Positions 1 to 64,000 of a DNA stretch of 64,000 nt are shown piece by piece (within the stretch, counting starts at the first letter, position 1; the number at the start of each line of letters is the position of its first letter). The DNA is taken from the NCBI GenBank assembly GCA_963675785.1, contig OY776562.1:1678893-1742892 (forward strand), given 5' to 3'. The notes below the pieces were generated by a model, which saw only the letters and a program-made list of their open reading frames with translations, was not told the DNA's origin and searched no databases. The position numbers were made by a program, and so were the translations under genes. This stretch comes from Anaerolineae bacterium. GTDB taxonomy: Bacteria > Chloroflexota > Anaerolineae > UBA1429.

Positions 1-144
1 GTCGGCCAGGGGCTGGTAGACGGGCGGGCCCACCCGACCCTGGAACAGCGCTACCAGCTTGCGATCCAGCCAGTGCACCAACAACGAGGCCGCCAGCACG
101 TACAGCAGCCCGGGGAACACCAGCACATGGAACAAGGTCGTCAT
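1..144 (-). CDS. NuoH/HycD/MbhM-like membrane subunit of the complex-I-type hydrogenase (N-terminal 48 codons only; gene runs off the window start)
   Basis: Reverse-complement of 1-144 translates in frame as MTTLFHVLVFPGLLYVLAASLLVHWLDRKLVALFQGRVGPPVYQPLAD, matching the conserved NuoH/ND1 N-terminus (R-x-GP...QP-AD). ATG at 144-142 with GGAG about 8 nt upstream; 36-nt gap after the large-subunit stop at 181. Not in the ORF track because it has no stop inside the window. Confidence 0.6.
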   Translation of the reverse strand, partial: MTTLFHVLVFPGLLYVLAASLLVHWLDRKLVALFQGRVGPPVYQPLAD

Positions 145-180
145 CAAGAACTCCTATCAGGGAGATCAGGATCTCCGATC

Positions 181-1263
181 TCAGCGGTCAGCACAAGCGA
201 TACACAAGTCGGCCCCGGCAATCACCGCGGCTACATCGGCGGTCTGCACGCCCGAAAGCAAGTGCGGCAGGCTGGCCAGGGTGGGCAAGGTTGGCGTGCG
301 CACTTTGACCCGCGCTGGCGTATCAGAGCCATCCGAACGCACATAGTAAAACAGCTCGCCGCGCGGCGCCTCTATGCGCGTGGTCACCTCGCCAGCGGGC
401 ACCCGCCGAGGAGCGCGCACTTGCACTTCACCCTCGGGCAGGCCGTCTAATATCTGATGGACGATTTTCAAGCTCTCGTCGATCTCGGCCAGACGCGTAT
501 GCGCCCGGCACCATACATCGCCGCCGGTGCCGGTAATCACTTGGAAATCCATTTCCTCATAGGCCAGGTAAGGCTGTTGTTTGCGGATATCCAGCGTGCA
601 GCCCGAAGCGCGCGCCGTGGGGCCTACCAGGCCAAGTCGGTGCACCAGATCGCCGCCCATCACCCCCAGTCGGCGGGTTCGGGCCTGAAAATTGCGGTCG
701 TGCAGCACCATATCGCGAAACAGCTTGAGCTGCTCCTCAAACTCGGCCAAGTTGGTTTGTACATAGCGCTCGTGGTCGGGTGTCAGATCGATGCGCACCC
801 CGCCGATGGAGGTAGCCGAATGGGACACGCGTCCGCCGGAGAGATCCTCCATCAGGTCGAGGATGATCTCGCGGTCGCGCCAGGCGTACATGAAAATAGT
901 GGTAAAGCCAATGGCCTCGGAAAGCACGCCCAACCAGAGCAGGTGGCTGTGGATGCGCTCTAATTCGCAAAGCAACATGCGAATGTATTGGGCACGGCGC
1001 GGCACCTCGATACCGGCCAGCTTTTCCACCGAGAGGCAAAAGGTGGTGGTGTGGGCTTGCGAACAAATACCGCAAACACGCTCGACCAGGTGCACATTCT
1101 GAATATAAGTGCGCTGCTGGGCCAGCTTTTCGATGCCGCGATGCACATAGCCGATGCGCAGATCGGCGCCCAACACGGTCTCGCCAGATACGCTCAGGTT
1201 GATGGAAAGGGGTTCTTTGAGCAAGGGATGTTGCGGCCCGATGGGGATACGAGTCGGCGTCAT
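181..1263 (-). CDS. Group 4 (energy-converting, membrane-bound) [NiFe]-hydrogenase large subunit, NuoD/HycE/EchE/MbhL family
   Basis: N-terminal L1 motif RVCGICSQAH (RxCGxCxxxH) and C-terminal DLCIACADR (DxCxxCxxR): both NiFe-ligating CxxC pairs are present, unlike NuoD. The rest resembles NuoD. Confidence 0.85.
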   Translation of the reverse strand: MTPTRIPIGPQHPLLKEPLSINLSVSGETVLGADLRIGYVHRGIEKLAQQRTYIQNVHLVERVCGICSQAHTTTFCLSVEKLAGIEVPRRAQYIRMLLCELERIHSHLLWLGVLSEAIGFTTIFMYAWRDREIILDLMEDLSGGRVSHSATSIGGVRIDLTPDHERYVQTNLAEFEEQLKLFRDMVLHDRNFQARTRRLGVMGGDLVHRLGLVGPTARASGCTLDIRKQQPYLAYEEMDFQVITGTGGDVWCRAHTRLAEIDESLKIVHQILDGLPEGEVQVRAPRRVPAGEVTTRIEAPRGELFYYVRSDGSDTPARVKVRTPTLPTLASLPHLLSGVQTADVAAVIAGADLCIACADR

Positions 1264-1697
1264 GCGTTCTCCTCCTCATTCAACAAAGGCGGTGGTCCCT
1301 GCCAGTCGTCGGGCAACAGCAGCGGCTTGATCTCCCCCCGGCCCTCGATGGTGACGCCCAGCATCTCGTGCACCTCGCGCTCGTACCAGTTGGCTACCAG
1401 CATAATCGGGGTCAGGCTGGGTACGCTCAGATCATCCATCGGCAGCAACAGGCGCAGGGTAATGCCACAGCCGCCGTAAAAGTGGTACATCAGTGAGACG
1501 CCCTGGGGCAGGCGTTGGCCAGTGATGGTGGTCAAGTGGTGCACATCTGCCGCCACCAGGGCTCGCGCCGCCTCGATCAGATTCTCACGGGGCAGGTCAT
1601 AGCAAATCTCGTTCTGGGGGCCCTCACCGCGTTGGGCACCGCATTCAACAAGCGCAGTGTCGATGGCGGCGAGATCAGCAGAAAGCAGATCATCCAT
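1260..1697 (-). CDS. NuoC-like / hydrogenase 30-kDa subunit (HycE N-domain, EchD/MbhK-like)
   Basis: 145 aa, NuoC-family sequence (…ANWYEREVHEMLGVTIEG…). 4-nt overlap with the downstream large-subunit gene. Confidence 0.75.
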   Translation of the reverse strand: MDDLLSADLAAIDTALVECGAQRGEGPQNEICYDLPRENLIEAARALVAADVHHLTTITGQRLPQGVSLMYHFYGGCGITLRLLLPMDDLSVPSLTPIMLVANWYEREVHEMLGVTIEGRGEIKPLLLPDDWQGPPPLLNEEENA

Positions 1698-2116
1698 CAG
1701 ATACCCTCCAACAGTTGGGAAATGGCCTCGATGACGGCCTCGGGGCGTGGCGGGCAGCCGGGAACATACAAGGCCACCGGCACCACCTGATCGATACCGC
1801 CCAGCACGTTATAGCTGGCCTGCACAATGCCACCCGAACAGGCGCAAGCGCCAATGGCCACCACCCAACGCGGCTCGGCCATCTGCTCGTAAATGCGCCG
1901 TAGCGGGCGCGCTGACTGGCGCGTCACCGGCCCGGTGGTCAGCAGAATGTCGGCGTGACGCGGCGAGGCCTCTTTGAGGATTCCCAGCCGCTCAATGTCA
2001 TAGCGGGGCGTCAGCAAGTCGAGAATCTCGATATCGCAGCCGTTACAGCCGCCGGTGTTGTAATGCAGCACCCAGGGCGATTTACGCCGCGCCCAGCGCA
2101 CCACGCGGTCGATCAT
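1697..2116 (-). CDS. NuoB-like hydrogenase small subunit (4Fe-4S), MbhJ/EchC/HycG family
   Basis: Cys ligands GCNGCD, GACACSGG, PGCPP. The ORF track extends to 2152, but an internal ATG at 2116 (MIDRVVRW…) gives an ATGA overlap with the upstream gene's stop; either start is possible. Confidence 0.8.
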   Translation of the reverse strand: MIDRVVRWARRKSPWVLHYNTGGCNGCDIEILDLLTPRYDIERLGILKEASPRHADILLTTGPVTRQSARPLRRIYEQMAEPRWVVAIGACACSGGIVQASYNVLGGIDQVVPVALYVPGCPPRPEAVIEAISQLLEGI

Positions 2117-2451
2117 GATTCCTCTCCCTCGTGGGTTAGTACGTCCACGCAAAGCCCGGTGCCCAGCAAAAAGGCCGCTGCCAGCACCCAGGCGTTGCCC
2201 TCCAGGGGCAGCATAGCTACCACCAGTGCGGCCATGTGTACCACCACAAACATCAAACCCAGCCTGAAATAACGTTGGTAAGAGAGCTCCATCTCCTCAG
2301 GCACTAACTCTTGCCCCCCGGCGTAAGGCTCTATCTTGCCAGGTTCATCATCTCGACCGCGAGGGGCGATCCTGCCGGACCAGCGATAGAGGCCATAGGC
2401 CAACAATCCGAAAAGGGCCAGCGCCAGTGGGGGGCTTGTCAACCAATCCAT
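2113..2451 (-). CDS. NuoA-like small membrane subunit
   Basis: 112 aa, hydrophobic, with a conserved-looking PYAGGQE loop (compare NuoA YECG). Sits directly before NuoB as in nuoAB. Confidence 0.5.
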   Translation of the reverse strand: MDWLTSPPLALALFGLLAYGLYRWSGRIAPRGRDDEPGKIEPYAGGQELVPEEMELSYQRYFRLGLMFVVVHMAALVVAMLPLEGNAWVLAAAFLLGTGLCVDVLTHEGEES

Positions 2452-2452
2452 G

Positions 2453-3895
2453 TCAACCTCCCAAGGCCAACAAGGAGGCAGCTGCTTTCGTAGCAGCTAC
2501 CATCACCGGGGTGGGCCAGACGCCCATCCCCAAGGCCATAACCGCCATTAGCACCATGGGCACCAGCATCCAGGCGGAAACAGGAGCATGCGGCCCCTCA
2601 ATGCGCTTGTGGGTGAGCAGTCGACCCACCAGGGGCACGTAATAGCCCAAGCTAAGCAGGCTGTTGAGCACAAAAAGCACCACCACCGTGCCACTCAGCC
2701 AATCCCACTGGCGCAGACCGCCCTGCAAGAACAGCCACTTGCTGATAAAGCCGTTGAGTGGTGGCACACCGGCCAGCCCCAGCAATGCCACAGTGAACAC
2801 TACCGTCGTGGCCGGTGCGCGGTCCATCAACCCGTCCAGATCAGAGAGCATGGTGCTATCCATGTAATAGTGACAAACGCCTTTGCTGAGAAAAGCCAGC
2901 CCCTTGAGCAGCGCGTGGGCGGCAATGAGGTAAAAAGCCGCGGCCAGCATCTCCACATGCCCGCTGACCAAACCCAACCCCAGGGCCGCGGCCACATAGC
3001 CGGTCTGGGCAATGGAGGAATAGGCCAACATCCGCTTGCCGTAGGTTTGCACCAGGGCCATGCTGTTGCCCACCGTCATGTTGAGCACGCCCTCGACCAC
3101 CAGCGCCCAACCCAAAATTCGCGGCTCAATGCCCAAGCCCAGCCCTACGCGCACCAACACCAGCAGATTGACCTGGATGAGCACACCAGAAAGTAGCGCG
3201 CTGATGCTGGATGGCGCTCGTCCATGAGCATCGGGTAACCAGGTGTGCGCTGGCACCAAGGCTGCCTTGACGGCGTAGCCGAGCATCATCAGCACGGCGC
3301 CAAACAGGCCCCAGGTGCCCATGGCAGCAGCACCACTAGTCAAAGCCAGGCTCCCCGACTGGCGATAGACATAGCCCAGGCCAAAGAGGATGAGCATGGC
3401 TGCAGATGAGCCCATGATGGCGTACTTGAAACCAGCCTCCACGGCGGTATCCGTGGTGCGGCGAAAGGCCACCAGCACATAAGAGCAGGCGCTGGCCAGA
3501 ATGGTAGCCAGATAGAGCGTGAAGAGATCGACGGCGCAGAGCATGGCCAGCAGACCAGCGCACATCAGCAGCACCAGTGAATAGTAATAACGATAGCGCT
3601 TATCCTCCGACATATAGCGCCCCGAGTAGACGGAGATTAGCAGACCCAGGCCCAACACGATGACGCCCATAAAACGCGATACATCGTCTATAACAAAAGT
3701 GGCCGCCGTACCCTGGCTGGAGGTCCAAGCTAGGCCGTTTGTCCAGCCAAGCAGTAGGCGTCGCAAGGCCACAGCAAACACAGCGGCTGTAAGCAGGGCC
3801 ATCAAGCCATTACTGCTGATGAGGCGGCTGACGACATAGAGCGATACCGCGCCCAGCGCTAGTACGACCAGGGGAGCCAACAGGGGATCAGACAT
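2453..3895 (-). CDS. Antiporter-like membrane subunit (NuoN/NuoM/MrpD family)
   Basis: HTWLPDAHGRAPSSISALLSG motif typical of the MrpD/NuoLMN family. The ORF track start is 3946; an internal ATG at 3895 (MSDPLLAPLVV…) abuts the upstream stop at 3897. Confidence 0.75.
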   Translation of the reverse strand: MSDPLLAPLVVLALGAVSLYVVSRLISSNGLMALLTAAVFAVALRRLLLGWTNGLAWTSSQGTAATFVIDDVSRFMGVIVLGLGLLISVYSGRYMSEDKRYRYYYSLVLLMCAGLLAMLCAVDLFTLYLATILASACSYVLVAFRRTTDTAVEAGFKYAIMGSSAAMLILFGLGYVYRQSGSLALTSGAAAMGTWGLFGAVLMMLGYAVKAALVPAHTWLPDAHGRAPSSISALLSGVLIQVNLLVLVRVGLGLGIEPRILGWALVVEGVLNMTVGNSMALVQTYGKRMLAYSSIAQTGYVAAALGLGLVSGHVEMLAAAFYLIAAHALLKGLAFLSKGVCHYYMDSTMLSDLDGLMDRAPATTVVFTVALLGLAGVPPLNGFISKWLFLQGGLRQWDWLSGTVVVLFVLNSLLSLGYYVPLVGRLLTHKRIEGPHAPVSAWMLVPMVLMAVMALGMGVWPTPVMVAATKAAASLLALGG

Positions 3896-3896
3896 G

Positions 3897-5378
3897 CTAG
3901 GCACCTCCGGGAATGAGCAATCCGGCGGCGGCACTGCCCCAGCCATAGAGCAGGCCGGGAAACAACCCCAGTATGAGCACCAGCAGCACAGCCGCCGCAG
4001 TAGACCAACGCATGGCCGCTGGCACCTGTTGTACGGCCATATCCAGCGGGGCTTGGCCGCTGTTTACGCGCACAACAAGCCATACCGCGTACATGGTCGT
4101 AGCCAGCGGTGCCAACAGTTCCAGCACGGCCAACAAGCTATAGGGCGCAGCAAACCCGGCCAGGATGATTTGCAATTCGCCGTAAAAGGCGGCAAAGGGC
4201 GGTAGCCCGGCAATAGCCATGGCGCCCAGTGCCAACCAAAGGCCAGCCCCGGGCAATACCCGGGCCAGTCCACGAATCCGCTCAATATTGCGCCGCGAGG
4301 TGGCCAGCATGATCCAGCCCACGGCCATAAACAGCGCTGCTTTGATCAAGCCGTGGGTAACCACCTGCATCACGGCGCCGGTCAGGCCGGCCTCACTCAG
4401 CGTACCGATGGCAAAGAGCACATAGCCCATCTGGCTGACGCTGGAATAAGCGACGATGCGTTTGATGTCGTGTGAAGAGATGGCCATCAGGGCGCCGTAT
4501 ATCTGTGACACCAAACCGGCGATCATCAGCGGCACTTGCAAGGGCTGTAATGCCGCCACGCCCAAAATGCCCACGGCAAAACGCATCATGCCATAGGCAC
4601 CCATGCTGAGCATAGCCCCAGCCAACATCACCGTCACCGGCATGGGAGCGATCGAGTGGGCATCGGGCAGCCAGGTGTGCAATGGAAAGACTGCCAACTT
4701 GACGCCAAAGCCCAACACCAACAAACCAGCCAACCAAGTGAGCGTCGTGGCAGGAATTCCTGCCGCCATAGCCTGGCCAGTCATATCGGTGGTACCAGAG
4801 TGAACCGCCATATAAGCCAGCACGCCCAGCACCGTCAGCGAGCCAAGCTGGGTATAGAGCACGTACTTGAACGTAATGCGCCCAACCTGCTCGCCACTGC
4901 CCCACCACAAGAGCAATAAGCTGGAGGCTACCAGCATGAGTTCCCAAAAGAGGAAAAAGACCAGCGCATCGTGGGCCAACACGGTGCCCACCATACTGCC
5001 GCAAAAGGCAGCCATGAGCGCATAGACGACGTGCCCGCGTGGAAAGCTTTGTAAATAGCCCAGACCGTACAGGCTGGCCAACAGTGTTACGCTCAGCACG
5101 GTGATGGCAAAAGGCCGGGCCAGGGCATCCAGCACCAGGCTAAAGGATGGCCCGTTCTGAATCCAAGGCAGTGAGAAGGAGCTTGCAGGTGCGACAATCA
5201 CTAAAACGAGGGTAGCTCCCACAGCGGTACAGGTCGCCACACCGGCGATGCGCGTCCGCTTGGTCAGCCGCGCGGGCAAGACGAAACTGATCAGGCTTGC
5301 CGCCCAGGGCAGTATCAGAATGAGAGCGAGCATCCAGGGCAAGGTTAGCCTCCTACAATAACGAAAATACAGCAACAA
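3897..5378 (-). CDS. Antiporter-like membrane subunit (NuoM/MrpD family)
   Basis: HTWLPDAHSIAPMPVTVMLAG motif; polytopic, 493 aa. An alternative start at 5333 is possible. Confidence 0.8.
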   Translation of the reverse strand: MLLYFRYCRRLTLPWMLALILILPWAASLISFVLPARLTKRTRIAGVATCTAVGATLVLVIVAPASSFSLPWIQNGPSFSLVLDALARPFAITVLSVTLLASLYGLGYLQSFPRGHVVYALMAAFCGSMVGTVLAHDALVFFLFWELMLVASSLLLLWWGSGEQVGRITFKYVLYTQLGSLTVLGVLAYMAVHSGTTDMTGQAMAAGIPATTLTWLAGLLVLGFGVKLAVFPLHTWLPDAHSIAPMPVTVMLAGAMLSMGAYGMMRFAVGILGVAALQPLQVPLMIAGLVSQIYGALMAISSHDIKRIVAYSSVSQMGYVLFAIGTLSEAGLTGAVMQVVTHGLIKAALFMAVGWIMLATSRRNIERIRGLARVLPGAGLWLALGAMAIAGLPPFAAFYGELQIILAGFAAPYSLLAVLELLAPLATTMYAVWLVVRVNSGQAPLDMAVQQVPAAMRWSTAAAVLLVLILGLFPGLLYGWGSAAAGLLIPGGA

Positions 5379-6666
5379 AAGCCAGCGCTAGTACAATCAG
5401 GCCGGCCATCCAGGCCAGATTGGCCCGCAGCTTGCCCGTGTGCAGGCGGCGCAAACGGCGCCCTACCTCCAATGCTGAACGCTGTACATTGACAAAACCC
5501 TTTTCAAGGACATGCTCATCGATGGCGCTGGCCGCACGCGAGGCGCTCTCGGTCAAATGCCAAACCCAGGCATTGAGTGGCTCTAGCAGCCGCGTCTCGA
5601 CGAATAAGGCCGCAATCGAAAGCCTATCCCATCTTGTGTTCAATGGGGCGTTATCAGCGTATTCGCCCCGAGCCTCGTCCACAACTCTTGGGGCAGACAG
5701 GATCATCAATACCCCTCGCAGCGGCATGAAAGAATAGAGATAGGCATATGGCCAGCCCAGAGGCACAATCACCAGCGCAAGCGCCCCATGTGCTACTTCC
5801 AAATGGTGCAAGCGCAACCTGCTTTCGGCTCGAACAGCGCAAATCAGAGCCCAGATCATGATTCCGGCACCGGCCACAACCAAAGGAGTCGTCAGGTGCA
5901 GTGCCTGAATGCCGCCCTCCAAACGATAGAGCAAATAGGCGCCCAACAGAGGTAGGCCCGCCGTAGCCGCCGACCATCGTTCAGGGCTAGCGATCTCGCC
6001 TGCAACGGCTAACCAGCGATCAAATGGATAGAGGCCCAGCTTGATCCACACTGCCAACAGGCCCATCAGTACTGCCAGCCAGGTGGTACCATCGGCTGCC
6101 TGGGCAGCGGCAGCCAACATGGGGGAGATGAGCAGCGTGTCGTGGGCCTGCCAGAGCACGATGATAGCCCCCAGCAAAGCCAGATCGCCCAAACGCAAAG
6201 TGAGAAAAGAGCCGACTAGATCGCGCCAATTGCCGCGACGTACCGTCATAACCAGCGTGGCCAAAGCAGCCGCCTCCAGAAAGGCATAGCGGTAGAGAAA
6301 ATGGTTGACGTTCAGCGCAGCAAAAGAGGCAGCCAGCAAGATCGGTGCAGCCAAAGCCTGCCACCAGGCCGACGCAGGTTGATCGGCATCTTGCCAAAGC
6401 AGCAGGGCATAGCCCAGAATGGCCAGCCCGCTCAACTCGGTGCCGCGCTCATCCAGGGCAATCACTCCCGGCTCGATCCAGGGAATCCAGCCCAGATTGA
6501 TCGTTGAAGCATCGCGGTGAACTAGGGCCACCAACGCAGCCAAAGCAACAGCTACCGCCACCATACGCAATAGCCGCGCGCGTTTGGCTGTAACCGGAGC
6601 AGGCAAGGTACGCAGCAGTCCTCCTGCCAAAGCCAGTGCCAGCGTTGCCATGATGAAATAGATCAT
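5353..6666 (-). CDS. Divergent third antiporter-like/polytopic membrane subunit (NuoL/MrpA-superfamily-like, degenerate motif)
   Basis: 437 aa, very hydrophobic, with a degenerate FDRWLAVAGEIASP in place of HTWLPDA. Its position between the MrpC-like and MrpD-like genes fits an antiporter-like subunit. Confidence 0.5.
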   Translation of the reverse strand: MIYFIMATLALALAGGLLRTLPAPVTAKRARLLRMVAVAVALAALVALVHRDASTINLGWIPWIEPGVIALDERGTELSGLAILGYALLLWQDADQPASAWWQALAAPILLAASFAALNVNHFLYRYAFLEAAALATLVMTVRRGNWRDLVGSFLTLRLGDLALLGAIIVLWQAHDTLLISPMLAAAAQAADGTTWLAVLMGLLAVWIKLGLYPFDRWLAVAGEIASPERWSAATAGLPLLGAYLLYRLEGGIQALHLTTPLVVAGAGIMIWALICAVRAESRLRLHHLEVAHGALALVIVPLGWPYAYLYSFMPLRGVLMILSAPRVVDEARGEYADNAPLNTRWDRLSIAALFVETRLLEPLNAWVWHLTESASRAASAIDEHVLEKGFVNVQRSALEVGRRLRRLHTGKLRANLAWMAGLIVLALAFVAVFSLL

Positions 6667-6986
6667 CCGCGTAGCGTCCTGAGGTCATCCACCTCACCAG
6701 AGGGGAAATAGCGCAAAGCGTTGATAGTAAGCGCTAGAACGATGGCCAACACGATGGTCTCGGCCACCAAGGCAGAGACCACCAGACTTTGCACTAACTC
6801 CAAGTCGCCCTGTACGCGGGCGGCATCCACAAAGTTGAGCAGGGCGCCCTGCAACATGATGTTGAGACCGATGACCTGTTTGAGCAGACGACGACAGGTA
6901 AGAAGACAGAGGAAGCCAATCAAGATCAGCGCAGCAGAGAGTAACGGGTTGACGATATCTAGCAGAGGATCGGGTAAAGACTGCAT
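6663..6986 (-). CDS. NuoK/MrpC(MnhC)-like small membrane subunit
   Basis: 107 aa, three predicted TM helices; VIGLNIMLQGALLNF resembles the NuoK/MrpC signature. Confidence 0.65.
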   Translation of the reverse strand: MQSLPDPLLDIVNPLLSAALILIGFLCLLTCRRLLKQVIGLNIMLQGALLNFVDAARVQGDLELVQSLVVSALVAETIVLAIVLALTINALRYFPSGEVDDLRTLRG

Positions 6987-6989
6987 GAT

Positions 6990-7220
6990 CTAACTCTCCT
7001 CGTCACGGCCGGGCAGCAAAGCGCGAATGCCCAAGGCCCCGGCAAACATGAGAGCCAACTGAAACAAGAGATCGGGCTGGCGGGATGTCCAGAGGGTGAA
7101 AAAGGAGGCTTCTTCACTCGAGGATTTTTCTCCCAGTAAAATGTAAAGGCCTGCCCCAAGCACCAGCAAAAGGATCACGCCGGTTCTGCCCAGAAGCAGG
7201 TCAATGAGTTTGGACTTCAT
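6990..7220 (-). CDS. Small hydrophobic Mrp/Mbh-type subunit
   Basis: 76 aa, two hydrophobic segments; in the operon with 3-nt spacing. Confidence 0.4.
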   Translation of the reverse strand: MKSKLIDLLLGRTGVILLLVLGAGLYILLGEKSSSEEASFFTLWTSRQPDLLFQLALMFAGALGIRALLPGRDEES

Positions 7221-7246
7221 CGTCTCCCCACAGTTTTATGGCCGGG

Positions 7247-7528
7247 TTAAACCCCGGGGCTATTGTCACGGGTCTCTTGTTTGCGCCGTTTGCCGATGGA
7301 TTCGGCCAAGCTAAGAGCGATGATAAAAAGCGTGCTCACCAATCCAGCGCCCACAGAAAGCTGAATAGCAGCAGCATAAGGCGCCTGCAGTAGGTAGAAC
7401 ATCAAAGCCAAGCCGCTGCTGGCCACAATGAGAGCCCCAGCTGCTCGGATGAGTTCCCTGGTACGAACGGCTACAATCGCCGCCGTCAGGACAAGTGCTG
7501 CTGCTACCAGATATGCTGTCGTCATCAC
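7247..7528 (-). CDS. Small hydrophobic Mrp/Mbh-type subunit (MnhB/MbhD-E-like)
   Basis: 93 aa, three hydrophobic segments; first gene of the membrane-arm block. Confidence 0.4.
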   Translation of the reverse strand: MMTTAYLVAAALVLTAAIVAVRTRELIRAAGALIVASSGLALMFYLLQAPYAAAIQLSVGAGLVSTLFIIALSLAESIGKRRKQETRDNSPGV

Positions 7529-7674
7529 TCACTCTGTTGTATTGAAGAAAAAACCGCGTCGGTCTGCCATGGCCGGTGCGGTCTATCTTTTATATATCAT
7601 AGCATAGCAGGCGGCAACAGGCAACCAACATGAAAAAAGCGCCCCGCAACAGCGGGGCGCTCAGGAAAACAGGA

Positions 7675-8454
7675 CTATCTACAACAGAGTGTGCCTTCAC
7701 GGGGACAGGCGCCGGTGCATTCCATGCAGCGAATGCATTCCATGCTGCGCTCTACCTCGGTAGATGGGTCAATATCCATGGGACAGATGGCTTCACAACG
7801 CCCGCAAGAGACACAACTGGTCTCATCGGCCTTGATGCGCCAACGAGAGAATAAGTTGGTGACGGAGAGCACCGCCCCCAGAGGACAAGCATAGCGGCAC
7901 CAAAAACGCTCAATAGCGATGGACCAAATCAGGAATACGACGACCACGCCAGCACCCAGGGCACTGCCTACATTCATGGTGAACAAGGTACGGTAGGGAC
8001 AAAAGGCCATGAGGGGCGGCACCACAGCGGTGATGCTGGCATAGATCACCCAGCCCAGCACCAGCCACTTGACCCAGCGCATAGGACGGTCGAGCCAACG
8101 CGGCAGATGAATGGGCAACCAGTGCTTGCGCCCACCGGTAATGCGCCGCAAAAAGCGGCTAATCCAACCCTGTACCGTGCCCAAGGGGCAAAACCAACCA
8201 CAGAACACCCGACCAAAGAGAACCCCAGAGATCAACACTAGCCCCAGCAACACCAAATTGATGATGCTGGTATAGCGTAAAACGGTGCCTGAAGTAAGAA
8301 AAGTTGAGATCAACTCAATGCCACCCATGGCGCAAATGGCGTCAAAGGAAGCAATGAGCCCCAGTGAAAAGGCTATGCCGATGCCGATGGCAATGAGTAA
8401 GCCAATACCCTGCGAGATGCGGCGGTAGATCTGAAGGCGATTCTTGGCCGCCAT
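7675..8454 (-). CDS. NapH/MauN/CcoG-type membrane-bound 4Fe-4S polyferredoxin
   Basis: CGWFCPLG and CRYACPLG motifs in the TM region; C-terminal ferredoxin motifs CVSCGRCEAICP and CIRCMECTGACP. Confidence 0.75.
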   Translation of the reverse strand: MAAKNRLQIYRRISQGIGLLIAIGIGIAFSLGLIASFDAICAMGGIELISTFLTSGTVLRYTSIINLVLLGLVLISGVLFGRVFCGWFCPLGTVQGWISRFLRRITGGRKHWLPIHLPRWLDRPMRWVKWLVLGWVIYASITAVVPPLMAFCPYRTLFTMNVGSALGAGVVVVFLIWSIAIERFWCRYACPLGAVLSVTNLFSRWRIKADETSCVSCGRCEAICPMDIDPSTEVERSMECIRCMECTGACPREGTLCCR

Positions 8455-9281
8455 CAGTGACTGCCCCTGCCGGAGCCACTGGAAGAACTGGAAAGCTGCT
8501 CATAGAGTGCGGGCTCGGAGTAATCACAATAGCCATTGCCGTTGGAATCGACATAGTCATGGCACAAGCCGGGATAAGGATCCCAAACCTGCCCTTTGGG
8601 ACAGGCTACTTGCCCAGTGACGCTGGTATCGACGGTGGAATCGGATGTCACAGCAGGCACGGCGGTTGCCGTCGCTGTTGCGACCGCAGTTGTGGCCGTT
8701 TCCTCGATCAAAGTATCTGATGATTCTTCGGGCTCAGACAGGTCGCAAATGGCGTTGTTGTTCAGATCGCAATAGCGATTGCACTGACCCGGGAAGGGAT
8801 CATTCAATATGCCAAAAGGACAAGCAACCACAACAGCAGCAGTCGCCGTTGCTTCGGCGGTAGCCTCAGCAGTTGCGGATGATTCTGTTGTTGCATCCGG
8901 TGTAGCCGTGGCCATTGAATCAGCCGCAGGTTCGGAATAGTCGCAATAGCCGCTGCCGGTGGTATCCACGTAATTGAGGCACTGGCCGGGGTAGGCATCG
9001 TACTGTAATCCAAAGGGGCAAGTGGAGACGAAACTGGAATCCACAGTTACCGTTGCAACAGCCGCTGCCGCAGCCGTCGTGGCGCTGGATGATTCTATGC
9101 GGTCGCACAATGCGTTGCCATTGGCATCGTAACAGGCAGCACAGGGGCCAGTGCAAATGCCATCAGCCGAAATGGGGCAATCGCTCACGATGTAAAGTCC
9201 ACCCATGGCTCCGGTAGCAACCACGCCTCCGGCAAGCACCAGGAACTGTCGGCGGTCGAGTTTTCGTTTCTTGGGGACCAT
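8454..9281 (-). CDS. Tat-exported Cys-rich repeat protein (four copies of a ~31-aa CP-x-G…PGxC…D-x-N-G-x-G-x-CD-x-SEP module); novel
   Basis: Twin-arginine motif KRKLDRRQFLVLAGG. Modules: CPISADGICTGPCAACYDANGNALCD, CPFGLQYDAYPGQCLNYVDTTGSGYCDYSEP, CPFGILNDPFPGQCNRYCDLNNNAICDLSEP, CPKGQVWDPYPGLCHDYVDSNGNGYCDYSEP, separated by Ala/Thr/Ser linkers. Start chosen at ATG 9281 (MVPKK…), which has AGGAAGGG upstream; the ORF-track start 9314 has no RBS. Confidence 0.65.
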   Translation of the reverse strand: MVPKKRKLDRRQFLVLAGGVVATGAMGGLYIVSDCPISADGICTGPCAACYDANGNALCDRIESSSATTAAAAAVATVTVDSSFVSTCPFGLQYDAYPGQCLNYVDTTGSGYCDYSEPAADSMATATPDATTESSATAEATAEATATAAVVVACPFGILNDPFPGQCNRYCDLNNNAICDLSEPEESSDTLIEETATTAVATATATAVPAVTSDSTVDTSVTGQVACPKGQVWDPYPGLCHDYVDSNGNGYCDYSEPALYEQLSSSSSGSGRGSH

Positions 9282-9398
9282 TATACCCTTCCTGTGTATG
9301 GTTGGATAAAGCATATTAGATGACTATAGTATAAGGAATAAATGTTCGTGAAATGTTAAGAGTCAATCAGGATGTTGCATAGTTAAAGCTGTTCTTAC

Positions 9399-9445
9399 AG
9401 AGCATCTCCGGGAGGGCAACCAGAGGTTGTTCCCGGAGATGCTCT
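9399..9445. promoter_or_regulatory. Perfect 15-bp inverted repeat (AGAGCATCTCCGGGA…TCCCGGAGATGCTCT) with 17-nt spacer: candidate operator or structured RNA element between the anti-sigma gene and the hydrogenase operon
   Basis: Read directly from the sequence. No convincing U-tract on either side, so it is not a classical intrinsic terminator. Confidence 0.4.
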
Positions 9446-9494
9446 ATTTACTGCTGTGAATCAAGGGACAAGGTGCAGAATGAGCACATCCTCA

Positions 9495-9782
9495 TCAGAG
9501 GGTTTGGAGGGCGACGAGCAATGCGGTAAATTCCCTGCGGCAATCCGGGCAGGAAGCCAGATGCTGCGCCACTCGCGGCATAGCCTCGTCCGCCGAGAGC
9601 CCAGCCAATGTGAGTTCCGCATAGCGATCGACTTGTGCCAAACATTCGTCGCAGGTCAGCTCGTCGTTTGGGGTTTCCAAACACCGCCTAACAAGGTTCT
9701 TGAGTGCGTCCAAATCCATCTGCCCTATCTCCCCTATGTCATCAACGATAGGGTCAGAGGCGAAATTCTTACGAAAAACCAT
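9495..9782 (-). CDS. Zinc-binding anti-sigma factor (ZAS/zf-HC2 type, RsrA-like), cytoplasmic
   Basis: 95 aa, no TM segment; CDEC…HLASCPDC gives a C…HxxxCxxC arrangement like RsrA. Overlaps the ECF sigma gene by 14 nt. Confidence 0.65.
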   Translation of the reverse strand: MVFRKNFASDPIVDDIGEIGQMDLDALKNLVRRCLETPNDELTCDECLAQVDRYAELTLAGLSADEAMPRVAQHLASCPDCRREFTALLVALQTL

Positions 9783-10425
9783 TCAGGATTTCCTCAGCCG
9801 ATATCCCCGTGGCCAGCAGTGTATCGCGCAGCTTGACCCGAGCGTCATGGACAAGTTTATACAGAGCATTGCTGTTGGTATCCATACTTGCCGCCACCTC
9901 GGCAACGGGAATACCCTGCAAATGTACAGCCAAAAGCGCTTCACGCTGGCGCGGTGAAAGCTCTTTCAGAGCCTGGCCTAATGTATTGAGTAGATCATCC
10001 TGTACAGTGCGCTGCTCCGGATCAGGGGTCGAAATGCTCAAACGGGCAATGAGCGCCGGAAAATCATCACTCCGTTCGGCCTCTAGCGGAACATCGCGCC
10101 AACGCATACGGCGCAGCTCGCTATAGACGGCGTGCACGGTTATCTTGGTCGCCCAGGTGGTAAAACGCGCCTCGCCGCGATAGGTATCAATGTGTTCGAT
10201 GATGCGCAACAACGAATCCTGTATCAAGTCTTCGAGGTCGGCTTCGGTAAGGGGTGTATTGGCAAAAGCCCTGATCATGCCCCGCAACAAAATGACACGC
10301 AGATCCTGAATGGCCATAGCTTGCTGAGGTACACCAGCCTTGAGTTCGGCCACCCAGTCCGCATCGCTCCGTTCCGGCATTGAACCGGCTTCGAGGGACG
10401 CCCTCTGCATGTCATCCCTTTCCAT
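9769..10425 (-). CDS. ECF-type RNA polymerase sigma-70 factor
   Basis: Sigma-70 region 2-like (DLIQDSLLRIIEHIDTY…FTTWATKIT) and region 4-like (LSPRQREALLAVHLQGIPVAEVA) segments. Confidence 0.8.
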   Translation of the reverse strand: MERDDMQRASLEAGSMPERSDADWVAELKAGVPQQAMAIQDLRVILLRGMIRAFANTPLTEADLEDLIQDSLLRIIEHIDTYRGEARFTTWATKITVHAVYSELRRMRWRDVPLEAERSDDFPALIARLSISTPDPEQRTVQDDLLNTLGQALKELSPRQREALLAVHLQGIPVAEVAASMDTNSNALYKLVHDARVKLRDTLLATGISAEEILNGFS

Positions 10426-10433
10426 TTCGCTGC

Positions 10434-11690
10434 CTACTTGCCATCGAGTTCAAGGCGCTTGAAACCACCAAAAGGCATAAAGATCGTCTCTCCCGGTGTG
10501 GTTTTCAGGCTGGCACGCAACGGTGTCTTTTCACAAATACCCGCCATGGCGCTGAGCTGTGTCTTTTTGCAGTCACTGGCCTTTTGCAAACCCTTGACCT
10601 GCGCCTTTTTCAAGCCTTCTATGACCAGTTCGCCATCAGGCAGATTGCGAGCACGCAGTGTCGGGGTTTCCGGCGCCACATCCAGAGCAGCATCACGCAC
10701 AAAATCAGCAATGAGTAGATCATCCGAGGCCGTCTCCAGCACGATGAGCGGGTTGGCGTTATTGCTGGCCTTCCAAGTGTGCACATCACGGATAGAGACG
10801 CGAGTGACTGCGCCAACACCATTGGCCACCGCAGGATCGTCGGGATCAAAGATGGGCGTTGCGCAATAGCGGGCAGCGTCCATATTGATGGCATGGCAGT
10901 TCACGCCGCCGCTCAAGTTGGAGATACGCACATCCTCGATGGGGGCATTGACGCTGAGTAAGCGAACCAACGTATGGCAACGCTGCACTTGAACGTCATC
11001 CACCTGAATGCGACGGATGGGACCGCGATCCATGCCCAGATTGAGCACGCGGGTGACACAATCATCGGCATTGAACGCCAATACGTCATCGTTAGGCACC
11101 GAGGGCCCATAAGCTCGCAAGTGGCGGATGACGCCGTCTTCACAATAGCCACCAAGATGAATGCCATCATGGTTGGGGCGCACATGCGGCGCCTCAAAAG
11201 TGATGCCCTCGATGGTAAAATTACTCACATGCCCCAGGCGAACAAAAAAAGCCTCGGGGTCACGCAGGGTCATGTTACGCAACCTAAAGTTTTGTGCCTC
11301 AAAAAAGTTGATGAGCGTGCCGGTATAGCTGCCTGGCTTTTCGGGGCCGCGCGGGTTTCCGGGGTTGTTGCCATCCCAAATGCCGCCTTCAATCGTAAAG
11401 CCCACCGCATCCCGCTCGTTGGTCAGCAAAAAGCTGTCGCTATCTACGCCGGCGCCATCCGCCATGTAGAGTCGGGCCAGCGGATGCACCACCAAGCGAG
11501 TGTTAGAAGCCACACGCAGGGTTTTGCCGATGCAGTACGTACCGTAAGGGATGGTTACCAACGGCTCGCCCGAATCCAAGGCCCTTTGGATCGCCGCGCT
11601 GTCGTCAGCCTCACCATTGCCCACGGCACCCATATCCAGCACATTGATGCCAAAGGTTTCGTTGCTCATTACATCGTCCCAATCTGCCAT
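10434..11690 (-). CDS. Right-handed beta-helix protein of the pectate-lyase superfamily (GH28/GH55-like glycosidase)
   Basis: N-terminal INVLDMGAVGNGEADDSAAIQRALDSG matches the Pectate_lyase_3 signature; the rest has repeated beta-helix-like turns. Confidence 0.65.
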   Translation of the reverse strand: MADWDDVMSNETFGINVLDMGAVGNGEADDSAAIQRALDSGEPLVTIPYGTYCIGKTLRVASNTRLVVHPLARLYMADGAGVDSDSFLLTNERDAVGFTIEGGIWDGNNPGNPRGPEKPGSYTGTLINFFEAQNFRLRNMTLRDPEAFFVRLGHVSNFTIEGITFEAPHVRPNHDGIHLGGYCEDGVIRHLRAYGPSVPNDDVLAFNADDCVTRVLNLGMDRGPIRRIQVDDVQVQRCHTLVRLLSVNAPIEDVRISNLSGGVNCHAINMDAARYCATPIFDPDDPAVANGVGAVTRVSIRDVHTWKASNNANPLIVLETASDDLLIADFVRDAALDVAPETPTLRARNLPDGELVIEGLKKAQVKGLQKASDCKKTQLSAMAGICEKTPLRASLKTTPGETIFMPFGGFKRLELDGK

Positions 11691-11726
11691 GATGTCTCTC
11701 CTGATTGCTTCAATCTGTTAGCAAAG

Positions 11727-12710
11727 CTATTCCAGCAAGAATGCTTCCAACTGCCGCACTCCCCGCCTCTCTAATTCGCCGGCGCGACGCAGTCGTCCAG
11801 CCAGCGCAATGCGCACCTCTTCTGGAGGGCACTTTTCTGTCGAAAACGCCTGCCAGATCGGCAGCAGCTCTTTTGCCAGGTGGGCATAGGTTTCGGCAGC
11901 ATCGGCCAGTGCGGGGTATTCTCCAATCAAAAGGCGCAGATAGTCGCGAGCATAGCAGCGCGCCCCTACCCACTGGGCCGCATAATAGGCAGACCAATCC
12001 CAATTGACCGAGCCCTCATAGTCTGGCTCGATGGTATTGGCCCACTGAGTATAAGCGGGCAGTCCGTTCACGTAATCCGGCAGTTCCATCCGCTCACGCT
12101 CAGAAGCATGGTCAACAGCAATTTGCAGCGAGCGGCGTACAACCTCCTTTCGGGAGCGTCCATTGGGCTCGCCAACAACGGTGACCGATAGAAGAGAAGG
12201 ATCGGTTCCGCGATTGCCCAGTTTTTCACAGGGCAGGGTGCCCAGTTCACCAGTGCAAGAGATGAACTCGTAGACACGAGCGACGGCATCATAGCCGACA
12301 ATTAACTCCCATTCGGGGATGGACATATCCCAGGAAATGGCGGGGATACCCCGCTCCAAACCTTCAAGAATGGCAACATGAGCCCGTTGCTGGCGTTCGG
12401 ATTGCAATTCATCTTCCCACCACATGCGACTCACATACGTACAGCCATGGCCCAGTTGGGCGACAGACTCTGTGAGCTGATCTGCCCAATCGAACACAGA
12501 GATGGCACTCGGGCACAAGTCCTTGTGGACATTGATGCGAAAGGCCCAGCCACTTGCCCCCATGAGCCAAGCGGGGGCGTAATCCTCACCAAGGACACGC
12601 AGTACAGCGCCAAGAGATGCCATATAGGTGTTCCACAGGCCGGGCTCACCTTTTGCTACAGCCGCCGAGTCTATATACCACGCGACGTCGCCAACATGAA
12701 GGCTTTCCAT
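11727..12710 (-). CDS. Hypothetical protein
   Basis: 327-aa ORF with plausible codon usage; no recognisable motif. Confidence 0.45.
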   Translation of the reverse strand: MESLHVGDVAWYIDSAAVAKGEPGLWNTYMASLGAVLRVLGEDYAPAWLMGASGWAFRINVHKDLCPSAISVFDWADQLTESVAQLGHGCTYVSRMWWEDELQSERQQRAHVAILEGLERGIPAISWDMSIPEWELIVGYDAVARVYEFISCTGELGTLPCEKLGNRGTDPSLLSVTVVGEPNGRSRKEVVRRSLQIAVDHASERERMELPDYVNGLPAYTQWANTIEPDYEGSVNWDWSAYYAAQWVGARCYARDYLRLLIGEYPALADAAETYAHLAKELLPIWQAFSTEKCPPEEVRIALAGRLRRAGELERRGVRQLEAFLLE

Positions 12711-12811
12711 TCGGGCCCTCCGTTCGTTATATAACTATGTTAGCCTCTGACACAGGCGGGGTCAATAGCTCATTCGCACAAAGACGATCAGCAAGGGCAG
12801 AGTGGCTGTAG

Positions 12812-12841
12812 TTGGCAATCTACCGGCTCTTGTGGTATACT
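12812..12841 (+). promoter_or_regulatory. Candidate sigma-70 promoter (TTGGCA-N18-TATACT) for the bS22-like gene
   Basis: Hexamers read from the sequence about 45 nt upstream of GTG 12885. Confidence 0.35.
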
Positions 12842-12884
12842 ATCTAACCGTAGAGGGAGTTAACCGCAGTTCAGGAGGCTATAC

Positions 12885-12977
12885 GTGGGCAGCGTTATCA
12901 AGAAGCGTCGCAAAAAGATTGCTCGGCACAAGTACCGCAAGATGCTTCGCAAGCAGCGTTTCCAGCGCCGCAAGTAG
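12885..12977 (+). CDS. Small ribosomal-protein-like basic peptide, bS22 family (30 aa)
   Basis: GTG start preceded by AGGAGG (6-nt spacing). Product VGSVIKKRRKKIARHKYRKMLRKQRFQRRK closely resembles the conserved bS22 peptide (MGSVIKKRRKRM…HRKLL…RRK). Missed by the ORF track, which has a 60-aa minimum. Confidence 0.6.
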   Translation: MGSVIKKRRKKIARHKYRKMLRKQRFQRRK

Positions 12978-13052
12978 CAATAGCGTTCGAGTATATACGC
13001 CCCCAGGCGTTGCGGGTGCGCACAAAGCGCACCCGCCTTTTTGCTAGTAGGG

Positions 13053-13088
13053 ATGCCGCAGGCTGACAAGCTTGCGGCATTTGCTTTG
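13053..13088 (+). terminator. Hairpin (ATGCCGCA…TGCGGCAT) plus T-run; probable terminator for the bS22-like gene
   Basis: 8-bp stem, 12-nt loop, followed by TTGCTTTGG. Confidence 0.4.
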
Positions 13089-13089
13089 G

Positions 13090-14352
13090 CTAAAGCGCAC
13101 CGTATTCACGAACGGCATCAAACAGCGCCACAAGGTTCTCTGTGGGTATGCCCGATTGGATGTTGTGCACGGCGTCAAAGATGAACCCCCCGCCGGGCGA
13201 TAGAATCTCGATTTGCTGGCGTACGTGCTCGCGAATCTCCTCCGGCGTGCCAAAAGGCAACACCCACTGTGTATCGATGCCCCCGCCCCAAAACACCAGC
13301 TTGTCTCCCCAGCGCTCTTTGAGCGCCGTCGGGTCCATCCCCTCGGCAGCAATCTGCACTGGATTGACGATATCCACCCCGGCATCGATCAAGTCATCGT
13401 ACAACTTGACCATGGAGCCGCACGTGTGGAAAAAGGTCTTCCAGGTAGTGTGGGCGTGAATCCAATCGTTGATGGCCTTGTGATTAGGCTGGTACAGCTT
13501 GCGATACGCTCGCGGCGAGATGAAGGGGCCGTTCTGGGTGCCAAAATCGGTGCCGCTGACAAAGACGGCGCAAATGCGCTCGCCCACCGCCTGGTGATAC
13601 ATTTCTAGATTCTTTAAGCAGATTTCGCGCTGTAAAGCATAAATCTCTTGCACGTAATCCGGATAAAGCAGCGAAGCCATGTACCAATCAGCCACCTTAC
13701 GAATGCCGTGGGGTTGCTTCACATGAGGAGCCGGCACATAAGCGATATCCCCAAAAGAACCCTGGCCCCAATTACCGATGATAGCCTTGTCCGTGCCCTC
13801 ATACAGAGCACGACTGCGTTCCTCCAGCAGGCGCAGTTCATCCTCAGTGTAGAGAGCATACATCTCATCCACCCAGGCCTGTGGGTCTAGCTCCTCGGGT
13901 TTGAAATCCAGTTGACGCTCAATGGAATCATGATAGTAACCATCGACGGGCATACGGGCTGAAGGCGACGCCATGCGGTCTCCTTGAGGGTATTGGTAGA
14001 GATAGCCATCAGCCGCCGGCTCGGTGTTATAGAGGCCGGGCACCAGCACCGGGGTGCCATCAAAGAGCCGCCAGGGTTTCCAATCGGTCGCCGGAAAACC
14101 GTAAAAGGTGCCGTCGTCGCGCAAGCCCAATACATCGATGCCCAGCGCCTCGATCACATCCTCTTCAACCAAGCCCAGCATCTGGTAGGGCTCAAACACC
14201 TTGACCTGACGTTCCTCCAGACCTAGCGCGGCCCGCAGTTTGTACAAAGACGAGGCTGTAATGCCGGTAACATTGGTGGACCCCAAGTCCAAAGGAACGC
14301 GATCCGGCTGCCGATGGTCAAGAGCAGCCATAACCCGTTCGCGAGCTCTCAT
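13090..14352 (-). CDS. Uroporphyrinogen-decarboxylase (URO-D/MtaA) family protein, paralog 1
   Basis: 420 aa; URO-D-like C-terminal region (…FHTCGSM…GGGFIFDAVHNIQ…). Confidence 0.7.
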   Translation of the reverse strand: MRARERVMAALDHRQPDRVPLDLGSTNVTGITASSLYKLRAALGLEERQVKVFEPYQMLGLVEEDVIEALGIDVLGLRDDGTFYGFPATDWKPWRLFDGTPVLVPGLYNTEPAADGYLYQYPQGDRMASPSARMPVDGYYHDSIERQLDFKPEELDPQAWVDEMYALYTEDELRLLEERSRALYEGTDKAIIGNWGQGSFGDIAYVPAPHVKQPHGIRKVADWYMASLLYPDYVQEIYALQREICLKNLEMYHQAVGERICAVFVSGTDFGTQNGPFISPRAYRKLYQPNHKAINDWIHAHTTWKTFFHTCGSMVKLYDDLIDAGVDIVNPVQIAAEGMDPTALKERWGDKLVFWGGGIDTQWVLPFGTPEEIREHVRQQIEILSPGGGFIFDAVHNIQSGIPTENLVALFDAVREYGAL

Positions 14353-14541
14353 AGCGATTCTCCTTGCAAGAAATGACCTGGCTGCATTCTAGCCACCGCC
14401 CTCATCAGCCGCAACCACAACGAGACTGTCTCATTCATCTACACCTAGCCTTGCCCTTGACACCCCACTCGACCGGGGGCACACTCTGGCCAAAGATGTA
14501 TGCAGCAAAGCAGTATGTAATCCGTAGGAGGGTTGGCAGAG

Positions 14542-15546
14542 ATGAAAATTGGCGTACGCACGGATAATGGCGCCGAGGAACGCCTGGTGCTGGCCGAGCA
14601 AATCGGAGCCCACGGCGGCAGCATTTGGGCGGATAACGCCTTACCCGGCTTTTATGAGACCAATGTGGCAAACATAGACGGTATCAAGCGCATTCGCGAG
14701 CGCTTTGAAGCCCACAACTTGAACATCACAGGCATCGGCATTGGCGGACGTGCCCTCAAGAATCAACTGTTGGGCCTACCCGAGCGCGACCGCGACATCG
14801 ACGCCATCTGCGAGACGGTGCGACGCATTGGCCAGGTGTATGCTGACAAGGCGCCCGCCGAAAGCCCGGTGATCATTATGGACCAGCGCATCACCTATTG
14901 GGCCAGCGAGGGTTGGAAGGGTTCAGCGCGCGTTCCCGGTCGCGGCGGGGTGCTGCTTTACGACTTTCACGCCTCACGCGATGCCGATCAAACCGACGCT
15001 CCTGCTGGTCAGGTGCCCCTGGAAGAGACCTGGGCACGCATCGATTACCTGTACGATCGTCTGGTGCCGGTCGCCGAAGAAGCGGGCATTCGCCTGGCTA
15101 CCCATCCCGACGATCCGCCCTTGTACGTTTACCGCGGGGCGGCGCAGGCACTCAACAGCCTGGCGGGGTTCAAGCGCCTCTTTGATTCACATCCCAGCCC
15201 TATGAACGGCATGTTGCTCTGCCTGGGCTGTATGCAAGAGGCCAACGAGGACGTGATTGAGGTCATTCGCGATATGGGCGAGCGGAACAAGATCTTTTAC
15301 GTGCATTTCCGCAATGTCCGTGGCACCGTACGCGACGAAAAGAACCCCGGCTATACCGAGGTCTTCCCCAACGAGGGGGATATGGACATGGTAGCAGCCC
15401 TCAAAACCTTCTGGCAAGTGGGCTATGATGGTGTGCTGGTTCCTGATCACCATTTTGGCTTTGAAGGCGACGACGAGTGGTCATCCATCAGCCGAGCCTG
15501 GCAAGTGGGCTATATCAGCGGCCTGATCCAAGCTACAAAATCCTGA
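14542..15546 (+). CDS. uxuA: D-mannonate dehydratase (UxuA family) or close homolog
   Basis: YVHFRNVRG motif and TIM-barrel sugar-acid dehydratase-like sequence. ATG 14542 with AGGAGG upstream; the ORF track begins at a TTG at 14533. Confidence 0.7.
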   Translation: MKIGVRTDNGAEERLVLAEQIGAHGGSIWADNALPGFYETNVANIDGIKRIRERFEAHNLNITGIGIGGRALKNQLLGLPERDRDIDAICETVRRIGQVYADKAPAESPVIIMDQRITYWASEGWKGSARVPGRGGVLLYDFHASRDADQTDAPAGQVPLEETWARIDYLYDRLVPVAEEAGIRLATHPDDPPLYVYRGAAQALNSLAGFKRLFDSHPSPMNGMLLCLGCMQEANEDVIEVIRDMGERNKIFYVHFRNVRGTVRDEKNPGYTEVFPNEGDMDMVAALKTFWQVGYDGVLVPDHHFGFEGDDEWSSISRAWQVGYISGLIQATKS

Positions 15547-15606
15547 TCATCATCTCGCGAAGCAAAGACACCCTTGTGAACAAGTCATCAATCGGAGGCA
15601 TATCTT

Positions 15607-16767
15607 ATGATCCGTGTGGCAATTATTGGTACTGGCAACATCTCAACAGCGCACATCCGCGCCTATCTGGCATTCCCCGAACGCTGCAAGATCGTCGCCT
15701 TGGCCGACATCTACCCAGAAAAAGCTCAAGCTAAAGCGGAGCAGTTCGGGCTGGATGTAAAAGTGGTCGATTCGCACGAAAAGCTGCTGGGGAGATCCGA
15801 TATCGACCTGGTCAGCGTATGCACGCCGCCCTACTGCCACGCCGAAATCGGTATCGATTTCTTGAATGATGGCAAGAACGTTATCATCGAAAAGCCCATG
15901 GCCGCCTCACTAGAGGAATGCGATCGCATTCTGGAGGCCGAAAAGCAGAGCGGACGTGTCCTCGCCATCATCGCCCAAAACCGTTTTCGAGACCCCATCA
16001 TGAACTTGAAGACTGTGCTGGATAGCGGCATGATCGGCCGGGTGCTCCACGCCCAAGTGGATTCCTTTTGGTGGCGCGGCCACTGCTATTACGACCTGTG
16101 GTGGCGCGGAACGTGGGAAAAAGAAGGCGGCGGTTGCACACTGAATCATGCCGTGCACCACATCGACATGCTCAGCTGGATGATGGGCTTACCCAAACAG
16201 GTGATGGCCACGCTCAGCAATGCCGCTCATGACAATGCCGAGATCGAGGATATCTCGGTGGCCGTGCTGCAGTACGATAAGGGTACCCTGGCTCAGGTTA
16301 CCAGCTCGGTCATTCACCACGGCGAAGAACAGCAAGTCATCTTTCAGGGCGAAAAGGCGCGCATCTCGGCACCCTGGAAGGTCTATGCCTCGCTCTCCAA
16401 GCCCAACGGCTTTCCCGAACGCAACACGGCATTGGAAAAGGAAATACAGGCCTTCTATGATGCTCTGCCCCATCTGGAGCACATTGGCCACGAGGGCGAG
16501 ATCGACAACGTGCTCACGGCTATTGAGACGGGCAGCCGGCCACTGGTTACCGGCGAGAGCGGCCGCGACACCATCGAGCTAATCACCGCCATCTACAAAG
16601 CAGGCTTTGCTGGCAGAGTAGTCGACCTGCCGCTGACCAAGGATGATCCTTTTTATACGGTAGAGGGCATCCAAAAGAACGTGCGCCACTTTTATGAAAA
16701 GTCCGCCTCGGTGGAGAATTTTGCCGATTCCGAAATTACCGTGGGCAGCGATTACAAAAAGAGCTAA
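15607..16767 (+). CDS. Gfo/Idh/MocA-family NAD(P)-dependent oxidoreductase
   Basis: N-terminal Rossmann IRVAIIGTGNISTAH plus the family's typical C-terminal domain. Confidence 0.85.
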   Translation: MIRVAIIGTGNISTAHIRAYLAFPERCKIVALADIYPEKAQAKAEQFGLDVKVVDSHEKLLGRSDIDLVSVCTPPYCHAEIGIDFLNDGKNVIIEKPMAASLEECDRILEAEKQSGRVLAIIAQNRFRDPIMNLKTVLDSGMIGRVLHAQVDSFWWRGHCYYDLWWRGTWEKEGGGCTLNHAVHHIDMLSWMMGLPKQVMATLSNAAHDNAEIEDISVAVLQYDKGTLAQVTSSVIHHGEEQQVIFQGEKARISAPWKVYASLSKPNGFPERNTALEKEIQAFYDALPHLEHIGHEGEIDNVLTAIETGSRPLVTGESGRDTIELITAIYKAGFAGRVVDLPLTKDDPFYTVEGIQKNVRHFYEKSASVENFADSEITVGSDYKKS

Positions 16768-16785
16768 TCCATACGGCTGGAACTA

Positions 16786-16824
16786 AAAGGCGACGGATAT
16801 TCTCAGGATATCCGTCGCCTTTTA
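16786..16824. terminator. Bidirectional rho-independent terminator (AAAAGGCGACGGATAT-tctc-AGGATATCCGTCGCCTTTT) between convergent genes
   Basis: Perfect 15-bp stem with A-run and T-run flanks. Confidence 0.8.
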
Positions 16825-16847
16825 GATATTATGACAAGTTAATTGAT

Positions 16848-17303
16848 CTAGAAATACTCGGTCATCAATCGTCCCACCCATTCGGGCACCGTCGCTTCTG
16901 GTCTGCAATCATACACAGGGAAATAGGGCTTGATATCGATAAGCGGCGTGCCATTGATGGCATCCAACCCTTTGACGGTGACCACATTGCCAGAGACATT
17001 CAACAGCTCGACCGCGGTAACGCCCACGGGATTCGGGCGATCCTTGGCCCGCTGAGCCAGAATGCCGACAAAGGGCATATCCTCTCGCCCCTGCGGCCTG
17101 CGCACCATGTGTCTCTCAGTCTCGAAATGGGCCTCATGAAGGTAATAGACCACCAAAATGTGGGAGAACTCGGAAAGCCCCGTCAAGCCAGCCTCATACT
17201 GAGGGTCAAGCACTAGCAAGCTCACATCATCGCCCCAGCCAGTGTCCTTTTTTTCGTTGATTCCGTTCTCCACATGGCCGATTGATTCCAGTTGGATGAT
17301 CAT
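16848..17303 (-). CDS. TsaA/TrmO-like (YaeB family) SAM-dependent tRNA methyltransferase
   Basis: PNPVGVT and LDAINGTPLIDIKPY motifs. Start moved to ATG 17303 (MIIQLESIGHV), which has AGGGAG 5 nt upstream; the ORF-track start is 17318. Confidence 0.7.
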   Translation of the reverse strand: MIIQLESIGHVENGINEKKDTGWGDDVSLLVLDPQYEAGLTGLSEFSHILVVYYLHEAHFETERHMVRRPQGREDMPFVGILAQRAKDRPNPVGVTAVELLNVSGNVVTVKGLDAINGTPLIDIKPYFPVYDCRPEATVPEWVGRLMTEYF

Positions 17304-17333
17304 AGAGTCTCCCTGCATAGCAAACGCACTCGC

Positions 17334-17795
17334 CTAGCACGATGTATCATAGTAAACCACAATAGCTGTACCCTGCTCGAAATCCAGGAATTTGCGGTAC
17401 GGCTGGCCTTTTTCATAACACCACAGCGTGATCAGGCGAGGCGATATCTCGATGAGTACCTCGTTGGCCATGTGGGTGTACTTGGCAAATGAATCTGGAT
17501 AGTGCACCTCAAAAAGCCGCGCGAAAAAGGCATTTTTCTCGGCAAGTGGGTGACCCAAGATACGGCACTGTCCCTCAATCTGGATATTATTCACACACAA
17601 AGCTGCCCTGGGGTTCTCGGCAATCTGGGCATATTTGGTAAACGCCTTGTCTGTCTGCAGGTAAAAGCGCTGATTCGAGATGATACAGCTCATCATGCGA
17701 GCAGTCGGACGATTTTGTGAGCATGTCGCCAGGGCCATTTTTGGGCTCTCGCCTAATGATTCGAACAAAGCATCCCATTCTTGGATGAAATCCAT
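17334..17795 (-). CDS. Pyridoxamine 5'-phosphate oxidase-like FMN-binding split-barrel protein
   Basis: 153 aa; PNPOx-like N-terminal pattern (…ALATCSQNRPTARMMS…). Confidence 0.6.
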   Translation of the reverse strand: MDFIQEWDALFESLGESPKMALATCSQNRPTARMMSCIISNQRFYLQTDKAFTKYAQIAENPRAALCVNNIQIEGQCRILGHPLAEKNAFFARLFEVHYPDSFAKYTHMANEVLIEISPRLITLWCYEKGQPYRKFLDFEQGTAIVVYYDTSC

Positions 17796-17913
17796 GCTCC
17801 CCTGCCCTCGTGTATGATCTTCCTACGCTTGACTACTCTCAATATCAACCGTAGCAACGCCCCGCTTTGCAGCGGGGCGTTGGGGTATTGCATCAGAACA
17901 GGCATACTGCCCG

Positions 17914-18513
17914 CTACTCAACTTGCAAGAGATAATCCATAACCGCCCAGAGTTTTTGGCCAGAATAGACAATTTCTGCCCAGGTATAACCATCAGCTGT
18001 AGCGGTGTTAGAGGTAGCATTGAGGATAGTGCCACGCGGGGCTATAGTCACCACATCGTAGGCAGTGCCCGCTCCCTCACGCAGCTTGAGTCCATAATAG
18101 GCTGTTACCTTGTACTGCACAGCACCATCGGGGGTAGCGGTCTCATCAGGCATATCCTCATAGCCGCTCAAATACTCGGCGGCACAAAAGCCCTCATATT
18201 GCGTACCATTGCGTTCCGCATAGACATAGGCCCACCAAATACCATCATCATATACGGGGCCGGCACAGGGAAAAACCGTCTCTCCCTTGGCCAATACAAG
18301 AATAACCGAATCGGAGGTGCTGGGGCCCTCACGCAGGCGCAACCCCAGGCTAGAAACCGTCGCAGTAGAAGCATCCGCGACTGTATCCGAACTGATGGTG
18401 GTGGTCCCTACATCGCCTGGCATAGGGCGTGGCGGTGCCGCTGAGACATTCAGCGGTGTAATCAGCATAGCAACCAGCGCCATGATCAATATGATGAGCC
18501 GAAGAAACTTCAT
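17914..18513 (-). CDS. Secreted protein with two bacterial SH3 (SH3b) domains
   Basis: Signal peptide MKFLRLIILIMALVAMLITPLNVSA. Two repeats of GLxLREGxxTxxxVxxxxxxG. Start chosen at MKFL; the ORF track starts 8 codons upstream. Confidence 0.6.
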   Translation of the reverse strand: MKFLRLIILIMALVAMLITPLNVSAAPPRPMPGDVGTTTISSDTVADASTATVSSLGLRLREGPSTSDSVILVLAKGETVFPCAGPVYDDGIWWAYVYAERNGTQYEGFCAAEYLSGYEDMPDETATPDGAVQYKVTAYYGLKLREGAGTAYDVVTIAPRGTILNATSNTATADGYTWAEIVYSGQKLWAVMDYLLQVE

Positions 18514-18842
18514 TTTACGACTCCTTGTGTCAGCCAATATAACAGTGCACCATTCTAGCCACGATCAGAGTTTCAAAGGGCGATTCCATGTCAACAATGT
18601 AACATCGGCCGGGTTGTCGGTCAAGGTCACTAAGCGCCCTCTCTCGACACAAAGCATGCTTTCAAACAGTGGAACTCTTGAAATAAACAAAGCGTCGTGA
18701 AAAAAGAGTGATCGTAGTTGACGGATAGGCTCTGGCTTGATAGGATGACACTAGTGTCGCAGACGGACACAGGTGCACAAGGCACAGACTGCAATCTTCA
18801 AGCGCTGAGGATTGCGGTTGACTTGCGAGGACGGAGGAAGAG

Positions 18843-20177
18843 ATGGATCAAAGGAAAAACACGCGGCTCTGGTTTTGGGGAACATTCGCCCTGGCCTTGA
18901 TGCTCATCGTTCTGCCTACGGGCATTGCCAACGCCCTAGAGGGATACCAGATATTCATCCCCGAGCTCCACAAAGACCCAACTCCCACACCAGACCCTGG
19001 CTGGAAGATAGAGTATTTCAACAACCTCGATCTTTCGGGGTCCGCCGTTTTGACAACCTATGCAGACGTTACTGCACCTGCTTATGACTGGGGTGAAAAC
19101 GCTCCCGCTTCTGGCGTCAATGCTGACTATTTCTCCGCTCGCATGTCGCGCAATGTCACCTTTGAAGCTGGCAACTATCAGATCTGCCTTTCTATGGATG
19201 ACATGGGGCGTCTTTGGATCGATGGTACCCTGGTGATTGACCAGTGGGCTACCGGATCAGACCGCGGTATTCAAACCAAAGTATGGGAAGGTTATCTGAG
19301 TGGCGGAAGTCACGAGATCGTCATCGAATATCGCGACTATACCAAAGAGGCCCGAGTTCGCCTAGTCTGGTTCAACAAAGACGTTTACTCTGGGTGGAAG
19401 GCCGAATACTTTAACAATGACAGCGTCAGCGGCGATCCCGTCTTGGTTCAGAATGAAACGACACTCTACCATGACTGGAATGATGGCAGTCCCAGCTCCG
19501 CCATCAACAATGATTATTTCTCGGCACGCTATACCAAAGCTGTCTATATTGAAGATGGTGGCATGTACGTCTTCCAGGTCATGGGGGACGATGGTGCGCG
19601 TGTATGGATCGATAGCTGGACAGACCCGAGTGACCCCAGTATCGATTGTTGGGAGGGCAACCCCAGCACCACTATCTCTAACGTCGAGATTCTAGATCCG
19701 GGATGGTATCTGATCACCGTCGAATATCACGAGTTCACTTCAAGTGCCGAGTTTGCCTTTAGCCAAACTTATGGCGCCACCACTTATGGGTACCGAGTCG
19801 AGTATTACGACAATGCGAACCTCGAAGGCGACCCTGTGCTGGTGCAAGATGAATATCCCGAATCCACTAGTCAGTATGACCTCGAGTACATCTGGACCAA
19901 CGGATCCCCCGTAGACGCAGTCTCAGATGACTATTTCTCGATGCGCTGGACACACACGTTGGAGCTTGCGCCGGGATCATACACTTTCCGGGCTCATATC
20001 GATGACGGCTGTCGCATCTATATCGATGGCAGGTTGATTTTGGATGCCTGGGAAGGCAAATCCATGAGTTGGGTATACGCAACAACCGAGCTCTATGGCG
20101 ACGATCACGCTCTGGTACTCGAATACAACGAGCTAGCAGGCGATGCCCATGTTACTTTTGACTGGTACAAGAACTAG
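18843..20177 (+). CDS. Secreted protein with three tandem PA14 domains
   Basis: Signal/TM segment, then three repeats each carrying W/YK/R-x-EYF/YNN…SGDPV…DYFSxR (PA14 hallmarks). Confidence 0.7.
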   Translation: MDQRKNTRLWFWGTFALALMLIVLPTGIANALEGYQIFIPELHKDPTPTPDPGWKIEYFNNLDLSGSAVLTTYADVTAPAYDWGENAPASGVNADYFSARMSRNVTFEAGNYQICLSMDDMGRLWIDGTLVIDQWATGSDRGIQTKVWEGYLSGGSHEIVIEYRDYTKEARVRLVWFNKDVYSGWKAEYFNNDSVSGDPVLVQNETTLYHDWNDGSPSSAINNDYFSARYTKAVYIEDGGMYVFQVMGDDGARVWIDSWTDPSDPSIDCWEGNPSTTISNVEILDPGWYLITVEYHEFTSSAEFAFSQTYGATTYGYRVEYYDNANLEGDPVLVQDEYPESTSQYDLEYIWTNGSPVDAVSDDYFSMRWTHTLELAPGSYTFRAHIDDGCRIYIDGRLILDAWEGKSMSWVYATTELYGDDHALVLEYNELAGDAHVTFDWYKN

Positions 20178-20206
20178 GGCACTAACCAATAGACAAGTTT
20201 CGTTCA

Positions 20207-20240
20207 ACAAAGCGCGGCATTAGCCGCGCTTTGTTCTTTG
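20207..20240 (+). terminator. Rho-independent terminator of the PA14 gene
   Basis: AAAGCGCGGC-atta-GCCGCGCTTT, then a T-rich tract. Confidence 0.75.
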
Positions 20241-20263
20241 CTCAGCCCGATATCTACATGCAA

Positions 20264-20296
20264 ACAAAAAAGGCGGGGCATGATGCCCCGCCTTTC
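20264..20296 (-). terminator. Rho-independent terminator of the hybrid kinase gene
   Basis: GGCGGGGCATGATGCCCCGCC palindrome with an A-run on the plus strand (U-run on minus). Confidence 0.7.
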
Positions 20297-20305
20297 ATCA
20301 AACGT

Positions 20306-23300
20306 TTAATTGAGCACCGATTCAAGTGCGGTAGCCAATGCCGATGGGGTAAAGGGCTTGCTCACAAAGTAGGCTCCCTGGGCGATGACTTGCTGAGCAA
20401 CCGCCGAATTATCGCCATAACCCGACATGTAGATCACTGGCAGGCCGGGCATATCCCTAACAAGGCGCTCGTACAAACTGGCCGAAGAGAGTCCGGGCAA
20501 TACCACATCAGTGAGCAGCACATCGATCTTGCCAGAAACCGGTGCAAGTTCCAGAGCCATCTCGGCGTCTTCGGCAGCGATAACGCGACAACCCAGGCGC
20601 TCAAGCATACGCGTGGCCAGAATGCGCACATCGGATTCATCTTCAACCAACAACACCGTACGTTGTTCACCCTCCTGCAAAGAGTCAACCTGAGAGATAG
20701 TAGGGGTCGGTTTGACAGGAGCCGTCAACACATCCGATACAAGCGGCAGGTAAACATCAAAGGTAGTGCCCTTGCCAGACTCTGAGTGAGCCTCGATGTA
20801 TCCATCGGCCTGGGTAATGATGGCGTACACTGTAGCCAGCCCCAGCCCCGTACCCTCGCCAATATCCTTGGTGGTAAAGAAGGGCTCGAACATGTGCTCC
20901 ATAACTTCGGGAGTCATACCAACCCCCGTATCCGAAACGGAAAGCCGTGCAAAAGCTCGTGTACCAGTGGCTTTATCGCAAAGAGCATCGGGGAGATCGC
21001 TCGATTCAACACGGTGCAGTGAGAGGTTCAATTTGCCGCCATTGGGCATGGCGTCGCGGGCATTCACAGCCAGGCTAACCACAGCCTGTTGTAGTTGAGC
21101 AACATCTATGAGCACAGGGAGCGGTTCTCCCGCCAGATCCAGCACCAACTCAATGCGTTCATCGAGGACAGAACCGACAAACTGCCGGGCCCGTTCCATC
21201 TCATGATTCAAATCGATCCGCCGAACGCTAAGTACGCGCTGGCGCCCGAATTCAAGCAGTTGGCCAGTCAATTCCGCTGCACGCATGCCAGCATTGAGAA
21301 TGGCCAGCACGTCCTCACGTTGAGGATCATCACCCGGCATGCTGCTCAGCAAAAACTGGCTGTACCCGTTGATTACAGTAAGCAAGTTGTTATAGTGGTG
21401 AGCAATGCCGCCAGCGAGCTGGCCAAGGCTCTCCATCTTGCTGGAAATGCGGAATTGCCGTTCATATTCGCGCCTGGGGGTAATATCCCGAGCGATGCCC
21501 ATTACACTTTTGGCCTCTCCGTCCGACGCACGATACACAGACACTTTGGCCTCCATCATAGCCTCTCGCCCCGTCTTCGTTTGCAGTGCCAACTCCAACG
21601 TGAGTTCACGATTGGTCGGCGAAAGCAGTAGTGCCGATACAGCAGCGTTTGCCGTGTCTCGCGAAGAAGGCGAGATAATCTCAAATACACTCGTGCCCAC
21701 CAGCTCTTTGGGGATATAACCCAGAATTCGCTCAACCGAGGGGGCGACAAAAGTCAGAATGCCCTCGGGTGTGCATGACCAGACAATATCACTAGTGCCT
21801 TCGGCGTAGAGGCGATAACGCGCTTCGCTCTCTTCGAGAGCGCGCACGCGCAAGCGGTGGCTTACAGAAGCACCTAGTTGAATGGCAACAGTACGCATAA
21901 AAGCTGCATCATCTGCCGAATAGGCTTTTTCGGATGTGTAACTCTGGATAGCAACCACGCCATAGGGCTGGCCATCTTCGACCAAGGGGGTACCAATATA
22001 AATACGCGGCACTCTGCCGCGAGCCTTGATGACGCCCTCGCCGGCCAGCTTGCGAATCTCGGGGTCGGTAAGAACAACCTGATCGCCCTTTTCGATAACG
22101 TATTCGGTGATGCCGCGATCAGAAGATCGACAAAGATTGGCGTTCATATCCGGCACGGCCAGGTTGGATTCAACATAATAGGGAAAACTGACCGCATTAT
22201 CTTCTACATCATACAAAGCAAGGTAGAGATTGGGAACCCGTATGGTACACTCTAGGTGGCTGTGCACCACCGCCATTAGCCCAGCTATTGTTTTGCAAGA
22301 TGCGCCCGCCTCACAGATGGCATACAATACCTGATCCCGCAAGGCTTTCTCGTAACGGCGCTCTTCCAACGCCAGCGCTACTTCGGTTTCGCGCAGCAGG
22401 TTGACCTCGTGGTGCGTAGGAGTTTTATGATTGTCGAAAACCAGCCCAATCGCACCCTTTTTGTCGCGGTCTGCCTGAACACGGCGCGCACAATAAAGGA
22501 AAGGTCCCTGTACACCCTGGATGCCCTCAGTCAATACTTGAGGAAGTACCACGTCACGCAGAATCATTAGCCCATTGCTAGCTGCCAACGAAGAGGGAAG
22601 TTGCCCTGCACCATCCATTAAAATGCTGAAATCTGGCAGGATCTCATCCACATCTCTTTGAGAGATCAATGTATCACCAGACAAGCCTCGCTCGTACACG
22701 GCGCAAAGCGCACCTGAAGCCAGGCGCAATTCACGCAGTATGGTCTGCATATTGGTGAGGGAATCAGAAGTAAGATGATCCCAACAGCCCTCGAGCACCG
22801 TCCGCATCCTCTCACCGCCAACAGATTCGCTAAGCGAATCCACCGGAGCAGAAACACTGAGGATAGCTAAAACGGTGCCCTGAGCATCACGGAGGGGAAG
22901 TTTGCATGTGCTAACCGAACAGGCATACCCATCAAAGTTGAGCGTTTGGGGTAAACATCGGAATTCACCAGTTGTCGTAACAATGGTATCGGCATCAGCA
23001 AGTACGCCCAAACGGAATGTGTATTCGGCCTTGTTTGTATTTTGCAGGTAAGCATCACATTCGGGACTACAGGCCAAAAGTTGCCCCGATGTATCTGCCA
23101 CATACGCGACTGTATCGAGACTGCGCACCAGATCGCAGTACCAACTCAGTTCTGGGTCGAGGGTAATCGGATCTTTTTTAATATCAACAGGCAGAGGATT
23201 GACCTGAATGCTCAGTGAGTGCATCCCCTGAGTATCCGTCGTGAATTCGACAGTGAATTGATAAGCAACCCCATCCTCAGCACGAACGACACCCTGTCTC

Positions 23301-23455
23301 GTTTGTCCCGATTCGGCAGCAGCACGCGCTGCATCTTGCACCGCTTTGCATACCGAAAGGGGCCAATCACAAGATTCGATGGCGGCCAAAACCGCGTCAA
23401 GGTCTGCAACTTGATTGTTCTGCCTGAGAGAACGTTTACTCACCGATACCACCAA
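20306..23455 (-). CDS. Hybrid sensor histidine kinase (GAF/PAS sensory domains, HisKA, HATPase_c, C-terminal REC receiver)
   Basis: HisKA H-box (GGIAHHYNNLLTVINGY), ATPase G-boxes, and a C-terminal receiver (VLLVEDESDVRILA…LLTDVVLPG…). Confidence 0.85.
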   Translation of the reverse strand: MVVSVSKRSLRQNNQVADLDAVLAAIESCDWPLSVCKAVQDAARAAAESGQTRQGVVRAEDGVAYQFTVEFTTDTQGMHSLSIQVNPLPVDIKKDPITLDPELSWYCDLVRSLDTVAYVADTSGQLLACSPECDAYLQNTNKAEYTFRLGVLADADTIVTTTGEFRCLPQTLNFDGYACSVSTCKLPLRDAQGTVLAILSVSAPVDSLSESVGGERMRTVLEGCWDHLTSDSLTNMQTILRELRLASGALCAVYERGLSGDTLISQRDVDEILPDFSILMDGAGQLPSSLAASNGLMILRDVVLPQVLTEGIQGVQGPFLYCARRVQADRDKKGAIGLVFDNHKTPTHHEVNLLRETEVALALEERRYEKALRDQVLYAICEAGASCKTIAGLMAVVHSHLECTIRVPNLYLALYDVEDNAVSFPYYVESNLAVPDMNANLCRSSDRGITEYVIEKGDQVVLTDPEIRKLAGEGVIKARGRVPRIYIGTPLVEDGQPYGVVAIQSYTSEKAYSADDAAFMRTVAIQLGASVSHRLRVRALEESEARYRLYAEGTSDIVWSCTPEGILTFVAPSVERILGYIPKELVGTSVFEIISPSSRDTANAAVSALLLSPTNRELTLELALQTKTGREAMMEAKVSVYRASDGEAKSVMGIARDITPRREYERQFRISSKMESLGQLAGGIAHHYNNLLTVINGYSQFLLSSMPGDDPQREDVLAILNAGMRAAELTGQLLEFGRQRVLSVRRIDLNHEMERARQFVGSVLDERIELVLDLAGEPLPVLIDVAQLQQAVVSLAVNARDAMPNGGKLNLSLHRVESSDLPDALCDKATGTRAFARLSVSDTGVGMTPEVMEHMFEPFFTTKDIGEGTGLGLATVYAIITQADGYIEAHSESGKGTTFDVYLPLVSDVLTAPVKPTPTISQVDSLQEGEQRTVLLVEDESDVRILATRMLERLGCRVIAAEDAEMALELAPVSGKIDVLLTDVVLPGLSSASLYERLVRDMPGLPVIYMSGYGDNSAVAQQVIAQGAYFVSKPFTPSALATALESVLN

Positions 23456-23682
23456 TCAGGCTATCCAGAAGAGATTCGCAGCAACGCTACGTATCGTTTG
23501 CATGTATCTAGTTACATTTTAACGACATAATTGCATATATCCGTAAACAATGAGTGAAGTACTCATTAAGTATTCCTATATATTGGTGTTCGTGTTGCCT
23601 CTACAATGGCACCCATATAGAATAACACAGGTACATGGTGGTTACTATTTAAAGCGCAAGATACTGAAAAAGGCAAAATGAC

Positions 23683-24519
23683 GTGAGTGCAAACAATTCC
23701 CAACTTTCGATGACGACAGACTATGCCTCTAGCTTGGGGAGCCCCCTACCCGCGTTGGAGCGCATCGCGCAGGCGGGCTTTACTCATATCCACTGGTGTC
23801 ATCAATGGAACACGGATTTTGTGTACACAGAACCCGAGATCGAACAGATCAAGCGTTGGATGAAAGAGCTGAATTTGCTGATGTGCGATCTGCACGCCTC
23901 TGCCGGCAGAGAGAAATGCTGGTATTCGTCTGAGGAATACGAACGTCAAGCTGGCGTACTACTGGTAGAAAATCGCCTGCGCATGACAGCCGAACTCGGC
24001 GGCGATGTGATCATCATGCACGCCCCCGCCGCTCCACTAGATGAGGAGACCGCCCAAATCTACTGGGATGCCCTATGGCGTTCAATAGATGCGCTAGCCC
24101 CCTGTTCGCAGAAGACAGGCGTGCGTATTGCTGTGGAAAACGGCAGCCCCGACCAGTGGGACACCATTCGGCGTGTGTTGGAACGCTATCCTGCAGATTA
24201 CATTGGGCTTTGCTATGATTGCGGCCATGGCAACCTGAGCGAAGAAGGGCTAACCTTGGCCGAGAAATACGCCAGCCGGCTCATATCGGTTCATCTTCAC
24301 GACAATGACGGCGCAGGTGATCAGCATAATCTCATCTACAGCGGCACCATCAACTGGGATCGTCTGGCCAAAATGATTGCCGGATCAACTTATGTCAAGC
24401 CGCTCAGTTTTGAGCTATCGATCAAGAATACCGGCTATACCAATGAGGAAGCACTGCTGGCCGAAGCCATGCGTCGAGGCCTTGACCTGGACAAAAAGGT
24501 CGCATCCTATCGCGCTTGA
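23683..24519 (+). CDS. Sugar-phosphate isomerase/epimerase (xylose-isomerase-like TIM barrel, AP-endonuclease-2 family)
   Basis: …VENGSPDQWDT… and …SVHLHDNDG… motifs. Confidence 0.7.
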   Translation: MSANNSQLSMTTDYASSLGSPLPALERIAQAGFTHIHWCHQWNTDFVYTEPEIEQIKRWMKELNLLMCDLHASAGREKCWYSSEEYERQAGVLLVENRLRMTAELGGDVIIMHAPAAPLDEETAQIYWDALWRSIDALAPCSQKTGVRIAVENGSPDQWDTIRRVLERYPADYIGLCYDCGHGNLSEEGLTLAEKYASRLISVHLHDNDGAGDQHNLIYSGTINWDRLAKMIAGSTYVKPLSFELSIKNTGYTNEEALLAEAMRRGLDLDKKVASYRA

Positions 24520-24577
24520 CAAAAGCATTGGCTGAGCTTTAACATAAATAGCAAAGTTGAACCAGGAGGCAAGGCAG

Positions 24578-24832
24578 ATGGCACGTATGAGCAAGAACCT
24601 CGAAACCCAGTGTAAAGATCACCCTCGAACCTGGGTGAACCTCATTGTAGGTATTTCGGGTGATGCTGGCGAGCACGTTCAAGCAATGGAAAAGCGCGGC
24701 GTTCAGATTCAGCGTCGCTTTCGACTTACAGGCAAGGTGGGCGTCAAAGCCACTGGCAAGATGGTCCTGGAACTCGCCCAGGCCCCATGGGTTACATCTA
24801 TTGAAGAAGACAAGCCTGTTCACGCCCTCTAG
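24578..24832 (+). CDS. Stand-alone peptidase-inhibitor-I9 (subtilisin propeptide)-like protein
   Basis: About 84 aa ending …GKMVLELAQAPWVTSIEEDKPVHAL, like an I9 C-terminus. ATG 24578 with AGGAGG 8 nt upstream; the ORF track starts at a TTG at 24557. Confidence 0.45.
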   Translation: MARMSKNLETQCKDHPRTWVNLIVGISGDAGEHVQAMEKRGVQIQRRFRLTGKVGVKATGKMVLELAQAPWVTSIEEDKPVHAL

Positions 24833-24846
24833 CGGAGGTACGCCTT

Positions 24847-26148
24847 GTGTCTGACTCTCGGTCCAAGCTAACCCGAGGCCTGTATCTGTCTCTGTGCCAG
24901 GTCGAGGATGAACCCCGCCCTCCCAGTCTGCCCATCATCGTCGAATATGCTGACCATTTGACGGTACGGCGTAGCGCAGTGGCCGGAACCTTTTTTGCGC
25001 GATCCTTCCATTTGCTGCCGCTGGCAGCCATGCGAGCCACGCCTTCTGCCATTCGCGCATTGGAAGATGAACCCGAAGTTGTGCGCATTTATGAAGACCA
25101 GATGGTCTATGCCACGCTGGACTTTTCGGCGCCGCATATTAACGCGACACAAGCCTGGGATAGCGGTTATGATGGTTCAAACGTCAAGATTGCCATTATT
25201 GATACCGGCTTGGATGCCGACCATCCCGATTTTGCCGATCGCGTCATCGACATGGCCGACTTTACTGGTGAGGGACACGGCGACCTGAACGGACACGGTA
25301 CCCATTGTGCCAGCATCGCCGCAGGATCGGGTCAGGCCAGTGAGGGCAAGTATCGCGGTATCGCTCCGGGCGCCCACATTTATGTAGGCAAAGCGCTGGA
25401 CCGCGATGGCGCAGGATCGATGAGCGATGTGATGACCGCTGTGGAATGGGCGGTTGATGCCGGTGTCGACGTCATCAGCCTTTCGTTGGGCAGCCCTGGC
25501 CCCTCTGATGGCACTGATGCCCTGAGTGAGATTTGCGATGCCGCCGTCGATGCGGGTGTAGCCGTCTGTGTCGCGGCAGGCAACGAAGGCCCGGAACCTT
25601 ATACTGTTGGCAGCCCCGGCGCTGCCAAAAATGCCATCACGGTGGGTGCGGCCAGTGACCTGGACCGTATTGCCTCGTTTTCGTCGCGCGGGCCCACTGC
25701 CGATGGACGGCAAAAGCCGGATATTATCTTTCCCGGTGTCGAGATCACCGCAGCACGAGCCAACAGTACCTATATGGGCTCGATTGTGGATGATATGTAT
25801 ACCTCAGCCTCCGGCACTAGCATGGCTACGCCGCATTGCGCAGGAGCCTGTGCACTCATCATTCAGGCTCATCCCGGCATTACACCCATAGAAATCAAGC
25901 AAGTACTGCTCGGCACTGCTGTAGATCTCGGTGCCGAAGGTAATGCCCAGGGTTACGGTCGCGCAGATGTATGGGAAGCGCTGCAGGCCGATATCTCAGA
26001 GCCACTACCGGAACCAGATCCCGATGAGCCAGATGAAAACGAACCCGACGATCCCTCTACCTCCAATCCGGGCTGCCTAGGATTGTTATTGGGCGCCTTG
26101 CCCGAAGAAGATGGCGAGACGACCCAAAGACGCCGATATGCTCGATAA
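24847..26148 (+). CDS. Subtilisin-like serine protease (peptidase S8) with N-terminal I9-like segment and acidic C-terminal tail
   Basis: Catalytic-triad motifs IAIIDTGLD (Asp), HGTHCAS (His), GTSMATPH (Ser). No signal peptide recognised. Confidence 0.85.
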   Translation: MSDSRSKLTRGLYLSLCQVEDEPRPPSLPIIVEYADHLTVRRSAVAGTFFARSFHLLPLAAMRATPSAIRALEDEPEVVRIYEDQMVYATLDFSAPHINATQAWDSGYDGSNVKIAIIDTGLDADHPDFADRVIDMADFTGEGHGDLNGHGTHCASIAAGSGQASEGKYRGIAPGAHIYVGKALDRDGAGSMSDVMTAVEWAVDAGVDVISLSLGSPGPSDGTDALSEICDAAVDAGVAVCVAAGNEGPEPYTVGSPGAAKNAITVGAASDLDRIASFSSRGPTADGRQKPDIIFPGVEITAARANSTYMGSIVDDMYTSASGTSMATPHCAGACALIIQAHPGITPIEIKQVLLGTAVDLGAEGNAQGYGRADVWEALQADISEPLPEPDPDEPDENEPDDPSTSNPGCLGLLLGALPEEDGETTQRRRYAR

Positions 26149-27331
26149 TCTGCGCAGAGAGGTAGAAGAGATGGGCAGGCCGCGCTGGCGGCCCATGCTG
26201 CGCTATGTCGCCGAGCTGCACGCCCGCAGTGTCCATCCACCCAGCCCTCCCTTTTCCCATTCCTGGGAAGAGATCGGCCCCGGCTATTGTTACGGACCTG
26301 CGTTTGGCCATCAGGATCTGATCTACCAAATTATTGATGTATTACCGGCTGAGCCCGAACACGCTCGCGAGCAGATTTTGAATAATTTAGAGAATCAACA
26401 GCCGGACGGACTGGTGCCGGGCAGTATCTGGGTTCGTGAAGACGGGCCAAAGTGGAGCACCACGGTGGGCAATCCGCCTATGTGGCCCATTGCCGTCAAA
26501 GCCTATGCCTCTCTTGTTGGTTCAGACGAACTCATTAGAACCTGTTTTGAGCCCCTCATGCGCCAGATTGGCTGGTTCGAAGCCAATCGCAAGGCCGACG
26601 ACGAGGGATACTATTATACTGACATTCTAACTCATCAGTGGGAAAGCGGGACGGACGAAGGTGTACGTTTCGATGATGTACCCCCCGGCAAGCTGGCCTG
26701 TATTGATGCAACCTCGCATTTGTACATGCTCTATGATATTGCCAGCCATTGGGCACTATGGATGGACGAACCCGTACGAGCACTCATGGAGCGAGCCCGC
26801 GTGCTGCGCGAATTCATTCAACGGCACATGTGGTGCGAAGAGCAGAACGCCTTTTTCGATATCTGGTCCGTTCGCCAGCCGCAATATCAACGCCTGACTT
26901 TCGAGGGCTTTTTCCCGCTTATTGTGGGAGCCGCCCTGCCCGAGCAAGCTAACCAGGTCATCGATGAGCATATTCTCAACCCCGATGAGTTCATGGGTGC
27001 GCACCCTATAGCCTCTGTGGCCATGAATGATCCCCATTTCGAGCTGCGCATGTGGCGCGGCCCCACATGGAACAGCATCAGCTATCTGACGGCGCGTGCC
27101 TGCCTGCGTTACGGTCGTAATGACGCCGCCAAGATGATCCTGACCCGGGCGCTGAACTCGGCATCTTCCGTTTTCGAACGCACTGGCACCATCTGGGAGT
27201 TTTACCACCCTCAAGGTGGGGATCCCGAAACGTTGGCGCGCAAACCGCAAACGGGCATCAATACACCCTGTAAGGACTATTTGGGGCACAACCCACTCAT
27301 CGCCATGGCTCGCCTTTGGGAAGTCTGTTGA
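26111..27331 (+). CDS. (alpha/alpha)6-barrel glycoside hydrolase, GH63/GH37 (trehalase/mannosylglycerate hydrolase)-like (tentative)
   Basis: Conserved-looking …TIWEFYHPQGG… and …GPTWNSISYL… segments. Start uncertain: internal ATGs at 26138 and 26171 are candidates. Overlaps the S8 gene tail by 38 nt. Confidence 0.5.
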   Translation: MARRPKDADMLDNLRREVEEMGRPRWRPMLRYVAELHARSVHPPSPPFSHSWEEIGPGYCYGPAFGHQDLIYQIIDVLPAEPEHAREQILNNLENQQPDGLVPGSIWVREDGPKWSTTVGNPPMWPIAVKAYASLVGSDELIRTCFEPLMRQIGWFEANRKADDEGYYYTDILTHQWESGTDEGVRFDDVPPGKLACIDATSHLYMLYDIASHWALWMDEPVRALMERARVLREFIQRHMWCEEQNAFFDIWSVRQPQYQRLTFEGFFPLIVGAALPEQANQVIDEHILNPDEFMGAHPIASVAMNDPHFELRMWRGPTWNSISYLTARACLRYGRNDAAKMILTRALNSASSVFERTGTIWEFYHPQGGDPETLARKPQTGINTPCKDYLGHNPLIAMARLWEVC

Positions 27332-27355
27332 TAGAACCCAATCAATCACCCCCTT

Positions 27356-27395
27356 CACTGCCTCAGACGCCCAGAGTCTCTGAGGCAGTGTTTTG
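27356..27395 (+). terminator. Rho-independent terminator after the GH63-like gene
   Basis: CACTGCCTCAGA-(11 nt)-TCTGAGGCAGTG then TTTTG. Confidence 0.7.
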
Positions 27396-27504
27396 AAAGG
27401 GTCGAAACCAAAGCATTGGATACGCGTAGAGTATACGTTAACTCAATAATACAGCTGACTGGATTCGAATCAGATCTGGTGAGGATCACCAAAATGGGGG
27501 AAAG

Positions 27505-27981
27505 ATGAAAGCACTGGTCGTTTATGACTCTGTCTTTGGCAACACGGAAAAAGTTGCACAGGCTATTGGGGAGACACTGGGTACAAGAGCGGAAACCGCA
27601 GTCGTGCGGGTAACCGAGATCAAACCAGAGCAGCTCACTGACATTGATCTGTTGATTGTAGGTTCACCAACGCGAGCCTTTCGCCCCATGCCAACCATCA
27701 AAGCATGGTACGGCGCATTGCCACTGGGTGCCCTAAGCGGCATCAAGGTAGCAGCTTTTGATACTCGTATCCGTCTGGAGGATACCACCTCTGGTTTCCT
27801 AAAAAGGATGAGCAAGTGGTTTGGGTATGCTGCTGAGCCCATGGCCAAAGCTTTGCAGCGCAAGGGCGGCATATTAGCAGCACCTCCAGCTGGCTTTGGT
27901 GTAGGAGACAGTGAAGGCCCCCTCAAAGAGGGTGAGCTAGAACGTGCCACCGCCTGGGCCGAGCAGGCCCTAAAAGCCTAA
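27505..27981 (+). CDS. Flavodoxin-domain protein
   Basis: MKALVVYDSVFGNTEKVAQ (flavodoxin FMN-binding loop). Confidence 0.7.
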   Translation: MKALVVYDSVFGNTEKVAQAIGETLGTRAETAVVRVTEIKPEQLTDIDLLIVGSPTRAFRPMPTIKAWYGALPLGALSGIKVAAFDTRIRLEDTTSGFLKRMSKWFGYAAEPMAKALQRKGGILAAPPAGFGVGDSEGPLKEGELERATAWAEQALKA

Positions 27982-28056
27982 CAAGGCAGAACCTGTCTTT
28001 CGGCGTTAGCCAAAGGCTCGCCTTACCGGGCAGATGCTTTGTCTGTTTGGCAAACG

Positions 28057-28659
28057 CTAGTGTAAAAAGAGCGAAACAGCGCAATACATTAGCAACAATG
28101 CCATAACTACATTAAAGATCCTTTCGTACTTGGCCAGAAATCGCTGAAAGAGCGAGCCGAAAAAAGCCCAGCTGTTGGTAGCCACGAGGGAGACCAGCGC
28201 TAGACCCACTGAGAACAGTACCAGGCTAATGCCCGACTTGAAATAGGGTATTATGAAATTGGCCATGATGGTGATGCCATAGAGAATGCCCTTGGCATTG
28301 ACAAACTGCAGGGCAAAACCACCCCAAAAGGAATTCTGCTTGTTGTTTTGGGCACCGGTTGTTTGATCATCATGGTTGTGTGCATCGCTCGTCACAGTTT
28401 TATAGGCAAGGTAGCCCATGTACACTGCCCCGACGATATTCATGGCCAATTGAATGCGCGGAATGACGCGAAAAAGCAAAAGGTTGGCATAAGCGCATAA
28501 CAACAGGACGACTGAAAAGCCGCCCAGCACGCCGAGAGTAAACCGAACCGTTTTCTTCCAGCCGTAGCGGCCTGCAATCGACATGGCCATGATATTATTC
28601 GGGCCAGGCGTAAACGTGGTAACAAATACATACGACAAGAACGGTGCAAGAGCAAACAT
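28057..28659 (-). CDS. LysE/RhtB-family amino-acid exporter
   Basis: MFALAPFLSYVFVTTFTPGPNN… (LysE signature). Start trimmed to MFAL (28659); the ORF track starts at 28695. Confidence 0.7.
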   Translation of the reverse strand: MFALAPFLSYVFVTTFTPGPNNIMAMSIAGRYGWKKTVRFTLGVLGGFSVVLLLCAYANLLLFRVIPRIQLAMNIVGAVYMGYLAYKTVTSDAHNHDDQTTGAQNNKQNSFWGGFALQFVNAKGILYGITIMANFIIPYFKSGISLVLFSVGLALVSLVATNSWAFFGSLFQRFLAKYERIFNVVMALLLMYCAVSLFLH

Positions 28660-28982
28660 GTGCGACAGAGCTCCTTTTGCACAAGCGAGACGCAAGCTAA
28701 AGACTGCACTGCTTGGACCGGGTTAATTGACGACAATGTCTTTGGGGGTATAAGAGGCAATTGCACAGCACCGTAGCTGCATAGTATAAAGAGAGGGGAA
28801 CAGGTTCTGCTGGAGAAATGAAACTGCTACTACCAGCCGATGAGAGAGTATCGAAATTGATGGGATAACCACAATTATTTCGCAAGTGGGCTGACAAACT
28901 GAAACCCATTTGTATCACAAGGACAGACAGTGCGCAAACATGCATTGACGACGGCGGGCGATGCCCAGAAACGAGGTAAAGT

Positions 28983-29432
28983 ATGACCAAGGTTCTCGTT
29001 CTGTATCATTCGCAAGAGTACGGCAACACGAGAAAGATGGCCGAAGCACTGGCCGAAGGCGCCCAACAGGCCGGCGCCGAGGTTGAGTTGGTAAACACCA
29101 ACGAAACACGTGCCAGCATAGAGGCGTTTCGTGCCGCTGATGCAGTGGCCATCGGCACACCCGACTATTTCAGTTATATCGCTGGCAATCTCAAGCAGTT
29201 TTGGGACGACTGGTACATCGCTCAAAGAATTGACCCCAAGGGCCTCAAGGACAAGCCGCTGGCGTTATTCTGCACCCATGGCGGAGGAGGCAAAGCACGA
29301 GGTGTGCTAGAGAATCTTGCCAGAGAGCTGGGCACCCCTGTGAGCGAGACCATTGCCTCACAAGGTGCCCCCGACAGGGACACGATAGCTGCACTGAAAG
29401 AACTGGGTGAAAAGCTGGTGGAGGCAATCTAG
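28983..29432 (+). CDS. Flavodoxin-like fold protein (WrbA/NAD(P)H:quinone oxidoreductase-like)
   Basis: KVLVLYHSQEYGNTRKMAE plus a C-terminal …CTHGGGG… loop. Confidence 0.65.
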   Translation: MTKVLVLYHSQEYGNTRKMAEALAEGAQQAGAEVELVNTNETRASIEAFRAADAVAIGTPDYFSYIAGNLKQFWDDWYIAQRIDPKGLKDKPLALFCTHGGGGKARGVLENLARELGTPVSETIASQGAPDRDTIAALKELGEKLVEAI

Positions 29433-29471
29433 AAAAAGAGGCTGTGGGATTATTCCCCACAGCCTCTTTTT
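29433..29471. terminator. Bidirectional terminator (AAAAAGAGGCTGTGGG-attatt-CCCACAGCCTCTTTTT)
   Basis: Perfect 16-bp stem flanked by an A-run and a T-run; lies between convergent genes. Confidence 0.85.
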
Positions 29472-29483
29472 ATTCTTTCCTTA

Positions 29484-30563
29484 TCAGGGCTTGAGCACTA
29501 CTTTGACTGAATCCTCGCCCGAGGCGGCGATATCCAGCGCCTCGCCAAAACGCTCTAGTGGCAGGACATGCGAGACCAGTGCCTTACCATTGATGACCCC
29601 ACTACGAAGATAATCAATAGCCAGCGGGTAACTGTAGGCACCCAAATGCGCACCATGAATGTTAAGCTCTTTGACATCGCCAATGATAGACCAATCGATG
29701 GCAGCAGGTTTGGCATGTACGCTAAACTCGACGAACGTGCCCAACTTGCGCACCATTTGCAAACCCTGGCTTACGGCCGGCGCAGCGCCAGTAGCCTCGA
29801 TATAAACATCGCAGCCGTAGCCTTCCGTTAGATCGAGTACGCGCTCAATGGCGTTGCCCTCACTCACATCAATGGCCAGGTCTGCGCCGAGCTGCTCTGC
29901 CAAACGCAGGCGCTTGGGTTTCATATCCAGAGCGATGACCATGGATGGCCCCTTTTGCTTAGCCGCCTGTAACATCCCCAGGCCAATAGGACCCATGCCA
30001 GCAATAGCCACCACATCGCCTAATTGAATGTCGCCACGCTGCACGGCATGAATGGCGCAAGCCATGGGCTCAATCAGTGCCGCCTGATCGATGGGCAAAT
30101 CCTTGGGCACCTTGTAATTGATGGCGTTGGCCGGAAAGAGCATGTACTCGGCCCACGAACCCTCAGCACGATCCTTGATAAAGCCGTAGATGTCGTGCTG
30201 CTGGCACATCCAATACTTGCCAGTCTTGCAGAAACGGCACTTGCCGCAGGGCACAATCTGCTCAGAAACGGCATGATCACCAATTTGCAGGCCGTACTTT
30301 TCAGCAGCGCCTTCACCTAGCGCCACCACCTCGCCCACGAACTCGTGCCCGGCGGTTACCGGAGGCTGAATATAGGGAGCGATGGCGTCTGATCCCCATA
30401 CGCGAGCCCCATGAAAAGCCTTGACGTCGCTGGCGCAAACGCCAGTAGCCAACACTTTGACCAGCACCTCGCCCGGGCCAACCTGGGGAACGGGGATGGT
30501 TTCAAGCCGATAGTCATTCGGCGCATAAACACGTACAGCTTTCATTGTAGCGGGAATCGTCAT
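29484..30563 (-). CDS. Zinc-dependent medium-chain alcohol/polyol dehydrogenase (threonine/sorbitol dehydrogenase-like)
   Basis: GHEFVGEV zinc motif; structural-zinc Cys cluster CGKCRFC; Rossmann GMGPIGLG. Confidence 0.85.
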   Translation of the reverse strand: MTIPATMKAVRVYAPNDYRLETIPVPQVGPGEVLVKVLATGVCASDVKAFHGARVWGSDAIAPYIQPPVTAGHEFVGEVVALGEGAAEKYGLQIGDHAVSEQIVPCGKCRFCKTGKYWMCQQHDIYGFIKDRAEGSWAEYMLFPANAINYKVPKDLPIDQAALIEPMACAIHAVQRGDIQLGDVVAIAGMGPIGLGMLQAAKQKGPSMVIALDMKPKRLRLAEQLGADLAIDVSEGNAIERVLDLTEGYGCDVYIEATGAAPAVSQGLQMVRKLGTFVEFSVHAKPAAIDWSIIGDVKELNIHGAHLGAYSYPLAIDYLRSGVINGKALVSHVLPLERFGEALDIAASGEDSVKVVLKP

Positions 30564-30846
30564 CGCATTTCCTCCACAGACATCATTCTACATGCGCCCA
30601 CATTTGCACGAGCAGACGCTCGCCACCATTATAGTCGGCGTTCGCATAATCGACCAGTTCTACTGCTTGCGAATTACCACTCACTGCTGTATACAAAGGG
30701 CCATACCTTTTGCCCCACAGGGCAAACTGAAACAGAGCTGAAACAACTGACCATCATTACACCGGTTTAGTACCACTGGAGAACATGCGCCAACTGGCTC
30801 AGGAGATCATGCCTAGGCCCGCATTGTCAATATTGTGGAGGATAGT

Positions 30847-31686
30847 ATGACGAGCTTTCCCATGACCCACATTGAAAACATCGAGATCTCGCGTATGATG
30901 ATCGGCAGCAACTGGTTTATGGGCTATTCGCACTATTCGGCAGCCAAAAGCCAGTGGATCAAAGAATATATGACTATCGAGCGCATTACCGAGGTGATGT
31001 GCGTCTTTGCTCGCAACGGCATCAATACCGTCATGTCCATCGCCAACGACCCCATGAAAGAGGCCATTCGCCGCGTCGAGGTGGAAACAGGCGTCAAAAT
31101 GGTCTGGGTTTGCACGCCATCGGGCGAGCATCTGGAGGATCTGCTGCCCAACATCGAATACACCGCCGAGATGGGCGGGGCCATCTGCATGCCCCATCAG
31201 CATTGGACTGATGGCAACCTGATAACCAACGAAAAGCGCCTCATCGGTCTGGAAAAGGCCACCGAGCGCATTCGTCAATTGGGCATGATCCCCGGGCTCT
31301 CAACACACCGCCCTGAGACAGTAACCGTGTGCGATGCTGCTGGCTATGATGTGGCTACCTATATTCAGATTCTCAATCCCATCGGGTTTTTGTGCCAGGT
31401 TGAGACTGATTGGGTCGAGCGGGTCATTCGTTCTACGCCCAAACCCATCATGTGCATCAAGCCGTTGGCCGCTGGCCGAGTGCTGCCCACCACCGGTTTG
31501 AACTATGTCTACAACGCCATCAAGCCCATCGATACGGTGTGCATTGGCACCTTAAGCCCGTACGAAGCAGAGGATGACATTGCCATCGCCCGAGAACTAT
31601 TGGCCGCTCAGAAGGATGCCTGCTGCGAGGAACGTACCCTGGATTATTCGCGAAGCAAGAGCGCCCTGGTGCAAAAGGAGGATTAG
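30847..31686 (+). CDS. Hypothetical protein
   Basis: ATG 30847 with GGAGG 6 nt upstream. No motif recognised. Confidence 0.45.
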   Translation: MTSFPMTHIENIEISRMMIGSNWFMGYSHYSAAKSQWIKEYMTIERITEVMCVFARNGINTVMSIANDPMKEAIRRVEVETGVKMVWVCTPSGEHLEDLLPNIEYTAEMGGAICMPHQHWTDGNLITNEKRLIGLEKATERIRQLGMIPGLSTHRPETVTVCDAAGYDVATYIQILNPIGFLCQVETDWVERVIRSTPKPIMCIKPLAAGRVLPTTGLNYVYNAIKPIDTVCIGTLSPYEAEDDIAIARELLAAQKDACCEERTLDYSRSKSALVQKED

Positions 31687-31687
31687 T

Positions 31688-32209
31688 ATGAGCCGCGTTC
31701 AGGTTCCGTACGATCATAAACTGGATGAAACCCTGGCCTTGTTGCGAAACCCGGGGCTCTTGTTGGCCTCAACAAAAGCCGACGGCAAATCCAATGTGAT
31801 GACTATTGGCTGGGGCACAGTGGGTGTTATTTGGGGGCTGGATATATTTGTGGTGATGGTACGCCCTTCCCGCTACACCTACGAATTCATCGAAGAGAGC
31901 GGCGTGTTCACCGTCAATGTGCCCTCACCTGATCTGCGTGAGTTCTGCCGCATAGCTGGCTCACGAAGCGGGCGCGATATGGACAAGTTCGCCGAGTTCA
32001 AACTGAGCACCACGCCGGGACGCAACGTTCCTGCCGTGACCATCGACGCTTGCCCACTGGCGTATGAATGCCAAGTAGTGCACCATAACGACGTCATACC
32101 AGCCAACCTGTCTCCTGATGTGGAAGCCAAATCGTATCGCGGCCATGACTATCACCGCATCTACTATGGACAGATTATGGGCGTTTGGGAAAAGGTTGCA
32201 GAAAAATAG
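31688..32209 (+). CDS. Flavin-reductase-like FMN-binding split-barrel domain protein
   Basis: …KADGKSNVMTIGWGTVG… motif. ATG 31688 right after the upstream stop, with AAGGAGG upstream; the ORF track starts at 31574 in the same frame. Confidence 0.65.
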   Translation: MSRVQVPYDHKLDETLALLRNPGLLLASTKADGKSNVMTIGWGTVGVIWGLDIFVVMVRPSRYTYEFIEESGVFTVNVPSPDLREFCRIAGSRSGRDMDKFAEFKLSTTPGRNVPAVTIDACPLAYECQVVHHNDVIPANLSPDVEAKSYRGHDYHRIYYGQIMGVWEKVAEK

Positions 32210-32259
32210 CCTGAAGACTAGACTACATAAAAGCTGTTCTTTCTGTACGGAGGGGCCTT

Positions 32260-32826
32260 ATGCCCGATATAGTAGAAGCCACAATTCGCGATGTGGGCAC
32301 GATCCACGTCACCTGTGAGCGTTGTGGCCACGAATACGAATACGACCAAATCTTTTTGGGCAAAACCGAAGTGCGTCGCATCGATCCGCGTCCCGATAGC
32401 ATCAAGGCTCTCAAAGTCATGGCGGAACAGATACGCTCGGGTTTCGGCAAAGGCGATTACCGCCGGCTAGAATGGCACCGCTGCCCCGAATGTGGTTTTA
32501 CCCAATCGTGGATGGCAAAACGTACCCGCAAGTCACTAACAATGCGCATCTTTTTTCCGATTATTCTCGTTGCATTGCTCGCCGGCAGTATCATGGCCAT
32601 GTTCCAAAGCGACGCTATGATTGGCGGACAGATCCTTCGAACGGCCTTTTATGTAGTGGGCGGTGCTCTAGTGGCTGGCTCATTATTCTGGCTGTTTTAC
32701 AGGCCGCCCCGCCATGGCGTTGAAAGGATCATCCCACCAACGCTGACTTTTAGTTCGGAAAGCCCCGAGGCTCTCAACGAAATGATTGTGGGCAACTTGC
32801 CTGACGATCGACCAGGCGAAAGATAG
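32260..32826 (+). CDS. Hypothetical protein with N-terminal zinc-ribbon (CERCGH…CPECGF) and two TM helices
   Basis: CxxC…CxxC pattern plus hydrophobic segments. Confidence 0.45.
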   Translation: MPDIVEATIRDVGTIHVTCERCGHEYEYDQIFLGKTEVRRIDPRPDSIKALKVMAEQIRSGFGKGDYRRLEWHRCPECGFTQSWMAKRTRKSLTMRIFFPIILVALLAGSIMAMFQSDAMIGGQILRTAFYVVGGALVAGSLFWLFYRPPRHGVERIIPPTLTFSSESPEALNEMIVGNLPDDRPGER

Positions 32827-32900
32827 ACGGCTAGATTCTTGACCGGCCTCAGGTCGTAGCCTATACTCCCCTCTGTTCTAGCGGACAGAGGGGAGTTCTT

Positions 32901-33782
32901 TTGTACAACGTTCAAGATCTTCAGGCTCAATACCAGCGAGCCCTCGCGCTTGTTGAAACACAGTCCATTCCTATGGCTGCGAATAAGTCTCTTTATGTCA
33001 ATCGCCCCGTAGATACCCTGCCTGTTTCAGTAACGGGTACTGCCTGCAGCCTCAAATGTGCCCACTGTAATGGGGTGTATCTGGAGCATATGTATAGCCT
33101 GGATGACCTGGCTCATTCTCAGGCCCCCAGTGCGCTTATCTCTGGCGGTTGCGATCCCCACGGCTGTGTGCCCATCGCCCCTCATCTGGAGGCTCTTCGC
33201 TCGGCAGGCCAGGGCAAGCGCCTGAACCTTCATCTGGGGTTGGTAGATAAAGAAACGGCTGCCGCTGTTGGCCCCCTGGCTTCGGTCATTTCCTTCGATG
33301 TGGTCGGCAGTCGCGAAACTACCCGTCGTGTGTACGGCCTAGACGTCGACCTCGATACCTACATTGAGACGTTGGAGCGGCTGAACCAATATACCCGTGT
33401 GGTGCCCCATATCACTCTGGGGCTGGATGGCGGCAAAATTGTTGGCGAGCCTGAAGCCATTCAGGCGGTTGCCGCTTGTAATGTGGCTGCAGTAGTCTTT
33501 ATCGTGCTCATCCCCACAGCGAATACCGCGTTTGCAGAATGTAATCCACCCGCTCTCGACGAGGTAACCGCCCTGCTGATGCAGGCACGCCGCCTTATGC
33601 CCCATAAACGACTGGACCTAGGCTGTATGCGACCCCATGGTGCTTACCGGCAATACGTTGATGAATTGGCTATTCGTGCCGGCATCGATGGCATCGTCAA
33701 CCCGGCGCACAGTGCCCTGCAACTGGCGCGCGAACTGGATATGCGCATTATCGAGGGAACAGAATGCTGCGCTCTGAGCTAG
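32901..33782 (+). CDS. Radical SAM protein with extra Cys clusters (candidate lipoyl-synthase component, LipS1/LipS2-like)
   Basis: CSLKCAHC (CxxxCxxC), plus additional Cys (GGCDPHGC, ECCALS) compatible with an auxiliary Fe-S cluster. Confidence 0.6.
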   Translation: MYNVQDLQAQYQRALALVETQSIPMAANKSLYVNRPVDTLPVSVTGTACSLKCAHCNGVYLEHMYSLDDLAHSQAPSALISGGCDPHGCVPIAPHLEALRSAGQGKRLNLHLGLVDKETAAAVGPLASVISFDVVGSRETTRRVYGLDVDLDTYIETLERLNQYTRVVPHITLGLDGGKIVGEPEAIQAVAACNVAAVVFIVLIPTANTAFAECNPPALDEVTALLMQARRLMPHKRLDLGCMRPHGAYRQYVDELAIRAGIDGIVNPAHSALQLARELDMRIIEGTECCALS

Positions 33783-34780
33783 ATCATGATAAAACCTGGC
33801 GCGTCTCCTCGGGGACGGCAGTCGCCGCCGACCTGCTCAATGAGCGCGTCGATGTGCTGCCCACCACTGCCTACCTGATGTTGGGTGAACGCTGCCAGTA
33901 CAATTGTGCCTTTTGTGCCCAGGCACATGGCAGCCGGGCTAACGAAGCTGCTCTTTCACGGGTGCTCTGGCCGCAATTTCCCATTACTCAAGTCATCGAG
34001 GCCGTTAGCCATGCTTACACAGAAGGTACGCTGCGCAGAGCCTGTTTCCAGGTAACAGTGGGCGCCGATTCGTTAGAAGAAACGCTAGCTGCCGTGCTGG
34101 TTTTGCACACAGCCGTCGCAAGTATTCCCATCTGTGCTTCCGTGTCCGTACATAACATGGACGATGTAGCTGCCTTGCTGGAGGCTGGCGCCGACCGCGT
34201 TACCCTCTCGTTGGACGCCGCTGCAGAACGCATTCACAAGCAGGTCAAAAGCGGTTCGTGGGAGCGTACCTGGCATCTGCTGAGAGAAGCCTCAGCCACT
34301 TGGCCAGGGCACATCGGTACCCATGTCATTGCCGGGTTGGGCGAAACCGAACAAGAGATGGCCGAAACGCTGCAACAACTGGTCGATCTTGGGGTGAGCA
34401 TTGGCTTGTTTGCCTTTACGCCGTTGCACGGCACGCCCATGGCCAATCAACCACCTCCCGCCCTGGATTCATACCGGCGTATTCAAGCCGCCCGCTGGTT
34501 GATGATCCATCATCATGTTCGAGTTGAGGCAATGAGCTTTGATGGCGCTGGCTGCATGACCAGCTTGGGGTTGTCGAGTAAGCAGTTAGCCGAGCTTTTG
34601 GCCGATGGAGAGGCTTTTCGCACGGCAGGCTGCCCCGACTGCAACCGCCCCTATTACAATGAACGCCCTGCTGGCCCTATATACAACTATCCGGCGCCCT
34701 TGACGGCGCAACAGGCCAGCCAAGAACTTGATCTGCTGCTGGCCAACCTATCGGATGCAACATCCCTAAAAGAGGAGTAG
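33764..34780 (+). CDS. Radical SAM protein (candidate lipoyl-synthase component, LipS1/LipS2-like)
   Basis: CQYNCAFC (CxxxCxxC), plus a C-terminal CPDC; translationally coupled to the previous gene (19-nt overlap). Confidence 0.6.
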   Translation: MLRSELDHDKTWRVSSGTAVAADLLNERVDVLPTTAYLMLGERCQYNCAFCAQAHGSRANEAALSRVLWPQFPITQVIEAVSHAYTEGTLRRACFQVTVGADSLEETLAAVLVLHTAVASIPICASVSVHNMDDVAALLEAGADRVTLSLDAAAERIHKQVKSGSWERTWHLLREASATWPGHIGTHVIAGLGETEQEMAETLQQLVDLGVSIGLFAFTPLHGTPMANQPPPALDSYRRIQAARWLMIHHHVRVEAMSFDGAGCMTSLGLSSKQLAELLADGEAFRTAGCPDCNRPYYNERPAGPIYNYPAPLTAQQASQELDLLLANLSDATSLKEE

Positions 34781-34784
34781 CTCC

Positions 34785-35879
34785 ATGACGCAAACAGCCC
34801 TCTATAACAGGCACGTCGCCCTTGGCGGCCGTATGGTTGACTTTGCTGGATGGGAATTGCCCATTCAGTATGCCACCGGCCCCAAAGCCGAACACCACTG
34901 CGTGCGCAATCATGCCGGCCTCTTTGATATCGACCATATGGGCCAAGTTCGCGTCTCCGGCCCCGATGCAGTGCCTTACTTGCAGCATATACTTACGGCT
35001 AACATCGCCCGGCTTGTGCCCAGCCAGGCCCGCTATGCACTGATGTGCTATGCCGATGGCGGTATTGTGGATGATGTATTCGTCTATTGCGAGGCCAGTA
35101 GCTATATGCTGGTCATCAACGCTGCCAACCGGGATAAGGATATCCGTTGGTTAGCGTATCACGCTGACGATTACGACGTGCAGGTCGACAACATCTCGGA
35201 CGAAACCTACATGCTGGCGTTACAAGGGCCCCAGGCTCAGGCGGTACTGCAAAACCTTGCCTCATCTGATCTGGATACTATCGGCTTTCACAAACACGCC
35301 CATGTCTCACTAGACGGCGTAGACACACTGGTGAGCCGCACAGGCTATACGGGCGAAGACGGCTTTGAGCTATATTTTGACGCTGCTGCCGCAAGTAATC
35401 TATGGGACGCCATTCTAGAGGCGGGAGTGCCCTATGGCGTACAGCCCATTGGCCTGGCTGCTCGCGATTCGCTGCGGTTGGAGGCTGCTATGGCTTTGTA
35501 CGGCCACGAGATTCACGCCCAAACCAACGCCATTGAGGCCGGGCTAAACTGGGCGGTTTCCTATAAAAAAGGGGATTTCATCGGTCGTGATGCGATTCTC
35601 AAAGCCAAATTCGAGGGGACGGTACACACGTTGGTGGGTTTGCGCATGGTTGAAAGAGGTGTACCCCGTGAGCACTATGAGATAGCTCACATGGGCGAGT
35701 TGATCGGTCATACGGCCAGCGGCGGTTACGCACCCACTCTCGATGCCTTTATCGCCACAGCTTTTGTTCAGGGCGAGTATGCCCAAGCGGGCACAGAGCT
35801 GGATGTCATCATGCGCGGTCAACCCCGCAAGGCTTTGGTAGTCGATCTGCCCTTTTATGAGCCGCGATACAAGCGCTAA
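34785..35879 (+). CDS. gcvT: Glycine cleavage system T protein (aminomethyltransferase)
   Basis: N-terminus TALYNRHVALGGRMVDFAGWELPIQY and overall GcvT sequence. Confidence 0.9.
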   Translation: MTQTALYNRHVALGGRMVDFAGWELPIQYATGPKAEHHCVRNHAGLFDIDHMGQVRVSGPDAVPYLQHILTANIARLVPSQARYALMCYADGGIVDDVFVYCEASSYMLVINAANRDKDIRWLAYHADDYDVQVDNISDETYMLALQGPQAQAVLQNLASSDLDTIGFHKHAHVSLDGVDTLVSRTGYTGEDGFELYFDAAAASNLWDAILEAGVPYGVQPIGLAARDSLRLEAAMALYGHEIHAQTNAIEAGLNWAVSYKKGDFIGRDAILKAKFEGTVHTLVGLRMVERGVPREHYEIAHMGELIGHTASGGYAPTLDAFIATAFVQGEYAQAGTELDVIMRGQPRKALVVDLPFYEPRYKR

Positions 35880-38800
35880 CAGTCCAGATTGCTTGTATCA
35901 ATAGCAGGCACATATAACGAGAATGTCGTGCCACGATTGGGTTCGGAATGGACCCTTATGCCGCCGCTACTTTGGCTGATCAGATACTTGACCGTAGCCA
36001 GCCCTAGGCCGTAATGATTGCTATCATGACGCGTAGTATAGCGATAATCGAATAAATGTGCAGCATGTTCCGGGTCGATACCGCGGCCCGTATCATGTAC
36101 CGAAACACAGCCATAGAGGCCCGTGTTGATGCCTAACTCATCAGCCAGCGGCTTGGTTATCTGCTCCAAACTGGAGCGTATGTCAATCTTGCCACCCTCT
36201 GGCATAGCATCACGCGCATTCACACAGAGATTGAGCAGTACGCGATCAAACCAGGTCTGATTCATCCGTACATATACAGGATCAGACGCAAGTTGGAGTC
36301 TCAACTCGATATCGGTGCCGAGAAGCCGACCAATGCTCTTTTGCAGCTGCCCCACCTCAGAGTTGACTGCCACCAGCATTTCTTCGTCTTCCGACTGACC
36401 CAGAATACCCTGGAGCATGTTATCCGACATGGTATGGGCCTGTGCGATGTGCTTTACCAGTTCTCCGTATTCCCCCAGAACCGCCTCTTTATCCCCTGCT
36501 GAATCTCGAATAGAATCGGCAACTGCCCTACACACAGTCAATAGATTGATGAAATCGTGGGCCGTTCCCTTGGTCAGGGATTGGGCGGCCCGCAGGCTTT
36601 CCGTCTCCCGCACAATGCCTTCCAACCGCCGGATATCCGTTACATCGCGAATCAGCAACGCAACCTGCTTGCCTCTATCCGTGCCATACCCAAACGCCAA
36701 CATCTCGGCGTCAACTAGACCATCAACGCCTTGAACAGTTACCACACCGCCTTCACGAACAATGCGTCGGTTACGCAGTGCCTGGTCGAGCTGTAGAACC
36801 ATCGTTCGAGGTTGAACGTTCAAGCGCTCTTCGACCTCGCTGGCGTGCAAGCCGCGCCAGCTTTCAGCAACACCAAACAAGTAGTAACCAACACCGTTTC
36901 CAGATTGCAGTGTGAGATCAGCATCAAACAGAAACAAAGCGTGCCCCATGTTCTCAAAAATGCTACGGAAATTCTCTTCGGACTCCCGCGTGCGGCGCTC
37001 TATTTCTTTGCGTTGCGAGATATCCATCACTGCGCTGTACCAGCTGCCCTCTCCCCTTTCCCCATGCAACCTGTACTGGGGAGAGACAAGCGTCGGCACA
37101 ACGCGGTTGTCGTCGTGCCATGCGACTTCTTCTGTTTGGTTAGCCGCGTGGTGTGTAAACATCAAGGGCTCTAGCTCGTAACGTGCTGCAAGATCCAAGA
37201 ACTCGCCAACCTGCCGCCCAAAAAGCTCGGCTTCATTTCGCCCGAGCATGCGACAAAAGGCTTCGTTGGCTGCATAGATGCGACCGTCATCGCGATAGAG
37301 CACCAATCCCTCATTCAAACTTCCGGAAAGATCGGCAAACTCGTCACGGCCTTCGGCAGCAGCACGCTCCGAGCGCGTTCGCTCGGTTACATCACGCACC
37401 GAGCCAATAACACGCACTGGGTGGCCCTCATCATCGTATTGCAGCGTATTCGCCACCTCAATATGCCGATAGGTGCCATCTTTGGTTCTCAAGTATTCAC
37501 GCACTAAAACGGGCCAAGTTTGTTCATCGCCACGTTGATTGGCGCGCATCTCGTAAAGACGCCGAACCAGCTTTTCTCGGTCATCGGTCTGCAGTCGACT
37601 TACCAACAAAGCCATTCCACCATCGAGCCATTCCTGAACGCTATAGCCGGTGATCTTAGCCAAACCCTCAGAAGCAAACTCGAATTCTTCTGTCCACAGG
37701 TTGATCATATAAACGCCATCGGAACTGTTGTTGAGTATGGTAGAGAGAAAATCCGAGGTTCGAGCCAATTCATCGGCATGTGCCTGGCGGCGCATAGCGC
37801 CAGAAATAGTGGCCGCACACCCCTTGAGCGCTACAAGCTGCGCATCCGTAGGCTCTTGGTTCGCATCGCTGTATTCTACCCATAGGCCGCCCCATATACC
37901 TGTTTCACTCTGGATAGGCAGGACGACAATCAGAGCCACAGCACGCGATTCAAACTGCGAACGCATACGTTCGGGCATATCCTGACGCAGAAATTGGATC
38001 GCCTGCCCTCCAGAAAAAGCACGCTGAAATTCCCGACGCACATCTTTTTGGGACTCCAAGATGCTGCCCAGAATACTGATCAGTTCTCTATCCGCACCAG
38101 AGGGCCAGGCATCCACCTGCACCGGCAGAGCATCCGGTTCGCCATAATGTACCAGGCGCACATATTTTGCACTGGTAGCCTGCCCCATGGTCTCTAATAC
38201 CTGGGGGAGCACATCCTGCCAACGCTTGGCTTTGAGCATCATTTCGGCAATCAAGCCAGCAGCCTGTCCGATGCGTTTGGTGATCTCTTGGCGCTGCTCG
38301 ATTTTTAGCTGTTCGGTAATATCTGTGATGGTAACGTTCTGAAGCCCTTGATCAGAACAAGGAATCGTGCCGATGCGTATGCTCACCTCACGGGTGGCAC
38401 CATCAGGGCGAACCAACGTGGTTTGGAATATCGTGGGAGAAAGTTTGAATCGTGACTCGCGGAAGTGCTTCTCGACCTCTGCTTGCTTGTCGGGCTGCAC
38501 AAAGTCGATGAAATCACGCCCATAGACTTCACGCAGCGAACGCACCCCTAAAAGTTCCAAAGCACTTTGCGAAGCATAGTAGAACCTGCCCTCGGCTTCA
38601 CGCAGAACGGGATTAGAGTTGCTTTCCAAATAACGCTGATAACGCAAGGCCCGATGCGGGGGATTGGTAAAGCTGCCAAGGCTCACGCCTGTCGTTCGTA
38701 CCAGCATCAGTGTTGTGCTCAAATCCAATATCGATAGCCGTGCTGTGCGCAGTTCGACATCACGCTCGATGCCCTGTGCAGAGACGAGGGTGCACTCTAC

Positions 38801-39070
38801 CACCGGCGTTTCGATATCATGCTCCCAAGGATCGCAAACATGGCCTTCAACATACTCCAAGTCCGAAGGATGGATAAAAGACTGCAGTGATTCAAACCTG
38901 AAATTCAGGGGCAAGTCCAACAGCTGGAGAAGTCGGTCATTGACAAAGAGTACTTGGTCGCCTAGCAGAACAAGCAAGCCATCAGGAATAGCCTCACTGA
39001 TACCAATCATCAGATCTGTCTGCGCTTCGCTCAATGACCGGTGTACAAAAGCCATGGGGTCCCTTTCCAA
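35876..39070 (-). CDS. Multi-PAS/GAF sensor histidine kinase (no receiver domain)
   Basis: C-terminal HATPase_c (…VHDTGRGIDPEHAAHLFD…GLGLATV…), HisKA region, and several PAS-like repeats. Confidence 0.8.
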   Translation of the reverse strand: MERDPMAFVHRSLSEAQTDLMIGISEAIPDGLLVLLGDQVLFVNDRLLQLLDLPLNFRFESLQSFIHPSDLEYVEGHVCDPWEHDIETPVVECTLVSAQGIERDVELRTARLSILDLSTTLMLVRTTGVSLGSFTNPPHRALRYQRYLESNSNPVLREAEGRFYYASQSALELLGVRSLREVYGRDFIDFVQPDKQAEVEKHFRESRFKLSPTIFQTTLVRPDGATREVSIRIGTIPCSDQGLQNVTITDITEQLKIEQRQEITKRIGQAAGLIAEMMLKAKRWQDVLPQVLETMGQATSAKYVRLVHYGEPDALPVQVDAWPSGADRELISILGSILESQKDVRREFQRAFSGGQAIQFLRQDMPERMRSQFESRAVALIVVLPIQSETGIWGGLWVEYSDANQEPTDAQLVALKGCAATISGAMRRQAHADELARTSDFLSTILNNSSDGVYMINLWTEEFEFASEGLAKITGYSVQEWLDGGMALLVSRLQTDDREKLVRRLYEMRANQRGDEQTWPVLVREYLRTKDGTYRHIEVANTLQYDDEGHPVRVIGSVRDVTERTRSERAAAEGRDEFADLSGSLNEGLVLYRDDGRIYAANEAFCRMLGRNEAELFGRQVGEFLDLAARYELEPLMFTHHAANQTEEVAWHDDNRVVPTLVSPQYRLHGERGEGSWYSAVMDISQRKEIERRTRESEENFRSIFENMGHALFLFDADLTLQSGNGVGYYLFGVAESWRGLHASEVEERLNVQPRTMVLQLDQALRNRRIVREGGVVTVQGVDGLVDAEMLAFGYGTDRGKQVALLIRDVTDIRRLEGIVRETESLRAAQSLTKGTAHDFINLLTVCRAVADSIRDSAGDKEAVLGEYGELVKHIAQAHTMSDNMLQGILGQSEDEEMLVAVNSEVGQLQKSIGRLLGTDIELRLQLASDPVYVRMNQTWFDRVLLNLCVNARDAMPEGGKIDIRSSLEQITKPLADELGINTGLYGCVSVHDTGRGIDPEHAAHLFDYRYTTRHDSNHYGLGLATVKYLISQSSGGIRVHSEPNRGTTFSLYVPAIDTSNLDC

Positions 39071-39215
39071 TCATGCCGCTTACGTCGAATTCACGCGGCA
39101 TAAAAAAGGTGTGGCACAAGAATATACAAAAACAGAGGCTAACTCAAGTGAATGAGATGGCAGAGGATGGAAGAAAGGTTGACGCCTCGCTTGCACAACG
39201 CTACTATCGAATTAG

Positions 39216-42200
39216 TTGATTATACCAGAGGATACTGTGAGAGATAACTACCGCCGCTTGGTGTGGGTTGTTATTGCGCTCATTTGCATCGTGTGCGCAA
39301 GCACGTCTGCGCGAGCCCAGGACGCCACCACCCTACTGCTTCCCGATGCCTCTCTGGTAGCACTGACGCCCTGGCCCGGTACAGGCAGTTCTCCACAGCT
39401 CGTCATCGCGAGTAATGATGGCAGTGTACAGCTCCTCACTCGTCAGACGGGTGATACACTTTGGAGCACCACCACTATTGGATCGCTAACCGCAGCCAGC
39501 GCTCTTTGCAGCGCCGATTTTACTGGTGACGGTCTCATCGATCTGGCCGGTATTAGTAATTCTACACATCAGTTGGTATGGTGGCTCAATTCGGGCAGCA
39601 CGTTTACACGTTACATATTGGCCTCGAATACCGACAATGTCTACGGCGTCTCCGGGTTGGTTGCCGCCGATTTGGACGACGATGGCGACACAGACCTCAT
39701 CACCACGGCCATGCTCTCGGGTCGTTTGGTATGGTGGAAGAACATCGGCCTGGATACTTTTACCCCCATCACCCTGAACACCAGCCTGGATCAGCCCCAA
39801 GGCTGCGTTATCCTCGACTGGGATGACGATGATGACCTAGACGTGTTGACCATTGAGCGCACCACCATCAGCCTGTGGCGCCAGAGCGATACCCATACCT
39901 TTACGCGAGTTATTCTGGCTAGCGGGCTTTCTCAAGGCGCCGCCTTACAAGTCGCTGATCTGGACAATGACGTAGATCTGGACCTCGTCAGCTATGATTC
40001 CAGCACCAGGCTAGTGCAGTGGTGGAAGAACGACGGCAGCGATAACATGACGGCCTACACCATAGCCCGAGCCGTAAACAGCCCTTGCCACTTGGCGACG
40101 GGCGACATGAACGGAGACAGCCTGTCCGAAGTGGCCGCCTCAGCCGGAGACGACATCCTGGTGTGGAGAAACAGTGGCGGCACGTTCAGCGAGGTGCTGC
40201 TCGACGGCGCTTTTACCTCGGCACGCGGCATCTGCCTGATAGACATGAACACCGATGGCCGATTGGATGCCGTGGGGGCTTCACGCGCCAAGGGATTGGT
40301 ATGGTGGGCACTCGAGGACACTTCTTCCGTTTGGCCACCCTCACTGGATTGCGGCCCTTTTACCAACTCGACGACGCTCGAACTATCCTATACCAGCGGC
40401 ACCATCTGGTCGGCCTCTTGTGACGCCGATTGGGTCTCTCTCTCACCCAGCAGCGGGAGCGGCTCGGGCAGCATCAAGGTAACGTTCAACCGTGCAGCTA
40501 TCCCTGAGGGATACGGCCGAACACACATCACCATCACCACCAATCAGGGCACGGCACTGGTACCACTGGTAGCGGTCAATCCACCCGAAGGCCGGTGGGC
40601 CATGATACCTCTCATTATGCGCGACGCCATGAGTGAATCACGCCAAACACTACCAGAAGGCAGCGTGCCAGGTATGCTGGTGACTGCCTGCTCCAGCACA
40701 GGTAAGGCAATTACCTCTGGTAGCCTCATCACTAGCACCATCACCGTGGCCGATACCCGGCCCCTGCGTGATGTGTACGTGACGCTCAACATCGATCATC
40801 CATCATTCAGCAGCCTGGGGGCCTGGCTCATTCACGAGACCACAGGCACACGTATCACCCTCTTCCTCCAGCCCGCCGGGGGTTGTTCAACCTACGCAAG
40901 TGACCTGATTTTGCGCGATGACGGCAATACCGCTGTCAACAGCGCCTGTTGGGCGGGTAGCGGAACGTGGTCCAGCCTGGTTCCACTCGATCCATTGCAG
41001 CGCTACGAGGATGAATCATTCGGAGGCACCTGGCGGCTAGAGATTCGTGATTATGGCAGCGACAGCAGTGGCCAATTGGTTAGCTGGTGTTTGCAGGGCT
41101 ATGTGTATGCGCCTACAGCCGTGCCCACAGCTCTGCCTACCTATACCCCCACACCAACGGCCACGGCAACCGTCGGGGCGACATATACCCCCACCGCCAC
41201 CTCTACAGCAACAGCGACGGCTACCGCCACCAGCACATCCACAGCGACAGCCACCGCTACGGCGACAAATACCCCCACGGTTACACCTTCGCCAACAGCA
41301 ACCAGTACGCCGGTTCCCATCGATTACCCGGCGTTGATAAGCCAGAACACCTCGGGCGAAGTAGGACAATCTGCTAGCGACTGGCCGGTCGTCTCTGCCG
41401 ATGGCCGTTATGTGGCCTTTGAATCGCTCGCCCAAGACCTCATTACCTATGACTATAACTATGCCCAAGATATCTTTGTGCGTGACATGCAGCTGGGCAA
41501 AACGGTGCGCGTCAGCCTGGGGCCAAGCGGACAGGCATCTAACGATGAATGCCGCGATGCAGATATCTCAGCCGACGGACGCTATGTGGTGTTTACCAGT
41601 ATCGGCACGAACATGATCTCTGGCGTCACCGACGGCAGTGCTCAGGTATTCCTGCGTGACCGTGACGTCTCTGGCAGTGGCACCTATGATACAGCCGGAA
41701 ATGTTCAAAGTTATGTAGTGAGCGAATCGCTGGTAGGCATTACCGGCAACGATAACAGTGGCCATGCCAGCGTCTCGAATGACGGGAACCTGATCGCCTT
41801 TGAATCCGATGCTGGAAATCTGGTTTCTGGTGACAGCAATAACTTTTCCGATATCCTGGTTAAAAACATGAGCACCGGCGCAGTTGAGCGCATCTCGGTG
41901 GGGCTGGAAGGCGCCGAGCCCGACGGCAACTCGCGCTACCCGGCTATCTCAAGCGATGGGCGCTATGTGGTCTTTGTCTCTTACGCCAGTAACCTCGTTG
42001 AAGATGACACCAACCTGGTGAGTGATATCTTTATCTACGATCGCCAGACTGACACCATGGAACGTATCAGCACCGCCAGCGATGGCACTGAAAGCAACGG
42101 CCAATCGTTGTGGCCGTCCATTTCCGCCGATGGACGCTATGTGGCCTACCATTCTGAGGCCAGCAACTTGGTGATCGGCGACACCAATGCCCTGCCAGAC

Positions 42201-42584
42201 TCGTTTCTGCGCGATACCTACACCGACACCACCACACGCCTGAGCGTGTCAGAATCGGGCCAGCAGGCCAACGGCGAAAGCATTTATGCCCGTATCTCTG
42301 GAGACGGCAGCACAGTGGTTTATCAATCCCAGGCCACGAATCTGGTCAGTGGGACCGACGAAGCACTGGAAAGAGTATATGCTTGGAACCGCGCCACAGG
42401 CGAGGTGCTGCTGGTTTCAGTCAATAGCTCGGGGCAGCAGGCAGCCGGTGCCAGTTATAACGCCGCCGCATCCTATACAGGCGACTTGATCGCCTTTGTA
42501 AGCGATGCAACCAATCTGACCATCAATGACGATAACGGTGCCCGTGACGTGTTCTTGCAGCAGAGAGACGATCTTTTGCCCTAG
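39216..42584 (+). CDS. Large exported protein: FG-GAP/VCBS (integrin-alpha-like) repeats, proprotein-convertase P-domain-like segment, Thr/Ala/Pro linker, C-terminal PD40/TolB-like repeats
   Basis: N-terminal signal-anchor; Dx(D/N)xDGxxD repeats (ADFTGDGLIDL, ADLDDDGDTDL, LDWDDDDDLDVL, ADLDNDVDLDL…); a P-domain-like region (DVYVTLNIDHPSFSSLGAWLIHETTGTRITLF); repeated ISADGRYVVF…SNLV…DTN…DIF units. Confidence 0.7.
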   Translation: MIIPEDTVRDNYRRLVWVVIALICIVCASTSARAQDATTLLLPDASLVALTPWPGTGSSPQLVIASNDGSVQLLTRQTGDTLWSTTTIGSLTAASALCSADFTGDGLIDLAGISNSTHQLVWWLNSGSTFTRYILASNTDNVYGVSGLVAADLDDDGDTDLITTAMLSGRLVWWKNIGLDTFTPITLNTSLDQPQGCVILDWDDDDDLDVLTIERTTISLWRQSDTHTFTRVILASGLSQGAALQVADLDNDVDLDLVSYDSSTRLVQWWKNDGSDNMTAYTIARAVNSPCHLATGDMNGDSLSEVAASAGDDILVWRNSGGTFSEVLLDGAFTSARGICLIDMNTDGRLDAVGASRAKGLVWWALEDTSSVWPPSLDCGPFTNSTTLELSYTSGTIWSASCDADWVSLSPSSGSGSGSIKVTFNRAAIPEGYGRTHITITTNQGTALVPLVAVNPPEGRWAMIPLIMRDAMSESRQTLPEGSVPGMLVTACSSTGKAITSGSLITSTITVADTRPLRDVYVTLNIDHPSFSSLGAWLIHETTGTRITLFLQPAGGCSTYASDLILRDDGNTAVNSACWAGSGTWSSLVPLDPLQRYEDESFGGTWRLEIRDYGSDSSGQLVSWCLQGYVYAPTAVPTALPTYTPTPTATATVGATYTPTATSTATATATATSTSTATATATATNTPTVTPSPTATSTPVPIDYPALISQNTSGEVGQSASDWPVVSADGRYVAFESLAQDLITYDYNYAQDIFVRDMQLGKTVRVSLGPSGQASNDECRDADISADGRYVVFTSIGTNMISGVTDGSAQVFLRDRDVSGSGTYDTAGNVQSYVVSESLVGITGNDNSGHASVSNDGNLIAFESDAGNLVSGDSNNFSDILVKNMSTGAVERISVGLEGAEPDGNSRYPAISSDGRYVVFVSYASNLVEDDTNLVSDIFIYDRQTDTMERISTASDGTESNGQSLWPSISADGRYVAYHSEASNLVIGDTNALPDSFLRDTYTDTTTRLSVSESGQQANGESIYARISGDGSTVVYQSQATNLVSGTDEALERVYAWNRATGEVLLVSVNSSGQQAAGASYNAAASYTGDLIAFVSDATNLTINDDNGARDVFLQQRDDLLP

Positions 42585-42679
42585 AGATAGACCTTTTGGC
42601 GCATTGACGGCCATTTGTGCAAGTGTTAAGATTGGCGTTCATACGCTTGAAAAGGTAGCATGTCGCTCAGGAGGGGGAC

Positions 42680-43324
42680 ATGGAAAAGCTGCAGCTGCTT
42701 GAACGCGTCTTTGATACGGGTATTATCGCCATTGTTCGGCTTGCAAGCGCCGACGTTCTCTCAGCAGTGACCGACGCCATTGCAGAAGGCGGTGTACGCT
42801 GCATCGAATTTACCATGACCACACCCGGTGCATTGGATACCCTGGCCGAGGCTACCGCCCGCTATGGTAAGGATGTCAGCTTTGGCGCCGGCACTGTCCT
42901 GGATCCTGAGACGGCCCGCGCGGCCATCCTCGCCGGCGCACAATTCATCGTCGCCCCCAACCTCAACCCCAACGTCATCACTCTCTGCAACCGTTACAGC
43001 ATAGCGGCCATGCCAGGTGCACTCACCCCCACCGAGATCGTACAAGCCTGGGAGCTGGGCGCTGATGTGGTCAAGGTGTTCCCCGCCGACAGCATGGGCC
43101 CCAGATACATCAAGGGCGTGCTAGCGCCGCTGCCCCACATCAAGTTGGCCCCCGTAGGAGGTATAACCCAAGAGAATGCAGTCGACTATATCCGTGCAGG
43201 GGCGGCCTGCCTTGGCGTAGGCTCCAGCCTGGTAAATAACGCCAGCATCGCTGAACACAACTGGACCGATCTCACGATACGCGCACGCGCTTTTATCGAT
43301 GCTGTTTTTTCTGCACGAGCCTAA
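42680..43324 (+). CDS. eda: KDPG/KHG aldolase (Eda family)
   Basis: …GIIAIVRL…GGVRCIEFTMTTPGA…KVFPA… typical of Eda. Confidence 0.8.
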   Translation: MEKLQLLERVFDTGIIAIVRLASADVLSAVTDAIAEGGVRCIEFTMTTPGALDTLAEATARYGKDVSFGAGTVLDPETARAAILAGAQFIVAPNLNPNVITLCNRYSIAAMPGALTPTEIVQAWELGADVVKVFPADSMGPRYIKGVLAPLPHIKLAPVGGITQENAVDYIRAGAACLGVGSSLVNNASIAEHNWTDLTIRARAFIDAVFSARA

Positions 43325-43350
43325 TTGTTCGCCGTGATTGGAAAATAATA

Positions 43351-44646
43351 ATGTCTACTTTTAGTCCCGAACCTGTAAAGAAAAACGAAAAACACTGGCA
43401 GCGTGATCTATGGGTATTGTGCGCTATACAATTCCTCACACTCACTGGCTTTAACGCTTATATGTCCTTTATCGCCTTTTACTTTCAAGAATTGGGAACA
43501 CAAGGCATCGAAGAAACCGCCCGCTGGACTGCCCTGGCCTGGACACTCTCCTCGGTTGCCTTGATGGTCTCTTCACCAATATGGGGAAATCTGGGAGACC
43601 GTATCGGTCAGCGCAAAAACCTGGTACGTGCCACATTCGGCGGTTTGATTGTGGTTGTACTCGCATACTTTGTGCAAACGCCGACTCAATTCACCATCAC
43701 ACGCGTGTTGCAGAGCACAATCTGCGGCACCGTATCTGTGGCCACTGCTCTTACCGCCACTATGGTACCCATCCGAGAACTGACCAAAGGCCTTGGCTTG
43801 CTACAAACAACACGCTTTGCAGCAGCCGCGTTAGGGCCGATCGTAGGCGGGCTCATCGCCGATGCTTTTTCATACCGAGATGTGTTTCTGTTCAGTATCG
43901 TTATGATGGTCATAGCGCTGGTGCTGGCACTGGCCTTTCTACCTGAATATCCAGTTGCTCAGGCCATCACGCGCCAAAGGCAAACGTTCAGGGATATGCT
44001 GGGAGTGCCTTCGGGACTCAAAGCTACCAGCACAATCATGATCGCCACGTTAGCGGCCATGGCCTTTGCCGATTTCATCATTAGCCCTATATTTGCCCTC
44101 TATGTTCAAGAGCTTGCACCGATAGGCGCCAATCTGGGCACACTGACCGGTGCGCTAACCGCCGGAACCGCCATTGCTTCTTCAGTGGTGGCTATTCTCG
44201 CAGGGCCGCTCACCAAACGCATCGGCGAAAAGAACCTGCTGGTCATCAGCCTGCTGGGCGTGTGCGCTACGCTGATACCTCAAGCTCTGGTAGGCAGTGC
44301 CAACCAGTTATTCATCTGGCGCATTTTACAGGGTGCCTTTGCCGGTGCACTCATCCCCACAGCAAACGCCATTCTGGGGCACGCCACATCTCCCGAAGCA
44401 CGCGGCAAAGTATACGGCGTATCGGCCAGTACACAGGCCGCCGCACGTATTCCAGCATCTCCGCTGAGCGCCTGGATGGTTGCGGCGATCAGTATGCCCT
44501 CTGTGTTTATTCTGGCGGCTGCCGTTTACGGTGTGCTCGGCCTGGTGGTACTGAGCAAAGCCCAGATGAAAAAGGGCTCTGAAGAAATTCGGAATATGGA
44601 GCAGATCCCCACCCCCGAACCTGGTTGTTCTACACCTGCGCTCTGA
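43351..44646 (+). CDS. MFS transporter
   Basis: 12-TM profile with MFS-type loops (…GNLGDRIGQRK…). Confidence 0.8.
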   Translation: MSTFSPEPVKKNEKHWQRDLWVLCAIQFLTLTGFNAYMSFIAFYFQELGTQGIEETARWTALAWTLSSVALMVSSPIWGNLGDRIGQRKNLVRATFGGLIVVVLAYFVQTPTQFTITRVLQSTICGTVSVATALTATMVPIRELTKGLGLLQTTRFAAAALGPIVGGLIADAFSYRDVFLFSIVMMVIALVLALAFLPEYPVAQAITRQRQTFRDMLGVPSGLKATSTIMIATLAAMAFADFIISPIFALYVQELAPIGANLGTLTGALTAGTAIASSVVAILAGPLTKRIGEKNLLVISLLGVCATLIPQALVGSANQLFIWRILQGAFAGALIPTANAILGHATSPEARGKVYGVSASTQAAARIPASPLSAWMVAAISMPSVFILAAAVYGVLGLVVLSKAQMKKGSEEIRNMEQIPTPEPGCSTPAL

Positions 44647-44649
44647 TAA

Positions 44650-44692
44650 AAAAAGAGGCAGAGCCCACCCACAGGCCTGCCTCTTTTAGTTG
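44650..44692. terminator. Probable bidirectional terminator hairpin (GAGGCAG…CTGCCTC) between convergent genes
   Basis: A-run then a 7-bp GC stem then TTTTAG; the stem is short. Confidence 0.4.
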
Positions 44693-44701
44693 CTCTACTA
44701 G

Positions 44702-45913
44702 TTAGGGGCGCCAATCCTCAAAAGCCGGGAATGACTTGATAGTCTCCTCTGGCCAACCCAGCATACGGCATTTCATCCAGATATAGTAGCAATAGTCGTC
44801 CCACGCTACCTCGGCGGGGCAGCGATGATCGATGTGTGGAATAAACCCACCGGCGGCCACAGTAGGCTCTAGCCGCTTGAGCTCATCCAGAATGGCCTTG
44901 CGTCCCTGATGCAGCACAAACTTGTCGAATCCACCTCGAATGAGGATATCGCGGCCGTATTCTGCCTTGACCGCCACTGGATCGTTACCGGCGTTCACCT
45001 CAAAGGGAAACATACAGTTCAGGCCTACCTCCAGCCATAGCGGAATCAGCTTGAGTATATTGCCATCACAGTCCGTCCAAATGACATCCACGCCATGGCT
45101 GCGCAACAGATCCATCACTGGACGCATATGCGGCATGATACGTGTTTTGAAAAAGCGCGGGCTGAGGATAGGGCCGCTGTTAAAGCAAATGTCTTCCCAG
45201 CCAGAGGCAGCGTCGAACCAGCCAGCTTCCAGCACAGCTGGCAGATGGCGCAGGGTAAGATTGGCCATATGCTCGACCATCTCTTCCAACAAATTGGGGT
45301 CATCCACCGACAGGTAGGCCAGGTTCTCAAAGCCGATCCAATCGCGCAGCTTGCCAATATAGGAGCCATGTTCCACGCTCACGGGATTGGTGGTTGTGCG
45401 TGTAAAAGAAGCACGGCTTTCCAGCTCCTCTGGTGTGTAAAAGCGTCCCTCGTATTCGGGGTCGAGAAACTCGTCGCGAAAAGCCTCCCAGGTGGCCCTA
45501 TCTTTGATGGGGAATGACAGAAAATGCGGAATCGTGATAGTGCCCGATACTTTTTGTTCAACCAGCACGCCCAACCCATCACGATAGATATGCTTGTTCT
45601 CGCTGGATTCGATCTCGACCGGCTCACGCTGCGGCATGGGCCCAATACGCGGATTCAATCCCTCAAACTGCTCGATGCCAAAATACTCTTCCACCAGGCG
45701 ATTAGGAATAGACCCATCAGGCTGGCGCATGGACTCGGGCAGATGCCCCTGGATCATCCATTCTTCTTTGAGCTCGTCCCAGTAGCCAAACTCCATGTTC
45801 GAAACATAGTCGACCTGCTGATAGTGCATTACCCGATTCCAGCGTTCACGCGAGGTGAGTGTGCCGCCGGGTAGGTCGTCGCCTTTTCTAATCTCCACCA
45901 CAATCTCCTTCAT
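44702..45913 (-). CDS. Uroporphyrinogen-decarboxylase (URO-D/MtaA) family protein, paralog 2
   Basis: 403 aa; C-terminal URO-D-like region (…GGFIPHIDH…) similar to the 13090-14352 product. Confidence 0.65.
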   Translation of the reverse strand: MKEIVVEIRKGDDLPGGTLTSRERWNRVMHYQQVDYVSNMEFGYWDELKEEWMIQGHLPESMRQPDGSIPNRLVEEYFGIEQFEGLNPRIGPMPQREPVEIESSENKHIYRDGLGVLVEQKVSGTITIPHFLSFPIKDRATWEAFRDEFLDPEYEGRFYTPEELESRASFTRTTTNPVSVEHGSYIGKLRDWIGFENLAYLSVDDPNLLEEMVEHMANLTLRHLPAVLEAGWFDAASGWEDICFNSGPILSPRFFKTRIMPHMRPVMDLLRSHGVDVIWTDCDGNILKLIPLWLEVGLNCMFPFEVNAGNDPVAVKAEYGRDILIRGGFDKFVLHQGRKAILDELKRLEPTVAAGGFIPHIDHRCPAEVAWDDYCYYIWMKCRMLGWPEETIKSFPAFEDWRP

Positions 45914-46127
45914 CAGATCGATTCCTCGTCATAATACCAAAATCTGCGCCGGTGTCTACCGGCATACCCCTCAAAAGCCCATCTTGACACATTAAACAGA
46001 GCGGATATGATGAATTGTGATTTGTGAGTGCTTTTTATGTGAACCCCCACGAGCGTCCCGTCCACCCACAATGCCTTGGGTCGCTGTGTGGGTTTGTTTT
46101 GTTTAAATTTCTGGAGGTGTCACAACG

Positions 46128-47056
<929 letters not shown>

Positions 47057-47060
<4 letters not shown>

Positions 47061-47773
47061 GGAATGTCTTTTTAATCATGAAGCGCGAACTTCAGGCTTA
47101 TCTTGCTTCTCCTATGGCCTATATTGTCACAGCCGTGTTTTTGGCGGTGGTTGGCGGCATCGAGGGCGTGGTGCTCTACTATAGCCAGGAAGCCTCAATG
47201 TACTATGTGTTTGGCGATATTGTGACGGTGCTGTTCCTTGTGCTTACCACCCAGCTCATGAGCATGCGGTTGGTGTCTGAGGAAAAGCGCAGTGGCACCC
47301 TGGAACTGTTAATGACCACCCCCGTACCCGATTGGCAAATCATCCTGGGCAAATATCTGGCTTCGCTGGTTATGTTGCTCGCCATGTTGGTACTCAACCT
47401 CGGCTTTCCTTTGGTACTTACCAAACTGGGCAATCCGGATCTGAGCGTATTAGCCAGCGGCTACCTGGGCTTTTTCCTGTTGGGTGCCGCCCTGCTCGCT
47501 ATCGGCCTCTTTGCCAGCTCGATTACGCGCAACCAGATCGTAGCCGCCATCGTGGGCCTAGGCATTGTACTCGTGCTCTGGATGGCTGGCGGTGTGAGCG
47601 ATGTGTTTGGTGATACATTCGGCAGTGTGGTGGTTTATCTTGGGCCCTTTGACCACTATATCGATTTTGTCACAGGCATCATCTCTAGCAAGCACCTCGT
47701 TTACTATTTCTCTGTGATCATTTTCTTCCTGTTCGCTAGTACGCGTGTCGTCGAATCCCGGAGGTGGAAGTAA
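47057..47773 (+). CDS. ABC-2 type permease (GldF-like)
   Basis: Six hydrophobic segments; coupled to the ATPase gene by a 4-nt overlap. Confidence 0.7.
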
Positions 47774-47774
47774 C

Positions 47775-49292
47775 ATGAATACGCTCAAGCGTAACGCCAC
47801 CTGGATCTCGTTGACCGGGCTGGCGCTCGTTGCCATCGGTCTGTTCTCCCGAGCTGTTATTGGCAGCTATACTCTATGGATGGAGATTCTACTGGGTGTG
47901 GGCGCCGTGCTCACCCTTTCGTACCTGCTGCTGGCGCCTCAAAACGTCCGCAAATGGTTTGGGGGGCGACAGGCCCGCTATGGCTCAAATTCTGCCTTGA
48001 TGATGGTGGCCCTAGCTGCCATCCTGGTTATCGTCAATATACTGGCCAATGGCAGTGAAAAGCGCTGGGATGTTACTGAAGAAGGGCTTTATACACTCTC
48101 CCAAGAAAGCAAAGACGTCATTGCCCTGCTGGATGAGCCAGTAGACATCAAACTGTTTTACACCTCGTCGAACTATTCACTCAGCGAGGTTGAAAACCTG
48201 ATGACCCAATATGCTGCCGAATCGGACATGATCTCTTACGAGTTCATCGACCCCGATACGGATCGCACGGCCGCTCTCGCCTATGGCATCGATACCGACG
48301 GTACTACTATCTTTATTCGTGGTGACCGCCAGGAGACCACCTATGGCACCGATGAGAGCGATCTGACCAGCACCCTGCTCAAAGTGACTCGGGATGAGGC
48401 AACAAAAGTCTACTTTATCACCGGTAACGGTGAGCGAAATATCGACGCCTATGACACCTACGGCCTGGACACTATCGTTGGTGAACTGGAAGCCCAGTTC
48501 TACGAAGTTTCCACCATCAATCTATCCATCGAGGCCATCCCCTCCGACGCCGACCTGGTCATTGTAGCGGATCCAACCGAGCCCTATGACGATCAGGAAA
48601 TGCAGTATCTGCGTGATTACCTTAGCGCTGGCGGCGGTATGATGATCATGCTTGAACCCGGCGAACAAACCGCCTTTGAAGAGCTGCTGGCTGAATATGG
48701 CGTACTGACGCCCGATACCCTCGTGGTAGACGTTGCCAATGGTTTTTACGGCGATGTGGCCACACCCATCGTCGATACCTATGAATATCATCAAATCACC
48801 AACGACCTCACCGGTATGAGCAGCGTGTTCAGCACCGTGCGCGCTCTGGAAATTGACCAAACGGTCGAGGACTGGAACGTAACAATGTTGGTCAGCTCCA
48901 GCGACTATTCCTGGGCTGAGGTGGACTATACCGCCGACCAGGTCGAGCAAAATGATACCGAGATCGCCGGCCCGGTGGGTATGATGGCCGCTGTCTCAGC
49001 GGATAGCAGCTCGGATGCAGAAGCGCGGCTCGTTGTTGTAGGCGATGCGGACTTTTGCAGTAATACCGTGCTCTATTCGATCACTGGCTCTGCCAATACA
49101 GAGCTGTTCCTAAATGCCGCTGCCTGGCTCACCCAGGACGACGCACTGCTCTCCATCAGCCCCACCGTAGCCGAAGACCGCACGGTGACGCTGTCATCCA
49201 GCCAATCTCGTATGATTATGTACAGCAACATCATCTTTGTACCGCTGATCGTCCTTTTGGCCGGGGTGTATGTGTGGTGGAGGAGGCGTTAG
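47775..49292 (+). CDS. GldG-like ABC-exporter auxiliary protein
   Basis: N- and C-terminal TM anchors around a large extracytoplasmic domain. ATG 47775 with GGAGGTGGAAG upstream; the ORF track starts at 47745. Confidence 0.65.
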   Translation: MNTLKRNATWISLTGLALVAIGLFSRAVIGSYTLWMEILLGVGAVLTLSYLLLAPQNVRKWFGGRQARYGSNSALMMVALAAILVIVNILANGSEKRWDVTEEGLYTLSQESKDVIALLDEPVDIKLFYTSSNYSLSEVENLMTQYAAESDMISYEFIDPDTDRTAALAYGIDTDGTTIFIRGDRQETTYGTDESDLTSTLLKVTRDEATKVYFITGNGERNIDAYDTYGLDTIVGELEAQFYEVSTINLSIEAIPSDADLVIVADPTEPYDDQEMQYLRDYLSAGGGMMIMLEPGEQTAFEELLAEYGVLTPDTLVVDVANGFYGDVATPIVDTYEYHQITNDLTGMSSVFSTVRALEIDQTVEDWNVTMLVSSSDYSWAEVDYTADQVEQNDTEIAGPVGMMAAVSADSSSDAEARLVVVGDADFCSNTVLYSITGSANTELFLNAAAWLTQDDALLSISPTVAEDRTVTLSSSQSRMIMYSNIIFVPLIVLLAGVYVWWRRR

Positions 49293-49293
49293 C

Positions 49294-49905
49294 ATGAACC
49301 GCAAAACAACCTATGTTTTGCTGGCAGTGCTGCTGGTGCTGGCCGCCTACATGCTGATTTTTGACCAGAACAACACTGAAGAGGAGGAGACCAGCACAAC
49401 CCCTACGGCTGTGCCTCTCGACCCACTGTTGACCCTGGATACCAGTACCGTGACGGCAATCGAACTCGTCCAGGTAGAAACCGGCGAAACTGTGCAAGTC
49501 ACGCTTGGCGACGACGGCGTCTGGATGCTGGAAGGCGATGAGGGTGGCGAGGCCGATACCGATGACATCGATACCTTAATGTACACTGTTGGCGATCTGG
49601 TGCCCGATACCGAGATTGGCACTGGTGCTTTAGCAGCCGACTATGGCCTGGATCCGGCAACCTACACCTTGACACTGACCACACCTGATGGTGACATCGT
49701 ATTGCTTGTTGGTCCCGATACCATCTCGTACTCGGGCAACTATGCCATGGTTGAAGGTGAGGATCGCATCGTCATTATCTCTTCAACCGATGAGTACTAT
49801 TTGACGAGTTGGATATCCTCTCCGCCGCTGGCGCCAACGCCAACACCCGAACCAACGGCAACACCCGAAACAACAGACGAGCCTACAGCAACACCTGCCT
49901 CCTAA
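49294..49905 (+). CDS. DUF4340-like exported protein that accompanies GldG-type exporters
   Basis: N-terminal TM/signal segment, acidic/Thr-rich; ATG 49294 with GGAGGAGG upstream. Confidence 0.5.
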   Translation: MNRKTTYVLLAVLLVLAAYMLIFDQNNTEEEETSTTPTAVPLDPLLTLDTSTVTAIELVQVETGETVQVTLGDDGVWMLEGDEGGEADTDDIDTLMYTVGDLVPDTEIGTGALAADYGLDPATYTLTLTTPDGDIVLLVGPDTISYSGNYAMVEGEDRIVIISSTDEYYLTSWISSPPLAPTPTPEPTATPETTDEPTATPAS

Positions 49906-49921
49906 AGAAGGGAGAGCAAAT

Positions 49922-49957
49922 GAAAAAAGGGGACTACCCAGAAGGTAGTCCCCTTTT
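49922..49957. terminator. Bidirectional terminator (GGGGACTACC-cagaa-GGTAGTCCCC, flanked by A6 and T4)
   Basis: Perfect 10-bp stem between convergent genes. Confidence 0.8.
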
Positions 49958-49970
49958 GTGTGCGTAACGC

Positions 49971-50351
49971 CTATTCGGTAGCAGCCTTATAAGCCCGCAC
50001 AATAAAGGGCATATAGCTCAACATGCTCTCAGCTGTATACTCGCTGCCGCGTAAATTGATGGCTCCCGCCATATAAGCAGACTCGCCATTCAGTTTTCCA
50101 GAAAGCAGTTTGTCAATGGTAGAAGCCTTGGCTACTACGCTAAAAGAGGTCTTGTCCTCAGGCTCGACCTTGCCAGTAAATACGCCCTTTTCCAAAAATA
50201 CCCCGTACCGAGCACCTATATCCGACGCTTCGAGGAGCATCGAGATCGACGCTCGCTCAATACGCTTGAGAAATTGTTCGTCACCGCTCAATTTCTCCGA
50301 AAGCGCATCAAGCACTTTGTACATATCCTCTTTGGTTGTAAACTCGGCCAC
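49971..50351 (-). CDS. SCP2 sterol-carrier-like domain protein
   Basis: …KLNGESAYMAGAINLRG… resembles the SCP2 C-terminus. Start chosen at GTG 50351 with AAGGAGG 7 nt upstream; the ORF track extends to 50450 through a hydrophobic leader. Confidence 0.5.
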   Translation of the reverse strand: MAEFTTKEDMYKVLDALSEKLSGDEQFLKRIERASISMLLEASDIGARYGVFLEKGVFTGKVEPEDKTSFSVVAKASTIDKLLSGKLNGESAYMAGAINLRGSEYTAESMLSYMPFIVRAYKAATE

Positions 50352-50562
50352 GCTGCATCCTCCTTGATACATACTTTTCCACATTATACAGATTGAAAGA
50401 TACAACACAAGCAAACCAGCACCACCGCAGATAATTAGAAACAAACGCAACGCGATATCTTAATTTCTGCACTAACAAGAGTGATTAGCGCACTCTCACG
50501 CTGGACAAGCGCAAGCCGAGCCGTACAATGCCGTTGATGTTCTGTCAGAAGGGAGAAAATCC

Positions 50563-52443
50563 ATGTTGCAAGAACGATATCCCATCGATAGGCTGCGTTC
50601 AGTTCTCAAGCCGCGCCAGGGTTGGCACCCATTCCCTATCGCCACAAACCGCGAGTCCTGGAAGGCTTTGACCCAATATCCGCTCAATCAGGCGCGCAAG
50701 GCCCGTTTCATCGGCCAGGCAGAGCTCTACCTGGGGCAGCCCTGGTCGCCCCTTTCGGCCGTGCGCTATATGGACTATGGACGTAACGGCAACCGTACCC
50801 GCTATCAGGAATTCTACTTTGAGCGACGCGACCGTCTATCCATACTAGTTCTGGCAGAGTGTTTTGAACACAAAGGCCGCTTTATTGATGAGATCATCAA
50901 CGGCCTGTGGCTCATCTGTGAAGAGACCACCTGGGTCATCCCCGCCCACTCTATCAAAGCATCCTGCGAGGTGCTGCCTATCCTAGATGGCCAAACCGTC
51001 GATCTCTTTGCCAGCCAAACGGCGCTGGTGCTTGCCCTGGTCTATGACTTGCTACAGGACGAGCTCGACGCCGTATCGCCCGTGGTGGGTCAGCGCATCC
51101 GTCAACAAATCGATACCCAGGTGCTGGAACCCGTCGAAGAACGTATTGTTGCCAAATGGTGGGATGGCCATAACAACTGGACGCCATGGATCTGCTCCAA
51201 TTGCCTGGGTGCCGCCATGCTCACCTGGGACGACCCTGACCGCGTGGCCCGCTACGTGCACCGTCTCATGGAGCCGGTGGACAATTTCCTTAATGATTAT
51301 GCGGATGAAGGCGGCTGCGACGAGGGGCCCAGCTATTGGAGTCGCGCCGCTGGCACGCTGCTGATCTTTTTAGATCTGCTCTACGACCGCAGCGACGGCC
51401 AAATCGACGTCTATGATGAGCAAAAAATAAAGGCCATGGGCGAATACTTTGCCTATGCTCACCTGGATGGCCCCTGGTTCACCAACTATGCCGATGCCCC
51501 AGCCAACTGCCGGGTTCAGCGTGGCGTCACCTATCGCTACGGCGAGCGTGTTGGCAGCGATATGATGCGCGATACCGTGCTGATGCAAATGCACAACTGG
51601 CAGGCCGATGGCGAAATCGAAGAACTGCACGGAGAGTTACGCGGCGATGGCATACTGCAGATGCTGGCCGAGATGTTTTGGATTCCTGGCGACGCCAAGC
51701 CCTTCAACCTACCGCGCCCGCTCGAGGCCTGGTATCCCGATATCCAGATGGCGGTGGTACGTAGCTCGGATGTTGCTGATAACGGCCTGGTAATGGCGAT
51801 CAAGGGAAACCACAACGGAGAAAGCCACAACCACAACGATGTGGGCCATTTTGTGGTGATGCTGAACGGTGAACCGGGCATCATCGACCTGGGTACCGAG
51901 GATTACACCGCTCAGACCTTTGGCCCGCGCCGCTATGAGCTGTGGTGCACCCGTGCCAACGGCCACAACATGCCTGTGTTTGACGGCATCGAACAGACAG
52001 CAGGCGAAAAATACGCCGCAAAGAACGTTTCTTTCATGGATGACGGCGCTCTGGCTACATTCCGGGCCGATATCGCTGGCGCTTATCCCGCCGAAACCGG
52101 CCTGACCAGTCTGGTACGTACGGCCACCTTTGACCGCAATGCCGTTTCTGCCGTCATCGAGGATGTCATCGTGCGCGGTAAACCTACCAAAGTTCTGGAA
52201 CTCTATCTTTATAGCTGGAAGGAGCCACGTCAGATCGGCCCGGGCTGTATCAGCATCGCTACAGCGCCGCAAGAGCTGGGACTGGGTTTTGACAGCAGCC
52301 TTTTCACCGCCGAGATCAAGGAAATGCCCGTTACTGACCACAAGCTGGGTCTAGCCTGGGGAGATCGTGTCTACCGCATCAAGTTGACCGCCTCCTTGCC
52401 AGCCTGCGAGACCGCTTACAATCTCACCTTTACCCCGCGATAG
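50563..52443 (+). CDS. Heparinase II/III-like polysaccharide lyase family protein, paralog A
   Basis: WWDGHNNWTPWICSNCLGAAM and GESHNHNDVGHF motifs. Confidence 0.75.
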   Translation: MLQERYPIDRLRSVLKPRQGWHPFPIATNRESWKALTQYPLNQARKARFIGQAELYLGQPWSPLSAVRYMDYGRNGNRTRYQEFYFERRDRLSILVLAECFEHKGRFIDEIINGLWLICEETTWVIPAHSIKASCEVLPILDGQTVDLFASQTALVLALVYDLLQDELDAVSPVVGQRIRQQIDTQVLEPVEERIVAKWWDGHNNWTPWICSNCLGAAMLTWDDPDRVARYVHRLMEPVDNFLNDYADEGGCDEGPSYWSRAAGTLLIFLDLLYDRSDGQIDVYDEQKIKAMGEYFAYAHLDGPWFTNYADAPANCRVQRGVTYRYGERVGSDMMRDTVLMQMHNWQADGEIEELHGELRGDGILQMLAEMFWIPGDAKPFNLPRPLEAWYPDIQMAVVRSSDVADNGLVMAIKGNHNGESHNHNDVGHFVVMLNGEPGIIDLGTEDYTAQTFGPRRYELWCTRANGHNMPVFDGIEQTAGEKYAAKNVSFMDDGALATFRADIAGAYPAETGLTSLVRTATFDRNAVSAVIEDVIVRGKPTKVLELYLYSWKEPRQIGPGCISIATAPQELGLGFDSSLFTAEIKEMPVTDHKLGLAWGDRVYRIKLTASLPACETAYNLTFTPR

Positions 52444-52458
52444 CTAGAGGAGTGCGTC

Positions 52459-54411
52459 ATGCTGCAAGAAAAATACACCGTACAGGATCTGCGCAAGGTT
52501 TTTGTGCCGCGTGAAACGTGGGACTATGTGCCCACAGCCGCTGCTCGCGAAGCCTGGGCCGAACTGAGCAGGTCTACGCTCAATCAATGCCGTAAGGCCT
52601 ATTTAGTTGCTCGCGCCGAAGCTCTGGTAGGCCAGCCTTGGCCCTTTTTGCCGGCCACAGCCTATATGGATTTTGGGCGTAACGGCAACCGTACCCGCTA
52701 CGAAAACCCCTACCACGAGCGCCGAGAGCGGCTCTCCATCCTGGCCTTGGCCGAATGCTGGGAACACAAGGGACGATTTATTGACGAGATCGTCAACGGC
52801 ATCTGGACCATCTGCGAGGAAACCACCTGGGTGGTGCCGGCGCATTCGGCCAAGGGGCCCAAGGGCGTCTTAGCCCGGCTTGAAATGCCCCTTGTCGATC
52901 TCTTTTCCACGCAAACGGCGCTGGTGTTGGGGCATGTAGATTACCTGTTAGGGCCCGAGTTGGATGCTGTATCGCCCATTGTGCGCCAGCGACTGCGTCA
53001 GCAGGTCGAAGAACAGGTATTGACTGAAATCGAAACGCGCAACGATTTTTGGTGGTGGGATGGCCACAACAACTGGACGCCATGGTGCAGCGGCAACTGT
53101 CTGGGCGCAGCCATGTGTCTGTGGGATGATCCCGACAGGCTGGCTGCTCTGACCCATCGCCTTATGGAGCCAGTAGATCGTTTTCTGGCCCAATACGGCG
53201 TCGATGGCGGGTGTGATGAGGGCCCCAACTATTGGGGACGTGCTGGCGGTGCCCTTCTCGATTTTCTCGAACTACTCTACACCCGCTCCAACGGCGCCGT
53301 TAGCGTTTACGATGAGCCCAAGATTGCTAACATGGGCATCTATCTGGCGCGGGCACACATGGACGGCCCCTGGTTCACCAACTTTGCCGATGCGCCAGCC
53401 AAATCCCATGTGCGACTGGCCCAGGTCTACCGCTATGGCGAGCGGGTTGGCAGCGAGGAGTTGAGCAACCTGGCACTGCTGGCCATGCGCAGTTGGTATC
53501 CCGATGGAGAGATCGACCATCCGCTGCCCGACCTGGGCGGCGACAGCATCGTGGATGTGATGCGCCTGCTCTGCTGGGTGCCCGCCGATGCCAGAGCCCG
53601 CGCTCTGCCCCGCCCCACCAGCAGTTGGTTCGAAAGCATTCAGGTGGCTATCCTGCGCCAAAGCGAGCGTAACAGCGAGGGTCTGGTTCTAGCGGCCAAA
53701 GGTGGCAACAACGGCGAAAGCCACAACCATAACGATATCGGCCACTTTATGCTCATGTGCGACGGAGAGCCGGCCATCATCGATGTGGGTGTAGAAACCT
53801 ATACAGCGCAAACCTTTAGTCCCCGGCGTTACGAACTGTGGTGCATTCGCTCATCGGGGCATAACGTCCCCTTGATCGACGGTATCGAACAGGGGCTGAA
53901 TGCCGAACAGCTTCGTGATCCTGCACGATTAGGCACAGGCATGCACTTTGACGACATTGTGCTAGCGCCAGCCAGCAGCTACTGCGCTACGGACTATAGC
54001 TTTGAGGATAACGGCACCACGGCCATCTTCACCGAGAACATTGCCACAGCCTATCCGGCAGAAATAGAACTGGAGAGCCTCATCCGCACCTTCCGATTTG
54101 ATCGCGCCAAGGGCCAGGTCACTGTTACCGATGCTTTGAATCGCAAGGTGCCCACCGCCAGTTACATCCTGCCATTCTACACGCTGTATCACGTCAACCG
54201 TCCTGCTCCGGGCAGGCTGGTTATCGAATTACCCGACCGTAAGCTGGCCTGGGATTACGACCCCGCACTGTTTATCACCGAAACGGTGTCAGTAGACATC
54301 GAGGATCCCAACCTGCAGCGCTCCTGGGGATCGCGTATTTTCAAAACCACCTTCAAGGCCGTGCTGCCCGCAGGCCATATCGAGTACACACTTTCGTTTA
54401 GCAGGATCTAG
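52459..54411 (+). CDS. Heparinase II/III-like polysaccharide lyase family protein, paralog B
   Basis: Same motifs (WWDGHNNWTPWCSGNCLGAAM, GESHNHNDIGHF); clearly paralogous to the gene above but strongly diverged. Confidence 0.75.
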   Translation: MLQEKYTVQDLRKVFVPRETWDYVPTAAAREAWAELSRSTLNQCRKAYLVARAEALVGQPWPFLPATAYMDFGRNGNRTRYENPYHERRERLSILALAECWEHKGRFIDEIVNGIWTICEETTWVVPAHSAKGPKGVLARLEMPLVDLFSTQTALVLGHVDYLLGPELDAVSPIVRQRLRQQVEEQVLTEIETRNDFWWWDGHNNWTPWCSGNCLGAAMCLWDDPDRLAALTHRLMEPVDRFLAQYGVDGGCDEGPNYWGRAGGALLDFLELLYTRSNGAVSVYDEPKIANMGIYLARAHMDGPWFTNFADAPAKSHVRLAQVYRYGERVGSEELSNLALLAMRSWYPDGEIDHPLPDLGGDSIVDVMRLLCWVPADARARALPRPTSSWFESIQVAILRQSERNSEGLVLAAKGGNNGESHNHNDIGHFMLMCDGEPAIIDVGVETYTAQTFSPRRYELWCIRSSGHNVPLIDGIEQGLNAEQLRDPARLGTGMHFDDIVLAPASSYCATDYSFEDNGTTAIFTENIATAYPAEIELESLIRTFRFDRAKGQVTVTDALNRKVPTASYILPFYTLYHVNRPAPGRLVIELPDRKLAWDYDPALFITETVSVDIEDPNLQRSWGSRIFKTTFKAVLPAGHIEYTLSFSRI

Positions 54412-54417
54412 TATCTA

Positions 54418-54449
54418 GTGGCCGCCATCTTACGATGGCGGCCACTTTT
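54418..54449 (+). terminator. Rho-independent terminator (GTGGCCGCCATC-ttac-GATGGCGGCCAC-TTTT)
   Basis: Perfect 12-bp stem plus T-run. Confidence 0.85.
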
Positions 54450-54575
54450 CACAAGGATACGAGAGAACAGATGCCGTGTTCTCATATCAACAAATGCATC
54501 CGATTTTGCCATCCTCAGCCAAGCTCTAATCATCTGCAACGCAGTCGCCAAACAGAATCGAGTGAAAGGGTACCC

Positions 54576-56336
54576 ATGACGCAATACCTGGATTACAACG
54601 CTCGTATGGCCATCCCCGACAAGCTTTTCACACCCCTGCACGGTGTGCACCTCACAGGCGGTCTGCTGCGGCAAGTCTTTGATGATAACATCGCCTTTAT
54701 CCAGCGATTGGATATGGACCGCATGCGCTACTGGTTCGACATCAAGCAGGGCCGAGAGCCTCAAGCCGAACGTTATCCCGGCCACTTTGAGGATAATCTC
54801 AAGGGACAGACTGCCTCCCAATACCTTATGGGTGCTGGCAATGTGTTACGTTGGGAAGAACATCAAACCTTGCGAGATGGCGTAACCCAGGTCATCGATT
54901 TTATCACCGAGGCAGCCGAGAACGACGGCTTTCTCATGCCGGTGGACAAATTCCACTTTGCCTATCGCGAATACCCCCATTATGTGCGCATCTGGCTCAC
55001 TTACGGCCTCATCGCGGCAGCTCGCGGCGGTGACAAACGTGCTTTTCCACTGCTGCGCCGCTGGCAGGATTGGTTCAATCGTTGCCCCGATCTGCCGGTC
55101 ATCAAATACCTGGAGTTGGCCTTTCAGGGCGTGGTTGCATCTACCAGTGTGTTTGCCACCGAGATCGGCTGCAATCAGGATATGGATATCTGCCGCCAGT
55201 ATTACGAAGAAACCTGGCGCCTGGCCCAATTCATCGCCCACGAGAGGGACGCTGTGCATATCCGCCATCAACACGGCAAAGAACCCCATTCCCACGGCAG
55301 CGAGCTAGAAGCCTTTGAAGGCTATCTCGATTTGTATCGCTACAGCGGCGCGCCTTATATCCTCAACGCGGTGATGGGCTGCTGGGATCTGTACAAGCAA
55401 GACTGGCAGCACCCTGGTGGCGGTATTGTCATGTGCGAGGCTTCACCCGAGGCCTATCCGGGCTGCAACCTATTCTACACGAGCCATCACTATAATGAGC
55501 TGTGCTGTTCATCCTTTTGGCTGCATATGAACCAACGGCTGCATCGGCTCTTCCCCGATGAGGAAAAGTACGTCTTTGAGGTGGAACAATCGCTCTATAA
55601 CGTCGCCATTGCCAACCAGAACGGCGGCAAGGATATTCGCTACTTTGCCTACCTGGACGATCATAAAATGACGCCGGAACGTCTTAACCATTGTTGCTCT
55701 GGCGTGGGCACGCGCATCTTTGGTTCGTTACCCGAATATCTGTTCACGTTGAACGGAGATACACTCTCTTGCGATTTGTACGGGCAGGCCGAACTGGATT
55801 GGGAGAGCACGCATCAGCTCATCCACGTGACCGAAACCAGCGATTATCCCTATGATGGTCGTGTATCCGTTGCTTTCACCATGGCCAGTCCACAAGAGTT
55901 CACGTTACGTATTCGCATTCCCCAATACGCCACCACAAAAGTACAGATCCTGCTGAACGGGCAATCTTTGGCTGAAGGTGACCCAGGGAGCTATGTGGCC
56001 CTCTATCGGCAATGGCAGCCCGGCGATATCATCACTCTTGATATTCCCATGCAGTTCGCGGCTCACCCTTACAATGGCGCCTGCGAGGTTGAAGGATTTG
56101 AACGTTGTGCCTATACCTATGGGCCGCTGCTGATGGCTATAGTAGGCGAGCGCAATCACGAGTTGGGCATTATTGTGGAGGGCAACGCGGAAGAATTCAT
56201 CAGCAAGCTGCGCCCCACCAATCAGCCCCTGCATTACAGTGTAGAGGGCCAGCCCGACCTGGCTGTCGTCCCTTATTTAGAAATCCAAGAAGAGGGCTTT
56301 AGCTGCTTTCCCATGTTCTCAAACAAACAGGGATAA
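54576..56336 (+). CDS. Large glycoside-hydrolase-like protein, DUF1680/GH127 (beta-L-arabinofuranosidase)-like (tentative)
   Basis: About 586 aa from ATG 54576 (MTQYLDY…). The ORF track starts upstream at 54435, spanning the terminator hairpin, which is unlikely. Cys-rich segment HHYNELCCSSFW. Family assignment by resemblance only. Confidence 0.45.
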   Translation: MTQYLDYNARMAIPDKLFTPLHGVHLTGGLLRQVFDDNIAFIQRLDMDRMRYWFDIKQGREPQAERYPGHFEDNLKGQTASQYLMGAGNVLRWEEHQTLRDGVTQVIDFITEAAENDGFLMPVDKFHFAYREYPHYVRIWLTYGLIAAARGGDKRAFPLLRRWQDWFNRCPDLPVIKYLELAFQGVVASTSVFATEIGCNQDMDICRQYYEETWRLAQFIAHERDAVHIRHQHGKEPHSHGSELEAFEGYLDLYRYSGAPYILNAVMGCWDLYKQDWQHPGGGIVMCEASPEAYPGCNLFYTSHHYNELCCSSFWLHMNQRLHRLFPDEEKYVFEVEQSLYNVAIANQNGGKDIRYFAYLDDHKMTPERLNHCCSGVGTRIFGSLPEYLFTLNGDTLSCDLYGQAELDWESTHQLIHVTETSDYPYDGRVSVAFTMASPQEFTLRIRIPQYATTKVQILLNGQSLAEGDPGSYVALYRQWQPGDIITLDIPMQFAAHPYNGACEVEGFERCAYTYGPLLMAIVGERNHELGIIVEGNAEEFISKLRPTNQPLHYSVEGQPDLAVVPYLEIQEEGFSCFPMFSNKQG

Positions 56337-56387
56337 TCCCTGCACAACGAACGCGCTTTTGTACTGATAGAATCAGTCGAACACGGC

Positions 56388-56436
56388 GAAAACCCAAAAG
56401 AGAACATCCCCGGCCTGCACAGGCCGGGGATGTTCC
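56388..56436 (-). terminator. Rho-independent terminator of SBP gene copy 1 (GAACATCCCCGGCC-tgcaca-GGCCGGGGATGTTC)
   Basis: Perfect 14-bp stem; U-tract on the minus strand (plus-strand AAAACCCAAAAGAGA). Confidence 0.8.
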
Positions 56437-56456
56437 GTCTCAGGAAGCGAATATGC

Positions 56457-58463
56457 TTAGGAATGATCCGCGGGGACGTCCCAGAAGTAGGTCTGGGGGT
56501 TGTGTAGATCCTCGTCCTCAGTCGTGTCGTCCACTGGCTGGCCATCGAAAGCCAAGTTCTTCATGCCGTTCTTGACGATGCACAGCGCGGGCTTTTCACC
56601 TAGTATGCCAATCATCGGCACCTGCTCGACCCAGATGTCCAAGATGTTCCTGAAATACTGGTTGCGCGCCTCTTCATCAGGTTCAACCACCATCGCCGCA
56701 TGGTTGTCCCAGATGTCCCAGATCCAGTGGCCCTCGGGCGGCTCTTCAGCATTAGGATACGTGGCATCCCTGTTGTTGTTCCAGTAAATAGCCCAGGCAG
56801 CACACCAGGGGCGGTCGTTCATGGAACCAATAAAGATCCACGGCGCCACGATCGGCAGTACTGAGCGGTCACCACCCCAGTTCGCCGCTTCGATCTCGTT
56901 GGCCTCATAGTGCTCTGTATACAGCGAACGCTCGTTGTACTTGTAAGCACAGTTGATGCCTATATCGTTCCAGTACCCAATGGTCAAAAGAGCAACATCC
57001 TCACCCACTGAGCCGCTCGAGTCAGTGCCTTCGATGGTGAAGGACAACGTGCTGCCATCCGGATACTCGCGGAGGCCATCTCCGTTGGTGTCCACATAAC
57101 CTGCGCCATCCAGCAAGCTCTTGGCCGTCTCTGGATCGTACTCGATGTAACTGTTGCTCAACGCCTCATAGTATTGCGGCGAGACGCTGAGGGGGCTGTA
57201 CTGACGCGGTGTGCACTGCCCGTCATACACCAGCTCGTTGATCTCTTCGCGGTTGATAGCCAGCATAAAGGCCTTGCGCACATCCAGGATATTAAAGAAC
57301 TCGCGCAGCGGCTCGTTCTTCGTTGTCAGGTTCAGCTGAATGCCATCGTGGCTGGCATTAATACCCACAGCGACTTTGTAATCGCCGCTTGCCTCGCTCT
57401 CCTTGAAGAGGGTATAGTTGCCAACGTCCACGTGACGGTACTGCATGTCGATCTCGCCGTTCACAGCCCACATGTTGAACACGTCAATGGTCTCGAACAA
57501 GCGGTGCTGAACCTTGTCGATGTAGGGCAGCTGCTGTCCGGACTCGTCTACCTGCCAGAAATAGGGGTTGCGGTTCATGATGTGCAGCTCGACAGACAGG
57601 TCCGTCTCTGGCGTCCAGGGGAAGAGTAGCGGCACTTCAGGATTGGTGCGCCAGCTCTCCTGGTTGGTCCAATAGTCAATGGGCGTGCTCAAACCAAGCG
57701 CCTCTGCCGCAGCCTGCAATGTGGCTGCATCGTTAAAGGCGGGGTGGAACTGCTCCAGATAGAAACCGGGATCCTGCGGAAGGTTGCGGGCCAACTCGTA
57801 AGCCAACAACGGCTTGGGCTCACCATAGGTCAGTGTGAAGGTAAAGTCATCCACAATGCCTAGATCCGCTGCTACTCGTGGAGTGCCCCATCCCCAACGC
57901 TCGGATGGCGTTGAAGTAATGTCCGTATAAGTCTGCACATTGTCCCAATACCACTTGACCCACTCGGTGGTAAACGGTGTGCCGTCACTGTACTTGGTGC
58001 CGGCGCGCAACGTTACTGTCCACACCGTCGCATCATCGTTCAATTCCCAGCTCTCGCACAGGTTGGCACGCAGAGCGAGATCGGGAGTGTACCAAGTCAG
58101 CCCTTCGTTGATAAACTTGGAGGGGCCGTTGCCATCCGATGTACCTTTGAAACCACGGCGCAGCGTGCCGCCATAGTTGCCCACCGATTCCATCACCGGG
58201 CATACACAGGGATTCTCTGGCAAACGATCTTCCACCGCCGGAAGCGTACCCGCCTCAACCATTTCGGCCAGCATTGGGGCTTCTGAGTAGGAGCTCACTA
58301 CGGGCGCAGTAGTCGCTGCTGCGGCAGTTGTGGGTGCAGTAGTCGCTGCTGCGGCAGTTGTGGGCTCGGGCTCCTCAGTCGGCTGGGCACAGGCAACCGC
58401 TACCGTCGCAGCAGCTGTTAGTGCCGATACTCGCAAAAACTCTCGACGTGTAATTTCTGACAC
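56457..58463 (-). CDS. ABC-transporter substrate-binding lipoprotein, family 5 (DppA/OppA-like), copy 1
   Basis: Tat/lipoprotein signal TRREFLRVSALTAAATVAVACAQ; GNYGGTLRRGF motif; Ala/Thr linker TTAAAATTAPTTAAAATTAP. Confidence 0.85.
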   Translation of the reverse strand: MSEITRREFLRVSALTAAATVAVACAQPTEEPEPTTAAAATTAPTTAAAATTAPVVSSYSEAPMLAEMVEAGTLPAVEDRLPENPCVCPVMESVGNYGGTLRRGFKGTSDGNGPSKFINEGLTWYTPDLALRANLCESWELNDDATVWTVTLRAGTKYSDGTPFTTEWVKWYWDNVQTYTDITSTPSERWGWGTPRVAADLGIVDDFTFTLTYGEPKPLLAYELARNLPQDPGFYLEQFHPAFNDAATLQAAAEALGLSTPIDYWTNQESWRTNPEVPLLFPWTPETDLSVELHIMNRNPYFWQVDESGQQLPYIDKVQHRLFETIDVFNMWAVNGEIDMQYRHVDVGNYTLFKESEASGDYKVAVGINASHDGIQLNLTTKNEPLREFFNILDVRKAFMLAINREEINELVYDGQCTPRQYSPLSVSPQYYEALSNSYIEYDPETAKSLLDGAGYVDTNGDGLREYPDGSTLSFTIEGTDSSGSVGEDVALLTIGYWNDIGINCAYKYNERSLYTEHYEANEIEAANWGGDRSVLPIVAPWIFIGSMNDRPWCAAWAIYWNNNRDATYPNAEEPPEGHWIWDIWDNHAAMVVEPDEEARNQYFRNILDIWVEQVPMIGILGEKPALCIVKNGMKNLAFDGQPVDDTTEDEDLHNPQTYFWDVPADHS

Positions 58464-58569
58464 CTTTTTCCTCCTCGTCGGGCAGAAAGCGCCGAGTCAT
58501 CTCTATTTTCCTCCGCCGCCCCGCCCATGCCTAAGCAATTTAGGCATTTAGAACAACAATATGGCGAGT

Positions 58570-58597
58570 GTTATAGCCTATGTTATAGGCATGTCAA
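58570..58597 (-). promoter_or_regulatory. Candidate sigma-70 promoter for SBP copy 1 (TTGACA-N16-TATAAC on the minus strand)
   Basis: Hexamers read on the minus strand about 100 nt upstream of start codon 58463. The shared GCTTGACATGCCTA motif is also present upstream of copy 2. Confidence 0.4.
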
Positions 58598-58691
58598 GCA
58601 AAAAAAGGGACGAATTTTATGATTTTCTGAAATTGCTCGTACTTGCCTTGCAACTAATGGTGACAGGAGTGACAACTCTCCCACAAAAAGA

Positions 58692-58725
58692 GAACATCCC
58701 CGGCCTGCACAGGCCGGGGATGTTC
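58692..58725 (-). terminator. Rho-independent terminator of SBP gene copy 2 (identical 14-bp stem hairpin)
   Basis: Same hairpin as 56402-56435, repeated as part of the tandem duplication. Confidence 0.8.
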
Positions 58726-58746
58726 CGTCTCAGGAAGCGAATATGC

Positions 58747-60753
58747 TTAGGAATGATCCGCAGGGACGTCCCAGAAGTAGGTCTGGGTGTTATGGAGATG
58801 CTCGTCCTCAATGGTGTCATCCACTGGCTGGCCGTCAAAAGCAACGTTCTGCAGACCATTCTTGACGATGCATGGAGCCGGCTTTTCGCCCAGGATACCA
58901 ATCATCGGCACCTGCTCGACCCAGATGTCCAAGATATTCTTGAAATACTGGTTGCGCGCCTCTTCATCAGCCTCAACCACCATCGCCGCATGGTTGTCCC
59001 AGATGTCCCAGATCCAATGGCCTGCGGGCGGCTCTTCGGCATTAGGATACGTGGCATCCTTGTTGTTGTTCCAGTAAATAGCCCAGGCAGCACACCAGGG
59101 GCGGTCGGTCATAGAGCCAATAAAGATCCACGGTGCCACGATCGGCAGTACTGAGCGGTCACCACCCCAGTTTGCCGCTTCGATCTCGTTGGCCTCATAG
59201 TGCTCTGTGTACAGCGAACGCTCATTGTACTTGTAAGCACAGTTGATGCCTATAGCGTTCAGGTAACCGATAGCCAAAAGGGCGACATCCTCACCCACTG
59301 AGCCGCTCGAGTCAGTGCCTTCGATGGTGAAGGACAACGTGCTGCCATCCGGATACTCGCGGAAACCGTCTCCGTTGGTATCCAAATAACCTGCACCGTC
59401 CAACAAGCTCTTGGCCGTCTCTGGATCGTACTCGATGTAGCCGTTGGTCAACGCCTCATAGTATTGCGGCGAAGCACTGAGGGGGCTGTACTGACGCGGT
59501 GTGCACTGACCGTCATACACCAATTCGTTGATCTCTTCGCGGTTGATAGCCAGCATAAAGGCCTTGCGCACATCCAGGATATTAAAGAACTCGCGCAGCG
59601 GCTCGTTCTTCGTTGTCAGGTTCAGCTGAATGGCATCGTGGCTGGCACTGATACCCAGAGCAACCTTGTAATCGCCGCTCTCTTCGCTCTCCTTGAAGAG
59701 GGTATAGTTGCCAATGTCCACGCTGCGGTTCTGCATGTCGATCTCGCCGTTCACGATCCACATGTTGAACACGTCGATGGTCTCATACAGACGGTGCTGA
59801 ATTTTGTCGATGTAGGGCAACTGCTGCCCGGACTCATCTACCTGCCAGAAATAGGGGTTGCGGTTCATGATGTGCAGCTCGACAGACAGGTCCGTCTCTG
59901 GCGTCCAGGGGAAGAGTAGCGGCACTTCAGGATTGGTGCGCCAGCTCTCCCGATTGCTCCAATAGTCGGTAGGCGAGCTCAAACCAAGCGCCTCTGCCGC
60001 AGCCTGCAATGTGGCTGCATCGTTAAAGGCGGGGTGGAACTGCTCCAGATAGAAACCGGGTACCTGCGGAATGTTACGGGCAAACTCAAAGGCCAACAAC
60101 GGCTTGGGCTCACCATAGGTCAGTGTGAAGGTAAAGTCATCCACAATGCCTAGATCCGCTGCTACACGCGGGCTGCCCCAACCCCAACGCTCGGATGGCG
60201 TTGATGTGATATCTGTATAGGTCTGCACATTGTCCCAATACCACTTGACCCACTCGGTGGTAAACGGTGTGCCGTCACTGTACTTGGTGCCGGCGCGCAA
60301 CGTTACTGTCCACACGGTAGCATCGTCGTTTATCTCCCAGCTCTCGCACAGGTTGGCACGCAGAGCGAGCTCAGGAGTGTACCAAGTCAGACCTTCGTTG
60401 ATCAACTTGGAGGGGCCGTTGCCATCCGATGTACCTTTGAAACCACGGCGCAGCGTGCCGCCATAGTTGCCCACCGATTCCATCACCGGGCATACACAGG
60501 GATTCTCTGGCAAACGATCTTCCACCGCCGGAAGCGTACCGGCCTCAACCATTTCGGCCAGCATTGGGGCTTCTGAGAAGGAACTCACTACAGGCGCAGT
60601 AGTCGCTGCTGCGGCAGTTGTGGGTGCAGTAGTCGCTGCTGCGGCAGTTGTGGGCTCGGGCTCCTCAGTCGGCTGGGCACAGGCAACCGCTACCGTCGCA
60701 GCAGCTGTTAGTGCCGATACTCGCAAAAACTCTCGACGCGTTACCTTGGGCAT
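58747..60753 (-). CDS. ABC-transporter substrate-binding lipoprotein, family 5, copy 2 (paralog, roughly 90-95% identical by eye)
   Basis: 668 aa, collinear with copy 1 with scattered substitutions (MPKVTRREF…). Confidence 0.85.
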   Translation of the reverse strand: MPKVTRREFLRVSALTAAATVAVACAQPTEEPEPTTAAAATTAPTTAAAATTAPVVSSFSEAPMLAEMVEAGTLPAVEDRLPENPCVCPVMESVGNYGGTLRRGFKGTSDGNGPSKLINEGLTWYTPELALRANLCESWEINDDATVWTVTLRAGTKYSDGTPFTTEWVKWYWDNVQTYTDITSTPSERWGWGSPRVAADLGIVDDFTFTLTYGEPKPLLAFEFARNIPQVPGFYLEQFHPAFNDAATLQAAAEALGLSSPTDYWSNRESWRTNPEVPLLFPWTPETDLSVELHIMNRNPYFWQVDESGQQLPYIDKIQHRLYETIDVFNMWIVNGEIDMQNRSVDIGNYTLFKESEESGDYKVALGISASHDAIQLNLTTKNEPLREFFNILDVRKAFMLAINREEINELVYDGQCTPRQYSPLSASPQYYEALTNGYIEYDPETAKSLLDGAGYLDTNGDGFREYPDGSTLSFTIEGTDSSGSVGEDVALLAIGYLNAIGINCAYKYNERSLYTEHYEANEIEAANWGGDRSVLPIVAPWIFIGSMTDRPWCAAWAIYWNNNKDATYPNAEEPPAGHWIWDIWDNHAAMVVEADEEARNQYFKNILDIWVEQVPMIGILGEKPAPCIVKNGLQNVAFDGQPVDDTIEDEHLHNTQTYFWDVPADHS

Positions 60754-60839
60754 TTTCTTCTCCTCGTTGTGTGGCCGGTACCAAAGCGCCTCGTTGCGCG
60801 CCTCGGTATCCGCACCAATGCTTAGGTAATAATACCTAT

Positions 60840-60868
60840 TTTTTATATGAATAAAGTAGGCATGTCAA
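60840..60868 (-). promoter_or_regulatory. Candidate promoter for SBP copy 2 (GCTTGACATGCCTA -35 element, AT-rich -10 region)
   Basis: TTGACA at 60868-60863 on the minus strand; TATAAA/TAAAAA-like -10 15-17 nt downstream. Confidence 0.3.
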
Positions 60869-60959
60869 GCTCTGGAATGACTAAATTGTTTATTTCTAGT
60901 TAATATCATAGGCCACTTTACCGATACAAAAGTTCTGATAAACTACGGGAGGAGGTGCA

Positions 60960-61367
60960 ATGCTTGTAGGAAATCTCACCCTAAACGATCAAGCTATTGA
61001 GGAGCGCTTTGTTCGCGCTTCGGGGCCGGGCGGTCAAAATGTCAACAAAGTCGCCACGGCAGTGCAACTGCGCCTAAACCTCTCCGAATCTGGATTACCG
61101 CTAGATGTGCGCCAGCGACTAGAGCGCCTGGCTGGCTCACGCCTCACCCAAGAAGGCGTGCTGATCATTGATGCCCAGCGCTTTCGCACACTGGAGCAAA
61201 ACCGGGAGGACGCCCGCAACCGCCTGACCGAGCTGGTCGAGCGTGCTGCCAAACCCCCTCGAAAGCGTCGCCCCACTCGTCCCACGCTGGCTTCTCGTCA
61301 GCGTCGCCTCGACAAAAAGCGCCATACCGCAGAGAAAAAACAGCTTCGCAGACGCGTCAATTCCTGA
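60960..61367 (+). CDS. arfB: Alternative ribosome-rescue factor ArfB (peptidyl-tRNA hydrolase, YaeJ family)
   Basis: GGQ motif SGPGGQNVNK and a basic C-terminal tail (KPPRKRRPTRPT…KKRH). Confidence 0.85.
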   Translation: MLVGNLTLNDQAIEERFVRASGPGGQNVNKVATAVQLRLNLSESGLPLDVRQRLERLAGSRLTQEGVLIIDAQRFRTLEQNREDARNRLTELVERAAKPPRKRRPTRPTLASRQRRLDKKRHTAEKKQLRRRVNS

Positions 61368-61532
61368 CCTGCTGTGCAACCACGCCCCAACAGGTTCTAC
61401 ATCTTTTCTAAACAAGTTGGCTGTACTCTATAGTTTAGAAAACCCACCCATTGGACTGTAAAACTGATTCTGTATCCTTTTCAAAGGTCCCCACAGGCTG
61501 GCGAAGAGATGGATTGCATCAGGAGAAAGTAA

Positions 61533-62885
61533 ATGAAGAAAACCATCAGAAACACTGTTGTCTTGGCACTAGTCGCCCTACTCACCATTGGCTCAGTTCT
61601 GCCCGTTTTTGCGGATGAATCCACTGCCTTTGTGGCCGCTCGGGGTACTACATACTATACCTTTGACTATGCTGGTGATGAAAGCGACATCACCATTGAA
61701 GCATACGCCACACCAGGTGATGCTAACGCCATGAGCGCATTTGAGCTCAAGCTCCTCGGCCCCGATGGCTCTGTGCTCGAAAACGGCGAGGCTGGCGAGG
61801 CTGTCTACACCATCGAAACATCGAGTGATGAAGCTGGCACCTACACCCTCGTCTTTACCAACTATCACGAAGATCTCCCCATTACTGTTACCCTGTTCGT
61901 AAATGGTGATAGCGTTTCTAATCTGCTCTCTGCTTCGGCCGCAGCAGAAGCTGTAGTGTCTGAAGAAGTGATAGAAGAAGAAACTACAGAAGAAGAGACC
62001 ACCGTAGAAGAAGCTGTTGCTGAAGAAGAAACCGCAAGCACCGAGACCGCTGGTACGGCCTTCCCAGCTACAACGACCTCTGATGGTGAAGCTGCTTACG
62101 GGCCCTGGTGGGTTGCCACTGGCCGCGCTTTTACCTATGCCATATTTGAGTATGCCGGCGACGAGAGCACTGCGACTGTAGAGCTCGGTGTGAACCCCGG
62201 TGATGCCAACGCTATGAGCGCTGTCGTCCTCAAGATTTATGACGCCGATGGCGAACTGGTTGCCACTGGTGAGGCTGACGATGCCATGTATATTGCCGAA
62301 ATCGAGAGTGATGTTGCAGGCACCTATGTGATTGAAGCCATTAGCTACAATGCGGACCTGCCCCTGGGCCTTAGCGTCGTGGTCAAGGGTGATGGCGTCA
62401 GCGGCGCTGCGGGCATTTCTGCCGGCGGAGAGCAGATGGACATCATGGATCTGATAGAACTCTCTGCTGCAGAAGCAGGCACCACCACTGTAACCGAAGA
62501 GACTGAAGCTGAAGAAACAGAAGAGGCCGACACCGAGACCATCGAGAGCACAGTAACCGCTGGCTCCCCCGTCTGGTTCAACCTGGACAAGGGCTTTGCC
62601 GAATACACCTTTGACTATGCCGGCACTTCCGACGAGATCACCATCGAAGTCTGGCCGATCCCGGGCGATGCCCTGGCCATGAGCGGTGTCAACGTCAAAT
62701 TGTTTGCCCCGGATGGCTCGCTGGTTGACGTAGCTACTTCTGGCGATGCCGTGTACACCATCGAAGCCACTATCTCAACCAATGGCACATATACCATCGA
62801 AGTCGCCAACTATCACGAAGAACTACCGCTCACCTTCTGCCTCAAGGTGACTGGCTCGAACGTCGGCACAGTAGCTGCCGAATAA
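61533..62885 (+). CDS. Secreted protein with three pre-peptidase C-terminal (PPC)-like repeats joined by poly-Glu/Thr acidic linkers
   Basis: Signal peptide; three ~90-aa repeats (…F(D/E)YAGDES…PGDANAMS…DG…GTYT…NYHEDLP…); linkers EEVIEEETTEEETTVEE and TEETEAEETEEADTE. Confidence 0.6.
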   Translation: MKKTIRNTVVLALVALLTIGSVLPVFADESTAFVAARGTTYYTFDYAGDESDITIEAYATPGDANAMSAFELKLLGPDGSVLENGEAGEAVYTIETSSDEAGTYTLVFTNYHEDLPITVTLFVNGDSVSNLLSASAAAEAVVSEEVIEEETTEEETTVEEAVAEEETASTETAGTAFPATTTSDGEAAYGPWWVATGRAFTYAIFEYAGDESTATVELGVNPGDANAMSAVVLKIYDADGELVATGEADDAMYIAEIESDVAGTYVIEAISYNADLPLGLSVVVKGDGVSGAAGISAGGEQMDIMDLIELSAAEAGTTTVTEETEAEETEEADTETIESTVTAGSPVWFNLDKGFAEYTFDYAGTSDEITIEVWPIPGDALAMSGVNVKLFAPDGSLVDVATSGDAVYTIEATISTNGTYTIEVANYHEELPLTFCLKVTGSNVGTVAAE

Positions 62886-62916
62886 CACGGTCAATTCAAT
62901 AAAAAGCAAGCAGTTC

Positions 62917-62950
62917 GAGACCCCCGCAGTGTGCGGGGGTCTTTCTTTGT
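62917..62950 (+). terminator. Rho-independent terminator (AGACCCCCGCA-gtg-TGCGGGGGTCT-TTCTTTGT)
   Basis: 11-bp GC-rich stem plus T-run. Confidence 0.8.
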
Positions 62951-63039
62951 ATACAAAAGCAGTAGACTCTTGATTGCAGCACTCTACGTTATGTACAATA
63001 GCAACACGTTTTTATCGTCTACCAGAGAGGACACCCTTT

Positions 63040-64000
63040 GTGCAGAAATTGACTCGCCTGCTGCTCACACTCGCCCTGCTTTTGATTTCCCTAACCGATG
63101 TGGCGCTTGCCAGCCCTGCAACGACATCCTCCGATAACAACTCGTCTGGCGCCTTGATAGATCTGAGCGATATCACCATAAAGGCTGAACAGCCTTACTA
63201 TCGCGGCAATGAGGTTTATACCGGCACACTACAAAGTGTTTACTTGATCAGCAATCCCCAAGGCATAACAGGTCTGGAAGAGACCCCCGATGACTTGGCC
63301 AACTATTCCGTCGAGATTCTCAGCCAAACGAGTACCAGCGTAGAGGTGCGTGTAACCAGCGAGCTTTATGTAAATACCAATCAGGCCTTTCCCATACAAG
63401 CTTCGAGCATTCCAGATGAACTAGAGCTATATTTGCTACCCACCGACATGGCTCAGAGCGATGATTCAACGATCGTCGCTCTGGCCAATGAGCTCTCGGC
63501 AGGCTGCACCCTCGAAGGGCAAGTAGTCGACGCGGTCATTGCGTGGGTACGAAGTCATATTGATTATGATTATTACAACGAATATGACACCGATGCTGTA
63601 TCAGTATTGGAAAACAAAAAGGCCACATGCGCCGGTTTCATGTTCCTATCACAAGCTCTGCTAAGAGCTTCTGGTATCCCCACCCGCTACACAGCCGGAG
63701 CCGCTACTCCCTATGGCTTTACCAATGACCCCGCTGGCGGGCCTCATGGCTGGATCGAAGTTTATTATCCTGACGCTGGCTGGGTGCCCTGTGATCCTGA
63801 AACTTCTGCAAACTATGTCGATAGCTCCGTCATCCGTGGTGGCTTTGATCAATGCGGCGACACCGGCACCGTTATCGAGCGTACCTCGTTTGTTGACAGT
63901 ACCGAACTTCTTTATCGCCTCAAGCTCCCCTATGACGATTTGCCCGACTGGGCCTACACCAGTGGCTATATCACCTCCGCATCTATATCGAGCTGGAACC
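63040..64000 (+). CDS. Secreted transglutaminase-like cysteine-protease-fold protein (partial; continues beyond window end)
   Basis: GTG 63040 with AGAGAGG upstream; signal peptide KLTRLLLTLALLLISLTDVALA. Cys/His/Asp core KKATCAGFMF…GPHGWIEVYY…VPCDPE. Absent from the ORF track because there is no in-window stop. Confidence 0.55.
   Translation, partial: MQKLTRLLLTLALLLISLTDVALASPATTSSDNNSSGALIDLSDITIKAEQPYYRGNEVYTGTLQSVYLISNPQGITGLEETPDDLANYSVEILSQTSTSVEVRVTSELYVNTNQAFPIQASSIPDELELYLLPTDMAQSDDSTIVALANELSAGCTLEGQVVDAVIAWVRSHIDYDYYNEYDTDAVSVLENKKATCAGFMFLSQALLRASGIPTRYTAGAATPYGFTNDPAGGPHGWIEVYYPDAGWVPCDPETSANYVDSSVIRGGFDQCGDTGTVIERTSFVDSTELLYRLKLPYDDLPDWAYTSGYITSASISSWN

Follow-up and report, generated by a model that had tools for sequence, protein, structure and literature searches.

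The locus at the beginning of the window (the whole 64-kb stretch of DNA that was analysed) raises the question whether its genes form a single hydrogenase operon, extended by a NapH-like polyferredoxin and a Cys-repeat protein, or two units that lie side by side. The preliminary description favoured the former, and all genes that it listed are found on the minus strand (Table 1); gene content, conserved ligands and terminator structure, like the synteny statistics given below, were read directly from the DNA. We consider it likely that the locus consists of two independent units, a hydrogenase operon and a two-gene cassette, found side by side in this lineage alone. Unit A, which extends from about 7528 to below position 1 and runs past the window edge, is in all likelihood an 11-gene Mbh-like group 4 [NiFe] hydrogenase operon, and unit B (about 9281–7675) can with good confidence be taken as a self-contained two-gene cassette with a strong hairpin on either side.

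Table 1. Genes and transcription signals of the locus (positions in the window).
Feature	Position	Strand	Basis or remark
Cassette gene 1, Cys-repeat protein, 275 aa	8454..9281	−	preliminary ORF extends to 9314
Cassette gene 2, NapH/MauN/NosR/CcoG-type membrane polyferredoxin, 259 aa	7675..8454	−	Fer4_5
Intrinsic terminator	7637..7662	−	folding dG, shuffles
Promoter-like site	7596..7624	−	consensus match only
Hydrogenase gene 1, MbhD/NuoJ-like, 92–93 aa	7247..7528	−	Pfam, PDB
Hydrogenase gene 2, 76-aa membrane protein, MbhE position	6990..7220	−	conserved in relatives
Hydrogenase gene 3, NuoK/MbhG/MrpC-like, 107 aa	6663..6986	−	Pfam Oxidored_q2 3.9e-13
Hydrogenase gene 4, degenerate antiporter-like, 437 aa	5353..6666	−	PF00361, hhalign
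Hydrogenase gene 5, NuoM/NdhD-like antiporter-like, 481 aa	3897..5342	−	PF00361, TIGR01972, PDB
Hydrogenase gene 6, MbhH/NuoN/MrpD-like antiporter-like, 480 aa	2453..3895	−	PF00361, PDB
Hydrogenase gene 7, 112-aa membrane protein, MbhI/NuoA position	2113..2451	−	K..PY.GGE loop
Hydrogenase gene 8, NuoB/MbhJ-like small subunit, 139 aa	1697..2116	−	PF01058, NF005012
Hydrogenase gene 9, NuoC/MbhK-like, 145 aa	1260..1697	−	PF00329 3.7e-21
Hydrogenase gene 10, [NiFe] large subunit, 360 aa	181..1263	−	best PDB match MbhL
Hydrogenase gene 11, NuoH/MbhM-like, first 48 codons in window	1..144	−	partial
Gene 12 of region, NuoI/MbhN-like 2x[4Fe-4S], 121 aa	past window edge		seen in sister contig L001
Large perfect hairpin	9385..9460	−	dG −39.6 kcal/mol, z −9.1

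Boundaries of the two units

The 146-bp gap between the NapH-like gene and the MbhD-like gene contains both a terminator hairpin and a promoter-like site. The terminator begins 13 nt past the NapH-like stop codon and comprises an 11-bp stem with nine G-C pairs, a 4-nt loop and a UUUUUU tract; its folding energy is −24.9 kcal/mol (z −4.4), and 0 of 200 shuffles fold equally well. Rfam sRNA models gave sub-threshold matches at this position, reflecting the hairpin itself. The promoter-like site is TTGCCT-17-TATGAT, its −10 being extended by TG, and the MbhD-like start follows some 70 nt further on; it is a consensus match, and the promoters of this phylum are poorly known. Because terminator and promoter-like site follow one another in the gap, the hydrogenase genes are set apart from the cassette. 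The preliminary description, which had read at least 14 genes as one operon, itself named separation of the NapH-like and Cys-repeat genes as evidence against that reading; these two signals set the Cys-repeat and NapH-like genes apart from the eleven that follow, and the one-operon claim is thus not supported. A second promoter-like site (TTCACG-18-TATAGT, 9352..9323) lies ahead of the Cys-repeat gene. The large hairpin sits between an upstream anti-sigma-like gene (9495–9782) and the cassette, and probably delimits the cassette transcription unit at its 5′ end. As terminators leak, some transcription may run on from the cassette into the hydrogenase genes.

The Cys-repeat and polyferredoxin cassette

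The Cys-repeat gene likely starts at ATG 9281, with GGAAGG in front, the start at 9314 being disfavoured because the promoter-like −10 element ends at 9323. The Tat signal reported earlier is retained from this shorter start, as the N-terminus carries the Tat-like sequence KKRKLDRRQFL (RRQFL) and a hydrophobic segment. A 5-Cys variant of the module, at the N-terminus, is followed by three C-x12-C-x11-C repeats (residues 88–118, 154–184 and 227–257; roughly window 9020–8928, 8822–8730 and 8603–8511), each containing three cysteines, each closing with a 12-residue EF-hand-like loop, DxNxNGxCDxSE, and connected to the next by Ala/Thr/Ser linkers. Signal, repeats and a basic tail are common to homologues of the protein; a homology search gave 431 cluster representatives at E ≤ 1e-3. 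The precomputed Pfam assignment is PF27309 (MJ0753_N); TAT_signal and EF-hand_1 profiles match below threshold.

The start codon of the NapH-like gene overlaps the stop codon of the Cys-repeat gene. Its product has about four hydrophobic segments, two CX3CP motifs (C85/C89 and C186/C190) and two [4Fe-4S] motifs (C214–C224 and C240–C250). Two Fer4_5 motifs (1.6e-17) and the two cluster motifs uphold the polyferredoxin half of the earlier "NapH-type" label, but the protein falls well under the cut-offs for NapH itself (TIGR02163, 82 bits vs 213; NF007013, 64 vs 234). C41 and C152 are invariant in the clade and are predicted, by hand, to lie in outward-facing loops; a search for a homologue of solved structure found none.

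All five NapH-like relatives of at least 47% identity (L085, L086, L087, L154 and L171) have an MJ0753_N gene directly upstream, none of these five loci has hydrogenase genes nearby, and at three of them the following gene is on the opposite strand. Since the pair recurs elsewhere without hydrogenase genes, it is an autonomous cassette. Other MJ0753_N proteins are paired with, or fused to, DUF4405 (cytochrome b-like), a different membrane redox protein.

As for function, we infer that the polyferredoxin would link a cytoplasmic donor, or quinol, to the outer side of the membrane by electron transfer, with the Tat-signal-bearing repeat protein as its putative extracytoplasmic partner, a pairing modelled on that of NapG with NapH. 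A metal-handling or metal-reducing system, with the repeats binding metal ions outside the cell, is conceivable though doubtful. Such a system would resemble CcoG, a cupric reductase that belongs to the same superfamily of polyferredoxins, and is consistent with the weak matches of the NapH-like protein to CcoG and NosR models, with the three cysteines and EF-hand-like loop of each repeat, and with one MJ0753_N/DUF4405 locus that adjoins a heavy-metal P-type ATPase; however, a metal ATPase occurs in this one context only, and neighbours elsewhere are heterogeneous.

The hydrogenase and its probable reaction

The large subunit contains an L1 motif, RVCGICSQAH (C64, C67), and an L2 motif, DLCIACADR (C354, C357), whose four Ni-Fe cysteines are invariant in 27 clade sequences, and it ends at the Arg after L2 without C-terminal extension. 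Its best PDB match is Pyrococcus furiosus MbhL (6cfw_L, 3.3e-81), with 40% identity over the full length. Homologues are named "NADH-quinone oxidoreductase subunit D" in several sources. The NuoB-like subunit has conserved the four cysteines of the proximal [4Fe-4S] cluster (GCNGC, GACACSGG, PGCP; PF01058 6.6e-33; NF005012, 170.8 bits vs a cut-off of 116), and the NuoI-like subunit retains 2 × 4 Cys. Both CxxC pairs and the four NuoB cysteines noted earlier are therefore present and conserved and, because they are kept and MbhL is the best match of solved structure, assignment of the complex to the group 4 [NiFe]-hydrogenase type is well supported at the sequence level. Profile searches likewise confirmed the NuoB-, NuoC-, NuoD-, NuoH- and NuoK-like calls, that of NuoH on a partial gene; sister contig L001 has a NuoH of 308 aa and the ferredoxin-like subunit of 121 aa. 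The operon carries no attached input module such as a formate or CO dehydrogenase.

The antiporter-like set, described before as three subunits, consists of two canonical members and one degenerate one. The NuoM/NdhD-like subunit (PF00361 1.9e-60; TIGR01972, 277.8 bits, over the 263.8 cut-off) matches NdhD best (6tjv_D, 1e-52; E. coli NuoM, 7e-47), and the MbhH/NuoN/MrpD-like subunit (PF00361 1.5e-51) matches MbhH (6cfw_H, 1.9e-55). The third reaches 28.5 bits with PF00361 (1.1e-6) and gave no match in a PDB search; hhalign aligns it with the NuoM-like family over residues 3–300 (98.6%, E 5.6e-16), its homology to the NuoM-like subunit covering only the first ~300 residues of the latter. The TM5 Glu and TM7 Lys are retained, but the second half of the fold is missing; the protein ends in ~80 amphipathic residues and a C-terminal TM helix, which may represent a lateral helix HL. 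An AF2 model of this subunit is of low confidence and served for secondary structure only; the two AF2 models of the analysis have pLDDT 51 and 48, too low to be usable.

The two small Mrp-like subunits fared differently. The MbhD/NuoJ-like protein is confirmed (Pfam Oxidored_q3 1.2e-10, MbhD 8e-9; PDB MbsD 7.5e-7, MbhD 3e-6), whereas family and PDB searches with the 76-aa protein gave no match, its position and a motif, LDLL.Q..L.FAGALG, being conserved among relatives (a gene of 72–77 aa at the matching position in L173, L175 and L176). The 112-aa protein, called NuoA-like before, matches no family or PDB entry; it occupies the MbhI position and has a K..PY.GGE loop motif, conserved across 21 loci, to which the MbhI/Nqo7 "loop 1" correspondence can be applied (PMC8165549).

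By homology to P. furiosus MBH, from which alone donor, direction and ion are taken, ferredoxin-coupled H2 evolution with ion export is probably the mechanism. The peripheral arm would comprise the NuoB-like (proximal cluster), NuoC-like, large and NuoI-like subunits, the membrane anchor the NuoH-like and 112-aa proteins, and the ion-translocating arm the MbhD-like, 76-aa, NuoK-like and three antiporter-like subunits. Reduced ferredoxin from fermentation would pass electrons via the NuoI- and then the NuoB-like clusters to the Ni-Fe site, where protons would be converted into H2, and the energy released would power the outward pumping of H+ or Na+ by the antiporter-like subunits; the hydrogenase reaction may be reversible. 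In principle group 4 enzymes can work in either direction, and an arm with three antiporter-like subunits would suit a reaction that needs more ions per turnover. It is nevertheless unlikely that the enzyme normally runs in reverse, with an ion gradient driving H2-dependent ferredoxin reduction for anabolic or anaplerotic ends as in Eha/Ehb and some Ech: MBH, the closest relative to have been characterised, produces H2, most Anaerolineae are fermenters, genes for sugar and polysaccharide utilisation abound in the window, and the locus gives no sign of an H2-dependent anabolic partner.

Adjacency of the units and related loci

A single 13–14-gene operon, in which the hydrogenase would be wired via the NapH-like polyferredoxin to an external Cys-rich redox partner, is very improbable. 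Cassette and hydrogenase genes do share a strand and are separated by no more than 146 bp, their adjacency is likewise present in the sister strain contig L001, and both encode Fe-S electron-transfer proteins at one membrane. Against this stand the strong terminator and promoter-like site, the cassette standing alone in its five close relatives, the complete electron path of the hydrogenase itself (NuoI-like and NuoB-like), and the related loci: the proposed synteny with group 4 hydrogenase genes is absent, as 0 of 84 (80 genome loci and four further annotated contigs) have either a NapH-like or a Cys-repeat gene, and a cut-off as loose as E < 0.1 brought up neither gene in the vicinity of the operon at the 80 genome loci. 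Among relatives whose upstream sequence is usable, the nearest (large subunit 66–67% identical) have an operon that begins at the MbhD-like gene, behind unrelated neighbours (GH32, HAD-like, DUF6064, MgtE, VCA0040-like and Hsp70-like) or divergently transcribed ones (FeoAB, acyltransferase). At that distance, a genus-limited association may exist. The cassette probably adjoins the hydrogenase operon by chance, and the earlier assignment of its two genes to the hydrogenase is not supported.

That the complex is no hydrogenase at all, its large subunit being NuoD of a complex I, Ehr or Mbs-like oxidoreductase with another acceptor, is extremely unlikely: the large subunit passes the NuoD equivalog NF004739 (373 bits vs 360) and has homologues named subunit D, three antiporter-like subunits occur as in complex I, and no hyp maturation genes lie in the window (nor, in relatives, closer than 10 kb to the operon), but the Ni-Fe cysteines stand clade-invariant in canonical L1/L2 contexts, NiFeSe_Hases matches the N-terminus (4e-16), MbhL rather than Nqo4 or MbsL is the best solved match, NuoEFG genes do not accompany the complex, and the genes are ordered as in Mbh.

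The earlier claim of a genuine group 4 enzyme thus stands, and that of an undescribed architecture falls. The 11-gene order is repeated in many Anaerolineae MAGs (L003–L024, L173, L175), three antiporter-like subunits have already been described in FHL-2/Hyf (PMC7384014), and MAGs have been reported to encode Mrp-Mbh-like group 4 hydrogenases that lack an additional oxidoreductase module (PMC6349859). The hydrogenase operon is genuine but ordinary, of the membrane-bound, ion-pumping type common in Anaerolineae genomes.

Gene order and the gap between hydrogenase operon and cassette

Thirteen minus-strand genes run from position 9314 of the window to position 1, where the last is cut at the edge, and in its gene-by-gene observation of these the preliminary description was largely right. 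A near-identical sister contig (L001; ENA ERZ21862645) carries the continuation: a NuoH-like gene (308 aa), a NuoI-like ferredoxin subunit (121 aa) and then an unrelated GrpB gene. The two 5'-most genes, for a Cys-repeat protein and a NapH-like membrane protein (together, the cassette), precede eleven hydrogenase genes beginning at an MbhD-like gene. On the same strand the cassette is immediately preceded by an ECF sigma factor gene and a small zinc-finger anti-sigma-like gene, as on the sister contig; neither was found beside the cassette in relatives. The remainder of the window also carries several glycoside hydrolase and sugar genes.

Features of the window with their positions, lengths and matches
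Feature	Position (strand)	Length	Match or remark
Hydrogenase large subunit	181-1263 (-)	360 aa	
Small membrane protein		112 aa	no family match
Small membrane protein		76 aa	no family match
Antiporter-like subunit adjoining the 112-aa gene		480 aa	best match MbhH, 1.9e-55
Antiporter-like subunit, NuoM-like		481 aa	best match NdhD/NuoM, 1e-52; above NuoM subfamily cut-off (TIGR01972)
First antiporter-like subunit	5353-6666 (-)	437 aa	weakly antiporter-like; PF00361 28.5 bits; no PDB match
NuoK-like subunit		107 aa	
MbhD/NuoJ-like subunit	start ~7528 (-)	93 aa	Pfam; PDB MbsD 7.5e-7, MbhD 3e-6
Weaker hairpin	7553-7582 (-)		putative hydrogenase leader
NapH-like gene	7675-8454 (-)		cassette
Cys-repeat gene	8454-9281 (-)	275 aa	cassette
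Larger hairpin	9385-9460 (-)		
ECF sigma factor and zinc-finger anti-sigma-like genes	9495-10425 (-)	218 aa; 95 aa	
URO-D family gene	13090-14352 (-)		
Large multi-PAS histidine kinase	20306-23455 (-)		
Large multi-PAS histidine kinase	35876-39070 (-)		
URO-D family gene	44702-45913 (-)		
SBP_bac_5 solute-binding proteins, tandem pair	56457-60753 (-)	668 aa each	

Junctions within the hydrogenase operon overlap or span less than 40 bp, whereas the NapH-like stop and the MbhD-like start lie 146 bp apart. Within this interval is a hairpin of 11 bp, 9 of them GC, followed by UUUUUU (dG -24.9 kcal/mol, z -4.4; none of 200 shuffles folds as well), and downstream of this terminator hairpin a promoter-like site, TTGCCT-17-TGnTATGAT. 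A larger, near-perfect hairpin between the anti-sigma-like and Cys-repeat genes (dG -39.6 kcal/mol, z -9.1) has no clean U-run and may serve as terminator, RNA-processing site or regulatory element. As a promoter-like site also precedes the Cys-repeat gene, the cassette is bracketed by a hairpin and a promoter-like site on both sides. An Rfam scan of window positions 1-10500 returned sub-threshold sRNA matches on the terminator hairpin only. The weaker hairpin, followed by UUUUUUCUUC (dG -16.6, z -2.0), lies downstream of the promoter-like site in the putative hydrogenase leader, and could be an attenuator or a chance match.

Scanning one genome per species gave at least 600 related hydrogenase loci, of which 80 were kept for comparison. 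None of these 80 has a NapH-like or Cys-repeat gene near the hydrogenase operon (tblastn, even at E<0.1), and the count is still zero for all 84 loci obtained with four further annotated contigs. At ten loci the genes 5' of the MbhD-like gene are unrelated (GH32, HAD-like, DUF6064, MgtE, VCA0040-like, Hsp70-like, or without family), and in the two closest relatives the gene at this position is divergently transcribed (FeoAB; an acyltransferase). The closest NapH-like relatives with genomic context (P0144, 55% identity; P0149, 52%; P0174, 48%; L154, 48%; P0172, 47%) all have a gene of the MJ0753_N family, to which the Cys-repeat protein belongs, directly upstream, and none of the five has hydrogenase genes; in three cases the following gene is on the opposite strand. 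When the NapH-like alignment was used to scan metagenomes, most matches were distant relatives (28-43% identity) without an MJ0753_N neighbor, which confines the association to the close sub-clade. A complex-I-like gene was found near NapH-like relatives at just one of 83 loci.

The preliminary description had joined both sets of genes into a single operon with an unusual 5' module, through which H2 metabolism would be coupled to an extracytoplasmic partner. With a terminator and a promoter-like site in the gap, no such adjacency at 84 hydrogenase loci, and the cassette standing by itself in all five relatives, hydrogenase and cassette are most probably two units that happen to adjoin. Separate transcription of the NapH-like and Cys-repeat genes, which the same description had named as grounds for refuting its model, is indicated as far as sequence allows, the proposed coupling finds no support, and the "unusual module" is an adjacency rather than a new architecture. 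The alternative, lineage-specific recruitment of the cassette beside the hydrogenase with linkage by terminator read-through or shared membrane location, would give electrons from H2 or ferredoxin a route to a Cys-rich, metal-binding protein outside the cytoplasm, in effect a hydrogenase-driven extracellular redox outlet; we consider this very improbable.

Catalytic subunits and membrane arm of the hydrogenase

The large subunit matches Complex1_49kDa at 5.7e-72 and the N-terminal part of NiFeSe_Hases at 4.2e-16. Among solved structures, P. furiosus MbhL (6cfw_L; 3.3e-81, 40% identity over full length, 276 bits) is its closest match and ranks above T. thermophilus Nqo4, HycE (213 bits) and MbsL. 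Both pairs of Ni-Fe ligand cysteines, C64/C67 (RVCGICSQAH, L1) and C354/C357 (DLCIACADR, L2), align with the MbhL ligands and are invariant in an alignment of 27 clade members (clade identity 59-68%), and the protein ends in Arg after the second CxxC pair. The NuoB-like subunit keeps all four cysteines for one proximal [4Fe-4S] cluster and the NuoI-like subunit its two four-cysteine motifs. The locus thus combines a NuoD/HycE-type large subunit bearing both CxxC pairs with a four-cysteine NuoB-type subunit, NuoC-, NuoI- and NuoH-like subunits and at least one antiporter-like subunit, the composition of a group 4 hydrogenase. Because these cysteines are conserved in all three subunits and MbhL is the best solved relative, the proposal of a real Ni-Fe enzyme, as opposed to an Ehr or complex I relic, is supported as far as sequence can show. 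A search for hyp maturation genes across the 64-kb window and, in relatives, out to 10 kb from the operon found none. The large subunit also passes the NCBIfam NuoD equivalog cut-off (373 vs 360 bits) despite its four Ni-Fe cysteines, and homologues are named NuoD in several sources; automated annotation will often label large subunits of this clade NuoD. A NuoD or Ehr identity was rejected on the grounds that the Ni-Fe cysteines are conserved.

The preliminary description counted three antiporter-like subunits in the membrane arm. Two are canonical; the third, the 437-aa protein, is degenerate, and "two canonical and one degenerate" is the better wording, because this protein is weakly antiporter-like and lacks the C-terminal half. 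In an orthologue-profile comparison its homology is to the N-terminal ~300 residues of the NuoM-like subunit (98.6%, E 5.6e-16), with the TM5 Glu and TM7 Lys present. Over its final ~110 residues it is amphipathic, closing with a single hydrophobic helix, which may correspond to the lateral helix said to be universal in this superfamily (PMC8165549); we go no further than inference here because the AF2 single-sequence model of the subunit is poor (pLDDT 48, unusable for fold search, the secondary-structure pattern alone being noted). This first antiporter-like subunit is variable within the clade: it is degenerate here, has 414 aa and no Pfam match at one related locus (L173), has 470 aa and a clean PF00361 match at another (L175), and is absent from a third (L176, large subunit 67% identical).

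PDB sequence searches with the 437-aa, 112-aa and 76-aa membrane proteins returned nothing. The 76-aa and 112-aa proteins are kept in relatives, although neither has a family match. A K..PY.GGE loop is conserved in the 112-aa protein, which occupies the mbhI position, MbhI being the protein that supplies the counterpart of the complex I Nqo7/ND3 loop (PMC8165549). Its earlier designation as NuoA-like stands on position and this short motif, and finds no echo in a family match.

Distribution of the hydrogenase and its relation to described systems

Close relatives (L003-L024; 52-63% identity) all come from Anaerolineae or Chloroflexota MAGs and share one gene order: MbhD, a small gene, NuoK, three antiporter-like genes, the 112-aa gene, NuoB, NuoC, large subunit, NuoH and NuoI. 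Independent gene calls with Pfam labels give the same order for L173 and L174 (62%) and L175 (66%), and two antiporter-like genes only for L176. Relatives further away (46-52%) among the 80 loci carry two or three antiporter-like genes. They belong to other Anaerolineae, among them the cultured Longilinea arvoryzae (L074, two such genes), as well as to Omnitrophota, Elusimicrobiota, NC10, Planctomycetota and some archaea. At one Anaerolineales MAG locus (L015, 9952-15238) a second, divergent group-4-like set (NuoC, NuoB, a large subunit ~40% identical, NuoH and NuoI) lies directly downstream of the first.

Among solved enzymes, the MBH of P. furiosus (MbhA-N; PDB 6CFW; HydDB group 4d) gives the best matches for the large, MbhH-like and MbhD-like subunits and shares the gene order D-(E)-G-H...-I-J-K-L-M-N. 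It likewise has no extra input module, and ferredoxin is therefore the likely donor. Unlike archaeal MBH, the present operon belongs to a bacterium (Chloroflexota, Anaerolineae), begins at the MbhD-like gene and includes two more antiporter-like subunits, one NuoM-like and one degenerate. The MrpEFG-like MbhA-C and MbhF, which characterize MBH sensu stricto (the 14-subunit Mrp-Mbh), are missing, and no such Pfam families were found in any annotated copy of the operon.

Eleven-subunit complex I, NDH-1, Fpo and Ehr have a near-identical inventory (A/B/C/D/H/I/J/K-like plus three L/M/N-like subunits), and the middle antiporter-like subunit here passes the NuoM cut-off. Complex I and Ehr, however, lack the Ni-Fe cysteines, whereas the D-type subunit here keeps all four; the gene order is that of Mbh and not Nuo, the J-equivalent is split into small proteins and the L-equivalent is truncated. 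FHL-2 or hydrogenase 4 (Hyf) of E. coli and Pectobacterium is also a group 4 enzyme with a NuoK-like and three antiporter-like subunits (HyfB, HyfD, HyfF). Its large subunit is a NuoCD-type fusion whose C-terminal tail is cleaved, and it also has a HyfA/HycB-type ferredoxin subunit and a formate dehydrogenase partner; here, in contrast, NuoC has a gene of its own beside that of the large subunit, which stops at the L2 motif, and neither a formate dehydrogenase nor a HycB-like gene occurs in or adjoining the operon. FHL-2 or Ech membership was rejected, as subunit composition differs.

[quoted passage not shown] As to subgroup, the best PDB match is MbhL (group 4d), and the large subunit is 49% identical to that of a Zipacnadia locus (L079), a class reported to carry group 4g enzymes; a link to group 4g is hinted at only indirectly. 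Type 4 NiFe hydrogenases have been reported across the Chloroflexi supergroup. The view that the architecture was undescribed does not hold: the same order recurs throughout the clade, three antiporter-like subunits were already described for FHL-2/Hyf (PMC7384014), and a report on MAGs describes Mrp-Mbh-like group 4 enzymes that lack an additional oxidoreductase module (PMC6349859). Literature searches on Anaerolineae with Mbh and group 4 found nothing specific. The hydrogenase is of a known, widespread and biochemically unstudied kind; we know of no biochemical study of this large clade of Anaerolineae and candidate phyla.

[quoted passage not shown] A ferredoxin-driven reaction is likely because no formate or CO dehydrogenase is attached and the sole input subunit is NuoI-like; it is possible that the hydrogenase runs in the reverse direction. 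The many sugar and polysaccharide utilization genes of the window fit with a fermenter.

The cassette and biological implications

The Cys-repeat protein has 275 aa when read from the ATG at 9281, which is preceded by the ribosome-binding site GGAAGG; an alternative ATG at 9314 would coincide with the predicted transcription start. A Tat-like signal (KKRKLDRRQFL and a hydrophobic stretch) is followed by an N-terminal five-cysteine module and three C-x12-C-x11-C repeats of consensus CPxGxxxDPYPGxCxxYxDxNGNGxCDxSE, with Ala/Thr/Ser-rich linkers between them. Each repeat closes on a stretch compatible with a 12-residue EF-hand loop, the Pfam EF-hand matches being sub-threshold or "faint". A precomputed match assigns the exact protein and its homologues to MJ0753_N (PF27309), and the motif CPxGxxxDPxPGxCxxYxDxNxNGxCDxSE, present three times here, recurs in homologues. 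PF27309 relatives number 431 cluster representatives at E<=1e-3 in 1.84 billion, and a literature search on MJ0753 found nothing. A 21-sequence alignment gave an AF2 model of the Cys-repeat protein (pLDDT 51) in which the signal helix alone is confident. Several MJ0753_N homologues have a lipobox-like VSGC or VSAC ending the Tat-like signal.

The NapH-like protein has the NapH/MauN/NosR/CcoG architecture with two CX3CP and two [4Fe-4S] motifs, and, like the NapGH module (and NosR, MauN and CcoG), adjoins a gene for a Tat-signal extracytoplasmic partner. Here that partner is an MJ0753_N Cys-repeat protein and not a NapG-type ferredoxin, and the membrane protein itself scores far under the NapH and NapH/MauN cut-offs (TIGR02163, 81.9 vs 213; NF007013, 63.5 vs 234), so that the superfamily architecture alone is shared; the window showed no napA, nos, mau or cco genes. 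In this sub-clade C41 and C152 are additionally invariant; by a hand-made topology they would face outward, and they may form a thiol pair or metal site there. Other MJ0753_N proteins are fused to, or encoded beside, DUF4405, a cytochrome b-like membrane protein, and one such locus adjoins a heavy-metal P-type ATPase. In the window and at loci L082, L085-L087, L154 and L169-L171, the partner beside or fused with MJ0753_N is always DUF4405 or a NapH-like polyferredoxin. Shared throughout is the pairing of a Cys-repeat protein outside the cytoplasm with a redox protein in the membrane. As a working model, the cassette would be a NapGH-like transmembrane electron-transfer pair with an unspecified outer substrate; a CcoG-like metal-reducing or metal-handling system is a serious alternative, with which the heavy-metal ATPase beside one locus would be in keeping. 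A weaker form of the very improbable recruitment reading concerns the cassette alone, as a widespread and so far undescribed kind of transmembrane electron-transfer pair with a Tat-exported Cys/EF-hand-like repeat protein on the outside.

Relative to the hydrogenase, the cassette is an independent minor curiosity, and the pairing of MJ0753_N with a membrane redox protein offers a modest separate lead on an uncharacterized extracytoplasmic redox or metal-handling system. The membrane arm, with its MbhH-like, NuoM-like and truncated third subunits and no Mrp EFG module, is a useful point of comparison between MBH and complex I, and members of the hydrogenase clade are predicted to govern the balance between ferredoxin and H2 in fermenters that abound in sediments and digesters.

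Follow-up and report, generated by a model that had tools for sequence, protein, structure and literature searches.

The nearest described systems are built around NapH-like and DUF4405 proteins, which are widespread conduits for electrons across the membrane and whose known outside partners are flavinylated domains, NapG (which contains four clusters), and cytochromes. NapH-like proteins act as transmembrane electron conduits and usually carry or adjoin an extracytosolic FMN-bind domain (PMC8238504), and DUF4405 has been shown experimentally to be a heme-b membrane cytochrome (PMC11334425). In the flavinylation-associated systems, either conduit is fused to or adjoins a small extracytosolic domain that takes up electrons (PMC8238504; PMC11334425).

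We analysed a gene (the target gene) in a 64,000-nucleotide stretch of DNA from an Anaerolineae bacterium, referred to as the window. The locus resembles NapG-NapH in that a Cys-rich protein with Tat-type export is encoded next to a membrane protein of four helices carrying two CX3CP and two [4Fe-4S] motifs, and the exported protein has four modules, compared with the four clusters of NapG. However, the target protein has no CxxCxxCxxxCP motifs and no Fer4 family match at E ≤ 1, and its modules are spaced by disordered linkers. Nor are napA, napB, or napC present around it, and the neighbour is NapH-like only, scoring well under the NapH cut-offs (81.9 vs. 213 bits). This neighbour further differs from E. 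coli NapH in two outer-loop Cys, C41 and C152, which are invariant in 13 NapH-like partners and absent from the E. coli protein. The same two conduits as in the flavinylated systems recur in the family described here, but the extracytosolic domain is MJ0753_N, no FMN_bind, ApbE, or flavodoxin (including Flavodoxin_4) match was found in the target or its neighbours, and any cofactor of MJ0753_N would be a metal centre instead of a covalent flavin. The same ~30-aa module occurs in MJ0753 of Methanocaldococcus jannaschii, whose orthologues (P0099 and L031) are matched by the module profile and likewise adjoin a NapH-like gene. MJ0753 consists of a single module that follows a Sec-type leader and precedes an unrelated C-terminal domain, whereas the target protein consists of a twin-arginine leader, four modules (one of them a partner-specific subtype), and nothing else.

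The two-gene cassette and its hydrogenase neighbourhood

The minus-strand ORF encodes a 275-aa protein with four ~30-aa Cys/Asp modules, 15 Cys in total, joined by Ala/Thr/Ser-rich linkers (Table 1). Its start codon is the ATG at 9281, with AGGAAGGG upstream at 9286-9293, and gene callers picked the same start for P0001, a protein 99% identical to the target; an alternative in-frame ATG at 9314 would add 11 residues. Orthologues at 37-43% identity share the architecture, and in their alignment the RR pair and every module Cys and Asp are invariant, so that the ORF is conserved in the way its original description had called for. The gene is real, and by its sequence it encodes a secreted, modular, Cys-rich protein. 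An exact-sequence look-up of this protein matched no record, and no other module-type or DGDGxCD-type gene was found elsewhere in the window. An Rfam scan of positions 7400-9900 returned no riboswitch or leader, its two sub-threshold matches being the terminator hairpin. The full-length AF2 model, built from a nine-sequence alignment, was uninformative (pLDDT 36.5). A reading of the target as a RiPP precursor was dropped, the maturase being absent and an export signal present.

Table 1. Positions of the cassette, its modules, and flanking signals in the window.
Feature	Position	Strand	Basis
Promoter-like site before the hydrogenase cluster, TTGCCT-17-TATGAT with TG; boundary, outside the unit	7596..7624	-	Predicted
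Intrinsic terminator closing the two-gene unit, 11-bp stem with 9 GC pairs, then UUUUUUCAU	7637..7662	-	-26.8 kcal/mol, z = -4.16
NapH-like membrane polyferredoxin, two CX3CP and two CxxCxxCxxxCP motifs	7675..8454	-	Fer4_5, TIGR02163, motifs
Target gene: exported protein, four MJ0753_N (PF27309) modules	8454..9281	-	ORF, 99%-identical P0001, orthologue alignment
Module 4, canonical, aa 227-257, 3 Cys	8511..8603	-	CPKGQVWDPYPGLCHDYVDSNGNGYCDYSEP; AF2 pLDDT 79.9
Module 3, canonical with one extra Cys, aa 154-184, 4 Cys	8730..8822	-	CPFGILNDPFPGQCNRYCDLNNNAICDLSEP
Module 2, canonical, aa 88-118, 3 Cys	8928..9020	-	CPFGLQYDAYPGQCLNYVDTTGSGYCDYSEP
Module 1, 5-Cys variant CPxSxxGxCxGPC...CDR, aa 35-63	9093..9179	-	CPISADGICTGPCAACYDANGNALCDRIE
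Twin-arginine leader or membrane anchor, aa 1-34, DRRQFLV then hydrophobic helix	9180..9281	-	RR invariance, AF2
Shine-Dalgarno-like AGGAAGGG, 4 nt 5' of the target ATG	9286..9293	-	Sequence inspection
Promoter-like site 5' of the target gene	9323..9352	-	Consensus match only

The stop codon of the target overlaps the start codon of the NapH-like gene (TGATG), and the two genes are paired again in 19 related loci, ranging across taxa as far as Methanocaldococcus from Chloroflexota; both observations confirm the NapH-like neighbour as a true partner. Its product matches Fer4_5 (E 1.6e-17) and, below the cut-off, TIGR02163 (E 4.9e-23). A GC-rich terminator hairpin with a U-run sits 3' of the NapH-like stop codon. 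As read from gene order and signals, the target and the overlapping NapH-like gene are a conserved, self-contained two-gene cassette.

The original prediction took the target for the first gene of the hydrogenase operon; in this view it would encode a dedicated periplasmic accessory subunit of the adjacent group 4 [NiFe]-hydrogenase, coupling hydrogenase turnover to a periplasmic acceptor. The target does share its strand with a 12-gene cluster of Mrp/Mbh type that lies directly downstream of it in the window and in L001 extends past the window start into NuoH-like and NuoI-like genes, and the hydrogenase large subunit retains all four Ni-Fe cysteines (RVCGIC..., DLCIACADR). However, a strong intrinsic terminator and a promoter-like site intervene between cassette and cluster, and in relatives the downstream place is occupied by two-component regulators. 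Hydrogenase genes were found near the cassette in none of 119 related loci, some of them with 4-7 kb of downstream flank, and because of this absence the hydrogenase link is unsupported. The target is no conserved component of the hydrogenase next to it, and we regard a role as a hydrogenase accessory subunit as very improbable.

The MJ0753_N module and its predicted metal site

The module, which had at first not been recognised as any described domain, is in fact carried in Pfam as PF27309 (MJ0753_N). This family is assigned to P0001 and to 21 of 21 sequence relatives, and the membership of the target follows from these precomputed matches. Local Pfam and NCBIfam scans of the target returned only sub-threshold TAT_signal and EF-hand matches, and a word-index homologue search with a 41-aa profile returned only nine short “hypothetical” proteins. 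The module profile recovers the Methanocaldococcus MJ0753 orthologue P0099 (E 6.5e-13) and matches 983 clusters at 50% identity, whose carriers are anaerobic by lineage name (Anaerolineae, other Chloroflexota, methanogens, Atribacterota, Caldisericota, Thermodesulfobiota, and CPR). Judged by these profile matches, the module is an already catalogued but functionally unstudied family; searches of the literature for PF27309, MJ0753, MJ0753_N, and the NDPYPG/DPYPG motif found nothing relevant to function.

When searched against 1.84 billion proteins, a 31-position module profile scored P0001 at 172.6 bits (E 1e-46) over four stretches, a regularity far above chance. The core C-P-x-G...D-P-Y-P-G-x-C...Y-x-D-x-N-G-x-G-x-C-D-x-S is matched by modules 2-4, and to that extent the regular four-module pattern first noticed in the protein stands, whereas module 1 is a divergent, though recognised, subtype outside the pattern. 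Likewise, only modules 2 and 4 have the three Cys first counted per module; module 1 has five and module 3 has four. Structure prediction of one module, proposed as a check, gave a fairly confident AF2 model for module 4 (pLDDT 79.9), but the fold is almost without regular secondary structure and had no match in the PDB, nor was any structural match found for the module family. Searching PDB sequences with this profile yielded nothing beyond EF-loop look-alikes (E ≥ 0.16). A confident model with little secondary structure and no PDB fold match is typical of a metal-organised mini-domain.

Among 224 distinct modules, a set defined by the C-terminal half only, 180 combine three Cys with an Asp at a fixed position (-4). 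A further 42 variants lack the Asp and have a fourth Cys at or beside its position (25 at -4 and 17 at -2), and the remaining two matches are DGxCD-type repeats instead of full modules. We interpret this Asp/Cys swap as the mark of a metal site with four ligands, next to an acidic loop of EF-hand type. Interchange of Asp and Cys ligands is known in Fe-S proteins, such as at Asp14 of Pyrococcus furiosus ferredoxin, and at the [2Fe-2S] ligand that is Asp in SdhB and Cys in FrdB. Like these proteins, the module has one position that alternates between Asp and Cys and three fixed Cys; in contrast to them, its spacing C-x12-C-x11-C fits no known cluster motif, and its site is a predicted one only. 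We infer that the modules bind metal, the likeliest candidate in those Chloroflexota forms that are exported by Tat being Fe or an Fe-S centre. A reading of the CP dipeptide as a heme-regulatory motif was dropped, as the CNRGC subtype is without it.

The target leader contains the motif DRRQFLV (DRRQFLVLAGGVVATGAMGGL), which fits S/T-R-R-x-F-L-K with a moderately hydrophobic h-region after it. R10 and R11 do not vary across nine orthologues, and the AF2 model places a helix at aa 10-26. Tat export as originally predicted is supported by the motif and its invariance, with HMM scores under their cut-offs (PF10518, TAT_signal, 16.4 vs. 22.7 bits; TIGR01409, 13.5 bits vs. 16.7). The further proposal that Tat export implies a cofactor-loaded passenger holds in part: RRxF[L] lies upstream of the modules in 98 of 156 module proteins, but plain Sec-type leaders are found on the Methanocaldococcus protein (the MJ0753 orthologue) and on many members from archaea, Atribacterota, Caldisericota, and CPR. 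Members exported by Sec could not receive a cytoplasmic cluster. Their leaders speak against an Fe-S cluster inserted in the cytoplasm as the cofactor of the whole family, and in favour of a simple ion that binds once the protein has been exported.

As had been suggested, the D-x-N-G-x-G-x-C-D stretch is indeed similar to a Ca-binding loop: EF-hand_1 matches 29 of 91 modules below threshold, and the PDB sequence matches are an S100B loop and a lanthanide-binding tag. Other sub-threshold Pfam matches among the 91 are EF-hand_6 (11), TSP3_bac (4), and Excalibur (1), and on the target itself EF-hand_1 reaches 16.8 bits, below its 25.4-bit cut-off. In modules 2 and 4 the loop, D-x-[TN]-G-[SN]-G-Y-C-D-Y-S-E, matches the 12-residue pattern with ligands at 1, 3, 5, 7, 9, and 12 and Gly at 6. 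The general form D-x-[ND]-G-[DNS]-G-x-C-D-x-S-E shares Gly 6 and Glu 12 with EF-hand/DxDxDG loops (including those of Excalibur and bacterial TSP3). It differs from them in that the AF2 module model has no flanking helices, every Pfam score is sub-threshold, and position 12 (Glu) varies while Cys 8, Asp 9, and Ser 11 are invariant.

With such a loop, the module could instead be a structural, Ca2+-binding, disulfide-stabilised surface spacer or adhesion unit (comparable to bacterial TSP3, dockerin, or Excalibur) with no redox role. The EF-hand-type matches, the basic RGG tails and Ala/Thr/Ser/Pro linkers of the module proteins, which are typical of surface proteins, and the Sec-exported members, which must fold outside the cell, are all consistent with it. 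We nevertheless consider it improbable: the three Cys of a canonical module are an odd number for disulfides, and Asp or a replacement Cys in 222 of 224 modules is what one would expect of a shared ligand position, not of a disulfide pattern. Stand-alone proteins consist of modules and linkers only and so have no cargo to dock, all of the Pfam matches are sub-threshold, and the family is essentially limited to redox membrane partners and anaerobic lineages.

Membrane partners and candidate functions

A NapH-like or DUF4405 protein is fused to the module or encoded beside it in 37 of 39 genome loci, for which all DUF4405 subtypes served as queries, and in 64 of 80 metagenome loci. In the genomes the partner is DUF4405 at 33 loci and a NapH-like gene at four, the two loci with neither being on truncated contigs; in the metagenomes the corresponding numbers are 50 and 14, with neither at 16. 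A direct fusion of MJ0753_N to NapH was found in none of 180 proteins. The module subtype co-varies with the type of membrane partner: the module-1 subtype occurs in 17 of 19 NapH-linked and none of 83 DUF4405-linked loci, while the CNRGC variant occurs in 23 of the 83 and none of the 19. This match of subtype to partner and the Asp/Cys swap supply exact residues and protein pairs for experiments.

The cytochrome part of the DUF4405 fusions is without Cys in 15 of 30 cases, and in seven of these 15 the three Cys of the module are the only ones in the protein. Such a module would be served by heme alone, which points to a one-electron metal site and argues against a thiol-disulfide relay of the DsbD/CcdA kind, in which reducing equivalents would travel from the outer-face Cys pair of the NapH-like protein, via the module Cys, to substrates in the envelope. 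That outer-loop Cys pair and the ZAS-like (HxxxCxxC) anti-sigma factor upstream in the window are what such a relay has in its favour. It is hardly likely, however: heme b is a poor disulfide reductant for the fusions lacking Cys in the membrane domain, the modules have no CxxC motif, and Asp, the majority residue (180 of 224), cannot stand in for Cys in a dithiol relay.

Starting from the observed anatomy, family membership, partner coupling, and Asp/Cys swap, we tentatively favour a reading, with close to an even chance of being correct, in which the modules are tethered extracytoplasmic metal-thiolate units, with electrons reaching or leaving them by way of the membrane partner. The twin-arginine leader would export or anchor the target protein, and four small independent modules would be displayed outside the membrane on flexible Ala/Thr/Ser linkers. 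Each module, predicted to have no hydrophobic core, would be organised by a four-ligand metal-thiolate site made up of Cys1, Asp8 or a fourth Cys, Cys14, and Cys26, and the flanking acidic loop D-x-N-G-D-G-x-C-D-x-S-E is probably a site for Ca2+ or a second cation. Module 1, right after the anchor, probably docks from outside onto the NapH-like protein, which has two subfamily-specific outer-loop Cys. The cytoplasmic [4Fe-4S] clusters of the NapH-like protein may then feed the modules. Outside the membrane, the modules would either accept or donate single electrons, or hold a metal ion and reduce it, taking the place that flavinylated FMN-bind domains, NapG, or cytochromes occupy in other NapH-like/DUF4405 systems. 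Which way the electrons flow, and what finally accepts them, are points that we infer. Against this reading, long flexible linkers are unusual in an electron wire, the cassette encodes no electron acceptor or catalytic partner, and position 12 (Glu) of the EF-like loop is not invariant.

A bolder version, which we put forward as speculative and rather doubtful, is that MJ0753_N is an unrecognised minimal (~30-aa) extracytoplasmic redox cofactor domain, with Fe or Fe-S on a Cys3Asp or Cys4 site beside a Ca-type loop. It would replace flavinylated FMN-bind domains and c-type cytochromes in strict anaerobes, forming a “beads-on-a-string” relay from NapH-like/DUF4405 proteins into the envelope, with subtypes tuned for docking to each conduit. 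The family, with roughly a thousand clusters at 50% identity that come mainly from little-studied anaerobes (Anaerolineae, methanogens, Atribacterota, Caldisericota, and CPR), would be a fourth, metal-thiolate type of partner for these conduits. Modules with redox activity would rank among the smallest cofactor domains known and represent a new way of moving electrons through the envelope.

The metal-ligand swap evidence behind the favoured reading could serve equally for metal buffering or handling of a metallothionein- or CusF-like kind, in which the role of the modules would be to sequester a metal ion such as Cu, Fe, Zn, or Cd or to present it. The NapH-like protein would then do no more than keep the thiols or the metal reduced, and the cassette would belong to an envelope metal-stress response instead of an electron-transfer chain. 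An OmpR-type regulator and a HAMP histidine kinase (BaeSR/CusRS type) lie beside the cassette in three loci (L011, L015, and L016), which also encode another secreted protein, one with Asp/Cys/His-rich “FVDxDGDGxCD” repeats; in the window the cassette comes after an ECF sigma/anti-sigma pair, and the multicopy, linker-separated layout suits capacity over catalysis. However, the regulators best match generic envelope-stress families, with none above an equivalog cut-off and no metal-specific NCBIfam family, and the near-obligate attachment to a heme-b or Fe-S conduit (37 of 39 genome loci) would be unexpected in a passive buffer. A P-type ATPase with an HMA domain lies near the cassette in L006 and speaks for metal handling, but it is the one case of a metal-ATPase neighbour. 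We hold buffering to be unlikely. Modules that bind metals only would still point to an uncharacterised, reductant-coupled metal-handling system.

A conserved four-module protein in a catalogued family

The target gene is preceded by AGGAAGGG at 9286-9293, upstream of its ATG at 9281, and its start is called at the same position in P0001, a 99% identical protein from a 179-kb metagenome contig. The N-terminus of the encoded protein is MVPKKRKLDRRQFLVLAGGVVATGAMGG, its four modules are separated by Ala/Thr/Ser-rich linkers, and its C-terminus is a Ser/Gly/Arg tail. The original count of three Cys per module holds only roughly: modules 2 to 4 match its consensus, but module 1 has five Cys and module 3 an extra one (15 in total). 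In alignments, the RR motif is retained by orthologues at 37-43% identity, together with the module-1 subtype, canonical modules and a basic tail; the target gene is real, conserved and modular.

A Pfam scan of the target against a local copy returned only TAT_signal and EF-hand matches, all sub-threshold. PF27309 (MJ0753_N), however, is a precomputed match on every homologue in a large protein collection, and therefore the module, initially not recognised as a described domain, is already catalogued. We found no paper on PF27309, MJ0753 or the motif, and NCBI labels family members as "hypothetical" or "DUF4405 domain-containing". We condensed 20 modules into a 31-position profile and searched 1.84 billion representative proteins with it; it matched P0001 in four stretches (172.6 bits, E 1e-46), and 983 clusters at E <= 1e-3 or 235 at E <= 1e-10. 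Among one-per-species genomes, carriers include 23 Chloroflexota (Ardenticatenales, Thermoflexia, Anaerolineales), 5 methanogens or other archaea, and members of Atribacterota, Caldisericota, Patescibacteria, Thermodesulfobiota and a few other groups, which we take to be mostly strict anaerobes. Judged by its nearest relatives, the organism of the window most likely belongs to the Chloroflexota. The target is a distinctive four-module Tat form within this catalogued but functionally blank family.

Many stand-alone module proteins (P0023-P0029, P0058, P0064 and others) end in an Arg/Gly-rich basic tail (e.g., QRRRGRGRGQR), of which SGSGRGSH in the target is a weak version. Speculatively, such tails might retain the proteins on anionic cell-wall polymers or minerals.

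Features of the target, its surroundings and related loci
Feature	Location	Strand	Description
Target gene	window 8454-9281	-	275 aa
Module 1	aa 35-63 of target		CPISADGICTGPCAACYDANGNALCDRIE, 5 Cys, distinct subtype
Module 2	aa 88-118 of target		fits original consensus
Module 3	aa 154-184 of target		fits consensus, one extra Cys
Module 4	aa 227-257 of target		fits original consensus
NapH-like partners with predicted outer-loop Cys	window 7675-8454; related loci L011, L014-L016, L031, L053-L066	- (window)	
Group 4 [NiFe]-hydrogenase/Mrp-antiporter-type cluster	window 181-7528	-	12 genes, downstream of cassette
ECF sigma factor and overlapping 95-aa anti-sigma-like gene	window 9495-10425	-	just upstream of cassette
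Very stable hairpin, 17 + 5 bp	window 9404-9447		between anti-sigma-like gene and target's promoter-like site
"FVDxDGDGxCD" repeat proteins	L015:3282-4181, L016:470-889, L011:3090-3737		beside cassette and two-component system
530-aa secreted protein	L031:6127-7719		Methanocaldococcus sp. 28A, upstream of MJ0753 orthologue

A two-gene cassette and neighbouring regulatory genes

The target stop codon overlaps the start of the gene for a 259-aa NapH-like protein (TGATG at 8452-8456), which contains two CX3CP and two ferredoxin-type motifs, matches Fer4_5 (E 1.6e-17), and scores 81.9 bits against TIGR02163 napH, whose cut-off is 213 bits. A NapH-like gene likewise follows the closest relatives in 19 loci, as well as the Methanocaldococcus MJ0753 orthologue, which bears out the proposed partnership.

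The downstream cluster is a genuine group 4 [NiFe]-hydrogenase/Mrp-type cluster with MbhD-like, NuoK-like, three antiporter-like, NuoB-like, NuoC-like and NuoD-like genes, and its large subunit retains the RVCGIC and DLCIACADR ligands. In related locus L001, it runs past the position of the window start, adding NuoH-like and 2x[4Fe-4S] NuoI-like genes. The target was originally placed first in this operon, and it could accordingly be a hydrogenase accessory subunit. However, an 11-bp hairpin (9 GC pairs) is located 13 bases past the NapH-like stop codon, with UUUUUUCAU after it (7662-7637; -26.8 kcal/mol, z = -4.16) and a promoter-like site between it and the first hydrogenase-cluster gene, and none of 119 module loci (0/39 genome and 0/80 metagenome loci) has a hydrogenase subunit adjoining the module gene, making an accessory role very improbable. 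Hydrogenase adjacency is unconserved, NapH-like pairing recurs, and the neighbouring regulators are of envelope type; the unit therefore appears to be a self-standing cassette of two genes, controlled by regulators of that type, and not the start of the hydrogenase operon.

In L011, L015 and L016, genes for an OmpR-type regulator and a HAMP histidine kinase come after the pair, and a secreted "FVDxDGDGxCD" repeat protein accompanies it; no such protein was found within the window. This repeat corresponds to the second half of the module only, with one Cys each, in proteins with basic RGG tails; the module profile also matched stand-alone proteins of this type (P0072, P0074, P0160). In the window, the cassette is preceded by genes for an ECF sigma factor and a small anti-sigma-like protein. 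The latter carries HLASCPDC (HxxxCxxC, ZAS-like), has no transmembrane segment or Pfam match, and may be a soluble anti-sigma factor that senses redox state or zinc. The intervening hairpin (-48.5 kcal/mol with flanks, z = -5.7) lacks a clear U-run on the minus strand and could therefore be either a terminator or a regulatory element.

Putative metal site and membrane partners

With modules defined by their C-terminal half only (G-x-C-x2-Y-x-D-x6-C-D), we examined the 13 upstream residues in 224 distinct instances. The first Cys is at -11 with Asp at -4 in 180, while Asp is absent in 25 with Cys at -8 and -4 and in 17 with Cys at -10 or -12 and at -2. Apart from the remaining two, which are DGxCD-type repeats rather than full modules, none of the 224 lacks both Asp and a replacement Cys, and the additional Cys of the CNRGC subtype coincides exactly with the Asp position. 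This swap likely marks one ligand position, shared by Asp and Cys, in a four-coordinate metal site. A fold based on disulfides alone is difficult to square with it, since canonical modules have three Cys, and a structural Ca/disulfide surface module is distinctly unlikely. The second half of the module forms a good 12-residue EF-hand-type loop, with PDB sequence matches to the S100B loop and a lanthanide-binding tag and sub-threshold EF-hand_1 matches in 29 of 91 modules, supporting the originally noted resemblance of the D-x-N-G stretch to calcium- or metal-binding loops and suggesting a second, hard-cation site. An AF2 model of one module (pLDDT 79.9) has essentially no helices or sheets and matched no fold in the PDB, consistent with a metal-organised mini-domain whose fold is not yet solved.

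Using all DUF4405 subtypes as queries, we found DUF4405 fused or adjacent in 33 of 39 genome loci, a NapH-like gene in 4, and neither in 2, both on truncated contigs; the 80 metagenome loci divide into 50, 14 and 16 (the last mostly short contigs). Family-wide, the module almost never occurs without a partner. Experiments have shown that DUF4405 binds heme b, and it is proposed to carry electrons across the membrane (PMC11334425). For NapH-like proteins, a role as transmembrane Fe-S conduits is proposed, and most of them carry or adjoin an extracytosolic FMN-binding domain (PMC8238504). By analogy, MJ0753_N would therefore fill the architectural position of the external electron-accepting domain in two unrelated types of conduit, the cassette being a variant of this extracytosolic electron-transfer theme.

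The module could alternatively be a thiol relay. However, the cytochrome portion is Cys-free in 15 of 30 DUF4405 fusions, 7 of which contain only the module's three Cys. Judging from these sequences, the module there can only be served by heme, which favours a putative one-electron metal centre and leaves a thiol relay quite improbable. Module subtype also follows the partner: the module-1 type (CPxSxxGxCxGPC...CDR) is present in 17/19 NapH-linked and 0/83 DUF4405-linked loci, the CNRGC type in 0/19 and 23/83, and neither was ever found with the other class, which argues for direct, specific contact. Thirteen NapH-like partners have two invariant Cys (FDAxCPFGG and PFCPYRTLF) in predicted outward loops, whereas E. 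coli K-12 NapH has neither; this placement is presumed from positive-inside reasoning and the published NapH topology. FDAxCPFGG echoes the CPxG start of the module itself.

Our leading, still tentative, interpretation is that the modules would be tethered outside the membrane as a metal-thiolate array, which would pass electrons to or from the NapH-like conduit, or keep a metal ion in place to be reduced, with module 1 as the docking unit. A reductant-coupled metal buffer is unlikely.

Export routes and other neighbours

Tat export was taken to imply a cofactor-loaded passenger, which holds in part. RR is invariant across orthologues, and RRxF[L] precedes the first module in 98 of 156 module proteins, a count that takes in an internal S/T-RR-x-F-L ahead of the last helix in DUF4405 fusions. 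Ordinary Sec-type leaders ending in AW[DN][DN]-C occur instead in the Methanocaldococcus protein and in many members from archaea, Atribacterota, Caldisericota and CPR. An Fe-S cluster built in the cytoplasm therefore cannot serve as cofactor throughout the family, which leaves room for a simple ion such as Fe that binds after export, or for a difference between lineages. The internal motif before the last transmembrane helix (P0008, P0009, P0012, P0014-P0020 and other DUF4405-module fusions) suggests that Tat translocates the folded C-terminal module once Sec has inserted the cytochrome, similar to the Sec-then-Tat arrangement described for some actinobacterial Rieske proteins.

In L003, L006 and L008, the direct neighbour of the DUF4405 gene encodes a small protein (99-133 aa) that has a single N-terminal hydrophobic helix, matches no Pfam family, and may be a third conserved component of such loci. 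The 530-aa secreted protein of L031 has a C-terminal part that, on visual inspection, may be ferritin-like (DUF2202-type EExxH motifs).

Follow-up and report, generated by a model that had tools for sequence, protein, structure and literature searches.

The three genes located between positions 32901 and 35879 of the window, i.e. the whole 64-kb stretch of DNA analyzed here, very probably form a Chloroflexota (Anaerolineae-like) lipS1-lipS2-gcvT operon that encodes a two-component, BioB-related lipoyl synthase. The first two gene products belong to the LipS1 and LipS2 families and retain the residues that bind the iron-sulfur clusters in these proteins, the genes are tightly packed, and their proximity to genes of the glycine cleavage system is conserved in related loci.

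Organization of the lipS1-lipS2-gcvT locus

All three genes lie on the forward strand. The lipS1 gene (ORF1, 32901-33782) starts with a TTG codon and encodes a protein of 293 residues with the motif CSLKCAHC at residues 49-56. The lipS2 gene (ORF2, 33764-34780, ATG start) encodes 338 residues with the motif CQYNCAFC at residues 44-51, and the third gene of the operon, gcvT (ORF3, 34785-35879, ATG start), encodes 364 residues. An earlier note on this DNA had reported a CxxxCxxC motif in both radical-SAM proteins, a 19-nt overlap of their genes, and a 4-nt gap to gcvT; the motifs are confirmed and the ORF coordinates agree exactly with this layout, the overlap covering 33764-33782 and the gap 34781-34784. 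Each gene has its own Shine-Dalgarno sequence: GGGGAG and GAGGGA lie 5 nt ahead of their respective start codons, the TTG at 32901 and the ATG at 33764, and AGAGGAG lies ahead of the ATG at 34785. As judged from the spacing of the genes, lipS1, lipS2, and gcvT would be co-transcribed as a three-gene operon.

Because the TTG codon sits on the T-tail of a hairpin, another start of lipS1, the ATG at 32973 (M25), was considered. It was rejected on several grounds. The lipS1 database copy from the source contig (P0126) is the identical 293-residue protein and therefore begins at the same TTG, which is also the codon that the GGGGAG sequence precedes. Moreover, the TTG and the reading frame are kept in the related locus L088, and the N-terminal helix (residues 4-20) is folded with high confidence in the LipS1 AlphaFold model (block-mean pLDDT 92-96).

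ORF3 is a true GcvT, scoring 383.6 bits against TIGR00528 (cut-off 235.85) and 419.2 bits against PRK00389, above its cut-off, while Pfam reports the GCV_T (3.4e-95) and GCV_T_C (1.9e-19) domains. By sequence, its product is the aminomethyltransferase (T-protein) of the lipoate-dependent glycine cleavage system, as the earlier note had stated. That note had also stated that the window contains no LipA-like gene, and indeed the Cx4Cx5C motif of LipA is absent from all window ORFs of at least 70 residues, LipS1 and LipS2 included, whereas the CxxxCxxC motif occurs in just one further ORF of this size besides ORF1 and ORF2. No homologue of LipA, LipB, LipM, LplA, GcvH, GcvP, or Lpd is found in the 64 kb; for the ligases and transferases of the LplA/LipM/LipB type, this was established by tblastn with 36 locus-derived Lpl/LipM proteins and by Pfam scans. 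At gathering thresholds, no Rfam family, the glycine riboswitch included, matches anywhere in the window, and tRNAs are absent as well.

Assignment of ORF1 and ORF2 to the LipS1 and LipS2 families

LipS1 (TK2109) and LipS2 (TK2248) of Thermococcus kodakarensis have been characterized as a two-component lipoyl synthase (Neti et al. 2022, PMC9585515), and the reference sequences used here are taken from the supplementary information of that paper. ORF1 passes the NCBIfam LipS1 equivalog NF053742 with 260.8 bits (cut-off 230, profile positions 6-268 of 268) and pairwise BLASTP reports 34% identity with T. kodakarensis LipS1 (E = 5e-40). ORF2 passes the LipS2 equivalog NF053743 with 345.1 bits (cut-off 270, profile positions 1-292 of 292) and is 37% identical to T. 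kodakarensis LipS2 (E = 1e-68). The BLASTP cross-pairs are weak, with E = 0.17 for ORF1 against T. kodakarensis LipS2 and 3e-04 for the opposite pair. The profiles of LipA and BioB (TIGR00433) do not return any match with LipS1, while LipS2 reaches 61.8 bits with BioB TIGR00433 (cut-off 225) and 37.9 bits with LipA TIGR00510 (cut-off 310.25). The earlier note had proposed a LipS1/LipS2-like split lipoyl synthase, to be checked by a profile comparison with LipS1/LipS2, LipA, and BioB, and had named a clear orthology to BioB, HydE, HydG, or PqqE as the result that would speak against it. In this comparison both LipS models are passed, LipA and BioB fall far below their cut-offs, and no such orthology emerges, so that the proposal stands.

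The cluster-ligand residues of the T. kodakarensis proteins have been implicated by mutagenesis (PMC9585515), and all these cysteines and histidines are identical in ORF1 and ORF2. To follow them among relatives, the comparison took in 64 sequences of LipS1 and 84 of LipS2, drawn from T. kodakarensis and from Chloroflexota, Bacillota, and Bathyarchaeia. In LipS1, the radical-SAM cysteines C49/C53/C56 align with T. kodakarensis C27/C31/C34 and do not vary in any of the 64 sequences. The auxiliary [4Fe-4S] ligands C242, C289, and C290, together with H170, correspond to T. kodakarensis C230, C276, C277, and H159, and are invariant in alignments of 45 and of 64 sequences. Position 84 of LipS1 (SGGCD) is a cysteine here and in 63 of the 64 LipS1 sequences overall, but a methionine in T. 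kodakarensis. In LipS2, C44/C48/C51 align with T. kodakarensis C39/C43/C46, and the auxiliary ligands C94 and C290/C293, with H187, correspond to C85, C276, C279, and H178; all of them are invariant in alignments of 43 and of 84 sequences.

It is extremely unlikely that the pair has another BioB-like radical-SAM function (biotin synthase, HydE/HydG, PylB, or ThiH-type) and that gcvT lies next to it by chance. Several general features would nevertheless be compatible with such a function. Pfam reports a generic Radical_SAM domain alone, below threshold in ORF1 (13.5 bits) and with no finer family in ORF2, the nearest solved structures are BioB, HydE, PylB, and HydG, and many database copies of the pair are named 'biotin synthase-related'. 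The LipS1 AlphaFold model (pLDDT 95.6) is a full TIM barrel, BioB/HydE-like, with BioB, HydE, and PylB as its nearest solved folds and the LipA fold ranking 36th or lower; no solved structure was found for LipS1 itself. Likewise, the nearest solved relatives of LipS2 by sequence are biotin synthases, through weak BioB matches. However, the family-specific evidence points elsewhere: both LipS models are passed while BioB remains far below its cut-off and PylB reaches 16.9, none of the auxiliary-cluster ligands particular to LipS1 and LipS2 is missing or variable, and the window is devoid of bio, hyd, and pyl genes.

Conserved synteny with the glycine cleavage genes

The neighborhood of the pair was compared across 82 related loci, including 36 labelled as Chloroflexota and 38 from Bacillota and other bacteria. 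In a scan of species-representative genomes, the source not being among them, the best match reached 56% identity. The lipS pair adjoins gcv genes in 51 of the 82 loci, in two bacterial phyla; the adjacency is therefore not coincidental, which again argues against an unrelated BioB-like function. In Chloroflexota, the pair is located upstream of the gcv operon in the order lipS1-lipS2-gcvT-gcvH-gcvPA-gcvPB: gcvT lies directly 3' of lipS2 in 15 of the 36 Chloroflexota-labelled loci, and the series often continues with gcvH-gcvPA-gcvPB. Within the sub-clade of the window, gcvT is the only gcv gene still attached. In Bacillota, the pair is located downstream, in the order gcvTHPAPB-lipS1-lipS2-lplA/lipM-lpd. 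There, gcvPB is directly followed by lipS1-lipS2 in 31 of the 38 loci from Bacillota and other bacteria, and the pair is usually succeeded by a gene with an LplA/LipM catalytic domain and then by lpd. An LplA/LipM/LipB-type gene is found within 5 kb in only 4 of the 36 Chloroflexota-labelled loci, as compared with 31 of the 38 others. The overlapping lipS1/lipS2 junction is itself conserved; Chloroflexota loci have the lipS2 start at -19, and Bacillota loci have it at -4 or -16.

The two-protein lipoyl synthase first known from hyperthermophilic archaea is confirmed here as routinely wired into the gcv operon of Chloroflexota and Bacillota, and its genes, still commonly named 'radical SAM protein' or 'biotin synthase-related', can be given a clean annotation. 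The novelty that the earlier note implied for a bacterial version does not hold, since Tanabe et al. (2023, PMC10332631) have described the bacterial LipS1/LipS2 pathway, Chloroflexota being counted. The minor new details are the clade-specific flavin reductase and zinc-ribbon membrane protein genes and the conserved promoter/hairpin leader described below; the practical value is modest and no new question is opened.

Proposed assembly of the lipoyl group

The order of sulfur insertion and the nature of the acceptor protein are proposed from homology and genomic context. First, an enzyme of the LipM/LplA type, encoded outside the window, would load an octanoyl group onto the lipoyl-lysine of GcvH, and lipoyl domains other than GcvH may be octanoylated as well. 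Both the acceptor and the attachment step are assumed, as the 64 kb contain no attaching enzyme, gcvH, gcvP, or lpd. LipS2 is predicted to act on octanoyl-lysine and to insert sulfur at C8: a 5'-deoxyadenosyl radical, made with the radical-SAM [4Fe-4S] cluster (C44/C48/C51), would abstract a hydrogen from C8, and the auxiliary [4Fe-4S] cluster (C94, C290, C293) would donate a sulfur, yielding 8-mercaptooctanoyl-lysine. LipS1 (C49/C53/C56; auxiliary C242, C289, and C290, near H170) is predicted to repeat this chemistry at C6 of 8-mercaptooctanoyl-lysine, thereby completing the lipoyl-lysine. The 19-nt overlap and the Shine-Dalgarno sequence of lipS2 would couple the translation of the two subunits, while co-transcription with gcvT would tie the supply of lipoyl cofactor to the expression of the glycine cleavage system.

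It is plausible, if not quite probable, that the pair is a true LipS1/LipS2 synthase with a redundant or specialized role, a LipA encoded elsewhere serving the 2-oxoacid dehydrogenases and the pair being dedicated to GcvH or used conditionally. The tight gcv linkage would suit a role dedicated to GcvH, and bacteria with LipS1/S2 often carry LipA as well: it is present in 27 of the 62 Chloroflexota genomes and in 42 of the 106 Firmicutes genomes that carry LipS1/S2 (PMC10332631). However, it is absent from the other 35 of these 62 Chloroflexota genomes (PMC10332631), and no lipA is located within the 64 kb, the window being silent on the question. Such a specialization would refine the assignment as a two-component lipoyl synthase and does not contradict it.

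As for the acceptor, the pathway has been shown to work in bacteria with LbpA as acceptor in place of GcvH (PMC10332631). If we were to extrapolate from the Proteobacteria studied, the pair would serve the sulfur-oxidation LbpA/sHdr system rather than glycine cleavage, which is very unlikely here. Every bacterial experiment so far concerns LbpA acceptors, and sHdr is found in 42% of the LipS1/S2-bearing bacteria and in 50 Chloroflexota genomes (PMC10332631). In contrast, tblastn finds no GcvH/LbpA-like gene in the window, Pfam finds no CCG/Hdr-type, DsrE, or Lpl(AB) family in its ORFs of about 150 residues or more, and the immediate conserved neighbor is gcvT, accompanied by the full gcvTHP set in relatives. 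Since the published bacterial experiments used LbpA alone, a GcvH-linked pair from a non-sulfur-oxidizer, as favored here, would be useful for tests of acceptor specificity.

Upstream leader and neighboring genes

A promoter-like site, TTGACC-17 nt-TATACT (32839-32867, forward strand), is predicted just upstream of lipS1; it agrees with the consensus at 10 of 12 positions, and no site in the region 31000-37000 is better. L088 has the same two hexamers around a different spacer, and the related locus L086 has TTGACG-17-TATACT upstream. In 17 Chloroflexota-type loci, the window included, a TATA[AC]T box is present no more than 230 nt upstream of lipS1, whereas 0 Bacillota loci have one at such a distance. 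The site runs into a hairpin (32865-32896, forward strand), a terminator-like match with a 14-bp G+C-rich stem followed by TTCTTTT, the 3' arm of which contains the lipS1 Shine-Dalgarno sequence GGGGAG (32890-32895). This region folds with -37.8 kcal/mol (z = -4.6). The stem is kept in L088 with a different loop, and in L086 five stem positions are changed on both sides with pairing preserved. The hairpin probably serves the upstream gene as a terminator or insulator, and transcripts begun at the adjacent promoter would be devoid of its 5' arm.

Directly upstream, a gene at 32260-32826 (forward strand) encodes a zinc-ribbon-like membrane protein of 188 residues with two CxxC pairs and two C-terminal hydrophobic helices, and with weak matches only to zinc-ribbon families. 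It is restricted to the clade, with 5 homologues in all among 5.8 billion proteins, and its gene lies directly 5' of lipS1-lipS2 in 4 of 4 other lineages examined (L003, L084/85, L086/87, and L088); a link to lipoylation is conjectural. The preceding gene (31688-32209, forward strand, ATG at 31688) encodes a 173-residue Flavin_Reduct protein (PF01613, Pfam 7.2e-18) that is 87% identical to the 173-residue product of L088, likewise encoded upstream of the zinc-ribbon gene. A PF01613 gene is also found upstream in L084/85 and L086/87, and is absent there in L003. One may conjecture that this flavin reductase supplies reductant to the radical-SAM pair. Two flavodoxin genes further upstream (27505-27981 and 28983-29432) were considered as conserved partners and discarded, as they are not beside the lipS genes in relatives. 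We consider it improbable that, in this sub-clade, an undescribed accessory set made up of the PF01613 protein as electron donor, the zinc-ribbon membrane protein, and the interlocked leader replaces LipT and an adjacent ligase, the pair being the sole synthase. If this were true, the interlocked -10 box, hairpin, and ribosome-binding site would restrict translation solely to transcripts begun at the operon's own promoter.

Comparison with known lipoyl synthase systems

The T. kodakarensis two-component lipoyl synthase was reportedly first described by Jin et al. in 2020. Its LipS1 and LipS2 belong to the same families as the window pair and have the same Cx3Cx2C motifs and auxiliary-cluster ligands, along with the C-terminal signatures CC and CxxC-NRPYYNE; presumably, the two pairs also share their chemistry, at C8 and then C6. 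In contrast with T. kodakarensis, the source of the window is bacterial (Chloroflexota-like), not archaeal, and of moderate GC content, and its lipS genes are adjacent, overlapping, and joined to gcvT, without adjoining lplA/lplB. Links of LipS genes to GCV_H and to lipoate ligases in gene neighborhoods had been noted in 2022 (PMC9585515).

Bacterial LipS1/LipS2 have been reported in 62 Chloroflexota and 106 Firmicutes genomes, with linkage to lipoate genes (Tanabe et al. 2023, PMC10332631). The sLpl(AB)-LipS1/S2(-LipT) pathway of Thioalkalivibrio and Hyphomicrobium denitrificans uses the same synthase as that of the window, yet the clusters of these sulfur oxidizers are arranged as lipS1-slpl(AB)-lipT-lipS2 beside shdr-lbpA and act on LbpA (PMC10332631). 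Within the 64 kb of the window, no ligase, LipT, or sHdr-LbpA neighbor is found; instead, the partner is gcvT, and the PF01613 flavin reductase and the zinc-ribbon membrane protein are encoded upstream. Tanabe et al. define the pathway by Lpl(AB) or LipM alongside lipS1/lipS2, neither of which the window contains, while LipT and sHdr-LbpA neighbors are frequent but not obligatory (PMC10332631). In Sporomusa, Desulfofundulus, Pelosinus, and other Bacillota (L023-L080), the overlapping pair likewise lies inside the gcv operon, but downstream of gcvPB and followed by a ligase/transferase gene and lpd, whereas that of the window lies upstream of gcvT.

LipA catalyzes the same net reaction on an octanoyl group carried by a protein, and it likewise uses a radical-SAM cluster and an auxiliary [4Fe-4S] cluster that is sacrificed. 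It consists of one polypeptide, marked by Cx4Cx5C in its N-terminal part and by RSSY in its C-terminal part, and its first sulfur goes to C6, whereas neither LipS1 nor LipS2 of the window contains Cx4Cx5C. BioB, which inserts one sulfur per active site, at the terminal carbon first, is the closest relative of the window pair in both solved fold and sequence. Its substrate, however, is free dethiobiotin, and its auxiliary cluster, [2Fe-2S] or [4Fe-5S], has other ligands.

Organization of the probable operon

The candidate operon comprises three plus-strand ORFs, lipS1 (ORF1; 32901-33782, TTG start, 293 residues), lipS2 (ORF2; 33764-34780, ATG start, 338 residues) and gcvT (ORF3; 34785-35879, ATG start, 364 residues). 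The positions reported in an earlier note on this DNA are confirmed, ORF1 and ORF2 overlapping by 19 nt and ORF3 starting 4 nt past the end of ORF2, as are the motifs CSLKCAHC (ORF1 residues 49-56) and CQYNCAFC (ORF2 residues 44-51). All three starts are preceded by a Shine-Dalgarno sequence: GGGGAG, 5 nt upstream of the lipS1 TTG (32901); GAGGGA, within lipS1 and 5 nt upstream of the lipS2 ATG (33764); and AGAGGAG, ahead of the gcvT ATG (34785). The lipS1 TTG start, located on a hairpin's T-tail, is supported by the identical 293-residue sequence of P0126, the database copy of the ORF1 protein from the source contig, by the conservation of both reading frame and TTG in the nearest relative (L088), and by an AlphaFold model in which the N-terminal helix (residues 4-20) is folded with a block-mean pLDDT of 92-96. 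The lipS1/lipS2 overlap is itself conserved: relative to the lipS1 end, most Chloroflexota have a start codon at -19, and Bacillota have one at -4 or -16; with its internal Shine-Dalgarno sequence, the 19-nt overlap suggests that translation of the two genes is coupled. Downstream, the gcvT stop TAA (35877-35879) overlaps the stop (35876-35878, minus strand) of a convergent gene encoding a 1064-residue PAS histidine kinase, so that the operon ends with gcvT, and no intergenic terminator was found between the two.

Family assignment and cluster ligands

Pfam reports the generic Radical_SAM domain only, and ORF1 falls below threshold even for this domain. Both proteins pass NCBIfam equivalog models, ORF1 that of the LipS1 family lipoyl synthase (NF053742; 260.8 bits vs a cut-off of 230) and ORF2 that of the LipS2 family (NF053743; 345.1 bits vs 270), while ORF3 is a true GcvT (TIGR00528, 383.6 bits). 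Orthology to another radical-SAM family, the alternative assignment, was not seen: ORF2 scores 61.8 bits with BioB (cut-off 225) and 37.9 bits with LipA (cut-off 310), and HmdB and PylB scores are likewise far below their cut-offs. BLASTP with the Thermococcus kodakarensis (Tk) enzymes (the earlier note had proposed a profile comparison with Thermococcus LipS1/LipS2) pairs ORF1 with LipS1 (TK2109; 34% identity, E = 5e-40) and ORF2 with LipS2 (TK2248; 37% identity, E = 1e-68), the cross-pairs being weak (ORF1 with LipS2, E = 0.17; ORF2 with LipS1, E = 3e-04). The Tk sequences are those in the supplement to Neti et al. 2022 (PMC9585515), whose machine-read text makes residue numbering drift by one or two. 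The LipS1 AlphaFold model, built from 45 sequences (pLDDT 95.6, pTM 0.93), has BioB, HydE, PylB and HydG as its nearest solved folds, with LipA far lower in the ranking; the PDB holds no LipS structure. This predicted ranking matches the BioB-like group in which the literature places LipS1 and LipS2.

In Tk, mutagenesis assigned C27/C31/C34 of LipS1 to the radical-SAM cluster and C230/C276/C277 to the auxiliary cluster, H159 being fully conserved, and C39/C43/C46 and C85/C276/C279 of LipS2, with H178 nearby (PMC9585515). The equivalents are C49/C53/C56, C242, C289/C290 and H170 in the window LipS1, and C44/C48/C51, C94, C290/C293 and H187 in LipS2. None of these residues varies among the 45 LipS1 and 43 LipS2 database homologues aligned, or among 64 LipS1 and 84 LipS2 sequences from Chloroflexota, Bacillota, Bathyarchaeia and T. 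kodakarensis. With both models passed, homology to the Tk enzymes and conserved ligands, the proposed LipS1/LipS2 identity is supported. A further LipS1 cysteine, C84 (33150-33152, in an SGGCD motif), is present in 63 of 64 LipS1 sequences (Chloroflexota, Bacillota, Bathyarchaeia); this position is a Met in T. kodakarensis, the only characterised enzyme, so that mutagenesis there could not address its role.

If they act as their T. kodakarensis homologues do, LipS2 would convert octanoyl-lysine to 8-mercaptooctanoyl-lysine and LipS1 would complete the dithiolane by C6 thiolation, each using up a sulfur of its own auxiliary [4Fe-4S] cluster.

Other genes of the window

As first noted, the 64 kb hold no LipA-like gene, no ORF having the LipA-type Cx4Cx5C motif. 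Nor were lipA, lipB, lipM, lplA, gcvH, gcvP, lpd or sHdr/LbpA genes found in the window by tblastn with locus-derived GcvH, GcvPA, GcvPB, Lpl/LipM and Lpd proteins and by Pfam scans covering nearly every ORF of about 150 residues or more; the gene for the enzyme that attaches the octanoyl group must lie elsewhere. The window has no match to the glycine riboswitch or to any other Rfam family. A CxxxCxxC motif occurs in one further ORF only (8454-9314, minus strand; 286 residues, CTGPCAAC), without Pfam hit, which adjoins a multi-Fer4 protein gene (7675-8454) and a complex-I/Mrp/[NiFe]-hydrogenase-like gene set (181-6666). Elsewhere, two 668-residue SBP_bac_5 solute-binding protein genes lie in tandem (56457-58463 and 58747-60753, both minus strand) beside heparinase-like and GH127 genes, their 93% identity pointing to a recent tandem duplication.

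Leader and upstream genes

A perfect 14-bp hairpin (32865-32896) has its base against, or overlapping, a promoter-like TTGACC-17-TATACT (32839-32867); its 3' arm provides the lipS1 Shine-Dalgarno GGGGAG, after which come TTCTTTT and the TTG start. L088 retains both promoter boxes and the stem; in locus L086, five stem positions differ on both sides with pairing kept by compensating changes. Counting the window, 17 Chloroflexota-type loci have a TATA[AC]T box ahead of lipS1; no Bacillota locus does. A transcript starting ~7 nt past the -10 box would miss the 5' arm, so the hairpin probably serves the upstream gene as terminator or insulator while interlocking with the operon promoter.

This upstream gene (32260-32826, plus strand) encodes a 188-residue zinc-ribbon-like membrane protein that carries two CxxC pairs and, at its C-terminus, two hydrophobic helices. 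A 5.8-billion-protein database holds only five homologues, and the gene lies immediately upstream of lipS1-lipS2 in all four other lineages examined (L003 6340-6912, L084 6001-6570, L086 4017-4586, L088 593-1159). It is preceded by a Flavin_Reduct gene (PF01613; 31688-32209, plus strand) in 4 of 5 lineages (window, L088, L084/85, L086/87), none being found at the matching position in L003. We conjecture that this flavin reductase is an electron donor supplying reductant to the radical-SAM pair; a reductant-supplier or anchor role for the upstream genes is likewise conjectural. Two flavodoxin-like genes farther upstream (27505-27981 and 28983-29432) are not conserved neighbours.

Gene order in related loci

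A LipS2 relative occurs in at least 588 species-representative genomes. The nearest LipS2 and LipS1 homologues, 50-58% identical, come from Anaerolineae/Chloroflexota MAGs, the sole closer relative being L088, a partial JGI copy whose LipS1 fragment is 87% identical. Gene order was tabulated in 82 loci, many on short contigs, so that counts are lower bounds. Among 36 Chloroflexota-labelled loci, lipS1 is adjacent in 24, any gcv gene is present in 18, Lpl/LipM lies within 5 kb in 4 and lpd in 0; gcvT directly follows lipS2 in 15, often continuing into gcvH-gcvPA-gcvPB. The window arrangement, with gcvT alone attached, recurs in L003 and L086. In the 38 loci from Bacillota and other bacteria, lipS1 is always adjacent, with any gcv gene in 33, Lpl/LipM within 5 kb in 31 and lpd in 25; lipS1-lipS2 directly follows gcvPB in 31, and the Bacillota gene after lipS2 is of the catalytic-domain-only LplA/LipM type (PF21948), followed by lpd (TIGR01350). 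The 8 Bathyarchaeia loci display no gcv linkage (lipS1 adjacent in 3, Lpl/LipM within 5 kb in 1, lpd in 0). About ten Chloroflexota-labelled loci with upstream sequence present (L021, L024, L026, L037, L052, L059, L060, L064, L070, L075), several on short contigs, have a LipS2 homologue with no detectable adjacent LipS1 or gcv gene, and may be arranged differently or encode a paralogue. Conservation of the gcv linkage makes GcvH the most likely acceptor, and the operon would link provision of the cofactor to the glycine cleavage system.

Comparison with known LipS1/LipS2 systems

The novelty that the earlier note implied for a bacterial LipS1/LipS2 does not hold: the family, its bacterial presence and its link to lipoate-dependent systems have been published before, and the family has its own named, curated HMMs. 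Tanabe et al. 2023 (PMC10332631) demonstrated experimentally a bacterial sLpl(AB)-LipS1/S2 pathway with LbpA acceptors from sulfur oxidizers. Their GTDB mapping places the Lpl/LipS1/S2 combination in 0.9% of bacterial genomes, and LipS1 with LipS2 in 62 Chloroflexota genomes (of which 27 also carry LipA and 41 carry Lpl) and 106 Firmicutes genomes; in Sporomusa they occasionally saw the genes linked directly to canonical lipoate genes. GCV_H and lipoate ligases had been recorded as neighbours by Neti et al. 2022 (PMC9585515). No explicit description of a regular embedding in a gcvT operon was found in the literature; this embedding is an incremental observation, and the evidence supports the locus as a newly seen member of the known LipS1/LipS2 family.
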